Source: Eledone cirrhosa (taxonomy: Eukaryota). From it: a stretch of 64,000 bases of DNA. The notes below the pieces were generated by a model. The model saw nothing but the letters and a program-made list of their open reading frames with translations, had not been told where the DNA came from and did no database searches. Both the position numbers and the translations under genes were made by a program. The stretch's first letter is position 1, and each line of letters begins with the position of its first letter. The stretch is taken from contig OZ024749.1 in NCBI GenBank assembly GCA_964016885.1, positions 27,714,001-27,778,000 of the forward strand, read 5' to 3'. Below are positions 1-64,000 of this stretch, in pieces.

Positions 1-393
1 ATATAGACAATATGTAGTACTGACTTAAATGTTTATATTCAAACTCACCCTACAGACTTGAGTTGCTCTACACCTTGGATGTAATGCATGCACAAATTAA
101 GCACACAACACACAAAGACAAGAAGATGTAGGACAGAACAAAGGACACAAAATAAAAACCTAGTAACTGAGGAGGTCACAGAATGTGTGACAAAAGAGCT
201 TTGACAATATATAAACAACCTTCCAATTATCGAACCAAACCAACCCGAAACTTATAATAAATTGAAGTGAAAACCAACAGGTGCATGTGTTTTTATTGGC
301 AGCATGACCCACCCAAAATATAACAATATCTGTTTCAAAACATGTTTTCAGATAAGAAAGAAATTTGGCAAAACAAATTAAAAAATGAATTAT

Positions 394-447
<54 letters not shown>

Positions 448-757
448 AAGGTATAAACCGAAGTTGTACCTGCCATACAGCATGTACTATTTGAGTTGTT
501 TGAGGAAACCACACAAAGCACTTAATGGAGCAAATAGTTAATATATTATTGTCCAGAGTAAACACAACAGTTAAAAAGTGTGACACCAAGAAAAATGACC
601 GAAAGCAGTGGCCATACATATACCACAACAATAGATACAGAAAGGTCGAAAACTAACCTGGACTGTCTCTTGTTGATTAGAATCAATATAATCGATAAAA
701 ATCTCAGTTAGGTTTCTGGGACCTATATATATAAGGTGCGATATAAGAAATATTTAC

Positions 758-904
758 CTTGATAAATGTGGCAAGGCTGTGGTTGGCAGTTTTGGCATCC
801 ATTAAAATATCATCCTGTTTCTGGTAGAGATGAGGGTAAATGGCTTGGATCAAGTTCTGGATACGGAACTGATAGTCTGAAGAGAATCTTTCATTTCTTG
901 GCAT
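758..904 (-). CDS. DOCK9: DOCK-D exon ([49 protein letters not shown])
   Basis: tctttag acceptor, gtaaat donor; 147 nt. Confidence 0.92.
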
Positions 905-3900
905 CTAAAGAATTGGCAGGAAATATTGATAATATTAACATTAGCAACATTTAACCCTTTTCTTACCATAATTCCAATATTGCTATGATTTTGAAATAAT
1001 TTCGAAAATAATCAAGAATTTGAGAGATTAAGTAAAGTAATTAGCTTTTCATTATTAACCCTTTAGCATTTAAACTGGTCATATCTGGCAGAATTCTCTC
1101 ACCTCTTTCTGTTCAAACCAACCGTACCCTGCCTCTCATACCTACATTAAGGTACTGTTCTCAAAATAAATAATATCAAAATCGATATTATGTGAAATAA
1201 AGCCTTAACCATGAAAATACAATAATAAATATAGAGTAATGTAAATGATAAAGGGTTAAATTTGAATGTATTTAGTAATATTTCTTTTATAAAGTTTCTT
1301 ATTTTTATGCTGACGTTTGGAACATAAAATGTTGATGTAAGATAAATATAAACACTTTAAAATAATCAAATTTTATTACAGAACCAAGGGCAGTTTCAGA
1401 TAGTATGGCATCAAAAGGGTTAATCATTTTTAGAAATGATAAGCTTAATATATGTGTGTAACTAGCTTAGAATAAGTTGTATACCTGGTAAGAGGGTGAT
1501 TAAAAGGGTTGGCCATAAAATATTCCTCAGAAAGGACCCAGAGGTGTGTATAAAACCTGTGATGGGGCCCACAAGGCTGACCCTGTTTTAGCAAAGAAAA
1601 TGGTCTTAAAATGTTTTGTTGCTGCATTGTAGCTTAGAAAAACTAATATATGTGTGTAGCTAATAAAACAATATATATGTGTGTGTGAGTGTAGCTAATA
1701 AATCCATATATATGTATGTCGATGACACAACAAAAAGCACCCAGTCCACACTGTAAGGTGGTCGTGAAGGAGACACGGTAAAAAGGCTCGCAGTCCACAC
1801 TGTAAAGGTGGTTGGTGTTAGGAAGGGCATCCAGCCATAGAAGACCTGCCAGAGACACTTGCGTACAAGCGAGACACGGTCTCCCGACCATTCCTGCATC
1901 ACATGGAACAAAACCGTCAAACCCATGCTAGCGTAGGTTGGACGTTAAACGATGATGATGATGATATGTGTGTGTGAGTTAGATAATAAAAAGTAATATA
2001 TATAAAGATGAAAGTGTAGCTTATACAAACTAATATGTGTGTGTATGTAGAGCTAATAATATGCATGTGTGTGCAGCTGATAAGACTAATATTATATCTT
2101 AACTACACACACACAAATATATTGGTCTGTGATGGCCTGGCCACCCTTTGCTAGCAGGGAAAACGAATGTTAAATGATATGTATGTTTGGCTAGTTTGGT
2201 GGTGATGGTCATGGAAGGAAGGAACTGACTACTTACCTTGATCCTCTCCGTTTCAATGAGGTATTGAGCCATACTTTTGATTAGAATTTCAAAAAAGAAC
2301 CAGGAATGTTTAAGGAAACGGCTGACCACCGACTGATCAGCATTTATGGGGCGAAGTAGAACTGTGAGGTTTTTGGCCAATTCTTCATGGACTGTCTTCA
2401 CTTTAGTTCCTTTAGGGGAGGGCAGGGTCTTAAAAACATACTGTAAAATATAAAGACAGGGTCATTTTAGTTACCTTAGAGGTGGACAGGGTTTTAAAGA
2501 CAGACATACTGTTAACATATATAAAGACAGAGACACTTTAGTTCCTTTGTAGAAGGGCAGGGTCTTAAAAACATATTGTAATATATATAGAGAAAGACAG
2601 GATCACTTCAGTTACCTTAGGGGTGGACAGGGTCTTAACATATTGTAATATATCAAAAGAAAGACAAGGTCATTTTAGTTACTCTAAAGGTGGACATGGT
2701 CTTAAAAACATGCTGCAATATATATAGAGAAAGACAGGGTCATTTTAGTTACTTTAGGGGTAGACAGGATCTTAAAGACATACTGTTATATATAGAAACA
2801 AGGTGGAGAGAGAGAGTATGTTGATTAACAATATCATATAACATACCACTGTAAAATATACATACACTACACCATACGACAGCACTATTATACATCACCA
2901 CTACACCACCACTACTACTCTATAATATATCACAATACACTACACCATGAAGATACCACCACTACACACCACACACTAGACCACCACTATACACCACACC
3001 ACTACCATGCAATACAACAGTGTACACCTCACCATACCACACCAGAGCCCCACTACATACCATACTACAGCACCACTCCACTACTATGCAATACAATACT
3101 GTACACCTCACCAGAGCCCCACTACATACCATACTACAGCACCACTCCACACCACCACCACTATACAATACAACAGTGTACCCCTCACCATACCACCACA
3201 CCAGAGCCCTACTACATACCATACTACAGCACCACTCCACACCATCACCACTACAACAGTGTACACCTCACCATACCACACCAGAGCCCCACTACATACC
3301 ATACTACAGCACCACTCCACACCATCACCACTACAACAGTGTACACCTCACCATACCACACCAGAGCCCCACTACATACCATACTACAGCACCACTCCAC
3401 ACCACCACCACTATACAATACAACAGTGTACACCTCACCATACCACACCAGAGCCCCACTACATACCATACTACAGCACCACTCCACACCATCACCACTA
3501 CAACAGTGTACACCTCACCATACCACACCAGAGCCCCACTACATACCATACTACAGCACCACTCCACACCACCACCACTATACAATACAACAGTGTACCC
3601 CTCACCATACCACCACACCAGAGCCCCACTACATACCATACTACAGCACCACTCCACACCACCACCACTATACAATACAACAGTGTACCCCTCACCATAC
3701 CACCACACCAGAGCCCCACTACATACCATACTACAGCACCACTCCACACCACCACCACTATACAATACAACAGTGTACCCCTCACCATACCACCACACCA
3801 GAGCCCCACTACATACCATACTACAGCACCACTCCACACCACCACCACCACCACTACAACAGTGTACACCTCACCATACCACACCAGAGCCCCACTACAT

Positions 3901-6900
3901 ACCATACTACAGCACCACTCCACACCACCACCACTATACAATACAACAGTGTACACCTCACCATACCACACCAGAGCCCCACTACATACCATACTACAGC
4001 ACCACTCCACACCACCACCACTGTACAATACAACAGTGTACACCTCACCATACCACCACTACAGACCATACTACAGCACCACTCCACACCACCACCACTA
4101 CAACAGTGTACACCTCACCATACCACACCAGAGCCCTACTACATACCATACTACAGCACCACTCCACACCACCACCACTATACAATACAACAGTGTACAC
4201 CTCACCATACCACCTCACCATACCACCACTACATACCATACTACAGCACCACTCCACACCACCACCACTATACAATACAACAGTGTACACCTCACCATAC
4301 CACCACACCAGAGCCCTACTACATACCATACTACAGCACCACTCCACACCACCACCACTACAACAGTGTACACCTCACCATACCACACCAGAGCCCCACT
4401 ACATACCATACTACAGCACCACTCCACACCATCACCACTACAACAGTGTACACCTCACCATACCACACCAGAGCCCTACTACAGACCATACTACAGCACC
4501 ACTCCACACCACCACCACTATACAATACAACAGTGTACACCTCACCATACCACACCAGAGCCCCACTACATACCATACTACAGCACCACTCCACACCACC
4601 ACCACTACAACAGTGTACACCTCACCATACCACCACACCAGAGCACCACTACATACCATACTACAGCACCACTCCACACCACCACCACTACAACAGTGTA
4701 CACCTCACCATACCACACCAGAGCCCCACTACATACCATACTACAGCACCACTCCACACCATCACCACTACAACAGTGTACACCTCACCATACCACACCA
4801 GAGCCCTACTACAGACCATACTACAGCACCACTCCACACCACCACCACTATACAATACAACAGTGTACACCTCACCATACCACACCAGAGCCCCACTACA
4901 TACCATACTACAGCACCACTCCACACCACCACCACTACAACAGTGTACACCTCACCATACCACACCAGAGCCCCACTACATACCATACTACAGCACCACT
5001 CCACACCACCACCACTACAACAGTGTACACCTCACCATACCACACCAGAGCCCCACTCCACACCACTACCACTATACAATACAACAGTGTACCCCTCACC
5101 ATACCACCACACCAGAGCCCCACTACATACCATACTACAGCACCACTCCACACCACCACCACTGTACAATACAACAGTGTACACCTCACCATACCACCAC
5201 TACAGACCATACTACAGCACCACTCCACACCACCACCACTATACAATACAACAGTGTACACCTCACCATACCACACCAGAGCCCCACTACATACCATACT
5301 ACAGCACCACTCCACACCACCACCACTACAACAGTGTACACCTCACCATACCACACCAGAGCCCCACTACATACCATACTACAGCACCACTCCACACCAC
5401 TACCACTATACAATACAACAGTGTACACCTCACCATACCACACCAGAGCCCCACTACATACCATACTACAGCACCACTCCACACCACTACCACTATACAA
5501 TACAACAGTGTACCCCTCACCATACCACCACACCAGAGCCCTACTACATACCATACTACAGCACCACTCCACACCACCACCACTATACAATACAACAGTG
5601 TACACCTCACCATACCACACCAGAGCCCCACTACATACCATACTACAGCACCACTCCACACCACCACCACTACAACAGTGTACACCTCACCATACCACAC
5701 CAGAGCCCCACTACATACCATACTACAGCACCACTCCACACCACCACCACTATACAATACAACAGTGTACCCCTCACCATACCACACCAGAGCCCCACTA
5801 CATACCATACTACAGCACCACTCCACACCACCACCACTATACAATACAACAGTGTACACCTCACCATACCACCACACCAGAGCCCCACTACAGACCATAC
5901 TACAGCACCACTCCACACCACCACCACTGTACAATACAACAGTGTACACCTCACCATACCACACCAGAGCCCCACTACATACCATACTACAGCACCACTC
6001 CACACCACCACCACTACAACAGTGTACACCTCACCATACCACACCAGAGCCCCACTACATACCATACTACAGCACCACTCCACACCACCACCACTACAAC
6101 AGTGTACACCTCACCATACCACCACACCAGAGCCCCACTACAGACCATACTACAGCACCACTCCACACAACCACCACTATACAATACAACAGTGTACACC
6201 TCACCATACCACCACACCAGAGCCCCACTACATACCATACTACAGCACCACTCCACACCACTACCACTGTACAATACAACAGTGTACACCTCACCATACC
6301 ACCACTACATACCATACTACAGCACCACTCCACACCACTACCACTATACAATACAACAGTGTACCCCTCACCATACCACCACACCAGAGCCCTACTACAT
6401 ACCATACTACAGCACCACTCCACACCACCACCACTACAACAGTGTACACCTCACCATACCACACCAGAGCCCCACTACATACCATACTACAGCACCACTC
6501 CACACCACTACCACTATACAATACAACAGTGTACCCCTCACCATACCACACCAGAGCCCCACTACATACCATACTACAGCACCACTCCACACCACTACCA
6601 CTATACAATACAACAGTGTACCCCTCACCATACCACCACTACATACCATACTACAGCACCACTCCACACCACTACCACTATACAATACAACAGTGTACCC
6701 CTCACCATACCACACCAGAGCCCCACTACATACCATACTACAGCACCACTCCACACCACTACCACTATACAATACAACAGTGTACCCCTCACCATACCAC
6801 CACACCAGAGCCCTACTACATACCATACTACAGCACCACTCCACACCACCACCACTATACAATACAACAGTGTACACCTCACCATACCACACCAGAGCCC

Positions 6901-9900
6901 CACTACATACCATACTACAGCACCACTCCACACCACCACCACTACAACAGTGTACACCTCACCATACCACACCAGAGCCCCACTACATACCATACTACAG
7001 CACCACTCCACACCACCACCACTGTACAATACAACAGTGTACACCTCACCATACCACCACACCAGAGCCCCACTACATACCATACTACAGCACCACTCCA
7101 CACCACCACCACTATACAATACAACAGTGTACCCCTCACCATACCACCACACCAGAGCCCCACTACATACCATACTACAGCACCACTCCACACCACCACC
7201 ACTATACAATACAACAGTGTACACCTCACCATACCACCACACCAGAGCCCCACTACATACCATACTACAGCACCACTCCACACCACCACCACTATACAAT
7301 ACAACAGTGTACACCTCACCATACCACCACACCAGAGCCCCACTACAGACCATACTACAGCACCACTCCACACCACTACCACTATACAATACAACAGTGT
7401 ACCCCTCACCATACCACCACACCAGAGCCCTACTACATACCATACTACAGCACCACTCCACACCACCACCACTATACAATACAACAGTGTACACCTCACC
7501 ATACCACACCAGAGCCCCACTACATACCATACTACAGCACCACTCCACACCACCACCACTATACAATACAACAGTGTACCCCTCACCATACCACCACACC
7601 AGAGCCCTACTACAGACCATACTACAGCACCACTCCACACCACCACCACTATACAATACAACAGTGTACACCTCACCATACCACACCACAGCCCCACTAC
7701 ATACCATACTACAGCACCACTCCACACCACCACCACTATACAATACAACAGTGTACACCTCACCATACCACACCACAGCCCCACTACATACCATACTACA
7801 GCACCACTCCACACCACCACCACTATACAATACAACAGTGTACACCTCACCATACCACACCACAGCCCCACTACATACCATACTACAGCACCACTCCACA
7901 CCACCACCACTATACAATACAACAGTGTACACCTCACCATACCACACCAGAGCCCCACTACATACCATACTACAGCACCACTCCACACCACCACCACTAT
8001 ACAATACAACAGTGTACACCTCACCATACCACCACACCAGAGCCCTACTACATACCATACTACAGCACCACTCCACACCACCACCACTGTACAATACAAC
8101 AGTGTACACCTCACCATACCACCACTACAGACCATACTACAGCACCACTCCACACCACTACCACTATACAATACAACAGTGTACCCCTCACCATACCACC
8201 ACACCAGAGCCCTACTACAGACCATACTACAGCACCACTCCACACCACCACCACTACAACAGTGTACACCTCACCATACCACACCAGAGCCCTACTACAT
8301 ACCATACTACAGCACCACTCCACACCACCACCACTATACAATACAACAGTGTACACCTCACCATACCACCTCACCATACCACCACTACATACCATACTAC
8401 AGCACCACTCCACACCACCACCACTATACAATACAACAGTGTACACCTCACCATACCACCACACCAGAGCCCTACTACATACCATACTACAGCACCACTC
8501 CACACCACCACCACTACAACAGTGTACACCTCACCATACCACACCAGAGCCCCACTACATACCATACTACAGCACCACTCCACACCATCACCACTACAAC
8601 AGTGTACACCTCACCATACCACACCAGAGCCCTACTACAGACCATACTACAGCACCACTCCACACCACCACCACTATACAATACAACAGTGTACACCTCA
8701 CCATACCACACCAGAGCCCCACTACATACCATACTACAGCACCACTCCACACCACCACCACTACAACAGTGTACACCTCACCATACCACCACACCAGAGC
8801 ACCACTACATACCATACTACAGCACCACTCCACACCACCACCACTACAACAGTGTACACCTCACCATACCACACCAGAGCCCCACTACATACCATACTAC
8901 AGCACCACTCCACACCATCACCACTACAACAGTGTACACCTCACCATACCACACCAGAGCCCTACTACAGACCATACTACAGCACCACTCCACACCACCA
9001 CCACTATACAATACAACAGTGTACACCTCACCATACCACACCAGAGCCCCACTACATACCATACTACAGCACCACTCCACACCACCACCACTACAACAGT
9101 GTACACCTCACCATACCACCACACCAGAGCACCACTACATACCATACTACAGCACCACTCCACACCACCACCACTACAACAGTGTACACCTCACCATACC
9201 ACACCAGAGCCCCACTACATACCATACTACAGCACCACTCCACACCATCACCACTACAACAGTGTACACCTCACCATACCACACCAGAGCCCTACTACAG
9301 ACCATACTACAGCACCACTCCACACCACCACCACTATACAATACAACAGTGTACACCTCACCATACCACACCAGAGCCCCACTACATACCATACTACAGC
9401 ACCACTCCACACCACCACCACTGTACAATACAACAGTGTACACCTCACCATACCACCACTACAGACCATACTACAGCACCACTCCACACCACCACCACTA
9501 TACAATACAACAGTGTACACCTCACCATACCACACCAGAGCCCCACTACATACCATACTACAGCACCACTCCACACCACCACCACTACAACAGTGTACAC
9601 CTCACCATACCACACCAGAGCCCCACTACATACCATACTACAGCACCACTCCACACCACTACCACTATACAATACAACAGTGTACACCTCACCATACCAC
9701 ACCAGAGCCCCACTACATACCATACTACAGCACCACTCCACACCACTACCACTATACAATACAACAGTGTACCCCTCACCATACCACCACACCAGAGCCC
9801 TACTACATACCATACTACAGCACCACTCCACACCACCACCACTATACAATACAACAGTGTACACCTCACCATACCACACCAGAGCCCCACTACATACCAT

Positions 9901-12900
9901 ACTACAGCACCACTCCACACCACCACCACTACAACAGTGTACACCTCACCATACCACACCAGAGCCCCACTACATACCATACTACAGCACCACTCCACAC
10001 CACCACCACTATACAATACAACAGTGTACCCCTCACCATACCACACCAGAGCCCCACTACATACCATACTACAGCACCACTCCACACCACCACCACTATA
10101 CAATACAACAGTGTACACCTCACCATACCACCACACCAGAGCCCCACTACAGACCATACTACAGCACCACTCCACACCACCACCACTGTACAATACAACA
10201 GTGTACACCTCACCATACCACCACACCAGAGCCCCACTACATACCATACTACAGCACCACTCCACACCACTACCACTATACAATACAACAGTGTACCCCT
10301 CACCATACCACCACACCAGAGCCCTACTACATACCATACTACAGCACCACTCCACACCACCACCACTACAACAGTGTACACCTCACCATACCACACCAGA
10401 GCCCCACTACATACCATACTACAGCACCACTCCACACCACTACCACTATACAATACAACAGTGTACCCCTCACCATACCACACCAGAGCCCCACTACATA
10501 CCATACTACAGCACCACTCCACACCACTACCACTATACAATACAACAGTGTACCCCTCACCATACCACCACTACATACCATACTACAGCACCACTCCACA
10601 CCACTACCACTATACAATACAACAGTGTACCCCTCACCATACCACACCAGAGCCCCACTACATACCATACTACAGCACCACTCCACACCACTACCACTAT
10701 ACAATACAACAGTGTACCCCTCACCATACCACCACACCAGAGCCCTACTACATACCATACTACAGCACCACTCCACACCACCACCACTATACAATACAAC
10801 AGTGTACACCTCACCATACCACACCAGAGCCCCACTACATACCATACTACAGCACCACTCCACACCACCACCACTACAACAGTGTACACCTCACCATACC
10901 ACACCAGAGCCCCACTACATACCATACTACAGCACCACTCCACACCACCACCACTGTACAATACAACAGTGTACACCTCACCATACCACCACACCAGAGC
11001 CCCACTACATACCATACTACAGCACCACTCCACACCACCACCACTATACAATACAACAGTGTACCCCTCACCATACCACCACACCAGAGCCCCACTACAT
11101 ACCATACTACAGCACCACTCCACACCACCACCACTATACAATACAACAGTGTACACCTCACCATACCACCACACCAGAGCCCCACTACATACCATACTAC
11201 AGCACCACTCCACACCACCACCACTATACAATACAACAGTGTACACCTCACCATACCACCACACCAGAGCCCCACTACAGACCATACTACAGCACCACTC
11301 CACACCACTACCACTATACAATACAACAGTGTACCCCTCACCATACCACCACACCAGAGCCCTACTACATACCATACTACAGCACCACTCCACACCACCA
11401 CCACTATACAATACAACAGTGTACACCTCACCATACCACACCAGAGCCCCACTACATACCATACTACAGCACCACTCCACACCACCACCACTATACAATA
11501 CAACAGTGTACACCTCACCATACCACACCAGAGCCCCACTACATACCATACTACAGCACCACTCCACACCACTACCACTATACAATACAACAGTGTACCC
11601 CTCACCATACCACCACACCAGAGCCCTACTACATACCATACTACAGCACCACTCCACACCACCACCACTACAACAGTGTACACCTCACCATACCACACCA
11701 GAGCCCCACTACATACCATACTACAGCACCACTCCACACCACTACCACTATACAATACAACAGTGTACCCCTCACCATACCACCACACCAGAGCCCTACT
11801 ACATACCATACTACAGCACCACTCCACACCACCACCACTACAACAGTGTACACCTCACCATACCACACCAGAGCCCCACTACATACCATACTACAGCACC
11901 ACTCCACACCACTACCACTATACAATACAACAGTGTACACCTCACCATACCTCACCAGAGCCCCACTACATACCATACTACAGCACCACTCCACACCACT
12001 ACCACTATACAATACAACAGTGTACCCCTCACCATACCACCACACCAGAGCCCCACTACATACCATACTACAGCACCACTCCACACCACCACCACTATAC
12101 AATACAACAGTGTACACCTCACCATACCACACCAGAGCCCCACTACATACCATACTACAGCACCACTCCACACCACCACCACTATACAATACAACAGTGT
12201 ACACCTCACCATACCACACCATACCACCACTACAGACCATACTACAGCACCACTCCACACCACCACCACTATACAATACAACAGTGTACACCTCACCATA
12301 CCACACCAGAGCCCCACTACATACCATACTACAGCACCACTCCACACCACCACCACTATACAATACAACAGTGTACACCTCACCATACCACACCAGAGCC
12401 CCACTACATACCATACTACAGCACCACTCCACACCACCACCACTATACAATACAACAGTGTACACCTCACCATACCACACCAGAGCCCCACTACATACCA
12501 TACTACAGCACCACTCCACACCACCACCACTATACAATACAACAGTGTACACCTCACCATACCACACCAGAGCCCCACTACATACCATACTACAGCACCA
12601 CTCCACACCACTACCACTATACAATACAACAGTGTACACCTCACCATACGACCACACCAGAGCCCCACTACAGACCATACTACAGCACCACTCCACACCA
12701 CTACCACTATACAATACAACAGTGTACCCCTCACCATACCACACCAGAGCCCCACTACATACCATACTACAGCACCACTCCACACCACTACCACTATACA
12801 ATACAACAGTGTACACCTCACCATACCACCACACCAGAGCCCCACTACAGACCATACTACAGCACCACTCCACACCACTACCACTATACAATACAACAGT

Positions 12901-15900
12901 GTACCCCTCACCATACCACACCAGAGCCCTACTACAGACCATACTACAGCACCACTCCACACCACCACCACTATACAATACAACAGTGTACACCTCACCA
13001 TACCACACCAGAGCCCCACTACATACCATACTACAGCACCACTCCACACCACCACCACTATACAATACAACAGTGTACACCTCACCATACCACCACACCA
13101 GAGCCCTACTACAGACCATACTACAGCACCACTCCACACCACCACCACTATACAATACAACAGTGTACCCCTCACCATACCACACCAGAGCCCCACTACA
13201 TACCATACTACAGCACCACTCCACACCACTACCACTATACAATACAACAGTGTACCCCTCACCATACCACCACACCAGAGCCCTACTACAGACCATACTA
13301 CAGCACCACTCCACACCACCACCACTATACAATACAACAGTGTACCCCTCACCATACCACCACACCAGAGCCCTACTACAGACCATACTACAGCACCACT
13401 CCACACCACCACCACTATACAATACAACAGTGTACACCTCACCATACCACCACACCAGAGCCCTACTACAGACCATACTACAGCACCACTCCACACCACC
13501 ACCACTATACAATACAACAGTGTACCCCTCACCATACCACCACACCAGAGCCCTACTACAGACCATACTACAGCACCACTCCACACCACCACCACTATAC
13601 AATACAACAGTGTACCCCTCACCATACCACACCAGAGCCCCACTACATACCATACTACAGCACCACTCCACACCACCACCACTATACAATACAACAGTGT
13701 ACCCCTCACCATACCACACCAGAGCCCCACTACATACCATACTACAGCACCACTCCACACCACCACCACTGTACAATACAACAGTGTACACCTCACCATA
13801 CCACCACACCAGAGCCCTACTACAGACCATACTACAGCACCACTCCACACCACCACCACTATACAATACAACAGTGTACCCCTCACCATACCACACCAGA
13901 GCCCCACTACATACCATACTACAGCACCACTCCACACCACTACCACTATACAATACAACAGTGTACCCCTCACCATACCACCACACCAGAGCCCTACTAC
14001 AGACCATACTACAGCACCACTCCACACCACCACCACTATACAATACAACAGTGTACCCCTCACCATACCACCACACCAGAGCCCTACTACAGACCATACT
14101 ACAGCACCACTCCACACCACCACCACTATACAATACAACAGTGTACACCTCACCATACCACCACACCAGAGCCCTACTACAGACCATACTACAGCACCAC
14201 TCCACACCACCACCACTATACAATACAACAGTGTACCCCTCACCATACCACACCAGAGCCCCACTACATACCATACTACAGCACCACTCCACACCACTAC
14301 CACTATACAATACAACAGTGTACCCCTCACCATACCACCACACCAGAGCCCTACTACAGACCATACTACAGCACCACTCCACACCACCACCACTATACAA
14401 TACAACAGTGTACCCCTCACCATACCACCACACCAGAGCCCTACTACAGACCATACTACAGCACCACTCCACACCACCACCACTATACAATACAACAGTG
14501 TACACCTCACCATACCACCACACCAGAGCCCTACTACAGACCATACTACAGCACCACTCCACACCACCACCACTATACAATACAACAGTGTACCCCTCAC
14601 CATACCACCACACCAGAGCCCTACTACAGACCATACTACAGCACCACTCCACACCACCACCACTATACAATACAACAGTGTACCCCTCACCATACCACAC
14701 CAGAGCCCCACTACATACCATACTACAGCACCACTCCACACCACCACCACTATACAATACAACAGTGTACCCCTCACCATACCACACCAGAGCCCCACTA
14801 CATACCATACTACAGCACCACTCCACACCACCACCACTGTACAATACAACAGTGTACACCTCACCATACCACCACACCAGAGCCCTACTACAGACCATAC
14901 TACAGCACCACTCCACACCACCACCACTATACAATACAACAGTGTACCCCTCACCATACCACCACACCAGAGCCCTACTACAGACCATACTACAGCACCA
15001 CTCCACACCACCACCACTATACAATACAACAGTGTACCCCTCACCATACCACACCAGAGCCCCACTACATACCATACTACAGCACCACTCCACACCACCA
15101 CCACTATACAATACAACAGTGTACACCTCACCATACCACCACTACAGACCATACTACATACCATACTACAGCACCACTCCACACCACCACCACTACAACA
15201 GTGTACACCTCACCATACCACCACTACAGACCATACTACAGCACCACTCCACACCACCACCACTGTACAATACAACAGTGTACACCTCACCATACCACCA
15301 CTACATACCATACTACAGCACCACTCCACACCACCACCACTGTACAATACAACAGTGTACACCTCACCATACCACCACTACATACCATACTACAGCACCA
15401 CTCCACACCACCACCACTGTACAATACAACAGTGTACACCTCACCATACCACCACTACATACCATACTACAGCACCACTCCACACCACCACCACTGTACA
15501 ATACAACAGTGTACCCCTCACCATACCACCACACCAGAGCCCCACTACATACCATACTACAGCACCACTCCACACCACCACCACTGTACAATACAACAGT
15601 GAACACCTCACCATACCACCACTACATACCATACTACAGCACCACTCCACACCACCACCACTGTACAATACAACAGTGTACCCCCTCACCATACCACCAC
15701 ACCAGAGCCCCACTACATACCATACTACAGCACCACTCCACACCACCACCACTGTACAATACAACAGTGTACACCTCACCATACCACCACTACATACCAT
15801 ACTACAGCACCACTCCACACCACCACCACTGTACAATACAACAGTGTACACCTCACCATACCACCACACCAGAGCCCCACTACATACCATACTACAGCAC

Positions 15901-18900
15901 CACTCCACACCACCACCACTATACAATACAACAGTGTACACCTCACCATACCACCACTACAGACCATACTACAGCACCACTCCACACCACCACCACTGTA
16001 CAATACAACAGTGTACACCTCACCATACCACCACTACATACCATACTACAGCACCACTCCACACCACCACCACTATACAATACAACAGTGTACCCCTCAC
16101 CATACCACCACACCAGAGCCCCACTACATACCATACTACAGCACCACTCCACACCACCACCACTGTACAATACAACAGTGAACACCTCACCATACCACCA
16201 CTACATACCATACTACAGCACCACTCCACACCACCACCACTGTACAATACAACAGTGTACCCCTCACCATACCACCACACCAGAGCCCTACTACATACCA
16301 TACTACAGCACCACTCCACACCACCACCACTATACAATAATGCACCATGAAGATAGCAGCACTACATACCTTAACGTATGCCTCAAGAATATCTTCTTTA
16401 CCAACATTGTTAACTTCAGAGACAATGTGTATAAGAACCCTGCAAAACATGAAAGCTTTATTTATATATATGCAAAAAAGTAAACGGAAACAACAAAGCA
16501 AACAACACAGTACAATGAAGACATATATTAGTTTAATGCTTGATATAGTTGGAAAAGAGTCTGAACATTTCAGACACTGGTCCTTCTTCAGAAGATAGAA
16601 TGAAAAATAAAAGTTGAGATGGAAAGATAGAGTGAGAAGAGGAAGAAATGAAAATATATATATGTATATACAATATATTAACAAATGGAAACTATATTTA
16701 TAAAACCATATTTATTTCATTATACATATTTCAAGGACACCAAGTCAAATTATGGTGCGCTTTCATCAGATAAAATATAATATAGATCAGTTTTATGAAT
16801 AAATATTGGAATACCCTTAAAAGAATGCGACCATTTCTGTTGGAAGCTCCCGGATATATGTATATATTTTTTCTCGTGAGTCAGTTCTTTCGTTGCTACG
16901 GACCCCGCGGCTGAACTACCAGTCACTATCTTCAATTTGCAAAGCCCCTTAAACTGTATGTTATTACTCTGAGATTTTATACCTTGTCGAGTGCTTGGCT
17001 GCACTGCTGAATGCATTTGTTGGCTTAGCTGTGGCTTGAGCTTCGAATATGCTGTACTTCCATTTTTCATTTTGTAAAAAAAACCTCACTTTCTAATATA
17101 TATATATATATATATATATTATAAAACTCCACAGAAACATGATTCTAATTTAATATTGAACACCATATATATCTTATTAGCACAGATAAAAAGTTTAAGC
17201 AAACAATTTCTACTTTCACCCAGAAGCGGGATCTTCTGAAACTGAGAAATATCAATTAGGGTGAAAGCAGATATTGTTTGCCTAAACTTTTCATCTGTGC
17301 TAACAATAAATATTTGCTCTATGGGTTTATATATACTTATATATATATATATATATATATATTTATACAACCCTTATGGAGTCCTCTCTGGATTTTGGAC
17401 TATATGTATATATATATATATAGAAATATATGAGCTTACCTGGCAGCATTCATAGCTATGTCTTCATTGTGTGTCCTGGCAATTAGTCGGAACAGTTGGT
17501 TGAGAATGGTAGGTAGGAAGTTGATGAAGGTGCTCACCTCAACGGCATGAAGGGACTGTAATAGACAGACACACAGATTAGTGCTAGATCTGATAAAATA
17601 TGATACATACAATAACACTAATGACTAGGATCGTGATGATGGTGGTGGTGTTAGTCATGATGATGATGATGATAATGGTTGTAACAATGATGATGATGAT
17701 GATAATGGTCTTGGTAGTGCTTTGGTTGAGTTTATTATAGTAGTAAACTGGTCTGATGTAGAAAGTGGAGCAGACAGTGGGAAGTGCATCTGGACAAACA
17801 AGGGGTCAAGAGAAGGAAGTAGTGTGGATGGGGGTAGGGGTGGTTAGTGGTTAGGAATGAAGTAGGAGGAGAAGGGGCAGTGTAAATTCCAAGATTTAAT
17901 TAAAAAACAACCACAAAATATGATCACTATAGTATTTGAAGTCTTTTATTGGTGCCTTTGACCAGGAGAGGGATGGCCTCCAACAGGCTTAAAATGCCCC
18001 CCAAAACACTATGTTACTACAGTGCCCCTATAAACCTATCAGGAGTTACAGGTTCATATCATTTGTATTGTATTGTGGCAGCAGCACTAGCGTGCCTTGT
18101 CTCCTCCAACACTGAAGAGTATTCTCTACTTTACATTGTCTCCATTATTCCAAGGTAAACATGACAGAGTGTGAATAGAGGAGTGGGAATGGGAAAAGAG
18201 TATTATTATGTGTGATTGGGGGGGAGGGGGATAGAGTAACAGGGCAGTAGGAGAAGGAGAAATGGAAGTGAAAGAGTGATAAGTACATGATGGTCGTTGG
18301 TAATGAGATTGAATAGAAACTCCCCCAACATGAGCAGTGTAATGAGATAGCAATAACGATCGTGATGGTGAGTGTGGTAGATGTTAATGAAGAGTCATAT
18401 AGAGGAGATAAAATGATAGATTGTGGTAGAGAAGGGAGTAAGTAAGGGGTACTGAATTATATATGTAAATAGGGGGTACTGAATTATATATATATGAAAC
18501 AAACAAACAAAAGCAAGCAAGCAAAATAAGCAGCGATACTTAGCCAATCTTCCCCAGTTCATCTTAACAACAATAACATCACTTGATTCCCCCACCTAAA
18601 CACCTACATGAGCTACAAGATATTCCCCCACCAAAACACCTACATGAGTTGCAAGAAAGCCACCCATTTTAACTGGTTTATAAAAGAACAATTTATGTTA
18701 GAAATACTATCTTAATAATTGAAAGAATTTTAGTAAATTCCTCCAATTTCTTCAGTAATAAATTAAAATACATTGCACTTTAACCCTCTAGCATTTAAAC
18801 TGGCCGTATCCAGCCAGAATTCTCTCACCTTTTTTCTGTTCAAACCGGTCACTCATACTGATGTTAAAATATTGTTCTCAAAATAAATAATATCAAAATC

Positions 18901-21615
18901 TCAGATTCAATATTATATGAGATAATTATGTGAGGTAAAGCCTTTACTGTGAAAATATAATAGTAAATAGAGAGCAATGTAGATGCTAAAGGGTTATATG
19001 TATTCGTGAGTTTTATATAGAATAATAATAATAATATTCGATTCATTTACAAGCAAACAACCTCATTATGCTATGTTTTTTTAGATGACCATCATCTTTT
19101 TGTTCTAACATTGTATTTTATTATAGATACAGTAATGAAAGATTTATATAAAAGGGATCTTTGGTAGTGAAAAGGAAGGGAACCATAGGTTTATGTGAAG
19201 ATATCTCATCAATGTGGTAAGCTGAAAAGCAAAACTGAAAGCATAAATGTAAGTCTGCAATAAAGAAAAAACAGAAGATCAAGAAAACAAACTCCAGTTA
19301 TACCCTCACTGAGTCTCAATAACTGAAGTATGAGATCTTCAGTATAAAAGACACACGTATTGATCTACCACAACAAAATACTCTCCAAACAAGCAATTCA
19401 TGCAGTAAAGTTAGCAAAGAAAAATATTCTAGGAGTAAAGCAACTCATGTGAAACAAGGAAAAAACCCCTCAACTCAACAAATAATCATTGTTGTAATAG
19501 GGATCAGGTTTAACTACACAATAATTAGTGATACTTATAGATAGTATGGAAATTTAACTCAATAATCAACTTTACTAAGAGTCGGGTTTAACTGCAGGAC
19601 AATTAATACTATTTTATAGTACGGTAATTTGACCCAATAATCAGTTTTAATAGGGATCAGGTTTATCTACAGGACAATGCTATTTTATAGATAGCATGGT
19701 AATTTGACCCAATAATAATTGTCTTTATAGAGGCCAGGTTTAACTAAAAAACAATTAATGATGTTATATAGATAATGTAGTAATTTGATCAACTAATCAG
19801 CCTTCCTCAGGACGAGGTCTGATGTTATATAGATATTATGTTAATTTGACCCACTAATCAGTGTTAATAGGAAACAGGTTTAACTACAAGACAATTTGTT
19901 GTTATATACATAGTGTTAATTTGAACAAAGAAACATTGTCTTCACATGGACCAGGTTTAACTACAAGACAATTTGTTATGTTATATAGTGTTAATTTGAA
20001 CAAAGAAACATTGTCTTCACATGGACCAGGTTTAACTACAAGACAATTTGTTATGTTATATACATAGAGTGTTAATATAACCAAAGAAACATTGTCTTCA
20101 CATGGACCAGGTTTAACTACAAGACAATTGGTGATGTTTTATATATAGAGTGTTGAGATTAATATTATATAATTCTATTTCTACGTTTCCACACTTTTAT
20201 ATACACATTACAGTCTTACATTGACAGATATATCACAATTGACTTTATTACAGTCCTTTACCGAGATATATCATAAGTGACATTGTACTGTCATATATTG
20301 ATAAAATATATCACAACTGTCTATCATTACACAGTCTTAGATGGACAAGACATATCACTAAGATATATCACAACAGTGTCATTACAGTCTTAGATGGACA
20401 AAACATATCACTAAGATATATCACAACTGTGTCACTACAGTCTTAGATGGACAAGACATATCACTAAGATATATCATAACTGTGTGATTACACAGTCTTA
20501 GATGGACAAGACATATCACTAAGATATATCACAACTGTGTGATTACACAGTCTTAGATGGACAAAACATATCACTAAGATATATCACAACAGACTGTCAT
20601 TATACACATAACAGTCATGTATTCATAACACAATTGTATTTCACAGGAATAAATATACAGAAAATGTTGTTCCGACTAATATAGGGTCAACTGGTTGCTA
20701 TGACAACAGGATTATTGGGTAATTAATTACAAATTAAAATTAAAAGCTACAACAACAACATAATGATGTCAAAACTAACAACTAGGAAATTAGCTAGGTA
20801 GGGTGTAGGAAGAGGGGAGATAGGGATGGAGGGAAGACAGGGGTGGAGAGAGATGGAGGGCGGAGAGAGAGGGAAGGGAGAATTATTTCATTACCGAAGG
20901 TTTCAAGAAACTAGATGATTCTTGCAAGAAAACATCCAGCTCGTTTGTCAGACAAGACAATTATTCATCGGTAATGAAATAATTATATTGTGTTATTGTT
21001 TTTTATCATCATCATCATCATCATCATTTAACGTCCCTGTTCCATGCTTGCATGGGTTTAGACGGGGGTTTTCCCACTTGAGGCAAGAGTGGTTGTCTTG
21101 CTCGCATAGGACTGTCTGGCGGGTTTTCTACAGCTGGATGCCCTTCCTAACACCAACCACATTTACAGTGTGGGGCTGGGAGGTTTTTACCGTGTTGCCT
21201 ACACGGTCACATTACAGCGTGGACTTTTTATATATATATATATATGACTAGGGGACTAGGAGGACAAGAAGGGAGGATGATAGGGGATGACTAGGGGGAG
21301 AGTGATGGGAGAACTAGGGAGGTTGAAGGGGGATTAGGGGGACTACAAGGGGGTGTGTGATGGGGACTACAACTATAATTCTACTGAGAGGGTTTGATCT
21401 AAAATATATATTTCTAATGATATAAACAGGAATGCAAGAAAGCTGTTGTAGAGGTCACAGTGGAACAGTGAAGAGGGCAACTGAGGTACATACAGGGACC
21501 ATGGAGCTGTTTTTTAGGCAGGGGTTAATAAAGACCCATGTACACACACACACACACACAATACAAATATATATATACATATGTGTATACACACACACAC
21601 ACACATACATATATG

Positions 21616-21650
<35 letters not shown>

Positions 21651-21706
21651 CATATATATATATATATGTGTGTGTATATATATATATATATATGTGTGTA
21701 TATATA

Positions 21707-21738
<32 letters not shown>

Positions 21739-21746
21739 CGTGTGTG

Positions 21747-21810
<64 letters not shown>

Positions 21811-22663
21811 TCCCAAAAGCAGTAAATAACTGTAACACCAGTCAATCACTATAAATAATGGCTGAAAAAAAAATTGGGCAAATTACCCTGAGGGAGATGT
21901 GGAAAGATTATGGAAGCTGTGACTCCATGGTCCCTGGCATGTAGTGTGAAATGAGTCAAGAAGGGAGTTAGTGAAAGAGGGAACACATACATAGTGTCTA
22001 TCAACTTACCTTTATGGCATTTAAATGGTGAGCAGGATCATCGGTTAGTCGCCCATTTTCAGGCTGGCCAAAGCACAAAATTGGAAGTTGGGTTTACAGA
22101 AATTCTAGTGTGGACAGACACGTCTTACCAATATAACGTCTAACACTATATACATACATACATACACATATATATATATATACAGGGTGTCCCCTCCCCC
22201 AAAAAAATAAATACACACTTTGATAACCTGTACAGGCAATATTTATTAGAATGCTTTTTGAAGTGTGTATACATTTTTTTGGGGACACCCTCAATGTTTA
22301 TATATATATATATATGTGTGTGTGTACATGTATGTGTGTACATGTATGTGTGTATGTATGGGTAAGTGCATGTGTATATATATATATATGCATGCATATG
22401 TGCTTTATGTGTGTGTTTTGTACAGATGTGATTGTTATTCTCAAAGGTGTATGTGTGTATGTATGTATATGTGTGTATATATATATATATACATGTGTGT
22501 GTGCGTGTATGTATATGCATGTGTGTGTGTGTGCATGTTTGTGTGTGTATGTATGCATGTCTGTGTATGTGTGCATCTATCTGTGCAGATGTCTGTGTAT
22601 GTGTGTTATTATATGCATGTTTGTCTGCCTGTGTGTATATGTGTATATGTGTGTGTGTGTGTG

Positions 22664-22694
<31 letters not shown>

Positions 22695-25066
22695 ATATAT
22701 ATATGTCTGTGTGTGTTATGTGGACTACTATACTTAAAGGTAATGAGACCCGGGGTGGTTGCCAGTTCTGGAAAAATCTCGAAAGTTAGTTTGAACCGGT
22801 TCCAACTGGATCTCGACTGAGCGTCATCCATAGACTGATAGCAGTGGGAGAGCATAACAACATTATCAGGCAGGGGAATAGAAGGCTGGCATGCATGGTA
22901 ATACTGATATCAAGTATGGAAAATAGAATTAACAGCACAGTGATTGATATTGCATATTTTACAGGTGTAATACATAGTAACAATAGCAATAATAACAGCA
23001 ATAATGGTTCCTTATTTTGGCACAAGGCCAGCAATTTAAAGGAAAGGGGAAAAAAAAAAAAAAAAAAAAAAAATCGATTCGTAACTATTAATATATGATA
23101 CAAAGCATTTTGTCGGATGCTCTATCGATTCTGCCAATCCACAGTATTGATTTAGGTGCAAGACCAACAATTTTGGGGGAGGGGAAAACTCGATTACATC
23201 GACTCCAGTGCATTACTGGTACTTTATTTTATCGACCCCCAAAAGGATGAAAGGCAAAGCTAACCTCGGCGGGATTTGAACTCAGAATGTAAAAGGTCAT
23301 AAACTATGCTGCAAAGCATGGTGTCCGACGCTCTACCGCTCTGTCAATCCACCGCCCTAATAATAATAATATCAATAATGTGAAGACAAAGAAGAAGGAA
23401 GAGAAGAAGAAAGATGATAAGAAGGCATGAGAATGTTGAGAGAGAAAATGAAGGAGAAAGCAGTTACATATCTCTGTAAGATGACAAGTCACTAATAAAT
23501 TAAGAGCAAATAGTATGCAAGCTTTTCATTCTCATTAAAAGAAAGTTAGGATTATTATATATGAATATAAGATAAGTTATAATAGAAATCCTAACAGTTA
23601 ATAAGGTTCAAAGTAGAATATGTTTAGGCATTATATATATTAGTGCCAAGTGTTTCCGAAGAATAGATCAAGAAAAAAAAAGCACTCTACATAATGTACA
23701 GAGCCAATATATATCATATGAATAAGATCTCAACATAAATGTATGCTACCTAAAGAAACTTCAGATATAGAATGCCTATGTCCTATGTTGGTTGATGTTT
23801 GAAACCTTAGGTGGCATGCATTTGTGCTGAGATCATATTTGTATAATATACATACATATATACACATAGGTAGGATATATACATATAGCCAGCCATACAC
23901 AGGTAAGATATATAAATACAACCAGCCATACATAGGTAAAACATAAATATGATCAGCCATACATAGGTAGAATAGATAAATATGACCACACATACATAGG
24001 TAAGACATATATATATGACCAGTCATACATAAGCAAGATATCCAGATATGTTAAACAAGAAACCAAATAAGATGAACTCCTTACCTTTAGTTTATTACTG
24101 GTATCATTTTCTACAGTTGGGGAGAAATTATTTTCTAATTTTTGGCAATGTACAAAGAAGTTGTACAGATGTTGATCCTGAAAACAGAAAATATGTTTCA
24201 ATCATCATCATCATCATTTCCTTTATTATTTTTATTGCACATCATTACTGCTTTACCGAGCACAGCTCTGTGTGCTTTGGGTATGTGCAGTGTAGTTTTT
24301 GCTGATGTTGTTTCTATTGTATTGTTAGTACTTTTCGTAATATGTATGCAATGCCTAGTAGTGCTATCTTTTGTATGCTGTATATATTTGTAAGTCCTGG
24401 GGTTTTGGTTATGTATTTGAACTAAAACAACATTTATTTCATTTAGACACTATATCTGAATAACTGGTGAGATGGTCAACACTAACAACTTTACAGAGTA
24501 CACTGGGTGCATTTCATTGCAATAACATTAACATGTCTTTCATTAAGACACTATACCTGAATAACCAGTAAGATGGAGTACCTTTGAATGTACATCTAAT
24601 GGATTAGGCTTGACCAAGTGTTGACATAAAACAATGAAGAACAACTTTACCTTAGTGTATATTGTAGACTTCAATCTCAGGTTGACTTTTAGCAGCTCTT
24701 TCTTGCCATCTACCCACTTTATTTCAGGACACATTACCTGTAATAAGAAAAATAAAGATGATTGCAGGTGTAATATTTAGTATTGTATCATATATATGTA
24801 TGGAGAGAGGTGTTTCCTAAAGTGATGTAATCATAATTTATATATATATATATAAATTATGATTACATATATATATACACATCACAGTAAGTAAGGTACT
24901 CAATACATAGTAGCCATATAAATGGCTTCCACAGGACTAGAACTGTTTCATTCGAAGGAAATCATGAGGAAAGTCAACTCATTGTGACATGGAGATTTTT
25001 ATACGTTTTCTGGTGGTAGGGGAAGGTGTTGATTGGGATGGGTGGAGGTCATTGGCCAAGGGATTT

Positions 25067-25102
<36 letters not shown>

Positions 25103-28100
25103 ACATTCTTGAAAATGACTGCATCATAATGTTTTTACTGCAAATTTTCACCACAATCTGTCCACTAGTAATGATACTATAAAGACTTTGGGTTTGTGGT
25201 CACCACACTTGGGCAGCTTCTGGCTGTGGGTGAAAACTGACACAAATAAAAGTGGTTATTTAAATTGAGGCCGAAGGAAATTGTCCATAAAATAAAGGGC
25301 TGGGTCTGCCCACAATTTTTATATTTTGAAAATTATAAAATACATGTTGGGAAGCCCTGGTGTCGACAATACTCACCTTACCACTTGCTACCATGTCATG
25401 TGACAGATAACCAGCAGGGAGGTTGGCTGCAACAGGTAAAGGATCTGGGGTTTCTGAGACAAGCCTGCAAAGATGATGGAAGTTAAAAGTCAATTATTAA
25501 AGGACTTATAAACATTGCAATAATTCAAGGTTTTAACTACATTTGTCACTAACAGAAAAGAAAAGGTGTTAAAGGGTGGATGAACTACTCAGAGTCAATG
25601 GCCATCAATCCCCAACTATGGGTTAAATAACCTCACCAACATGCAGTTAGCCAAGCATGGTGAGTACAGCTACACCCCTGGAGACAAATAGAAAGCAGTG
25701 GAAGTCAACCAGGGAAGGATCCCTTCAACAGGAGTGAGAAGGCCCTGGATTGGATTTGTATGAGGGTGTGCTGAAAATGGTGGTTTTATTACAGGTTTGG
25801 TACCAAAAGAGATGGAATTAATGTTAAAATAAAATAAAATAAGTATATATATAAGTATAAAAAAGTGCTCAAGCAGAAATGCTATAAAGATAGCTTATCA
25901 GATAGAGTGAAGACCCAGCCTTAAAAGATGGCTGTCTTTTAAGGGTCTTCACCCTATTTTATAAGCTATCTTTTGCTGTCTTTTAAGGGTGGTAGTATTA
26001 GCAATTGGAAAGACCAATGGAAACATTGTTACCTCGGTCCGATTTGATTTGATATATAAACATAAAAACTCAGAATTAAAAGCCAAAAATTCAGCTTCAT
26101 ACATTGTTTGTAAAATAAAATAAAATGTAATTAAATTTAAAAGAAAGGTATCTCACTTTCCACCTCTCAACAGAGGCAGCCAAGCATAACCAATGGCAGT
26201 TTCAATGTTATCTTTCTTCTTTGAGGAGGCAGACGAGTTTCTGGGACTTGTCTTGGAAGACTCACAGCTGACATGGTAGAAACGAAACAACAGGTGATGC
26301 TTGTCATGTAACTGTGTCGGTAAATTAATTTTCACCTGTCGGAAAAAAAAGAGAAATAGACAATCAATAAACATTAACACACTGGTCAGAGTCACAGAAT
26401 GATACAACATGCGAGAGGGGGAGGATGAAGGTGTGATTAGGTGTGATATCGGAGGGGCAGGGACGGGGACGGGCATGTTTTCTGTGTAATAATATCAGAA
26501 GACAGGTGAAAGTATATTTTTTAATATGTGAGGGTCGGCTGAAAAGTTCCTGAGCTGATCAAGATACTCTCATGGAATGACCAAATGAGGTTTATTTTTT
26601 TAACATAGTCAAGATACTCTCATGGAATGACCAAATGAGGTTTATTTTTTAACATAGTCAAGATACTCTCATGGAATGACCAAATGAGGTTTATTTTTTA
26701 ACATAGTCCCTAGAAAGAAACAATTCAGTTATTAATAAGAAGAGTTGAAATTAATGCATGCAAGATTTAACAGTCCTAGCAGCACAAAAGTTCAGTCAGC
26801 CTATGAACTTTTCAGCTTACCTTTATATATATATATATGCAGGTAGGCTTATATATATGTGTGTGTGTGTTCGACTGACAAGATCCCAGACCTCACTCAC
26901 TTACCAACTCATCAAATTGGACAAAGGAAACAATGTTGCCATTGGTTTTTCCATTGCTGATAATATTTAATGATCACAACTCCTGCAGAACGAGCAACGT
27001 GAAATAAAGTGTCTTGCTCAAGGACATAACACATCGCCCGGTCTGGAAATCGAACTCGCAACCTCATGATTGTGAATCCAATGCTCTAATCAATCAGTGA
27101 AAGCATTAGAGAGGGTAATTATGGAGGTAAAGTGAAAGTAAGAAAGGTGAGGTCAAAATGTGGAGATGAAATAGAATGGAGTAAGGTGTGAAGGTCATGT
27201 TAGGAATAGCTAGAGAGAGAGTGAGAGAGAGAGATTAGGACTTACTTCTTCGGAAAACTCTGGGTAGTTGTTGTGGTGGAGGACAGTAGCACTGGCCACT
27301 GTGGTGAAGACAGACATTCCTGGACGTCCATATATACACTGTAATATAGAAAATATATAGTGAAAATCATGGCTGGAGTGTCAGGTGAAATGACATCTAT
27401 AGTGATTATATATATTCACTAAAATAGAAAATATATAGTGAATACAGTAGAAGACATTTGCCCTAAGTGAAGCCCTTAAACCCAGTGGTTTAGACTCTGA
27501 ACCAACACACTGGTTTGTCCCTTTCTTTACCATATTCTAACAAAACACACTGCCTATTTGTTTCAATTAATTTTGAAAAGAATCAAGAATTTCGAGGGAT
27601 TTAGTGAAGTACTTTCCCATTTTTAATTTGGGGGTTTGGAACATCAGAAGCAACCATCGCCAATTGATCCAGCTGGATCCCCAAGCAAGACCAACCAAGC
27701 TCATGGATGTTATTCAACCATCTTGCTCGGGGTCTACCCCAGGGTCTCCTGCTAGTTGGTTTTCACCTGTAAAATCTGTCCAACGATTCTTTCCTAGGTA
27801 TTCTAACTCCATGCCCATAATATCAGAGCTGTGATCTCTCAATTCAGAGAAGTAGCAACTCTACCTGGAGTGACTCTCTGATCTTCAAGCTACATATCTG
27901 TCCAGTGATTCTTTCCTTAGACATTCTAACCACATGTCTGTAATATCAGAGCTGAAATCTATCAATTTGGAGAAGTAGCAGTTCTACCTGGAGTAACTCT
28001 CTGATTTCTGAGCTACAAATCTGTCCAATGATTCTTTCTTAAGACATTCTAATCACATGTCTGTAATATCAGAATTGTAATCTATCAATTTGGAGAAGTA

Positions 28101-31100
28101 ACGACTCTACCTGGAGTGGCTCTCTGATTCGTAATCAAGAAAGGTAAACAAACAAATCTCATCCCCCCAAAGGCAAAACTTCTTACCCTCAATGGAATAG
28201 CTCCATCATCATCCGAATCCTTCAATTCTATACAACATGCTATATTTCTGGCCTGGAATAGAAAACATGGACATGGTTTATTATGTTGTTGTTGAGAAGC
28301 CCCTGTTAAACGCTTCCCTGCCCCACACCTTGTCATATTTATGGCACAGCGGTAGTCATTGTAACAGTTTAGAAGGAGCCTATAATCTTAACACTTTTCC
28401 AACCATATTTCTAATGAAATACAGTCTATGTTAATTGATTAACCCTTTAGCATTTAAACCGCCCATATCCAGCCAGAATTCTCTCACCTCTTTGTCTTGA
28501 AACCAGCTGTAATCAGCTGCTCAAAGTGATGTTAATGTATTGTTCTTAAAATAAAGCATATCAAAATCTCGTAGATTCAATATTATGTGAGATAATTATG
28601 TAAGGTAAAACCTTTATTGTGAAAATATAATAGTAAATATAGAGTAATGTAAATAAAACATTTTGAGTGATTTACTATAATTAATAATTACTTCATTACT
28701 AAGATAGTAACTTAACATATAGTCCCTAGAGAAAATTATGTTAGAAAATTTAGATTTAAATGGGAACACGTTAACCATTTCATGACAGTATTTTTAATGA
28801 TATACACACAATCTTAATTAATTAATGCAGAATTTGGATGGGTTTTACTGGAAGTTAGAAAAAAACACAGACAGTTTATCTAACCAAAACTCCAGGACTT
28901 ACAAATATGTACAAGATACAGAAAATTACGCTACTAGATACTTGCACATACCCAATACACACAAAGCTGTGCACCGTAATGCAGTGAAAATAAGACAAAT
29001 GATAATAATAATAATAAAGAAGTGACCAACCTTTGTAAAAGTCTTTTGGCAATCGTATTTAAGGCTGATTGGGTAGACAAAAAGTAAGTTTTGGTAGTTA
29101 GTAAATGGAGAGCTTAATGCTTTATCTTCTTGGAATTCTTCAATTTCAATGTGTATGTTACCAACTGGAGGTTCTGGGAATGGTTGCAGAGGGAGCAAAG
29201 AAGGACTTACACAATCTGAAATATAAACATTAAAATCCTCACCATCGTTATCAGAATTAGCATCATCGTCACTATTTAACATCCATTTTTCCATGCTAGC
29301 ATAGGTTAGATAAGTTGTCCTGACATTGTGAGACAAATCAGATCAGGTGACCAAGTCTTGCTCATACAGAACTGTTTCTGGCTTGCTTTCTATGACTAGA
29401 TACCCTTCCTACTGCCAACGACAATTACAATGTGGACTCTGGGTGCTTTTTATCATGGCATGAAAATGATTAACTGACAGGTTGGACTGGATACATTTTC
29501 ATTGTGTCACCAGCATGATCACCTTACAGGGTGGACCAAGTGTCATCTCACCAATATGACATTGTTATGTGTGTTTTTTTTTCTTCATGTTGGTATGCGC
29601 TGGACAAGATATTTTGGGGCAGTTTTCTACAGTCTCATACCCGATCTTCATGCTAATTCTTGTATATTTTTCTATTTTTAACCCTTTTGTGACTGTATTT
29701 CTAATGAAATATGCTATTGCAGTTAATTAATGAAGAATTTTAAGGGATTTACTGACATGATATCTACTTACATTTTCACTAGAAAAAGACTTTTGGATTC
29801 TGGAATTTCAGATAAATAAAGGATTCTTAACATATATCTAGTTAAAACAGATGATGCTGATGATATATGGTGTTTTTTATTTTTTATTTAACAGTAAAAA
29901 AATAACCAAATACTTCTACTTACTTGGAACTGGACTCTCTATTGGTTCTATAAGAATCTTCAAATGTCCTGGAATTACCTGCCATTTACTCTGTTTTTCA
30001 GGTCTGTAAACAAAAACATTAAAATACAACTAAGTAATGGAACTATATATATATATATGAAAAGTAAACAGAAATAACAAACAAACATCACAGTACAATG
30101 AAAAAATATATTAGTTTAAGGAAAAGAGTCTAATGTTTTGGACACTAGTCCTTCATCGGAAGATAGAATGAGAAATAAAAGATGAAATAGAAAGATAGAG
30201 AGATGTGATCTGTCAGTCATTTTGGAGAAAAAAAAAGAATATATATATACACACACACATATACACACACATACACAGCTATACCTCACCTTACATAGTT
30301 AATTGGTTTCAGAAGTCAAAACTTAACCCTTTAGCATTTACATTACTCTATATTTACTATTGTATTTTCACAGTAAAGGCTTTATCTCACATAATTACCT
30401 CACATAATATCAAATCTATGAGATTTTGATATTATTTATTTTGAGAACAATACCATAATGTAGGTATGAGAGGCAGGTTAAGTCAAAATGCAACCACTAA
30501 TAGTCTTTAATTATTTTATGCGTATATTTAAGTATTTATTTAAATGTCATTTTATATGTTTTTATTGTTTTTTAGTGTTTTCTTTTATAGTTCAATATTT
30601 TTGTCAGACCAACGTAAGGTTGAGTCAATTGACACATGAGGTTTATTTTTGCCATAAAGAAAAACTGCCATAACATCGAAAATGATGAAACTTGAAACAA
30701 CGTAAGCTGAGGTATACCTATATCAAGTAAATATGTTTTGAAACAGCGAGCGAGTTTGAAATTAGAAATAGAAGTTTTCGCCGTATTTTTTGACTAAAGA
30801 ATTTTTTTTAGCCTGATAGTGGGGTTTAGAACCTTCGAAGAAATGGAAAAAGATACGTCAATCTCATCTTTTTCCATTTTTTAGAGGGTTCTAAATTCTA
30901 CTATCAGGCTAAAAAAATTTCTTTAGTCAAAAAATACGGTGAAACCTTCTCTCTATATATATACACACACACCGACCTTACCCAATTACACCTCTCAAAG
31001 GCAATGACACACGACCGTGACCTCTGGCGTCACGCAGTAATACAGAGTACCCGACCCACCATGGGTACAAGCTGAAGCATATAGACAATATGCCCCCACC

Positions 31101-32373
31101 ACAAGGTGGTCGTGGAGGTGCCACGGCAAAAAAGCACCCAGCCCACACTGTAAAGTGGATGTGTAGGCGCCACGAAAAAGCACCCAGCACTCACTGTAAA
31201 TGAGGTTGGTGTTAGGAAGGGCATCCAGCTCTAGAAATCAAGCCAAATCAGTTCCTGTATGAGCAAGGCATGGTCAGCCGACCAGACACTGCCCACAACA
31301 GGACAACCCGTCTAACCCATGCTAGCGTGGAAGAATGGACGTAAAACGGTGATGATGATGATGACACATAGATAATAAACAGACATACACACACACATGG
31401 ATAATAATCACATACACACAAACGCATTAATGGTACACTGTAATGGTGATGATGATGGTTAAGAAGATGGTTACCGTCTCATTTCTTGAAGTCTTTTAAT
31501 AATTTCTTCTTCAGAGAGTTTGGAACTCTCCTGTCTGTAAAGTACCATTTTAGCATCACTATTTGTTTGGGAAGACACACACCTGTGGAGAGAGATAAAT
31601 AAATAGATAGATATATAGTATTGAGTTGTCAATGGTTTCTGATTTAGGCACAAGGCCAACAATTTTGGGGGAGAGGAAAGTTGATCAAATCGACCCCAGT
31701 GTGTTACTGGTACTATATTTTATCGATCTCGTAAGTATGAAAGGCAAAGCTAATTTAAAATCACAAAGTAATGGCTCGTAACTATATGTCGTAAAGCATG
31801 TTGTGCGACACTCTACCAATTACTACTGTATTGAGTCATAATAATCTCATTATCTCTATTTACTAAACATAGAGGACCCTTCAGATATGACAACCTCCCT
31901 ACTGCTGGTGCCATGAAAAATAAACCCAGTATATTCTGTAAGGTGGTTGGTGATAGGAAGGGAATCCAGCAATAGGGTCAAGAGGACTCTGTAGTTTTAT
32001 GAAGGGCACATCAACCCTTCTAGTTTTGGAGAGATAACAATACACACCCAGTACACTGAAAAGTTGTTGGTGATAGGAAGGTCATCAAGCCATAGAAAAG
32101 TTGCCAAACAAAGGGTCAAGAGGACTCTTCAGTTGTGTCAGAGACATGACAACTTCCCTAGCACTGGTGTTGTGGTTGAATGCAATCTGGTGTACTGCAT
32201 AAAGTATGGGAAACATATGTAAGCATGATGCAAGCCCTCTGCCTGTCTGCGAGGTCAGGAGCTGCGATTAAGTATGGGCTTGGTCTGTGACAGTGTGACA
32301 ACCTGTCCAACTGTTGCTGACAGGGGAAAGCTGATGTTAAATGAGGATAATGACGATGATGATGACGTTGACA

Positions 32374-32405
<32 letters not shown>

Positions 32406-34470
32406 GGCAAAAGACATAAATATAAAGAATACAAAGAATTTTCTTAGCAACAACTTACTTGGCAGTCCAGGCAAATGGCATTCGGTGATGTCCGATCCTG
32501 GAACAGAACAGTTTCATCTGTCGGTGTATTTTGGTTCCTACTTTGGTGTCTGTTGACTTCATGTAAGGCTCTGTACAGTGAGATACACTACCTTGTAAAA
32601 CTTTCTCTATTTTGGCATATAGGTAGATGTTGGATTGGTGCCCAGTCACAGAAAATACGGCCTGTTTAACGAGATGACAAAATTAACGAGAATGAAATTA
32701 ATGAGATTTATTAACTTTTTATCCTTAACAAAACATCTGACAATAGTTACGGTCTTTTGGGCTTTTTGTGGGGGTTTTTGGTGTTTTTCATTCTTCCATG
32801 TTTGTCTGTGATGGTGTGAAACTAAACAATGGATTAAGTCTACAACAAAAGTACCACCATAACAGGATTTGAACTCAAGGCTGGAATAAATGTCAAAAGG
32901 ATTCTCGTCTGATGCTTCAGTAATTCTGCCAATCTACAGCCCAATTGTTAGTGAAACTACATAGTACAAGGGTCCCAATAATCAGTCAGATTTCATATTA
33001 CAAGGGTCCCATTTTTCAGACTTCACAAGAGATCCAACTGTCAGACTACATATTACAAGGGCCCCAACTGTCAGACTACATATTACAAGGGATCCAATTG
33101 TCAGTTAAACTTCAATTTGCAAAGGTCCCAAGTATCAGTTAAATGTCATTATGAGGGACCTCAACTGTCAGTTAGACTCCATATTTCTAAGGTCCTCAAT
33201 TGTTAGTCAGACTACATATTACAAGGAACCTTAATTGTTGTTTTATCAGAGATACTTACTCGTCTTTCCTTCGAATAGAACCACTTTTCATCAAATTTAT
33301 ATAACTCCGGCGTCGTGTTCTTCACACCGTCTACTGTGTGTAGTCTGTCAGAGGCGTGTAACAACTCTGGTGGGATCATTGAACGAATATACATACTGTT
33401 CGGGTCAACATAAAAGTCTTCTGTGATTTTTTTCCCCGCTTTGGCATCGTAGAGAGCAAAAGATATGAAAAATGGTTCCGGCTGAAATAAGACAGATAGG
33501 GAGACATGGAGTTGACATAGAGGAGAAAATGGAACATGAAGATAAGGAGGAGGGGTATTATACATGAAATATAACTGGTAGGGTAATATACATGAAATAT
33601 AACTGGTAGGGTAATATACATGAAATATAACAGGTGGGGTTATATACAGGAAACAAGAAAGGGTAACAAATAAACAAGAAGACAGGAGAGAATGGAACAT
33701 GAAGATAAGAAAGAGAACGGGTTATATACATGAAATATAACAGGAAGGAAAATATACATGGAACAAGAAAATGGAACATGAAATAAGATATAGAAGGGGT
33801 AATATACATGAAACAAGATGGGAACAAATAGACGAAGATGGGGGAGGAAATGGAACATGAAATAAGACATGAAATAATACATGAAATAATACATAAAATA
33901 TAAGAGGAGTAAGAATATACATGAAACAAGACAGGGAAGAAAATGGAATATACATATATATTATCTATGTTTACACACAAACACACACATACTTTATTTT
34001 TATTGACCGCGAAAGAATAAAATGTAAAATTGGCCTCAACAGGATTTGAACTCAGAACACATTGAGCCGGAACAAATGCTGAGGAATTTAATCCAATGCC
34101 CTAATGACTTTGCCAATTCACTGTTGAGCAAATATCAAAACTGGGTTAAATCTTGCAGGCTGTGAGAATAAAACCTTTACATTAATGCCTTTATTAGCTG
34201 AAGTGTTCAGAGAATGTTAAAATAAACCCACACACAACAACATAATATTACCACAACTGGTGTAGACATCTTGCCTGCAAGCTATTGCATAGATTTTTAG
34301 AGTTGATGTAAACATCATGTACCACCACATTGCTCCCACCACCTAACGAGCATATCATCATCATCATCATCATAGTCATTCAATAAATAAATAAATATAT
34401 ATATATATATATATGTATATAGGTACTTATATATATGTATGTATGTATATAAGTATGTATATATGTATGT

Positions 34471-34502
<32 letters not shown>

Positions 34503-35346
34503 TATGCAGATCTCTTCATACCATACCTTCACATCTCTATATCCACCTCTCTCCCTCTAGGTATCTACATATATCTCTCTCACTCACTCAATCTATTTAA
34601 TCCCCCCCCCCCCCACACACACACACCTACACCAACAGAAATTATCTCTGCCCTACAGGGTAACACTTTCCCCCACAAAATGTGTGATTGCATATATATA
34701 TATCCCGTCCAAACCCATGCAAGCGTGGAACATGGACGTTAAACGATGATGATGATGATAAATATATATACACTTACAATACAAGTGTATATGTATAGAT
34801 GTATGTAGGTGTATACAACAGCAACAAGAAATCAGTTTAAACCATGTCTATTCAACAAGTTAATCTGAATGTTGTGTAACACCTCCAGGACAGGACATAC
34901 TGATACTACAACAATATCAAAACTACCAGTAAAAACAACAGAGCTGTGTTCAGTAATGCAGTGACAGCACACAAAAATATCGTTAATAATAATAAGGATT
35001 TCTACTACAGGCACAAGGCCAACAATTTTGGGAAAAGGGAAAGTCGATTAAATTGACCCCAGTGCATTACTGGTACTTTATTTTATCGACCCCGTAAGGA
35101 TGAAAGGCAAAGCTAACCTCGGCGGGATTTGAAATCAGACCGTAAAGGGCTGTAATTCTATGCCTCAAAGCATTATGCCCGATGCTCTACCAATACTGTC
35201 AATCCATCACCTTAATAATAATGATAATTTCTTTCATTGACCACAAAGGCCCAGGACATTGAGGACAGTACAAGGACAAAAGCAACACTACACAGAAAGG
35301 GGACATCACTGAAGTAGGAATAATAATAGAAATTCTAATAATAAAT

Positions 35347-35391
<45 letters not shown>

Positions 35392-35772
35392 ACTCACATT
35401 CTGTAGATTCTCTATACACTCATCATCAGAAACATTGGCCTGTAACTTCAGTTGAAATTCTTGGAGTCTTAAAAGGAATCGGTCTCCAAGAGCTTTAGGA
35501 AAGACATCAATAACATCTTTGTTGGTATAAACCTCTTCTTCCTCTCGACCATATCCAAATCTCTGCAAATATAGAAGAACAATGACATAAATATTAAAAT
35601 ATATTGGTTCTTATATGATATGATTAGTAAAACACACACCTTCTAAAACCATATTATCTGGTTCATGACAAACCACAAACTACTACGCCACCATATAAAA
35701 ATTCTCTGTTGAAGCTTTCTAAACAACTTCCCTGCTTTGTGTAAACCTCATAGCTATGTTTAAGAAACTAAA

Positions 35773-35819
<47 letters not shown>

Positions 35820-36141
35820 AAGCAGACTTTGTTTATAAACGACTAGTGAATTTGAAAATTAAGTTGTAACATGTGCATATGTCGCATTTTACTAAATAGA
35901 ATTAGTGTATTAGTTGGGATTTTAAAAGACCCTCTGAATGGAAAAAAGGATGAGTATTGATGCACATGGGATTCGAACCTACATCTTTGGTTTGCCGGGC
36001 CAATGTGATACCATTACACCAACACACCAAAGAAGCTTTATAACCATAGCAGGTATATATATATGTAAATAAATAGGGAGACACAAAGCAGGATTTGTTT
36101 ACAAATGGCTAACGAATTTGAAAATTAGGTAGTAACATGTG

Positions 36142-36181
<40 letters not shown>

Positions 36182-36577
36182 TTCTATTTAAATTGTTGGG
36201 ATACAACAAGCAAATATTTTTATAACTGATATAAAGCACTCAACAAATTATTGGAGTAAAAATACGATATATTAACAAATGGAAACTATATTTATAAAAC
36301 CATATTTATTTCATTATACATATTTCAAGGACACCAAGTTAAATTATGGTGTGCTTTCATCAGATAAAATATAATATAGAGCAGTTTTATAACTATCCGG
36401 GAGCTTCCAACAGAAATGGTCGCATTCTTTAAGGGTATGTCAATATTTATTTATAAAACTGCTCTATATTATATTTTATCTGATGAAAGCACACCATAAT
36501 TTAACTTGGTGTCCTTGAAATATGTATAATGAAATAAATATGGTTTTATAAATATAGTTTCCATTTGTTAATATATC

Positions 36578-36613
<36 letters not shown>

Positions 36614-37440
36614 GACGTAAAATAAGAAAATTTAAAAAATTAAAAATTAACTTACTAAAATGTTCACTCCAATTGCGTTACGTAACTATATTTATTCCCT
36701 TACAGAAACTAATTAGTTGGAGTGAAAATTTTAGTAAGTAAGTTAATTTTTAATATTTTCTTATTTTACGTCTTTCATATAATTGTTCTGCATCCCCCTG
36801 CATAGAACCACAAAGGTACTAAGACATAAGATATATATTTGCTAGCATGGGTATACATCTGTATACATATGTTGGTAGATATACTAATTCTCTATATTTA
36901 TCTCCAAATTATTTGTTGAGCAAAACTTGCCAAAATTTACTGCTATGGTTCATGGTAGTAGTTAGGCTCTTGTCGTAATACCACCCCACTCCTCATTGAT
37001 TAACCTCAGTGTCACGTGATTGATTCTTTAGAATTTGCCACTGATCAAGTAGGCAGTGAATTTTTTCAGTGCCCTGGAATTTAGTCCCCACTAGCTTTAT
37101 TCCATCCACTGAATTATTATTTTTATATGGGTTCCTAGTGTCCGCGCATTGCCTGGGAACTTAGCTGAGAATAGACTCCCTGATGACGTAAGGACTTCTC
37201 TATAGTTGCATTACGTAACTATATTTATTCCCTTACAGAAACTAATTAGTTGGAGTGAAAATTTTAGTAAGTAAGTTAATTTTAGTAAGTAAGTTAATTT
37301 TTAATTTTTAAAATTTTCTTATTTTACGTCTTTCATATAATTGTTCTGCACCCCCCCTGCATAGAACCACAAAGGTACTAAGACATAACATATATATTTG
37401 CTAGCATGGGTATACATCTGTATACATATGTTGGTAGATA

Positions 37441-37502
<62 letters not shown>

Positions 37503-39706
37503 CAAAGGTAAACAATATATAGCTCAATTTGTATGTGGAGAATTACCTATGATAGTATATAGTTGCCAAATAGAATTAGCTCAATGTGTTTATATATATA
37601 TAGGAGGCACGTGGCTTAGTGATTAGAGCATTGGCCTTGCAATCGAAAGGATGGGAGTTCAATTCTCAGACTGGGCGATGTGTTGTTTCCTTGAGCAAGG
37701 TACTTTATTTCACATTGCTCCAGTTTACTCAACTGTAGAAATGAGATGATAGGGACTGGGGTCCCTATCATTCCACTGCAAAGTGGTCGTGGAGGTGCCA
37801 CAGCAAAAAAGCACCCAGCACTCACTGTAAATGAGGTTGGTGTTAGGAAGGGCATCCAGCTGTAGAAATCAAGCCAGAATCAGTTCCCATCCCACCCTTG
37901 CAAGCAGGGAAAAGTGGACGTAAAATGAAATGATGATATATATATATATATATATTGAAGACCATAAAGGCAGGTCTCGAAGAATGTGTGAACTAGATCT
38001 CATCCATGATTAATAAAAATACACCTTTCAAAACCATATTATGAGGTATATGACAAACTATTCGACTTTATAAAACATTGTGGATCTACTAGAAGCTGCT
38101 AAACTAGCGCCTCATATAATATATATCATCAAAAGAAAAGCCCTGAAGTTCTTTGGTCATATAAAAACATTCACAAAAAAATATTTCTAAAATATGTATG
38201 GAGGGTATAATTCAGGGTAAAAGAAAGAGATAGATCAAGAGATAGGTCACTTGGGCAGAAATAGTGGAAATCTGATCCCAGAATGTAGAATCTGATGTCA
38301 CAAAGGAGATGACAAAATAATATAACATGTGGCATGGCATAGTGGTTGAGAGGACCTGACCTGTCCAGTAATGTAAAATGATGATAACCAAAGGAGAGAA
38401 AACATATTTATCAATAAAAGATTGAAACAAAATCAGATATATCGAGACATGGGTGGAGATGGTGAGAGCTGGTCTCAGATTGCTGAAGCTCACAGAGGAG
38501 ATGACAAAGGACCGTGATGAATGGAGAGATGCTGTGCTGAAGAGGACCCATCCCACCCTGCAAGCAGGGAAAAGCGGACATAAAATGATGATGATGATAA
38601 TGATTGCTGGTGATTCAACCCACTTCCCACTTATAACACTGGTACACTGGTATTTATATAGCCAGCCAGACTGTTTGAAGTGGTGTTGAACACAATAAGA
38701 CTAAATGTTAAAACAAAATAATAATTCCACAGACAATTCCATCTTCCAGCTGACCTTTTGAAAACAAGTAAACAAACAATAAATAAATAAACAAATAAAT
38801 AAATAAACAAATAAATATAGAATGAATAAAACAAATGAATAAATAAATAAACAAATAAATATATAATGAATAAAAAAAAAATAGATAAAAACAAATAAAT
38901 AAATAAAAATAAATAAACAAAAAATAAATAAACAAATAAACGAAATAAACACACAACAATAACGACAAAAAACAACAAAAAATACAAACAAAGAAAAACC
39001 ACAATTGAAGCAGCTCTGGGGTGGTTTTTTTTTTTTTTTGAAAAATCAAAACAAAGTTTAAAGCCAGAAAAATATTTTCAGTTGAACTTTATAAAAGACA
39101 CTTTAAAGAAATGTTAATAATCCAACATTTGTTGTTTTGTTTTACTTGTTTTTCTTTGGCTTTTATTTGTTTTGTTGTTTGTTTTTGTTATTCTTTTGTT
39201 TTTCAGAAGACATTTCGAAATTTCAAACCCTGTTGCTTCTTCAGAAGACAGTTACAGTGGAATTGAGAAGAAAGGAGAGAGAGTGGGGAAGAAGGATTTA
39301 CATCTTCAAAGTGAAATGAAGATATGTCTTGTCAGATTAAAGTTGGTTGTTTTCAACTCACTTTAATTATAGAATCAAACAAAGAAATATCAAATATATT
39401 ATTTTTATGTTGTTATTGTTGTGGTTGTTGTTTTAAAAGATTACAATTATTGGATGATATATATTGTCTGTATCATCATCATCATCATCATCATCACTAA
39501 CATCACTGTCATCATCAGCATTGTCATAACTATCATCACCACTATTGTCATCAACATTATCGTCATCGTCATCACCACTATTATCATCATAGTGATCATA
39601 TCATCGTCATCACTAACACCACCATCATAAGCATCATCACTACTAATACCATTATCATCATCACCACTAATACAAGAGTGCGTCACATTATGTGAGCATA
39701 TGTAAT

Positions 39707-39740
<34 letters not shown>

Positions 39741-42700
39741 CGATATTAACAAATGGAAACGATATTTATAAAACCATATTTATTTCATTATACATATTTC
39801 AAGTTAAGTTATGGTGTGCTTTCATCAGATAAAATATAATATAGATCAGTTTTATAAATAAATATTGACATACCCTTAAAGAATGCAACCATTACTGTTG
39901 GAAGCTCCCGGATAGTGGAGTTGTAGCTTAATTATATTATTAGTATTGGATAAGCCATTGGGTTATGGAGAAAGATAGAGAAGGAAAGAGAGGGAAATAT
40001 AGAGAGAGAGAGGAGACAGAGAAAAGGAGAGAGAACGAAAACCTCTAAGTCATATCTTGTTGAGTTAACTTAACAATTGAGATGAAATGAATAAATAAAA
40101 TTAGAAATGTTAATAAAATTAGAAATGTTAATAATCATGAATGGAATATACATATATAATATGAGAAATTTAACCATTGTTTAAATATGATTAGATGTTT
40201 AGTTAATCAGTTAAATATTGAGATCAATATATAAAAAAATTGGGATCTATATATTAAGAAAACCATATATTATTAAAGATCTAAATATTATATAACACAT
40301 ATACACACGCAAAAATACATACATATAAATATATATACACACTTATAAAATACATATATATATCTAACTACGTATATAATATATACATACAAAACATAAA
40401 GGATTCTTTAATTTAATTTAAGATATAGGAATCTTATAAACTGTTATAATTGTTAAGATATTAAACAAAATTTATCAAATTGGATATTGCTTGGGTTATT
40501 AGTGGTATTTTGGTTAGGTTTTAAATTTCTATTATTAATTCTATTAATATTTTGCGCTAAATTTTTGGTGGAAGAATAAGTTAATTTTATAGTATGTCTA
40601 TTAAAAATTGAGTAATATCTATGTGTTCTAGGGAAGCATTTGTCAAGAGCTTTAAAGAATAGTTTAGCAATAGGGGTTTTAATATTTAATGAGAAAGGAG
40701 GAGCGAACCATAATATGTTCCTAGTTCTATTTCTTTTACTGCTTTCGGAATTAATGTAAGGTTTTCTATTATAGTTGTTAAAATTGTTACCATAGTTAAA
40801 ATTGTTACGATTATGGTTGGTTGTTATATTATTAATATAATAATAATATAACAACCAACCATAATAACCCAAGCAATATCCAATTTGATAAATGTAACTG
40901 TAGAAATAAATCTAACTGTCCGTTAAATAACAATTGCTTAGCTAAAAATATAGTATATAATTGTAATGTAAAAACTAATTTAAATTCATTTAATTATGTG
41001 GGATCCACTTCCACAGAGTTTAAATCCCGCTTCAATAATCATAAAAATTCTTTTACAGATCCAAACAAAAAATCTTCAACTTCTCTATCTAGCCTATTAT
41101 GGGATCTCAAACTAAAGAACGTTGAATATTCGTTGATTTGGAATATTTTTTCAAAAGCTACTCCTTTTAACTCCTCTTCAGAAAATTATAATCTTTGTAT
41201 AGAGGAAATATTCTTTATATTAAAGACCAAAAATTCCCTGAACTTAATAAATAATTTATTCAGTTGCTGTAGACAGATTAAACTCAACGTTTAAATATAA
41301 ATTTAAAATGTAATATATAATTAATTAATTAATTTTATTAATATATTGAACCTGTCGATAAATCATTAGATTCCTTCATCTTTTTTGACTGATTATACAC
41401 TCAAGTAAAAATAACTTTTCTTCCTAAATATAAATAAATAAAAATAAACTATTCTAGAGAAATATACTGAGAGCTCTTGAAAGGAGAAAATATTTCTTAT
41501 ATTTTTATTGTTATTGTCTGATAGCTGCTTCTATTTTCGAAAGTTTATCCTTTCAAAGTTTCTGTTTGTTTCTCTTATGGATATAATATTAAGTTAAATA
41601 TAAGTAGAAAATTTCTATACTAAATCTATTAAACATACTATTATTTTGAAATTATAACTTTTATAATGAAATTATAATATTTTAAAATTATATTGTTTTT
41701 AAAGTTATATTGTTTATAATTATATTTCCAAATCGTAATATAATTCTTTTGTATTTTAGGTACTCAATTATACTATGTACTGTATTTATATATACTTCTC
41801 TCTATATGTGTGTATTGACATACATGTACATATGTTTTATGCATATATGTCTATCTGTGTGTGTATATATATACGTGCTGCGTATCTACCTATTTGTGAG
41901 GGTACATGTATGTATGTATATGTGGGAATTGTGTATGTACATGTGCATGTATATCCATACAATTCGATTGCACTTATGTATAGTGATTATCCCAAGATTC
42001 GTGACAGATATACATATAATAACAGCCATAAATACATAACAGGTAATCTTATAAAACTTATATAAAAAAATTTTGTTTAATATCTTAACAATTCTAACAG
42101 TTTATAAGATTCCTATATCTTAAATTAAATTAAAGAATCCTTTATGTTTTGTATGTATATATTATATACGTAGTTAGATATATATATGTATTTTTGCGTG
42201 TGTATACATGTTATATAATATTTAGATCTTTAATAATATATGGATTTCTTAATATATAGATCCCAATTTTTTTATATATTGATCTCAATATTTAACTGAT
42301 TAACTAAACATCTAATCATATTTAAACAATGGTTAAATTTCTCATATTATATATGTATATTCCATTCATGATTATTAACATTTCTAATTTTATTTATTCA
42401 TTTCATCTCAATTGTTAAGTTAACTCAACAAGATATGACTTAGAGGTTTTCGTTCTCTCTCATTTTCTCTGTCTCCTCTCTCTCTCTATGTTGTTCTGTT
42501 CTTTCTCTCTTTCCTTCTCTATCTTTCTCCGTAACCCAATGGCTTATCCAATACTAATAATATAATTAAGCTACAACTCCACTATCCGGGAGCTTCCAAC
42601 AGTAATGGTTGCATTCTTTAAGGGTATGTCAATATTTATTTATAAAACTGATCTATATTATATTTTATCTGATGAAAGCACACCATAACTTAATTTGGTG

Positions 42701-42848
42701 TCCTTGAAATATGTATAATGAAATAAATATGGTTTTATAAATATAGTTTCCATTTGTTAATATCGTATTTTTACTCCAAATATTTGTTGAGTGCTTTATA
42801 TCAGTTATAAAAATATTTGCTTGTTGTATCCCAACAATTTAAATAGAA

Positions 42849-42884
<36 letters not shown>

Positions 42885-43160
42885 CATACACACACACACA
42901 TATATCGACAGTCAATCGACAAGATCCCAGACCTCATTCACTTAATGAGTGGGGTTGACTGAAGAAACAATCTTTCCATTGGACTTTCCAATTGCTAATA
43001 CTGTCTGTCGGTTGAAAATCCAAGCAGAAGGAGCAATATGAAATAAAGTGTCTTGCTCAAGGACATAACGCACCGCCCGGTCTGGGAACCAAAATCTCAA
43101 CCTCACGATTGCGAATCCAGTTCTCTAACCACTCACACGCGCGTGTGCGTGCGTGTGGTG

Positions 43161-43191
<31 letters not shown>

Positions 43192-44163
43192 TGGTGTGTA
43201 GTGTGTGTGTGTGTCTTTGTATATCATCATCATCATCATCATTTTAAGTCCGCTTTTCCCTGCTTGCAAGAGTGGGACGGGAACTGATTCTGGCTTGATT
43301 TCTACAGCTGGATGCCCTTCCTAACACCAACCTCATTTACAGTGAGTGCTGGGTGCTTTTTTGCCGCGGCACCTCCACAACCACTTTGCAGTGGAATGAT
43401 AGGGACCCCAGTCCTATCATCTCATTTCTACAGCTGAGTAAACTGGAGTAATGTGAAATAAAGTGTCTTGCTTAAGGAAACAACACATCACCCGGTCTGA
43501 GAATTGAACTCACAACCTTTCGATTGCAAGCCCAATGCTCTAACCACTAAGCCATGTGCCTCCATATATATATATGCATAAATGTGTATATCAATACACG
43601 AGTGTCTATATATATATATACATGCATGTATATTTGTATATATATTATATATATGTGTGTGTGTGTATCTGTATATATGTATGAGTGTGCATTTGTGTGT
43701 TGATACACAAGTGTATATATATATATGCCTACATTTATGTCTCTGTATGTGTGTAGATATGATATATGTGTCACAGTATGTGTATTGATACCAGAGTGTA
43801 TATATGCATACATTTATGTCTTTGTATGTATGAGTATGTAGATATGAGTGTCACAATATTTGTGTGTATGTATGTGTCTGTATCTGTGTTGATACAAGAG
43901 TGTGTATATATATGCATACATATATGTCTCTGTATCTATGAATGTGTATGTAGATATGTATGTGCCTGTCGGCATGTGTATTGATACAGGAGTGTGTATA
44001 TTTACATACATCTATGCCTCTATGTATGTATGTGTCTTTACCCAATTTTCTAAGCTATTATTTATAACCATCGACTGTTGTGACAGTTATTTCCTGCTTT
44101 GGAGGTTTCTGTCTTTAAAAAAATCACAAATTGCCTCAATTTATAAATTTTACACACACACAC

Positions 44164-44202
<39 letters not shown>

Positions 44203-44335
44203 CACACACACACATATATATATACATCTTTACAGACATATATATATATAAGGGTTAAAATACTGGAGCGTGTTGGAGTTAAACACCCTCTTCGTATTAT
44301 AGAAATGACAGTAATATATATATATATACACAGTA

Positions 44336-44376
<41 letters not shown>

Positions 44377-47300
44377 TGTATGTATAATTCCAGTAGAAAC
44401 CATTCCAGATAATTATAGACCAGCTGTTTTACTCCACAGAATCAAGATGGTTTCAAGAAGAACAAAAACAAAAAAAAAATAATCCAAAACAAAGCAAAAC
44501 CAAATTATAAAATAAAAAAAAATTGAAACAAAATATTTAAAGAGAGGTGGTGGTGGTGTTGGTGGTGATGACAGTGGTGGTGGTAATGGTGGTGGTGATG
44601 ATGGTGATGACAGTGGTGCTGGTGATGTTAATGGTGGTGGTGGTGATGATGGTAATGATGATGGTGACAGTGGTGGCGGTGGTAATGGTGATTATGGTGG
44701 TGGTGGTGGTGATAATGATGGTGGTGGTGATAATTATGGTGATGGTTGTGGCAAAGATGATACCAATGGTAGTAGCAATGGTGGTGATGATGACAGTGAT
44801 GATAATGGTGGTGGTGATGTTGGTGTTGTCACTGATGGTGGTGGTAAAAATGGTAGTGATGGTGATGATGGTATTAATGAAAAAGAAGAGAAATAGCAAA
44901 AGAAAAAGTAAGGAATGTGTGAACTACACAGATGGAGAAAAGATACGTGAACTACCACCACCACCACCACTGCCACCAACACCACCACCACCATCACCAG
45001 CACTGCCACCACCATTACCACCACTGCCACCACTACACCATAAATATTTGAATTAACAAATGTTGTTTGGATATTTCCTGCTAAATCATTACAGGATGTT
45101 AAAGAGTTAACTATTTTAACCCTTAACATGCTGTCTACCCCCTAGTATAGTAGACCAGGCATGTGAAACTGAGGGTCCCCCGAGGGCCACATGGGTCAGA
45201 TATGTGTTGTATGAGGGCCACATACGACAACTAACTGAGCACATTACAACTAATTTTTAAAATGTTATATTATGAAGATAAAACATGCCTGCGCAGTTAA
45301 AACCTTTGTGTGGGCCGCAGGTGTGCTTGTAAAGGGCCGCATCTTTGACATGCCTGTAGTAGACGATGCTAAAGACACCCAAGGACTAGGTGGTGGTAAA
45401 TTATGTCTACCACTGTAGTGGACCTGACTCTACTAAAGACACTCATGGACCAAGTAGTGGGGTTAAACTGGGTGATGGATTAAGTCTACAACTCAAGTCT
45501 TGTTATGTGTAAATGTGTGTGTGAGAGAGAGGGGGTGGGGCAGAGAGGAGAGAGAGAGAGTGACAGAGAGGGGGTGGGATTAGAAATTGTTAGTGCTAAG
45601 ACAAATTTAGTAACTTGAGGTTCATGATTTCAAACATATATGTGGAATCTATAGAATTAGTAATCAATAACTATAATATAATAGAGAGAGAGAGGGGAGA
45701 GTGAAGGAAAGTCAGAGAGAGACAATTACAGATTTTGGTTAAAGAATGTAAAAGATATGTTATAATGTCTTAGACAATTATATATATGTATGTATATATA
45801 TCATCATCATATATATATATAGAGAGAGATATGAGAAATGAATAAATATATATATGGTCAATATTTTAAGATAATTTGATGTATTTCGGCAGCTGAGTTT
45901 TCAAAGTAATCTGCAGGGAAAACTGGAGAAAAAGTGTGGTGGGAGAAGGGGGGAGGGATAGGTGGAGTTTATTCGAGAATAATGAAGAGGAGGATGAGAA
46001 GTATAGGTGAAGGTTATAGGAGAATAGCTAGGAAGAGAGCTACTACTACATCTATACTGTAACCTTGAAGATAGAACAGCTGAAAATGTTTGGCACATAT
46101 AAAAGAAAAAAAAAAATACATTAACCCTTTGGTTCTAAGAAATAAAACCACTTGTTTTAGAGGCTCCTTGATACAAACCCTCTTAAAACCAGCTCATATT
46201 TTATAAACAAAATCACCTATTTTAGAGGGCTCCTTGATACCAACCTTTCTAAAACTGGCTCAGGTTGTAAGACACAAAATCACCTATTTTAGAGGGCTCC
46301 TTGATACCAATCTACCTAGACTAGCTCAGGTTAATTAAATGAAACCACCTATTTTAAAGGGATCATTGATACCAACCCATCTAAAAGTGGTTCAGGTTTT
46401 ATGAAATAGAACCACCTATTTTAAAGGACTCCTTGATACCAATCCTCTTAAAACCGGCTTAGGTTTTATGAACTAGAACCATCTATTTTGAAAGGTTCTT
46501 TGCTTATAACCCATCTAAAACTAACTCTGGTTTTATGAAACAAAACCACCAATTTTAAAGGGTTGCTATTAAAATTTAAATCTTTCAAGATAATTTTATA
46601 TATGGAGCATATGTTACGGTATCACCTTAGTAATGAAATAATAAATCATTTTAGTAAATCTCTCAAAATTATCAATTAATTGAAATAGAGTGTATTTCAT
46701 TAAACACTTGGGTTAATAAAAAAAGTTAGCCTTGCCTCTCTTTTGAAAGATGGCTTCACCAAAGAATATTAGATGTCAGGAAAACAGAAGTGAAGGCAGG
46801 AGTGTAGCCTCTACCTTTATGACTGTGGATAGGAATTGGTTTTGTAATTCATCATCATCACAATCACCATCATCATTACCATCACCATAATTACCATCAT
46901 CATCATCATCACCACCATCATTATCATTATCACCATCATTATTGTTTAACCTCTTTGTTATATTTCTAATGAAATACTTCGTAATTCATACCAAATGTAG
47001 AAAATAACTGTAACAACAGTTGATAGCTATAAATAATAGTTTAGAACATTGGTTAAAATAACCGCTATAGATGGAAAAAAGTGACCAGCAACAGCTACAG
47101 AGAAGCTGATTTTCTAAGCTATTATTTCTAGCAATCAACTAAGGTTAGTTATTTTCTAAATTTGGGATTCCATCATCTAAGAATTTCAAATCTACCCAAT
47201 GATGTGATAGTTTAATTTCGAAATATTTTATATTTTATATTTGAATTAATTAACAAAAAACTTGGCAAGGATTTACTAAAATTATAATTTCACTAAGAAA

Positions 47301-48605
47301 AGTGGTTGACATTTTACCAAACAAAGGGTTGGGAGGACCCCCAGTTGTGTCAAAGATTTGAAACCTCTCCTGTGCACTTGGTGGAACTTGAGATGGTACA
47401 TAAGCAAGGCACAGATACCTGGCCTGTCTGGGAGATCAGTAGCACCACTTCTATACTTACCTGGTCTATATAGTCCTGTTCAACCCTTGCTAGCAGGGAA
47501 AATGGATGTTAAAATGATGACAATTTTCCTGTGCACTCAGTGGAATGTGCGACCGCACATAAATGAGATACAAATCCCTGGCCTATCTGGGAGATCAGTG
47601 GCTCAGCTTCTGTACTGACTTGGTCTATGTAGACCTGTCCAACCCATGCTAGCAGGGAAAGTAGACGTTGAAATGATGATGATGGTATTTGTAATATTAC
47701 AAAATGTTTCTTTTATAAAATTATATTGCAAGATTTTAATTTAAGTAGGAAGCCATTAAAATCGGCATGGTTTTGTTTCATAGAAATAAAGACAATTTCG
47801 GGTGGGTCGATGCCAAAAGGGTTAAGGGTGGTGAACTGGCAAAATCCTGTTACAGAAGTGTGATGTTAATGTACATGAATGATGGAGCATGGATGAGCTG
47901 AGAGAAAAATATGGGGCATAAGAGGGACAAGAGACAGTGGTGTAATAAAGACTGCACTGGTACAGACATGTGATGTGTGTAGGTGATGATTGTTGGGTGA
48001 AGAAGAGGAAGACAAAGGAAGACTACCTAGGCAGAAGTGGTCAGAGTTGATATCAAAAGCCCCTGACCCCTCACAGAGAAGATGACAAAGTAATGCAACA
48101 ATCAAGTGGAGACAGGCTGTGTAGGAAAAGACACATCCAACCCATGCAGGCTTGGGAAAAACGGACATAAAAAAGATGATGATGATGACGATGATAGTAC
48201 ATTGGACAAAATCCTTTGCGGCATTTATTCCACTAGGAGGAGGCAGGAGGGTTAGGAAGAGGCATGAGGGGAAGTAGAAAATGTACTTACTTTCATGTCA
48301 GGATATAAAGCAAACAGATTGTGTCGTTCTTCCTGCCTTGCTTTAGCCAGTGATGTGTCAGTTTCTCTGGAATACTAAACAGAAGGGAAAAAAATCAGTG
48401 GATACATATATACACGTCTATGTGTATACACACACACACATACATAGATAGATAGATACACAAACATATACATACACACACAGACACATATATATATACA
48501 TAAATATGCACAATGTGTGAGTTTATATATATATATATATACCATGTCTGGAATTTGCCATTGAAACAGCAAGCAAGACCTCACCCATCAGGCCCTGACC
48601 CTCAA

Positions 48606-48654
<49 letters not shown>

Positions 48655-49341
48655 AAAAAATGGGGAGAAGAATACTGCAGGTTGCACATGGATAACATGT
48701 TATAAAATGAGTCCCTCATCAGTGATTTGCCAACGATCATAGATATTTCATTGCATTAAAAATCATATACCTCACGTTGGTGCAATAATAACTAAATTAA
48801 GTTATTAGGACAATTAAAACGCGTAAAGCGAGTGAGACAAGTAACAACAAAGAGGAAATATTATGTTTAGACAACAGAACATGTATATAAGATACAGGCG
48901 TCCTGTCGAATATATGACAGTATTTAATTAGCTCAATGCTTGAAAGCAGAGCCATTATATGGAACAAAAACAAAGAGCGCTTACATCATCAATTAATCTT
49001 TATTTGCTGACCAGTGTTTCGTCCTTGCATAATTGCAGGACTCATCAGAGCGTTATAAAGAGGAATTAGATCAATAGTATAAACTCTACCGACCTATATC
49101 ACAAGAACGATCCATATGGAGCACAGAGGACTAAGAAGAGTGGGGTGTTTGGACGAACACCCCACTCTTCTTAGTCCTCTGTGCTACATATGGATTGTTC
49201 TTGTGAAATAGGTCGGTAGAGTTTATACTATTGATCTAATTCCTCTTTATAACGCTCTGATGAGTCCTGCAATTATGCAAGGACGAAACACTGTCAGCAA
49301 ATAAAGATTAATTGATGATGTAAGCGCTCTTTGTTTTTGTT

Positions 49342-49379
<38 letters not shown>

Positions 49380-49389
49380 ATAAAAACGA

Positions 49390-49458
<69 letters not shown>

Positions 49459-49966
49459 TACACATGCACACTATATATATATTGCCAAAAAGTGCATGTG
49501 GCTTATTTAACAAACCATATTCTTTGCTTTAACTTAGCAGCACATACTAACACACGCACACAGACATTCACACTCACGACGAACAAATATTTGAGTATAC
49601 ATGATAGGCTGGTCATGCCACTATTCAGTCTAAATGGATATCTGTATTGTAAACAAATAGATGTTATTGATATATATCTCTTGTGTGAAATGACTGCTTA
49701 ACCAGAAGTCAATTCTACTACAAAACAAACTAGCTCTGCAATGATACACTCTCACATGAATTTATATATACTATATATATATACACACACACACACTTCT
49801 ACAAAACATATATGATACACAGTTTTGTCACTTTATATATACTATATATACATACTTTATACTTCTACAAAGCATATATACATAGTTATGTGACTTTATA
49901 TATACTATATATACACACTTTACATATCTACAAAACATATTTAAAACAGTTTTGTTTCTTTATATA

Positions 49967-50006
<40 letters not shown>

Positions 50007-51343
50007 TTTACACTTCTACCAAACACATGTATTTCTCTATTGGCCAGTTGTAAAGCCTATTGTTACATAAATTATCAGCCAATCAAGAGTGGTGATTTAA
50101 AAGCCCACATGTTAATATGTTTGTTCTAGGCAGAGGTTATAGAAATTCATCAATATAATATTTATTGTTCTGAGACTTTGCTAGACTATATTGGCTATGG
50201 CTGGGATTATTGCAGTATTTTATTTTTGGTTGTACACAACTGTGAGCGAGTGATACAAAACTATGTACAAAAAGCAACATGTGACTTTTATAGAAGCCAA
50301 AGACTGAAGCCAGAATATTATAAACTCAAAAAATGCACGATATATGTGCTCTCTTCACAACAATATGTAATATATATGTGTGTGTGTGTGTATTAAAGCA
50401 AATGTATGTTTGTTGATATATATCTCTCTGCCTCTCTTCACATCCATTGCTCCCTCCTCTCACTCTCCCCAGCTCCCATCATGCCCACACATGCTGTTTT
50501 CCTTTCTAACCTCCTTACCAACAACCAGAATGTAGCTGCCTATCACTATCTTGCTCTCCCTTCAGTGAAATGTTAATACATGAGAGAGAGAGAGATAGAG
50601 AGAGACTAAGTAGAGTACTTACTTTAACCAGCTCAGGGTGCATACTGTTTTCAAGACCCAATCTGTGATTGTCTGACTTGGTAGGTGTTGGACATTCTTC
50701 TGGAATGAAGGCAAAGGCAGTGGTAAATAAACAGGAATTATTGTTTAATAACAAAAACAATGGCAACTATCATTATGTACAACTATCATTATAACAACAA
50801 CAACAACCACAGTAATGTTAACTACAACAACAACTACAACAGTATCATGTTGGTTTTGTAAAACAAACAAGACAAGGCAGTATTGATAACTATATGTTGT
50901 ATAGCACAGAAAAACTGATCATTTGTACAGGTTGTTCAGTAAATCAACTGTGTACCTTGATATCTTGTGTGTCTTTTATACATATGAGACGTCCTAACAT
51001 AATATTTGCTGAATCTTGTCTGTCCATCCATCTACACCCATACACACACATATATATATATATGTATATATAATAAAGAGTGGGAATGATGTATCAAAAC
51101 AATGTCATACACCAATTAACTATATATATATATAAACATATATATATACATATACATATACATACACATATGAAAAAATAATAATCATCATAGTTCAATA
51201 CATTAATACTACTATGACTGGAAATTTACAAATTCGATTCAACTCTGAACTGTCTTTCGCCAATCTTGATGTGGATAAAATTACATTAAAGCTTTAAATA
51301 TCTGATTGACTTATACAGTTGTATCATCAACTCATATAATCTA

Positions 51344-51381
<38 letters not shown>

Positions 51382-52706
51382 GCTGGTGATATGAGAAAAA
51401 AGCACCCGGTCCACTGGTGACAATGAAAAAAACATTCAGTCCACACTGCAAATTGGTTGGTGTTAAGAAGTGCATCCAGCCATTGAAGCCAAACCAAAAT
51501 ACAGATCTGTATGAGCATGATATGGACACCTAACCTGTGACATAGCCTGTCTAACCCATGCAAGCACCTAACCTGTGACATAGTCTGTCTAACCCATGCA
51601 AGCACATAAGGTGGACATTAAACAATGATGACGACAGGGTGTTTTTTTTTTAAATTGATATCATGAGATGTAAATATCTCAGAAAATAGAAAGTTTAGGA
51701 CAACGAGACTTCGCAGGCTTAATATTGAGCAACATAAGATTTATTCCTCAAAATTTGTCAAAACTATAACACTAATTCACAATAATTTCTTCCTCTTCTT
51801 GAGTCATCCCTCTTTCGAAGGTGAAGCATTTGTTTTGCTTTTTCTAATGGCTAGAATATATGTGACTCACCACAACTGCAAACTCATAGATTTCTCAGCT
51901 AACTGGAGCAGTTGTGCCAACCCATTGTCGAATAAATAGTTGATCATCTGCAAAGTTACTGGTGTTCATGAGAGCGAGGTCATCACATGAGCTACTGTTT
52001 ACTATGAGACAAGGATGATTTTTGTTGAGGCTTACTCCTCTAGATCCAACCTGTTCAGCTAAACTATCTTATAATAGCCATATCAGGGGCGCCTCATGTA
52101 GGATGTGGCTTTTTACCACACAGGTCAGTCTTCGAACTGAGAGAGGCTAGGTGTTCAGCTTGAATGAGCATATATTGCATGTCATCAGTTCACTGAGTGG
52201 CACAAGCATGCCATAAAAGACCATCCAGTAGCAACCAGAATTCACAATATATAGTGGTAGTTTCTGGGATATCTACATTTCAAGTGATATCTAAATTTTT
52301 GAAACACCCTGTATATAGTTAAAACAACTTTTCTACAATGTAATTGCAATTTAGTTTCAACATAAGTTCTCTGATCAAGTTGTTTATTAGACTAACTAAT
52401 ACAACCGCGAAAGTGAAAGAAGTTTACTGTCAATACCCGAACGTTCTGTTGAAGCCTGGGAACTGGTTTCGTTAGCGTTAATAACTGCCTTAAATGCTGT
52501 CATCCAGTCAACTAGCTCTGCTTCATTCTCTGCTGCCAATAAATAGGAACGACGATCCTGCATTTGGAGTTCAAAGCAGTGTTTACCTTTCTTGGTATGC
52601 TGGAATAGATTTAAAAAATCAGTTAAAAACTACTAACTACTACTACTACTAACTACTATATATGTATGTATGTATAAATATGTGTGTATATAAATGTATA
52701 TAAATG

Positions 52707-52782
<76 letters not shown>

Positions 52783-52823
52783 CCCACCCTTGCAAGCAGG
52801 GAAAAGCGGACGTAAAATGATGA

Positions 52824-52879
<56 letters not shown>

Positions 52880-55800
52880 ATATATATATGTGTGCGTATA
52901 TAATATACATACATCCCATGCTAGCATGGAAAGCGGTTGTTAAACAATGATGATGTTATGTGTGTGTGTTTATACAAGGAGAGGAGAGTCCCCCGTTATC
53001 CTACAAAGGATGGGACTGGCTGATAAACTGAATCAATATTTGGTAGCCAACATTCTTTAGTTGTATCAAAGGCTAAACAACTTCTCTTCTGTTGGTGATG
53101 AAACATAAAATGTACCCAGTACACTCTGTAAGGTGATAGTGCTTTTGCCATGATAACATACACCCAGTACACTTTATTAAACAGTAGTGTTGATGCCATA
53201 ATAAAATACACCCAGTACACTATGTAAAGCAATTGTCATAAGGAAGGGTATCCAACCATAGAAATTACACTAAAATATGGAATGTATGAGCAAAGCGTCG
53301 TTTTCTGACCATGTCTTGTCTCAGATTATAATGACCTATCCAATCCATGCTCATATGATGATGATGATATATCTGTTTTCACTAGGTAGGAAATGTGTGA
53401 CAAGAAACATATATAAGTATAGATATGTTGATGATGATGACAAGTCAGTGTAGATATGATGATGATGATGACATAAGCCAATATAGATATATTGTTGTTG
53501 TTGATGATGATGGTGATGCAATGAGTCAGTATAGATATGTTGTTAAATATTTACAGATCATTATTAAACCTCCTCCTCTATATAAGAGGTCAATCAATAA
53601 CTGATCAATACCCAATCAATAAGGTGTTGGCCAACAAGCTGTTCAGTTTGTGTGAGTATTCTATCACTGATACTATATTACAGAGGTTCCCAATATTTTC
53701 ACTACCAGTGACCCCCTTTTAATATAAACAGATTCTCCCATGAGCCAGCCCACAATAATTACTCCCTTTCCTAATTGTTATACAACAAGAATAACATTAT
53801 AACAAAGAACAGGAACAAATGTTTATATTTCAAGAAGAATAGATACACAATAATGTGTGTACATTATGTTTTTAAGTAAGGACTTGATATTTTCACTCCA
53901 TCACAGCTCCGGTACTATGGGCATGTGGTTAGAATGTCTCAGGAAAGAATCACTGGAGCTTGGAGATCAGAGAGTCACTCCAAGTAGAGCTGCTTCTTCT
54001 CTGAATTGAGATATCCGAGCTAAGATACTATGGATATGTGGTTAGAATGTCTTAGGAAAGAATCACTGGACAAAGAACTCTCTGACAGTTTCTTTCCCTG
54101 CCAATGTAATGGGGATAAACAACGACAACAACAATACCACCATAAGTGTATATCTGCATGTGTTGTCAATTATAATTAAATGGCCTAGTGGTAAGGGTGT
54201 TGAACTTATGAAAATAATGTCATGGGTTTGATTCCTAGACTGGGTTGTGTGTTGTGATCTTGAGTGAAACACTTCATTTCACATTGCTCCAGCATACTCA
54301 GCTGAAAATGAGTACCAGCAGCAATAGCTGGGTGTTTAACCTTGTGATGGACTGGTATCCTGTCCAAGGGGGAGTCTTGTACTGTCAGTCACTTCAAGCC
54401 ACGGAAACTGGGGATAAGCACCAGCCGGATGAGCCTCCAGGCTCGAAACAGACTTTAGAGTGTTAGACCGGATTGATTTTGTACCGGTTAGAGATGTAGT
54501 AAGGACAAATAAAATGATTTACCTTAATTACATCTGATGCCGTCTCCAGGTAAATTGCACCTTTTGTTTCAGACTTTTTCTCTGCTTTATAAAATTCCAA
54601 AATGTAGGTGAAGTCTGTTTGTTGTTTCAGGCAAAAATACCGGCGCTTAAATTGCTGAAAACCAAGAGAAAACAAGAGATTAAAAAAACCCCCCAAAACA
54701 GTAGAAAGAACAAAGCATGAAAGGAACTGAAGAGAAAGTAATAGTAGTAGACCCCTGGGTTTGCACCTGGAAAGTTACTTTCTAAGATGCAAGCATTGGC
54801 AAGGAGTATTAAGGAAGACCAGTAGTTGCCTGTACATGCTAGTCTCTCACACTCTACTCCACCAATGTTCAAGGGAAAGGCAATGACCGATACATCTTGG
54901 CAACAGTATCATCAAAACTAATTTTTTTGCTAGATGAGTGGACTGGTGTAACGTGAAATAAAGTGTCTTGCTGAAGGACACAATATGCCACCCAGTTAAG
55001 GAACCGAACCCACAACTTTATGATCATGAGCCAAATGCCCTAATAATTAAGCCTTCTATAGGGTCACAAATGCCTAAACAACTAAGCCAGATGGGTCACT
55101 TGAGGAGATTTGCCAATGTAGCAGTGTGGTTAGTATTAAAATTGGCTCATACATCACTTGACCAGACCAATGAATGTTTTACAGGTGTCTCTCACAATTG
55201 AGGATCACTTCGATGTATGTAACATGCTTTCAAAAGGCTTTAAGTACCCATATAGTCATGAGCAGACACAGATCCTCTCTTGACCCTTCACTCCTTACTG
55301 TGATAGCTAGAGGCAGAGAGGGCTGTACCAACACTGGGTTGATACTTCATTAACCACAAAAGGGTGAATGGCAAAGCAGACCTCGGTGGGATTTGAACTC
55401 AGAACACAGAAAGCTGGAACAAATACTGGAATGGATGCTATGTGATGCCTCACCAACTCTCCTAATCAAACACCACCTTTAATCAATATATAACAGTGAA
55501 CTATCTGTCTATAGGGTCACCTAAACTGATCAAACAATATATAACAGTCAACCATCTGCCTATTATCTAGGGATGTATTATAAACCCTGAAATTGTAGCA
55601 TTGACAGTGTGGTAAAAGTAAATTAAATCGACACCAATGCGTTACAGGTATTTTATTTTATCAACTCCATAACCACAACCACACTAAGAGATGAAAGAGA
55701 AACAACTTACCCTGGTAAAACTAATTATGTTATCCTTTTGCCCTTCAGGACCTTTGTATAACCAACCTTCCTTTGTGATAGAACATACCGTACTCCGGTT

Positions 55801-58265
55801 GAGGGTAGAATCCTGAAAAAATAAAGAGATAGGGGTTATGTAATTCAATTAGGGATTAATGATAAATAGAAAGGTGCCGTGTATATCAATCAGAGATCAA
55901 TAACAGATAGATATATACTGAGTATATCAATCAAGAATCAATATATGATAGGTGCTGTGTAAATCAATAAACAGACAGATACGTGCTGTGTATATCAATC
56001 AGAACTCATCAATTTATAGCTTAGTAGTGTCTTGTGTATGTATAGATATGTCTATATGTGTGTATGTATATATGTGTATATGCATATATATATGTGTATG
56101 AATGTATGTATGTATGTATGTGTGAATCATCAAACAGCCTAGCTGGTGAATTAACCAAGTAGTTCAGTTTTCCACAGACAAGATATAACTCTTCTCAGGT
56201 AGAAACAGTATGACACAATATATGACAATGACAGCTACAGCCCATCTTGCATTATAATGTAAATCGTTGAGTATTCCGCAGACACATATACCTCCCTTAA
56301 CATAATTCTTCTCAGGGAGAATCTGTACGATGACAAGGCTGTACCTCCGAATTACCGGTACAATCCACCTGAAGGGCTTCCAAACAGATTCTGTCTACCC
56401 AATTCCACTCACAAGTCTTGGGTTGGTCTGAGACAATGGTAAAGACATTTGCTCATTGTATGGACCGTATCTGTAACTTAATGGTTCAGTCATGTCAAAC
56501 AATGTGTCATGATGAGAATTATATTAAGAATAAATGGTGTATGTTGGGGGGGGGGGGGATAAGAATGCTCGGTCACTTACACACTAATTCTATAAATAAA
56601 TGGTTCAATTGATTGAATGATTAGAAAAACTTATTTGTTGAAATCCACAAGTGTCCATTTTATTTTATTTCACACCAAACACACATTATGCACGCACACA
56701 CACACACATATATGTATATATATATATATATATATACATAAAACATGCACACATACCACAATACTCATCACACCACAATACACATCATACAAACACATCA
56801 CACACATACATTATATACTACAAACACACATCGAACATTGCGTCACAGTCACCACAATACACATCACATCACACCACACACATCACATCACACCACACAC
56901 ACACACTCACATCAAACATAACATCACACCACACACACTCATCAAACATCACATCACACACACTCACACCATATCAAACCACACACACTCACCACATCAA
57001 ATTATCTACCAGCATAGATGAACAACTTCCTCAACTACACAATTTCATTACCACAATCATTACCCTCACCACCACCATCATCGTCACCACCACCACTATT
57101 AGTATCATCCCCATCATTATCACCACCACTCATTACCATTACCATCATCACCATCATCACCATCACCACTTTCACCTTCACCATCCCCACTACCACCACC
57201 ATCATCACTATCATCACCCCTACTATCACAATCATCGTCATCGCCCTGATCACCATCACCACTACAATCAACACCAATATCCCCATCACCACTACAATCA
57301 ACACCAATATCCCCATCACCACTACAATCAACACCAATATCCCCATCACCACTACAATCAACACCAATATCCCCATCACCACTACAATCAACACCAATAT
57401 CACCATCACCACTACAATCAACACCAATATCACCATCACCACCACAATCAACACCAATATCCCCATCACCACCACAATCAACACCAATATCCCCATCACC
57501 ACTACAATCAACACCAATATCCCCATCACCACTACAACCATCACCACCACAATCAACACCAATATCACCATCACCACCACAATCAACACCAATATCACCA
57601 TCACCACTACAATCAACACCAATATCACCATCACCACTACAACCATCACCGCCACAACCATCACAACCAAAACAACCATCACCACCACAACCATCACCAC
57701 CACAACCATCACCATCACAATCACCGCCACCACAGCCATCACCACTACAACCATCACCACCACAACCATCACCCCTACAGTTTTTTTTATGTTCCCACTG
57801 CCATATTAGCATGGGTTAACAACTGACTCCTCTTCATTACTGTATCTGTCCAGCTGTCCCCTTCTTTGTTTCTACACATTTAATACATGGATATAGAATT
57901 AATAAGGGGAAGAGAAACACATAAATCAATTAAATAAATAGAGAGAGAGTGGGAGTTAACAGTTTAGACAGGCAAGACTATTTTTATCTCTCGATATTTG
58001 CGAAAGTAGAGTGTGCATGTGTATGTATATATGTATATATATATTCATTGGGAGTTACTAGTTTAGACTAGTAGGACCATTTTCAGCTAAGTACTTGATG
58101 CTTGGAAAAGTAGAGTGTCTGTATTGTAAATAGTTAGTGCTCCACCGTTTCAATCGCAAGTGGATAATCTATATCATAATAAGAGCACTGCACACTTTAT
58201 ATAGAGAGGGGGAGCACCAAGTAAGAGATATATACATAGATAGGGAGAGAAAAGAGAACACTGTG

Positions 58266-58320
<55 letters not shown>

Positions 58321-58331
58321 ATATATATATA

Positions 58332-58389
<58 letters not shown>

Positions 58390-58414
58390 CATATATATAT
58401 GTGTATATATGTGC

Positions 58415-58469
<55 letters not shown>

Positions 58470-59155
58470 TATATAAATCGGGAAAGAAGAGTGACACAGT
58501 TTGCTATACAAAAAAGGTTTTTAATCTCATTGCTGACAATTGTTTCTCTGAACTGGTAGGTCTAGAGATTGCTATCCGCTTATTTTCACGTTACTCAATC
58601 GCCAATACAAAGTTATAACCAGTCAGTTCATCGGAGCTTGCGAGAATGAAGAGATTATACAGGCATGAAAAGAATATACAGGCTACTATATGCAGAAGTA
58701 ATGGCATTCAGTTAGAACAATAACAACAATATCAACAATGCTACCAATAAATTATTTGAAATAATCACAACATCAATCGAGGTGGGAAGTATAGTATATC
58801 TAAGATTTTAGCATGTAAAACTAGCTGACATGAGGCAGATGTATAAAATTGACATGTAAAAACTGCCGTAGGGTGTATTATATGAAGTGTAAAGATAAGC
58901 TGGGGTGTTTTTAAAAAATGTAGGTCAGGTGGCCGTAATAGTCGGTTTTTATCTGACCGATGAAGGATTTATCACTGTAGTGGAATTTGTGTGGTCTATA
59001 TTAGATGAGAAGCCTGTCTATCTTTCTCATCCTCAATAACATACATGTATAAGACAACACTAACAAAGCTAGATAATGGGCAAATTAATAGAGGTTAAGG
59101 AGGTAATATATATATATATACATACATTTATATACACACACACATGCACACAAAC

Positions 59156-59186
<31 letters not shown>

Positions 59187-60010
59187 TATACATACATACA
59201 TACATAGATACATACAAAGAGAAAACATGCTGACTATAATTATAGCAAGAGAAAGGTAAAGTTCTGTTGTAGTAGTATTTTGAAATGTTCTTCGATTTAG
59301 GATCAAGTGCTGACAGCAGCTGAGAAGAGATAAGTTTATGGGTTGATGAGTTACTTACAGACATTAGTCTGGTATAGAACTAAGAAGGCTAGAATGTACT
59401 TAGTGATTATATTTCTGTGGTGATTCGTGCAGGGTAGTGGGTATCCTAGTTGAAAGCTAAGTTACGTCGGTTCGATTCATGGAGGTTTAAATCTTATGAA
59501 TTCAGTGGCGATCCTGTGTCTGCAGAAGATAGATCTTTCTAACTTGTTGTTAAGTAGCTTTATACATTTCTAAGGATATACAGTAGTTCTAGATCACACA
59601 GCCCACAGTGGGACATACCTGTACTGTAGGTTTTAGCAGCCGACAACCTCGACCAGTTGATAGTGTAGCTAGCGTTGTTGTCCTTCAGTTCCCATATTTT
59701 TTTGGCGAGGGTTGAAGAACCCATAAGTGCACGATTTTTCATCGAGTGCCTGTGCACATACCATCTTTTTTTAAAAGTACCCGCGGTGGATCCAATGTAA
59801 TGCCATGTGGAGTTGTCTGAGTTGACCGTACACATGTACATCTATATAAATATATATATGTGTGTGTGTGTATATATATATGTATATATGTGTGTGTGTG
59901 TATATATATATGTATATATGTGTGTATATATATGTATATGTGTGTATATATATGTATATGTGTGTATATATATATATGTATATACATATATGTATATGTA
60001 TATATATATA

Positions 60011-60042
<32 letters not shown>

Positions 60043-61962
60043 ATATATAAGATCAAAAGATGGTTAAAAGAGTTCCATGTATTTTATTATGCGCATTTCA
60101 AAAACAAATATCATCATGCAATAACATTTGTGTTTTCATCAGCTGATGAAAACACAAATGTTATTGCATGATGATATTTGTTTTTTAAATGCGCATAATA
60201 AAATACATGGAACTCTTTTAACCATCTTTTGATCTTATATATTATGTATACTCCAGTCCTACAAACTGTAGAGTGCTTCTTATCCGATATCTGCATTGCT
60301 TTATTGTACTACAATAAAAATCACCTCCTACATACACACACACAGAAGGGAAGAGACAGAGAAATGGATTGGTGGAGGAAACATAGACAAACAGATGGAA
60401 ATATTCACCTCATCCTTGTCATCTGTGTCAACATCGATTTCATACACCTGTTCAGGTAAACTCTCCAGTTTCTTTTTGCTAAAAAGTACAAAAAAACAAA
60501 ACAAAAAATAAACAGAAACCATAAAAGATGACACTAAAAATATTTCATTGTTGTTTTACTGGTTCTACACAGCAGGTAGTGAGATATCAATGTTATACTA
60601 TTGTGAGGTATACTATATATATATATTGTACATTTTATATCATATTGGGATACTATATATTGAAATATGAATGTTATATGAGATATATCATATGTCATAT
60701 CATTAAGATATATCATATTAAGATATATTCTATATGTTACATCATATTAAGATATATCAGATATATTATATCATATTTAGATATATCATATATTCTATTA
60801 TCCTACTGAGATATTTCAGAAATGTTATACCATATTAAGATATATCATATATGTTATATGATATTAAGATATAATAGCAATGTTACATATGCCATCAACA
60901 TTTAACATCTGCCTTCCCTGCTAGCAAGAGTTGGATGGGTCACCACAGACCTAGTCAGTACTTAGAGCGACAGACCTCATAGATATCGAGATATGTCAAA
61001 TATATATCAATATAGGGAAGAAAGGACACTCAAGTCCTGACAGAACCTCCTAATTGCTGGTGACATGAAGAATGCACCCAGTCCATGCTGTAAAGTGGTT
61101 GGTGATAAGATATGTTTCTTTATTAGCCACAGGGGCACAAAAGAAGGGGACAAATACAAAGGGGGAAGTTTACATACAATAAAAACGTGTAAAATGCTAT
61201 CACAAAAGCAATTTAAAAATTAATCGATTTTCCCCAATAGGGGGAGACATTTCATATGGGTAACACATACCCCCGAAAATATGTGCAACCCTCATCTCCA
61301 GGAGTACGAAGAGTTTGTACTCCTTTCCTTTCCTTCTCTTTTTCTTCAACCTACAGGCTGATATAGAGAGAAGGCCCATTCACTTGGGTCATTCTCGCCA
61401 CTTTCACCCACCTTTCATAAAACTTGCTGGGGTACAGCACCTCTCTCTCCATCCTGATTCTTCTTCCAAAGTGGTATTTGAAAAAAAGAATCAGTTGTTG
61501 GCCGGAGAGAAAGGTGTGATAAGATAGGCACCCAGACAGTAAAAACATGCCAAATATTTTAAAAAGCACAACCTATACTATACATACTAATAGTATGTCT
61601 GACCCATGCCAGCAAGGAAGGTAAGTAAATGGATGTTAATATGATGTTAATGATTATTATATCCTCATCATTTTTATATATCCACTTTTCTATGTTAGCA
61701 TGGGTTGGACAGGAAGATTTGAGGCAATGTTTTACAGCTAGATGCCCTTCCTGATACCAACACTTTTAGTTGCTTTTTACGACATGTAGAGATACAGTGG
61801 TACCTATACTAAAAACTGGTACACACACACAGACATAAAACACATACACACATACGTGTGTGTATAAATAATTGAGAAGCAGCATTTGGAGTTACTTAGG
61901 TAATTGCTGATAACTTGTGTGTGTGTGTGCATGTGTGAGTGTATATGTGTGTGTGTGTGTGT

Positions 61963-62005
<43 letters not shown>

Positions 62006-62287
62006 TGTGTGTATGTGTGTGTATGTGTGTGTGTGATGTTAGGTAACTGTTGATAACGTGTATATATATATATATATATATGTATGCATTTGAGTGTAAA
62101 TACATGTGTGTGTGTGAGTGTGTATAAACCGAAAAGAAGAAGAAGAAGCAGTGTGTGTGTGTGTGTGTGTATGTGTGGTGTTAGGTAACTGTTGATAACG
62201 TGTGTATATATATATATATATGTATGCATTTGAGTGTAAATACATGTGTGTGTGTGAGTGTGTATAAACCGAAAAGAAGAAGCAGTA

Positions 62288-62338
<51 letters not shown>

Positions 62339-62514
62339 TACTTAGGCAATTGTTGATAACTTCCAGAATAGGAGTTATAGTTGTAAGCAATGATGTGACA
62401 ATCACTGTTATAAGTTTTAAGACATTCTCGTACCAACAACGTGCTGGCTTCTTTCGATGCATTCTTGGGGACTGATGAACAGGTGGTGCGGCTCTTCTGC
62501 CGGGGTCGCGGGGG
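758..62514 (-). CDS. DOCK9: Dedicator of cytokinesis DOCK-D family GEF (DOCK9/10/11, zizimin-like); partial multi-exon gene span, 23 exons, ~969 codons in window
   Basis: 23 GT-AG exons with compatible phases. Motifs recognised from DOCK9-type proteins: [11 protein letters not shown] domain ([20 protein letters not shown]), [23 protein letters not shown]-1/C2 ([45 protein letters not shown]), [26 protein letters not shown]. The exact paralogue name is a best guess; invertebrates usually have one DOCK-D gene. Confidence 0.93.
955..1419. mobile_element. piggyBac-type MITE containing a nested second piggyBac-type MITE (1059-1255)
   Basis: Both are bounded by TTAA|CCCTTT...AAAGGG|TTAA. The inner family recurs at 18784-18993, 28443-28655 and 30327-30480 (partial). 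Confidence 0.7.
2237..2440 (-). CDS. DOCK9: DOCK-D exon ([25 protein letters not shown]...[24 protein letters not shown])
   Basis: ttacag acceptor, gtaagt donor; 204 nt. Confidence 0.94.
2402..2800. repeat. Six degenerate ~65-70-bp tandem copies of the intron/exon acceptor junction
   Basis: Unit tttagtt[c/a]c..ag.gg.ggacagggtcttaaaaacata(c/t)tg..atatata.agacagggtcat; the first copy overlaps exon 2237-2440. Confidence 0.85.
3006..16339. repeat. Intronic satellite, ~13.3 kb, units of ~77-90 bp (roughly 150 by length), with multi-kb higher-order duplication
   Basis: Unit CAGTGTACACCTCACCATAC(CAC)CACACCAGAGCCCCACTACATACCATACTACAGCACCACTCCACACCACCACCACTA(TACAATA)CAA; strongly C/A-rich plus strand. 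Confidence 0.98.
16370..16439 (-). CDS. DOCK9: DOCK-D exon ([23 protein letters not shown])
   Basis: ttgcag acceptor, gtatgt donor; 70 nt, required to restore phase between the 17440 and 2440 exons. Confidence 0.9.
16560..16595 (-). ncRNA. Degenerate minimal hammerhead ribozyme motif in a dispersed repeat (family also at ~30128-30163 and ~62729-62772)
   Basis: CTGAAGA-aggac cagt gtct-GAAA-tgtt. Three-copy consensus is approximately CTGATGA AGGACTAGCGTCC GAAACGTT; shared flanks (aaacagaaataac...gaatgagaaa). Confidence 0.55.
16713..16777 (-). ncRNA. Type-I hammerhead ribozyme (family A, Penelope-like terminal repeat fragment 16677-16855)
   Basis: TATTTTAT-CTGATGA-stem II-GAAA-TATGTATA-ATGAAATA; same family as the 36307, 36472 and 42661 copies. 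Confidence 0.75.
17440..17555 (-). CDS. DOCK9: DOCK-D exon ([38 protein letters not shown])
   Basis: ttacag acceptor, gtaagc donor; 116 nt; [10 protein letters not shown] motif. Confidence 0.94.
19490..20610. repeat. Two adjacent minisatellites (~70-bp ccaggtttaactacaagacaat unit; ~63-bp cagtcttagatggacaagacatatcactaagatatatcac unit)
   Basis: Visible tandem units with divergence increasing toward the left. Confidence 0.85.
21005..21225 (-). mobile_element. SINE/RTE-tail repeat family (gggcatccagc...aacccatgc.agc.tgga...ggacgttaaatgatgatg); other copies ~1720-1965, 30977-31365, 51400-51630
   Basis: Multiple dispersed copies ending in (GAT)n tails. Confidence 0.7.
22010..22063 (-). CDS. Candidate in-frame cassette exon of the DOCK-D gene ([18 protein letters not shown])
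   Basis: ttttgtgctttggccag acceptor, AAG|gtaagt donor, 54 nt, phase 0-0, no stop; not needed for frame. Confidence 0.5.
22183..22292. mobile_element. Tc1/mariner-type MITE
   Basis: TIRs CAGGGTGTCCCC.../...GGGGACACCCT, with inner aaatacacacttt/aagtgtgtatac; inserted at a TA run. Confidence 0.65.
23150..23360 (-). mobile_element. tRNA-derived SINE family (aggcacaaggcc...atcgacccc...aaggatgaaaggcaaag...gatttgaactcag); copies ~31645-31830, 35005-35210, 55340-55480, 62925-63005 (opposite orientation)
   Basis: B-box-like GAGTTCAAATCC on the minus strand; many dispersed copies. Confidence 0.75.
24085..24177 (-). CDS. DOCK9: DOCK-D exon ([31 protein letters not shown])
   Basis: tttcag acceptor, gtaagg donor; 93 nt; DQHL.NFF..CQ motif. 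Confidence 0.92.
24651..24737 (-). CDS. DOCK9: DOCK-D exon, end of DHR-1 ([29 protein letters not shown])
   Basis: ttacag acceptor, gtaaag donor; 87 nt. Confidence 0.92.
25377..25464 (-). CDS. DOCK9: DOCK-D exon, DHR-1 ([29 protein letters not shown])
   Basis: ttgcag acceptor, gtgagt donor (an out-of-frame gtaagg lies 5 nt upstream); 88 nt. Confidence 0.9.
26157..26335 (-). CDS. DOCK9: DOCK-D exon, DHR-1 ([25 protein letters not shown]...[12 protein letters not shown])
   Basis: gacag acceptor, gtgaga donor; 179 nt. Confidence 0.94.
26527..26710 (+). mobile_element. Mariner-like end fragment with 3x ~59-bp tandem duplication
   Basis: tgtgagggtcggctgaaaagtt resembles a mariner TIR; unit caagatactctcatggaatgaccaaatgaggtttattttttaacatagt occurs three times. 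Confidence 0.55.
27246..27338 (-). CDS. DOCK9: DOCK-D exon, DHR-1 ([31 protein letters not shown])
   Basis: ttacag acceptor, gtaagt donor; 93 nt. Confidence 0.93.
27770..28130. repeat. Three ~120-bp tandem copies (related inverted copies at ~53910-54080)
   Basis: Repeated atctgtcca.tgattctttcctta.gacattctaa...atcagagctg...agaagtagca..tctacctggagt. Confidence 0.75.
28187..28252 (-). CDS. DOCK9: DOCK-D exon, DHR-1 ([22 protein letters not shown])
   Basis: ttccag acceptor, gtaaga donor; 66 nt. Confidence 0.93.
29031..29215 (-). CDS. DOCK9: DOCK-D exon, start of C2/DHR-1 ([13 protein letters not shown]...[22 protein letters not shown])
   Basis: tttcag acceptor, gttggt donor; 185 nt. Confidence 0.93.
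29924..30003 (-). CDS. DOCK9: DOCK-D exon ([26 protein letters not shown])
   Basis: ttacag acceptor, gtaagt donor; 80 nt. Confidence 0.9.
30770..30950. repeat. ~180-bp imperfect foldback (inverted repeat)
   Basis: ccgtattttttgactaaaga...gcctgatagt...aatggaaaaagat / atctttttccatt...actatcaggc...tctttagtcaaaaaatacgg. Confidence 0.9.
31475..31582 (-). CDS. DOCK9: DOCK-D exon ([35 protein letters not shown])
   Basis: ccacag acceptor, gtaacc donor; 108 nt, phase 2-2. Confidence 0.9.
32459..32661 (-). CDS. DOCK9: DOCK-D exon ([24 protein letters not shown]...RMPFAWTA)
   Basis: aacag acceptor, gtaagt donor; 203 nt. Confidence 0.93.
33260..33481 (-). CDS. DOCK9: DOCK-D exon ([26 protein letters not shown]...KWFYSKERR)
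   Basis: tttcag acceptor, gtaagt donor; 222 nt. Confidence 0.93.
35398..35562 (-). CDS. DOCK9: DOCK-D exon ([55 protein letters not shown])
   Basis: tttgcag acceptor, gtgagt donor; 165 nt. Confidence 0.88.
35958..36028 (-). pseudogene. tRNA-like sequence (degenerate tRNA pseudogene or SINE head)
   Basis: A-box TGGTGTAATGG and B-box GGTTCGAATCC, but acceptor and anticodon stems pair poorly; flanked by ~68-bp direct repeats at 35813 and 36079. Confidence 0.55.
36180..36580. mobile_element. Penelope-like terminal-repeat fragment in head-to-head inversion, with two outward-facing hammerhead ribozymes (36307-36371 minus; 36472-36536 plus)
   Basis: ~130-bp inverted repeat (36263-36392 / 36451-36580); both arms have intact CTGATGA/GAAA cores; flanked by (TA)n. 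Confidence 0.8.
36608..37441 (+). mobile_element. Penelope-like non-autonomous element: 5' inverted piece plus partial tandem terminal repeat
   Basis: 36674-36881 is directly repeated at ~37206-37441; 36608-36672 is inverted relative to the repeat; contains the hammerhead below. Confidence 0.65.
37175..37256 (+). ncRNA. Type-I hammerhead ribozyme (family B)
   Basis: Stem I ACTCC/GGAGT; CTGATGA; stem II gtaagg/ccttac extended by tatagttgc/gtaactata; GAAA; palindromic stem III ACTAATTAGT; GUU site. Confidence 0.8.
37604..37936 (+). mobile_element. Full-length tRNA-derived SINE with RTE-like 3' tail (second copy inverted at 43222-43563; related head at 54180-54465)
   Basis: A-box GTGGCTTAGTG, B-box GAGTTCAATTC, central ccttgagcaagg.actt, tail cccaccttgcaagcagggaaaag.ggacgtaaaatgatg. 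Confidence 0.8.
38400..38598 (+). mobile_element. RTE-type LINE 3' fragment (another at ~47870-48190)
   Basis: Translates [29 protein letters not shown], like the RTE ORF C-terminus; ends in the same tail as the SINEs plus (GAT)n. Confidence 0.6.
40880..41294 (+). pseudogene. GIY-YIG endonuclease domain of a Penelope-like element (5'-truncated)
   Basis: [15 protein letters not shown] Cys-rich linker, IVY...YVG-ST...[21 protein letters not shown]. Confidence 0.85.
42661..42725 (+). ncRNA. Type-I hammerhead ribozyme (family A)
   Basis: Stem I TATTTTAT/ATGAAATA; CTGATGA 42669-42675; stem II aag-acacca/tggtgt-ctt; GAAA 42706-42709; minimal stem III; AUA site at 42717. Confidence 0.8.
45156..45356. 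mobile_element. hAT-type MITE with perfect 8-bp target-site duplication
   Basis: TIR CAGGCATGT.AAA / TTTGACATGCCTG; TSD TAGTAGAC on both sides. Confidence 0.85.
46125..46715. repeat. TTAA-CCCTTT-started element with an internal ~61-bp tandem array
   Basis: About seven copies of aaaccacctattttagagggctccttgataccaacc..tctaaaactggctcaggtt. Confidence 0.65.
48291..48374 (-). CDS. DOCK9: DOCK-D exon ([28 protein letters not shown])
   Basis: gtttag acceptor, gtaagt donor; 84 nt. Confidence 0.88.
48961..49343. mobile_element. ~385-bp near-perfect palindrome with two outward-facing hammerhead ribozymes (49006-49051 minus; 49254-49298 plus; family C)
   Basis: Arms are reverse-complementary around a 6-nt loop at 49150-49155; each arm reads GCT-CTGATGA-gtcctgca/tgcaaggac-GAAAC...GTC-AGC. 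Confidence 0.88.
50623..50699 (-). CDS. DOCK9: DOCK-D exon ([25 protein letters not shown])
   Basis: ttccag acceptor, gtaagt donor; 77 nt restores phase 0. Confidence 0.87.
51635..52311. mobile_element. Decayed Tc1/mariner-type element
   Basis: TIRs CAGGGTGTTT....aaattgatatca..gagatgtaaatatctcagaaa / tttctgggatatctacattt...gatatctaaatttttgaaacaccctg|ta. Confidence 0.7.
52437..52599 (-). CDS. DOCK9: DOCK-D exon, PH domain end ([54 protein letters not shown])
   Basis: ttccag acceptor, gtattg donor; 163 nt; conserved PH C-terminal helix Trp. Confidence 0.9.
54523..54654 (-). CDS. DOCK9: DOCK-D exon, PH domain ([44 protein letters not shown])
   Basis: tttcag acceptor, gtaaat donor; 132 nt. Confidence 0.93.
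55711..55812 (-). CDS. DOCK9: DOCK-D exon, PH domain start ([34 protein letters not shown])
   Basis: ttttcag acceptor, gtaagt donor; 102 nt. Confidence 0.92.
57050..57780. repeat. (CAC/CAT)-derived low-complexity tract with a 30-bp minisatellite core
   Basis: ccatcaccactacaatcaacaccaatatc repeated about 12 times. Confidence 0.9.
58532..58637 (-). ncRNA. Type-I hammerhead-like motif with long stem II (family D)
   Basis: GCT-CCGATGA (U4C variant)-ctgactggt...accagttcag-GAAA-palindromic ACAATTGT-C-AGC; GUC site. Confidence 0.6.
59450..59841 (-). pseudogene. Second Penelope-like GIY-YIG endonuclease fragment
   Basis: YMCTV...[20 protein letters not shown]...LAKKIWELK...[11 protein letters not shown]. 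Confidence 0.85.
60041..60244. repeat. 204-bp loopless palindrome centred on a hammerhead core (family E)
   Basis: Centre TCATCAGCTGATGA at 60142.5; one mismatch seen (60099/60186); minus arm reads CTGATGA-stem II-GAAA-TGCGCAT-A. Confidence 0.9.
60409..60478 (-). CDS. DOCK9: DOCK-D exon ([23 protein letters not shown])
   Basis: tttag acceptor, gtgaat donor; 70 nt restores phase 0. Confidence 0.88.
61115..61570 (-). mobile_element. Probable LINE (L1/Tx1-like) 3' fragment
   Basis: C-terminal-like [18 protein letters not shown]...FYERW, then a UTR ending in AATAAAG; similar end at ~35228-35290; family assignment is weak. Confidence 0.35.
62342..62514 (-). CDS. DOCK9: DOCK-D exon ([57 protein letters not shown])
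   Basis: (CT)n tract plus ttctag acceptor, gtaagt donor; 173 nt; resembles DOCK9 N-terminal ECIKTYNSDW region. Confidence 0.88.
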
Positions 62515-62520
62515 CTAGAA

Positions 62521-62562
<42 letters not shown>

Positions 62563-63611
62563 TTTAGTAAAGTTCTGTCAGGTCTTTGTGGCTTTGGCAA
62601 TATGATAGAAACATCAATAGAATTTGTATTATCATCATATAAACATGTATGTAGAAGGTAAACAGAAATAACAACACAATCAGTACAGTATATGGAAGGA
62701 ATATATTAGGTTAACGCTTGAAACAGCAGGAAGAGGGTCTTAACATTTCGGACGCTAGTCCTTCATTAGAAGAAAGAATGAGAAATTAGATAGATTGATG
62801 GAACGCTGTGTGTGTGTGTGTGTGTAGATATGCTTATGTGCGTGCGTGTGTGTGTGTGTATATATATATATGAATATGTATATTATTATTGTTGTTGTCA
62901 TTATTATTATTGCTATTATTATTTTGCCTTTCATCCTTACGGGGGTCGATAAAATAAAAGTACCAGTAATGCACTGGGTAATTGCTGGCCTTGTGCCTAA
63001 AGTAGAAACAATTATTATTATTATTATTATTATTGTTATTAATGTATGTGTGTGTATATGTGTGAGTGTATGTGTATGTATGTGTGTATGTATATATGTA
63101 TGTATGTATATATATATATATATATTTCTTTTTTTCTTTTCTTTTTTTAAAATTTTTTAAAATTTATTTATTATTATTATTATTTTTTTTATTTTATTTT
63201 ATTTTATTTTATTTTATTTTATTTTATTTGTTTTTTCTTCTCGTGCAATGGCCATACTCGATAACGAGGGGGCAGCCATCATCATGTATGTATGTATATA
63301 TATAAGACCCGTCCCACCCTTGCAAGCAGGGAAAAGCGGACGTAAAATGATGATGATGATGATGATGATATATATATATATATATATGTTCTTCTGGTTT
63401 TATAATTTCACAAAGTTTTACCAATAAAGAGAGAGAGTCGGTTTCTAACATAGACACAAGACTCTCATTGGAATTTACACAACATCAACTAGGTAGATAT
63501 GTATGTATGCATGTGTAGATATGGATGTTATTGTATGTGTGGATGTGTATGTTTTAGTTGTATGTGTGCATGTGTATATGCTTTGTATCTGTACATGTGT
63601 ATATGCAGTTA

Positions 63612-64000
63612 TTAGATGCAACATTTTTGGAATGTTTTACATATTTTTACTGTTCCATTAATGGATTGTACTTGTAGTTTCCTAACTAGTTGTGTTCTTT
63701 CTGTTCCTGTGAAGCCTAGCTTCTCAAGATTTGTATTGAGGCAGTTACTAACATATCCCAGTGCCCCAATAATCACAGGCATAAATCTGAAGGTGTAATC
63801 AGGGTGGAGTATCTGCAGATTTCTCATCAGTTCTGCATAAATATTCTCCTTTTCACTAATCTTTGATATTATATTGGCATCTGCTGGGCAGCTAATTTCC
63901 ACTACTGTGCATGTTTTCTTCTCCCTGTCCCATATCATAATATCTGGTCTGTTATGCCTGCATTTTATTGGGGTTTTTACTGGAACATTCCACCAGTACT
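63612..64000 (-). mobile_element. 3' end of an RLE-type non-LTR retrotransposon ORF (restriction-like endonuclease; R4/R2-like group)
   Basis: YWWNVPVKT...HNRPDIMIWDREKKTCTVVEISCP...KENIY...PVIIGALG motifs; runs off the window edge. Confidence 0.8.

What the first reader, a model, noticed from the sequence alone, without database searches (positions are those of the whole stretch)
36180..60244. Recurrent palindromes with outward-facing hammerhead ribozymes, from unrelated sequence families, inside one gene's introns
Seen: four foldbacks from three unrelated families (36263-36580 and 39741-42851; 48961-49343; 60041-60244) carry hammerhead cores on both arms in mirror image, and each abuts a (TA)n tract. 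Known: Penelope-like elements (PLEs) carry minimal type-I hammerheads in their terminal repeats and often show inverted 5' truncations. Inference: these may be a class of non-autonomous palindromic PLE derivatives. Whichever strand is transcribed, the RNA contains one sense ribozyme plus its own antisense, so long-hairpin folding would compete with self-cleavage. That could protect the host pre-mRNA or act as a co-transcriptional or ADAR-sensitive switch.
Basis: partly seen in the sequence, partly recalled or inferred. Interest (0 to 1): 0.75.

Follow-up and report, generated by a model that had tools for sequence, protein, structure and literature searches.

The report
Twin-primed Penelope retroelement palindromes
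These four mirror-image stretches in the introns of a DOCK signalling gene are real, ordinary footprints of very abundant Penelope-like jumping genes, each likely built anew at its landing site by copying one RNA onto both ends of a DNA cut, rather than a ribozyme switch used by the host gene.

Summary
The four foldbacks are real and lie in introns of a DOCK9/10/11-like gene. They are head-to-head insertions of Penelope-like elements (PLEs). Families A and C have intact autonomous parents with Hydra-clade motifs, and they are related. Inverted copy plus tail, (TA)n targets and opposed minimal hammerheads are all published. They are not a replicating palindrome family: identical junctions recur in thousands, but across many subfamily haplotypes, with no shared arm differences. 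Both arms share one template (3% discordance against 35% shuffled). One arm ends at the short start and one at the tail end in 76 of 80 and 25 of 29 pairs. Junctions pile up at one inferred RNA 5' end, with hints of a cap-derived G. This supports two reverse transcriptases priming on one RNA from both ends of a cut. About one such foldback per 58 kb occurs genome-wide, so a host switch is unsupported. This scan has already noted the same pattern many times on other DNA.

The parts
36180..36395 (-). Family A tail-bearing (long-end) arm; unpaired tail 36180-36262; intact minimal type I hammerhead with core at 36363
36392..36580 (+). Family A short-end arm, starting at the inferred RNA 5' end (equivalent to 42581); intact hammerhead, core at 36480
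39741..40857 (-). Family A short-end arm running through the 3' UTR and, after an internal deletion, into ORF sequence; hammerhead at 39828 has a 9-nt stem II deletion
40836..41294 (+). C-terminal GIY-YIG endonuclease remnant with CxCx5C linker of a 5'-truncated Hydra-type PLE
40858..42851 (+). Family A long-end arm: endonuclease, 3' UTR, pLTR (inferred RNA start 42581, hammerhead core 42669, short end about 42768, tail 42769-42851)
48860..49152 (-). Family B long-end arm; unpaired tail about 48860-48960; hammerhead core 49048 with one extra base in stem III
49153..49345 (+). Family B short-end arm; intact minimal hammerhead, core 49257; followed by (TA)n
60041..60142 (-). Family C short-end arm, truncated at the hammerhead core (no stem I 5' strand)
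60143..60333 (+). Family C long-end arm; hammerhead lacks stem I 5' strand and has GAAA changed to TAAA; unpaired tail about 60246-60333
16668..16856 (-). Solo family A short-end copy starting at the inferred RNA 5' end; intact hammerhead (core 16769) in the sense of the host pre-mRNA, with no antisense partner nearby
62341..62514 (-). Host gene exon (DOCK C/D N-terminal domain), upstream of all four foldbacks
   Evidence: PF11878 E 2e-14
52399..52629 (-). Host gene exon-containing frame (PH domain end)
   Evidence: PF00169 E 3.5e-07
32458..32682 (-). Host gene exon-containing frame, downstream of all four foldbacks
   Evidence: DOCK6 chain 9vm2_A E 2.7e-13

Best explanation
Each foldback is a single head-to-head insertion of a Penelope-like retroelement, likely made anew at its site when two reverse transcriptases prime from the two ends of a cut in or near (TA)n and copy the same RNA from its two fixed start points. 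Shown: full-length parents read pLTR (hammerhead, short end, tail, long end), ORF, 3' UTR, pLTR; foldbacks carry one short and one long end; both arms share one haplotype; junctions cluster at one position at the 5' edge of the pLTR. Inferred: that position is the capped RNA start; priming in the RNA's 5' pLTR gives the 200-500 bp palindromes and priming in a 3' pLTR gives longer ones such as 39741-42851; the short-end enzyme usually leads and the tail-end enzyme follows or stalls; the two cDNA 3' ends are joined by 0-8 nt microhomology or short inserts. Outward-facing hammerheads follow from this geometry. In the host pre-mRNA the antisense arm is made first and is predicted to bury the sense ribozyme, so the inserts would be silent dsRNA hairpins without a host role.
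For: Autonomous parents with open ORFs of 742 aa (family A) and about 800 aa (family C) and the layout above. End coupling: 76 long+short of 80 distinct family C head-to-head pairs (2 long+long, 2 long+other) and 25 of 29 family A pairs; independent 50:50 choice would give half (P 3e-18 and 1e-4). One template: arms disagree at 44 of 1,323 subfamily-diagnostic positions (3.3%) against a mean of 35%, minimum 26%, in 500 shuffles. Junction hotspots: 1,931 matches (control 0) in family C and 91 (control 1) in family A, against 40 and 73 for two internal windows of family C (patterns differ in length, so the ratio is rough). Of 30 loci (26 distinct places) with an arm starting at that point, 27 had an inverted partner, none ran past the point, and in all 10 unequal cases the short-end arm was complete and the tail-end arm stopped early; 3 partners lay wholly in the tail and share no sequence with the other arm, so they cannot be fold-back copies. 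Cap hint: of the first 100 of 4,277 arms with a non-template base before the start, 43 have G (genome G about 17%); by hand count 17 of these are not explained by the partner arm. The commonest family A junction (15 of 50 listed) is what two cap-ended cDNAs annealing over three bases with a central mismatch would give. In vitro, a PLE protein cuts and extends both strands, starts at two sites that bound the tail, and is predicted to be a dimer (PMC11167929, parts 1-2 read).
Against: Sequence only; no RNA 5'-end data and no activity test. The tail-end arm reached further 5' than the short-end arm in 8 of 21 unequal family C pairs (13 the other way, 49 equal, 6 undetermined), so the leading order is not strict. 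Two family C and two family A pairs are long+long. 26 of the 43 G cases and the commonest family A junction can also be read without a cap. Shared haplotypes could partly reflect gene conversion between arms. Samples were chosen by junction pattern, mostly from one chromosome. Target-site duplications were seen in only 4 of 67 short palindromes, so a single cut is not shown for most. No parent ORF was found for family B.
Confidence: 0.72

Rival explanations
1. One cDNA folds back on itself (or an antisense RNA self-primes, as proposed in PMC3846280), the inverted arm is a copy of the first strand, and the endonuclease resolves the intermediate to leave the tail on one side.
For: It predicts identical haplotypes in both arms and palindromic junctions. 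Published as the favoured reading of junction palindromes (PMC3846280 discussion) and of the tail (PMC8557442 passages).
Against: In 10 of 10 unequal pairs the further-reaching arm lacks the tail while the shorter arm has it, and 3 partners consist of tail only; a fold-back copy cannot contain sequence absent from its template. The commonest junctions have loops of 0-2 nt, too tight for self-priming. Some junctions have a non-template G on both arms.
Confidence: 0.12
2. A non-autonomous palindromic PLE derivative is transcribed and re-inserted as one unit.
For: Identical junctions do recur: 19 of 50 listed family C and 15 of 50 listed family A hotspot matches; the units are small and numerous.
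Against: Sixteen sequenced loci with the identical family C junction fall in about 11 diagnostic haplotypes, one shared with full-length elements; no arm asymmetry recurs in more than 3 of 80 loci. The window's B and C junctions are unique. Family B is mostly solo, variably truncated copies.
Confidence: 0.06
3. The palindromes were kept or co-opted by the host because the antisense arm silences the ribozyme, or as an ADAR-sensitive switch in the DOCK pre-mRNA.
For: Hairpins of -159 to -357 kcal/mol are predicted to bury the sense core. The window holds 4 in 64 kb against 10 in 580 kb of sampled genome (Poisson P 0.026).
Against: The window was picked for this cluster, among some 47,000 such windows. 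Three of eight ribozymes are broken. An intact unprotected sense copy sits in the same gene. Minimal PLE hammerheads show little or no monomer activity (PMC4209133, PMC11167929). The inserts are young (arms 95-99% identical).
Confidence: 0.06
4. The foldbacks are chimeric assembly artefacts.
For: No read or contig piece spanned the one junction laid (inconclusive).
Against: Arms differ by substitutions and indels; ends fall at two fixed biological positions; all 10 core-bearing inverted repeats in the random sample face outward and none inward; head-to-head joints of other family A copies landing at 36391-36394 appear in contigs and in a few raw reads of another sample.
Confidence: 0.03

Closest known systems
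Insertion architecture of endonuclease-positive PLEs: inverted 5'-truncated copy plus optional tail (PMC8557442 Fig. 2 passage; PMC3846280)
   Same: Head-to-head inverted pLTRs, tail on one side only, variable 5' truncation, partial tandems, microsatellite targets.
   Different: Tails here are 83-100 nt rather than 30-40 nt; pLTR-only palindromes number in the thousands per family; long+short coupling and single-template origin are counted here.
Hydra-clade PLEs (Craig et al. 2021, PMC8557442)
   Same: C-terminal GIY-YIG, DKT motif, CxCx5C linker, no CCHH, CxxC and CxH near the end, hammerheads, (TA)n targets.
   Different: RWK reads RWR, RWT or RWI; elements are about 4-4.6 kb rather than under 3 kb; no tree was built; family B is unplaced.
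[quoted passage not shown]
   Same: Palindromic 15.2-16.2 segment, long stem II, short stem I; that paper already reports dual motifs 100-700 bp apart on opposite strands, related to truncated PLEs.
   Different: Stem I can extend to 8 bp in family A; no activity measured here.
Anolis Poseidon element PAc in vitro (Frangieh et al. 2024, PMC11167929)
   Same: Two internal reverse-transcription starts bounding the tail, both DNA strands cut and extended, AT-rich targets, hammerhead not needed for insertion.
   Different: In the parts read, the paper does not show that one insertion uses both starts or explain the inverted copy; the genomic pairs here suggest that link.
Animal non-LTR retrozymes (bioRxiv 10.64898/2026.07.22.740005, part 1 read; PMC7229834, listing only)
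   Same: Small non-coding PLE-derived units with type I hammerheads.
   Different: Retrozymes are head-to-tail arrays thought to use circular RNA; these are two head-to-head stubs of an autonomous element.

Membership tests
EN+ Penelope-like elements | Single ORF with RT and C-terminal GIY-YIG endonuclease | tested here: met
   Families A and C: open ORFs of 742 and about 800 aa with RT-type motifs and GIY-YIG-type end; atlas look-alikes carry GIY-YIG, RVT_1 and HTH_animal on part of their members; Pfam itself gave no hit on the whole ORFs at E 0.01
EN+ Penelope-like elements | pLTRs, direct or inverted, with optional tail | tested here: met
   for families A, B and C
EN+ Penelope-like elements | Hammerhead motif in the pLTR | tested here: met
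   Rfam gathering search found no hammerhead, as expected for minimal forms
EN+ Penelope-like elements | Target-site duplication | tested here: inconclusive
   4 of 67 short family C palindromes show a complex direct repeat of 8-11 nt; most flanks are (TA)n
EN+ Penelope-like elements (family B) | Linked RT-endonuclease ORF | tested here: inconclusive
   No such ORF within 1.5 kb in 6 long copies; longer flanks not fetched
Hydra clade | DKT motif, CxCx5C linker, no CCHH, terminal CxxC and CxH | tested here: met
   against the description in PMC8557442
Hydra clade | RWK motif and length under 3 kb | tested here: inconclusive
   RWR/RWT/RWI; elements about 4-4.6 kb
Hydra clade | Placement in the RT phylogeny | not tested
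   No reference proteins were fetched
Neptune clade | CCHH motif inside GIY-YIG and CX2-5CxxC linker | tested here: not met
   One cysteine only between the two motif halves; linker is CxCx5C. My early notes said Neptune; corrected
Non-autonomous palindromic element (MITE-like or SINE-like unit) | Copies descend from one palindromic source: shared junction plus shared arm variants | tested here: not met
Non-LTR retrozymes | Head-to-tail monomers each with a hammerhead | tested here: not met
   No tandem units at the four loci
Active hammerhead ribozyme | Self-cleavage at the NUH site | not testable with these tools
   Indirect genomic test inconclusive: 9 of 50 listed junctions sit exactly at the predicted cut, but in the control 3 at the cut compare with 2 to 4 at neighbouring self-complementary positions

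The most novel reading that the evidence does not exclude
PLE insertion is obligately two-ended: one protein dimer on one capped RNA primes both ends of a double-strand cut at the two starts that bound the tail, the short-end subunit leading. This would explain the inverted pLTR and the one-sided tail together, and would mean that an active element's own mRNA 5' end seeds some 25,000-95,000 perfect dsRNA hairpins in this genome without any non-autonomous family.
Probability: 0.6. Interest if true: 0.65.

Novelty: new member of a known kind. Interest (0 to 1): 0.38.

Why it matters
The object is ordinary: a published PLE insertion pattern. What has value is the population of copies. How PLEs form inverted repeats and a one-sided tail is called unresolved in PMC8557442 and PMC11167929. 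The counts here (long+short coupling, one template, a fixed 5' stop, tail-only partners) favour two-ended priming over fold-back and give exact predictions for an existing in vitro system. They also show that recurrence of an identical palindrome does not prove a palindromic element, and that this genome carries a very large load of young intronic dsRNA hairpins, which bears on RNA editing and silencing.

Tried and rejected
Rfam found no hammerhead in the window, only two tRNA-like hits. A DNA search with the 98-base family C arm returned nothing, not even itself; patterns were used instead. Pfam and PDB gave no hit on full-length ORFs. No RNA holder was listed for the locus; this is no evidence on expression. 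Laying contigs and reads on 35900-36600 gave no piece across the junction or an empty site, so locus-level artefact and polymorphism tests remain open. The idea that junctions mark hammerhead cleavage in vivo was tested and left inconclusive. Neptune assignment rejected on motifs. The 13-kb CA-rich array was first read as a mucin exon; the host gene is on the minus strand and the array lies in an intron. Intron enrichment could not be tested without annotation. The alignment had two rows mis-sliced and was used only for the layout. No paper describing two-ended priming or cap-derived G for PLEs appeared in five searches; subscription papers and supplements were not seen, including Fig. S2 of PMC11167929 and the Hydra family files of PMC8557442, which may bear on novelty.
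Full report
Setting. The window is G000:C9:27714001-27778000 of a 3.0-Gb, TA-rich animal assembly; size and repeat make-up recall an octopus (recalled, not tested). Collinear minus-strand exons of a DOCK9/10/11-like gene run across it: DOCK_C-D_N at 62341-62514, PH at 52399-52629 and DOCK-C2 at 26156-26350, and frames at 33215-33514 and 32458-32682 that match DOCK6. All four foldbacks lie between these exons.

Observation. Self-alignment confirms the four inverted repeats, with arms 132/133, 224/237, 184/188 and 92/93 identical. Each arm carries a CTGANGA core facing outward. Family A has a minimal type I hammerhead with a self-complementary stem III segment and up to 8 bp of stem I. Family C has the same layout. 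Family B has a 1-nt loop III. Three ribozymes are broken: 39828(-) lost 9 nt of stem II, and both arms at 60142/60143 lost the 5' strand of stem I, the plus arm also G12.

Identity. 39741-42851 contains a GIY-YIG remnant. A protein search of the genome gave 58,692 first-look candidates, with open frames up to 751 aa among the 150 scored. Twenty fetched regions include near-complete elements of family A (742 aa) and family C (about 800 aa), 53% identical to each other. They read pLTR, ORF about 50-80 nt after the tail, 3' UTR, pLTR. Their motifs fit the Hydra clade as described in PMC8557442 (passages), not Neptune; no tree was built. Family A gave 1,228 candidates, family B 948, family C 15,714 exact 25-mer matches. 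Family B has the same short end, tail and long end, but no parent ORF was found.

Two ends, always paired. One search found 90 head-to-head family C pairs; 10 were the same place fetched twice and were dropped, and loci where no pair passed the filter were not counted. Of 80, 76 have one short and one long end, 2 are long+long, 2 long+other. Family A gave 25 of 29, with 2 long+long and 2 short+other. Loci were chosen by junction or core patterns, not by end type. 154 of 158 classified family C ends have at least 12 nt of TA close by.

One template, made anew. At 19 subfamily-diagnostic sites the two arms of a locus disagree at 44 of 1,323 comparisons; shuffled pairs disagree at 35% (minimum 26% in 500). 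One long+long pair (L144) has two different haplotypes, as expected for separate insertions. Junctions pile up at one point at the 5' edge of the pLTR: 1,931 matches in family C (19 of 50 listed identical) and 91 in family A (15 of 50 listed identical). Recurrence reflects a fixed stop, not descent from one palindrome. The window's B and C junctions are unique; the A junction at 36392 joins a complete short-end arm to an early-stopping tail arm.

The stop is probably the capped RNA start (inferred). Among the first 100 of 4,277 arms with a non-template base before it, 43 have G, 41 T, 16 A (hand count). 26 of the G cases can be explained by the partner arm and most T cases by TA microhomology; 17 G cases are not explained (rough P 0.004). 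In 30 such loci (26 places), 27 had an inverted partner, none passed the stop, and in all 10 unequal cases the short-end arm was complete while the tail-end arm stopped early: 3 in the tail, 3 at the short start, 4 further on. Three loci were solo short-end copies, like 16668-16856 in the window. In the larger set the order was 13 to 8 (the sets overlap in three loci), so it is a tendency. Tail-only partners cannot be fold-back copies of a tail-less strand.

Mechanism. These data fit two reverse transcriptases on one RNA, primed by the two ends of a cut, starting at the two sites that bound the tail, with end joining of the cDNA 3' ends. PMC11167929 (parts 1 and 2 of 4 read) shows in vitro cutting and extension of both strands, two internal starts that define the tail, a predicted dimer, and a protein-assisted hammerhead not needed for insertion. 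PMC3846280 (passages and discussion) proposed self-priming on an antisense template; PMC8557442 (passages) attributes the tail to endonuclease resolution and calls for mechanistic work. PMC4209133 (parts 1 and 2 of 4) already notes paired minimal hammerheads 100-700 bp apart on opposite strands and no detectable monomer cleavage.

Host role. Folding predicts hairpins of -211, -357 and -159 kcal/mol on the pre-mRNA strand, against about -12 for an isolated ribozyme, with the sense core paired. The antisense arm is transcribed first on either strand. But 58 evenly spaced 10-kb regions held 79 inverted repeats, 10 with an outward core and none with an inward one, about 52,000 per genome (25,000-95,000; regions favour large chromosomes). 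Four in a selected window is a mild excess (P 0.026 before selection). An intact unpaired sense ribozyme in the same gene, and broken ribozymes in two of the four foldbacks, argue against protection or a switch. Editing was not testable.

Artefact. One search gave no piece across the 36392 junction, but joints of other family A copies land at 36391-36394 in contigs and in a few raw reads. Arm divergence, fixed ends and polarity make a chimera unlikely.

Ribozyme cleavage in vivo. Nine of 50 listed lie exactly there, 5 one base off, and 19 at the stem III palindrome. In a wider control, 3 at the cut compare with 2 to 4 at neighbouring self-complementary sites (35 of 143 matches expected by chance). 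Inconclusive.

Verdict. Real, well explained, known in architecture: new Hydra-type PLE families and their insertion products. My reading was set before the look-up, which showed 191 similar notes in at least 29 genomes, and 351 fitting notes in this genome; those are unchecked and not counted as support. The value lies in the counted evidence for two-ended priming. Interest 0.38.

Noticed in passing
window 36610-36850 and 37170-37409: A further repeat family with short end and tail; the first copy is itself a head-to-head foldback placed directly beside the family A palindrome, the second has a CTGATGA core followed by a non-standard GTAA.
   Followed up: partly
window 59480-59841 (-): Endonuclease remnant of another Hydra-type PLE family (30% identical to family A), just left of the TA tract that holds the family C palindrome.
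   Followed up: partly
window 63615-63998 (-): Frame resembling the restriction-like endonuclease of a non-LTR retrotransposon (recalled motif; no Pfam hit).
   Followed up: no
window 2955-16339: 13.4-kb array of 77-90 bp CA-rich units with strong strand skew inside a DOCK intron; reads as Thr/His-rich on the plus strand.
   Followed up: no
window 35958-36028, 43497-43554, 37592-37924 and 43243-43575: tRNA-like heads of probable SINEs; two 334-bp copies, 94% identical, lie inverted around the 39741-42851 element and could form another long duplex.
   Followed up: no
window 17164-17316, 25895-25964, 30770-30950: Older decayed palindromes (76-85% identity) without a recognisable hammerhead core.
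   Followed up: no
L139:1400-2000: A family C palindrome flanked on both sides by the same 22-nt non-repetitive stretch embedded in (TA)n, a possible long target-site duplication.
   Followed up: no
L241-L298: Many short tail-bearing palindromes beside (TA)n from families with no hammerhead core (for example L256, L262, L275, L286, L299): the same insertion geometry without a ribozyme.
   Followed up: partly
L163, L184, L210, L235, L239: Junctions with short tandem re-copies of the first 8-25 nt of the RNA start, suggesting repeated template jumps at the 5' end.
   Followed up: no
run X5 (organism B): Contigs of a related organism cover the flanking repeats but almost none of family A at 90% identity, so this family may have expanded after the split.
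   Followed up: no

What the first reader, a model, noticed from the sequence alone, without database searches (positions are those of the whole stretch)
48961..49343. Compact 385-bp hairpin element with two intact GUC hammerheads
Both arms keep the full core (CUGAUGA, stem II gucc-ugca/ugca-ggac, GAAAC, GUC cleavage triplet, 3-bp stem I). The arms differ at only a few positions, which argues for real sequence rather than a read foldback and for fairly recent origin. The minus-strand ribozyme (49006-49051) is in the DOCK pre-mRNA sense, about 630 nt upstream of exon 48291-48374. A rod-like RNA with ribozymes of both polarities is superficially viroid- or retrozyme-like (inference only).
Basis: partly seen in the sequence, partly recalled or inferred. 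Interest (0 to 1): 0.7.

Follow-up and report, generated by a model that had tools for sequence, protein, structure and literature searches.

The report
Head-to-head Penelope retrotransposon stub
The hairpin is real but ordinary: two cut-short ends of a known kind of jumping gene (a Penelope-like retrotransposon) sit back to back in an intron, likely made in one insertion event, and each carries that element's usual ribozyme motif, which is predicted to stay locked in the hairpin rather than cut.

Summary
The hairpin and both hammerhead (HHR) cores are real. Each arm is the 5'-truncated 3' end of a Penelope-like element (PLE). Its parent, found in this genome, has RT and GIY-YIG motifs of Hydra-clade type. 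The hairpin junction occurs once in the genome, while the HHR core has 38 exact copies, so the hairpin is not a mobile unit. In either transcript the antisense arm is made first, and the HHR fold is predicted to cost 65-76 kcal/mol. The intron-sense HHR also has a private insertion in its dimer palindrome. Nothing viroid-like or retrozyme-like is supported. Inverted pLTRs with one-sided tails and opposite-strand HHR pairs are published, and this scan has reported such stubs on other DNA, in this genome too. One useful extra: 8 of 8 head-to-head pairs join a tailed end to an untailed end (p about 3e-4), which fits priming at two fixed sites.

The parts
48859..49343 (.). Whole head-to-head PLE insertion, 485 bp, at the edge of a (TA)n tract
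   Evidence: maps to parent unit positions 1-103, 4366-4558 (reverse) and 4376-4558 (forward)
48859..48960 (-). 103-nt one-sided tail = start of the next tandem unit (5' leader before the ORF)
   Evidence: most of the 27 tailed loci stop at this same point
48931..48952 (-). Bulged hairpin GCUC-[stem-loop]-NN-GAGC just past the short end; a twin lies just past the tail end in the parent; candidate RT start signal (inferred)
   Evidence: L133, L161, L042 and window; lead from earlier scan notes
48961..49156 (-). Left arm: 5'-truncated pLTR / 3' end of the PLE
49006..49051 (-). Type I HHR in host pre-mRNA sense; C17 at 49009; private 1-nt insertion at 49011/49012 breaks the ACA-C-UGU palindrome of stem III
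49150..49157 (.). Hairpin loop and junction of the two 5' truncations (1-nt overlap at 49156); unique in the genome
49157..49343 (+). Right arm: 5'-truncated pLTR ending at the short (untailed) end
49254..49298 (+). Type I HHR of family-typical sequence; C17 at 49295; stem III palindrome ACA-C-UGU
49345..49375 (.). (TA)n target microsatellite
   Evidence: sequence
48652..48858 (-). 3' end of a different, likely younger (TA)n-ending repeat that abuts the tail end; not part of the hairpin element
   Evidence: 13 of 40 scored matches (one is the window) fully identical over 199 nt, 1201 candidates; boundaries
48291..48374 (-). Downstream exon of the DOCK9-like host gene (intron 48375-50622 holds the insertion)

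Best explanation
The hairpin is a single-copy, head-to-head pair of 5'-truncated 3' ends of a Penelope-like retrotransposon with Hydra-clade motifs, likely made in one insertion when reverse transcription was primed from both cut strands of a (TA)n target, and its two hammerheads are passengers predicted not to fold. Shown: both arms map to the parent's 3' end; one arm carries the 103-nt tail and the other stops at the short end; the junction is unique; (TA)n follows the short end. Inferred: (1) the GIY-YIG endonuclease cuts both strands in (TA)n; (2) one primer starts at the tail site and the other at the short site 103 nt upstream, both downstream of the GUC site, so the template was uncleaved there; (3) both cDNAs stopped after about 190 nt of pLTR and were end-joined with a 1-nt overlap; (4) the copy has decayed neutrally since. 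Confidence is about 0.95 for the identity, 0.9 for inert ribozymes and 0.55 for two-site priming as the route.
For: Parent L133: pLTR with HHR, then ORF, then 1.8-kb 3' region with HHR, then (TA)n. Motifs RWR, DKT, YRDD, CxCx5C, GIY-YIG, CxxC and CxH. 41 matches at 96-100% from 40 of 818 candidates scored. Junction 1 match, HHR core 38 exact matches. 8 of 8 head-to-head pairs among 27 tailed and 84 short ends are tail+short, p=3.4e-4. 14 of 18 head-to-head junctions in held loci are resolved and all are tail+short. 4 of 7 inverted partners in 30 short-end loci are the tail alone, a non-overlapping twin-priming geometry. HHR fold penalty 65-76 kcal/mol, also at co-transcriptional prefixes. Core mutated at 2.8% vs 3.7% elsewhere, in a sample biased to intact cores. 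Papers: inverted pLTR and one-sided tail (PMC8557442, PMC3846280); both strands cut and extended, two RT start sites (PMC11167929); opposite-strand HHR pairs 100-700 bp apart (PMC4209133).
Against: The two truncation points lie within 10 nt of each other, which 1.6% of random pairs do. A second case (L147, 1 nt) and short foldbacks at 5' junctions (L003, L023) fit snap-back self-priming. In 10 of the 14 resolved insertions the arms overlap, so simple one-RNA twin priming is not enough; a second RNA or re-use of the template is needed. Pfam gave only a weak GIY-YIG hit below its cut-off (E 0.004) and no RT hit. No tree was built. The tailed list includes the window's own pair and at least one internal pLTR (L161). 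Folding energies ignore proteins and editing.
Confidence: 0.88

Rival explanations
1. Same element and same inert outcome, but the inverted arm arose by self-priming (snap-back of the first cDNA, or of an antisense template), with the second end resolved at the ATATA stretch that matches the (TA)n target.
For: Arms start within 10 nt of each other. 71 palindromes of 90 nt or more in 874 kb of partly redundant loci. 37- and 53-nt foldbacks at other 5' junctions. PMC3846280 (passages read) proposes self-priming for palindromic junctions.
Against: Only 1-2 bp could prime the fold here. It does not explain tail-only inversions (4 of 7) or arms whose truncation points differ by hundreds of nt.
Confidence: 0.3
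2. The intronic hairpin has a host role as a 190-bp double-stranded RNA: an ADAR substrate that affects DOCK splicing or editing, or an editing-gated ribozyme.
For: It lies in pre-mRNA 485 nt or more from the 3' splice site and folds at -335 kcal/mol. Heavy A-to-I editing in coleoid cephalopods is recalled knowledge. Earlier scan notes report edited PLE hairpins in this genome (not checked here).
Against: Young, no sign of selection. The sense HHR has a broken dimer palindrome and no same-strand partner. Such hairpins are common, with two more HHR-type ones in this window. The differences between the arms show no A-to-G pattern. Being edited (plausible) is not the same as having a function.
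Confidence: 0.04
3. A viroid-like or retrozyme-like self-replicating rod RNA with ribozymes in both polarities.
For: Rod fold with one HHR core per strand.
Against: Junction single-copy; no tandem units; both HHRs are the same sequence copied in reverse; both are predicted to be sequestered; parent is a coding PLE.
Confidence: 0.01
4. Long-read foldback or assembly artefact.
For: Near-perfect palindrome with a short loop.
Against: Arms carry private differences (3 substitutions and 1 indel in 188 columns); the two outer ends are the family's two distinct natural ends; a short-read contig spans the loop at single-copy depth (1 of 4 runs).
Confidence: 0.01

Closest known systems
Hydra clade of C-terminal EN+ Penelope-like elements (Craig et al. 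2021, PMC8557442; includes Hydra-1_Obim from Octopus bimaculoides and Penelope-13_HM)
   Same: RW[K/R], DKT, CxCx5C, CxxC and CxH motifs, no CCHH, (TA)n target, type I HHR with palindromic stem III and 1-nt loop. Penelope-13_HM is listed with a 5'-truncated inverted copy and an HHR on both strands (supplement).
   Different: Unit is 4.56 kb with a 1.8-kb 3' region, against generally under 3 kb. HHR sequence differs from Hydra-1_oBim. Tail is 103 nt against the 30-40 bp given for PLEs.
Inverted-pLTR insertions with optional tail (Adineta Pen2a, PMC3846280; Fig. 2 of PMC8557442)
   Same: Head-to-head inverted 5'-truncated copy, tail on one side only.
   Different: Here both halves are short stubs truncated at nearly the same point, giving a near-perfect hairpin; no target duplication can be read in (TA)n.
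PLE minimal or variant hammerheads (Cervera and de la Pena 2014, PMC4209133)
   Same: Long stem II with bulge, short stem I, palindromic stem III suited to a dimer; dual motifs 100-700 bp apart on opposite strands were already noted.
   Different: Different sequence; activity untested here.
Non-LTR retrozymes (bioRxiv 10.64898/2026.07.22.740005, part 1 read) and hammerhead viroids (recalled)
   Same: Type I HHR; retrozymes are proposed to derive from PLE pLTRs.
   Different: No tandem same-strand units, no evidence of circular RNA, single copy; the two polarities are an exact inverted duplicate.

Membership tests
EN+ Penelope-like element insertion | Parent ORF with RT and C-terminal GIY-YIG | tested here: met
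   YRDD and NIVY...YIG motifs in 4 or more copies; Pfam GIY-YIG weak, below cut-off; no Pfam RT hit; ORFs are frameshifted
EN+ Penelope-like element insertion | Partial tandem forming pLTRs with HHR | tested here: met
   L133 has HHR-bearing direct repeats on both sides of the ORF
EN+ Penelope-like element insertion | Inverted 5'-truncated copy and one-sided tail | tested here: met
Hydra clade | RWK, DKT, CxCx5C, CxxC/CxH motifs; no CCHH; GxKF/Y not conserved | tested here: met
   (RWR in place of RWK); absence of CCHH read from the translations
Hydra clade | Insertion into (TA)n; canonical HHR | tested here: met
   HHR style matches File S2
Hydra clade | Typical length under 3 kb (descriptive, not diagnostic) | tested here: not met
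   unit 4560 nt
Hydra clade | Phylogenetic placement of the RT | not tested
   no tree built
Type I hammerhead ribozyme | Core nucleotides and stems I-III | tested here: met
   stem III only 2 bp as a monomer; Rfam gave no hit
Type I hammerhead ribozyme | Fold accessible in its transcript | tested here: not met
   predicted penalty 65-76 kcal/mol in the hairpin, about 5 kcal/mol in an isolated arm
Type I hammerhead ribozyme | Self-cleavage | not testable with these tools
   needs an in vitro assay
Non-LTR retrozyme | Two or more tandem same-strand HHR units | tested here: not met
   one HHR per strand here; no tandem array of the hairpin
Viroid-like RNA | Circular RNA replicating in both polarities | not testable with these tools
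   no raw RNA reads available
MITE or other mobile hairpin unit | Many copies sharing both ends and the centre | tested here: not met
   junction pattern, up to 2 mismatches: 1 match

The most novel reading that the evidence does not exclude
The locus is one datum in a natural record of how Penelope-like elements make inverted insertions. The RT primes from both target strands at two fixed RNA sites 103 nt apart, each marked by a copy of a small bulged hairpin (GCUC-stem-NN-GAGC). Every inverted insertion therefore joins one tailed and one untailed end, and tail-only inversions are true twin-priming products on one RNA. This family would be a direct test system for the open question of PLE integration.
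Probability: 0.5. Interest if true: 0.55.

Novelty: new member of a known kind. Interest (0 to 1): 0.17.

Why it matters
As a locus it matters little: it is a young, likely dead stub, and it shows that paired opposite-strand hammerheads in such genomes should be read first as PLE insertion scars. The family-level rule (always tail plus short end; tail-only inversions; twin hairpins past both ends) bears on how PLEs integrate, which PMC8557442 calls still undefined. This scan had already noted that mechanism in other families, so this is added support from one more family, not a new idea.

Tried and rejected
Rfam scan: no hammerhead hit. Non-autonomous 1.5-kb element with a fixed 5' end (suggested): rejected, the family runs on upstream into an ORF. 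A two-part element with the neighbouring PLE of L031: rejected, only 1 of 30 loci of that family (L031 itself) had our family beside it. PDB search with the 28-aa exon: no hit. Sequencing runs: no RNA holder listed; runs X2-X4 laid nothing on the junction, which proves nothing; expression, editing and RNA ends remain untested. Protein Atlas gave no result. Naiad origin of the left-flank repeat: not shown, the nearby RT fragment in L205 lies outside the shared region. Paper searches: 'Penelope-like, palindrome, hairpin, truncated, hammerhead' gave 0 papers; 'Penelope, twin priming, inverted, retrotransposon' gave 2 unrelated listings. These two searches of an open-access library do not show absence from print. 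Earlier-findings look-ups by sequence found nothing.

Full report
Observation. The inverted repeat is at the stated place: arms 48956-49149 and 49156-49348, 98% complementary, 6 nt apart. It folds at -340 and -335 kcal/mol, and 0 of 100 shuffles match this. The arms differ by 3 substitutions and 1 indel in 188 columns. Each arm has a type I hammerhead core facing outward, with C17 at 49295 (plus) and 49009 (minus). Rfam reported no hammerhead among 111 matches at E<=1. A 66-nt contig of run X1 crosses the loop with no mismatch at depth 13.8, like the flank (13.7); the other 3 of 4 runs laid nothing there, and X1 may be the assembly's own sample.

Host. A minus-strand frame at 52399-52629 matches the DOCK9 PH domain (E 8e-9). 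A 6387-nt contig of run X4 (kind not on record) covers exactly 48291-48374, and its flanking letters map to 50623 and 35544-35562. The element therefore lies in a 2.2-kb intron, 48375-50622. The animal is likely an octopus: this is inferred from the 3.0-Gb genome, a recalled repeat motif and earlier scan notes, and was not tested.

Family. The arm finds 41 matches at 96-100% from 40 of 818 candidates scored. In the 30 loci fetched, the window's is the only abutting hairpin of this family. The 42-nt HHR core has 38 exact matches; the junction has 1 match with up to 2 mismatches. Walking upstream led to L133: (TA)n, truncated pLTR with HHR, leader, ATG, a frameshifted ORF, a 1.8-kb 3' region with HHR, then (TA)n; the unit is 4560 nt. 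The ORF shows RWR, DKT, YRDD, CxCx5C, GIY-YIG, CxxC and CxH. These are the Hydra-clade marks in section 11 of PMC8557442. Pfam gave only a weak GIY-YIG hit and no RT hit, and no tree was built. The supplement of that paper lists an octopus Hydra family with a different HHR, Hydra HHRs with the same palindromic stem III, and Penelope-13_HM with an inverted copy and an HHR on each strand.

True extent. Copies end at two fixed points: a short end 48 nt past the GUC site (84 matches) and a tailed end 103 nt further (27 matches for the run-on into the tail). The tail is the start of the next tandem unit. The window's left arm is tailed (to 48859) and its right arm is short (to 49343). Left of the tail sits the 3' end of another repeat whose copies are 99-100% identical; it likely inserted later into the (TA)n.

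A rule for inverted copies. Among the 111 listed ends, 8 of 8 head-to-head pairs within 10 kb join a tailed and a short end; independent pairing gives p=3.4e-4. Without the window's own pair this is about 1e-3 by arithmetic. The same list has one tail-to-tail and two direct pairs. In all loci held, 14 of 18 distinct head-to-head junctions could be resolved at both ends, all tail+short; 4 were unresolved. In the first 30 of 84 short-end loci, 7 had an inverted partner, and 4 of these were the tail alone. In the parent a bulged hairpin, GCUC-stem-NN-GAGC, follows each end by a few bases; this was a lead from earlier scan notes, checked here in three run-on copies. PMC11167929 (parts 1-2 of 4 read) shows in vitro that a PLE cuts and extends both strands, starts at two internal RNA sites that define the tail, and does not need HHR cleavage. 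Two-site priming is my inference from these. Against it: the arms here start within 10 nt of each other (1.6% of random pairs), and short foldbacks occur at other junctions. PMC3846280 (passages read) prefers self-priming.

Ribozymes. Alone, an arm needs about 5 kcal/mol to reach the monomer HHR fold and has an extended stem I. In the full insertion the cost is 75-76 kcal/mol, and 65-68 at the moment the HHR is just made, because the antisense arm comes first in both directions. Stem III is the palindrome ACA-C-UGU, the dimer-type design in PMC4209133 (parts 1-2 of 4 read), where a single minimal motif showed no cleavage and opposite-strand pairs 100-700 bp apart were already noted. The intron-sense copy has an extra base there, seen in 1 of 87 copies. 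Core positions differ in 32 of 1131 letters (2.8%) against 490 of 13395 (3.7%) elsewhere, in a sample partly chosen for intact cores. The window's arms differ at 1 of 132 outer positions against a median of 7 between copies. Youth, not selection, explains the intact look.

How common. Of 71 palindromes of 90 nt or more in 874 kb of partly redundant sequence, 8 have a loose CTGA.GA...GAAA motif facing outward in both arms, including this one and 36262-36581 in the same window (stems not checked in that scan). A look-up in earlier scan notes found 40 findings with these words in at least 19 genomes.

Verdict. An ordinary, young PLE insertion stub; a new family member of a known kind. The viroid or retrozyme reading is not supported. 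Expression, editing and cleavage were not tested: no RNA holder was listed. Other papers seen: bioRxiv 10.64898/2026.07.22.740005 (part 1 of 5) and PMC13282606 (passages; no mention of hammerheads, palindromes or Hydra). Supplements other than part 2 and one term search of PMC8557442 were not read; the sequence files there could show whether this family is already curated.

Noticed in passing
window 36146-36581: Second hairpin with outward HHR-type motifs in both arms, from another family, also with a one-sided extension that a copy at 42637-42892 shares.
   Followed up: partly
window 60035-60250: 98% foldback with no loop, centred exactly at CTGATGA of another HHR-type family; one arm has lost GAAA.
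   Followed up: partly
window 48652-48858; L201-L215: Very young (TA)n-ending repeat with about 530-nt tandem units and 1201 candidates; carries CTGATGA in host sense with no ordinary HHR around it; parent not identified.
   Followed up: partly
L031 2241-5145: Near full-length PLE of another clade type (Penelope/Poseidon-like by its endonuclease motif, recalled), 98% identical 5' ends in 40 scored of 1810 candidates, often with tandem or inverted 3' ends.
   Followed up: partly
L133 and L132 ORF, between RT and endonuclease: Asparagine-rich stretch of about 130 aa inside the ORF, recalling the N-rich inserts of Adineta Penelopes in PMC3846280.
   Followed up: no
window 35958-36028 (-) and 43497-43554 (-): tRNA-like Rfam matches (45 and 31 bits), possibly SINE heads.
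   Followed up: no
window 30770-30950 and 36605-36781: Older foldbacks (86% and 80%) without an HHR motif.
   Followed up: no
L033 about 2650-5270: 874-aa cysteine-rich repeat ORF next to a family copy.
   Followed up: no
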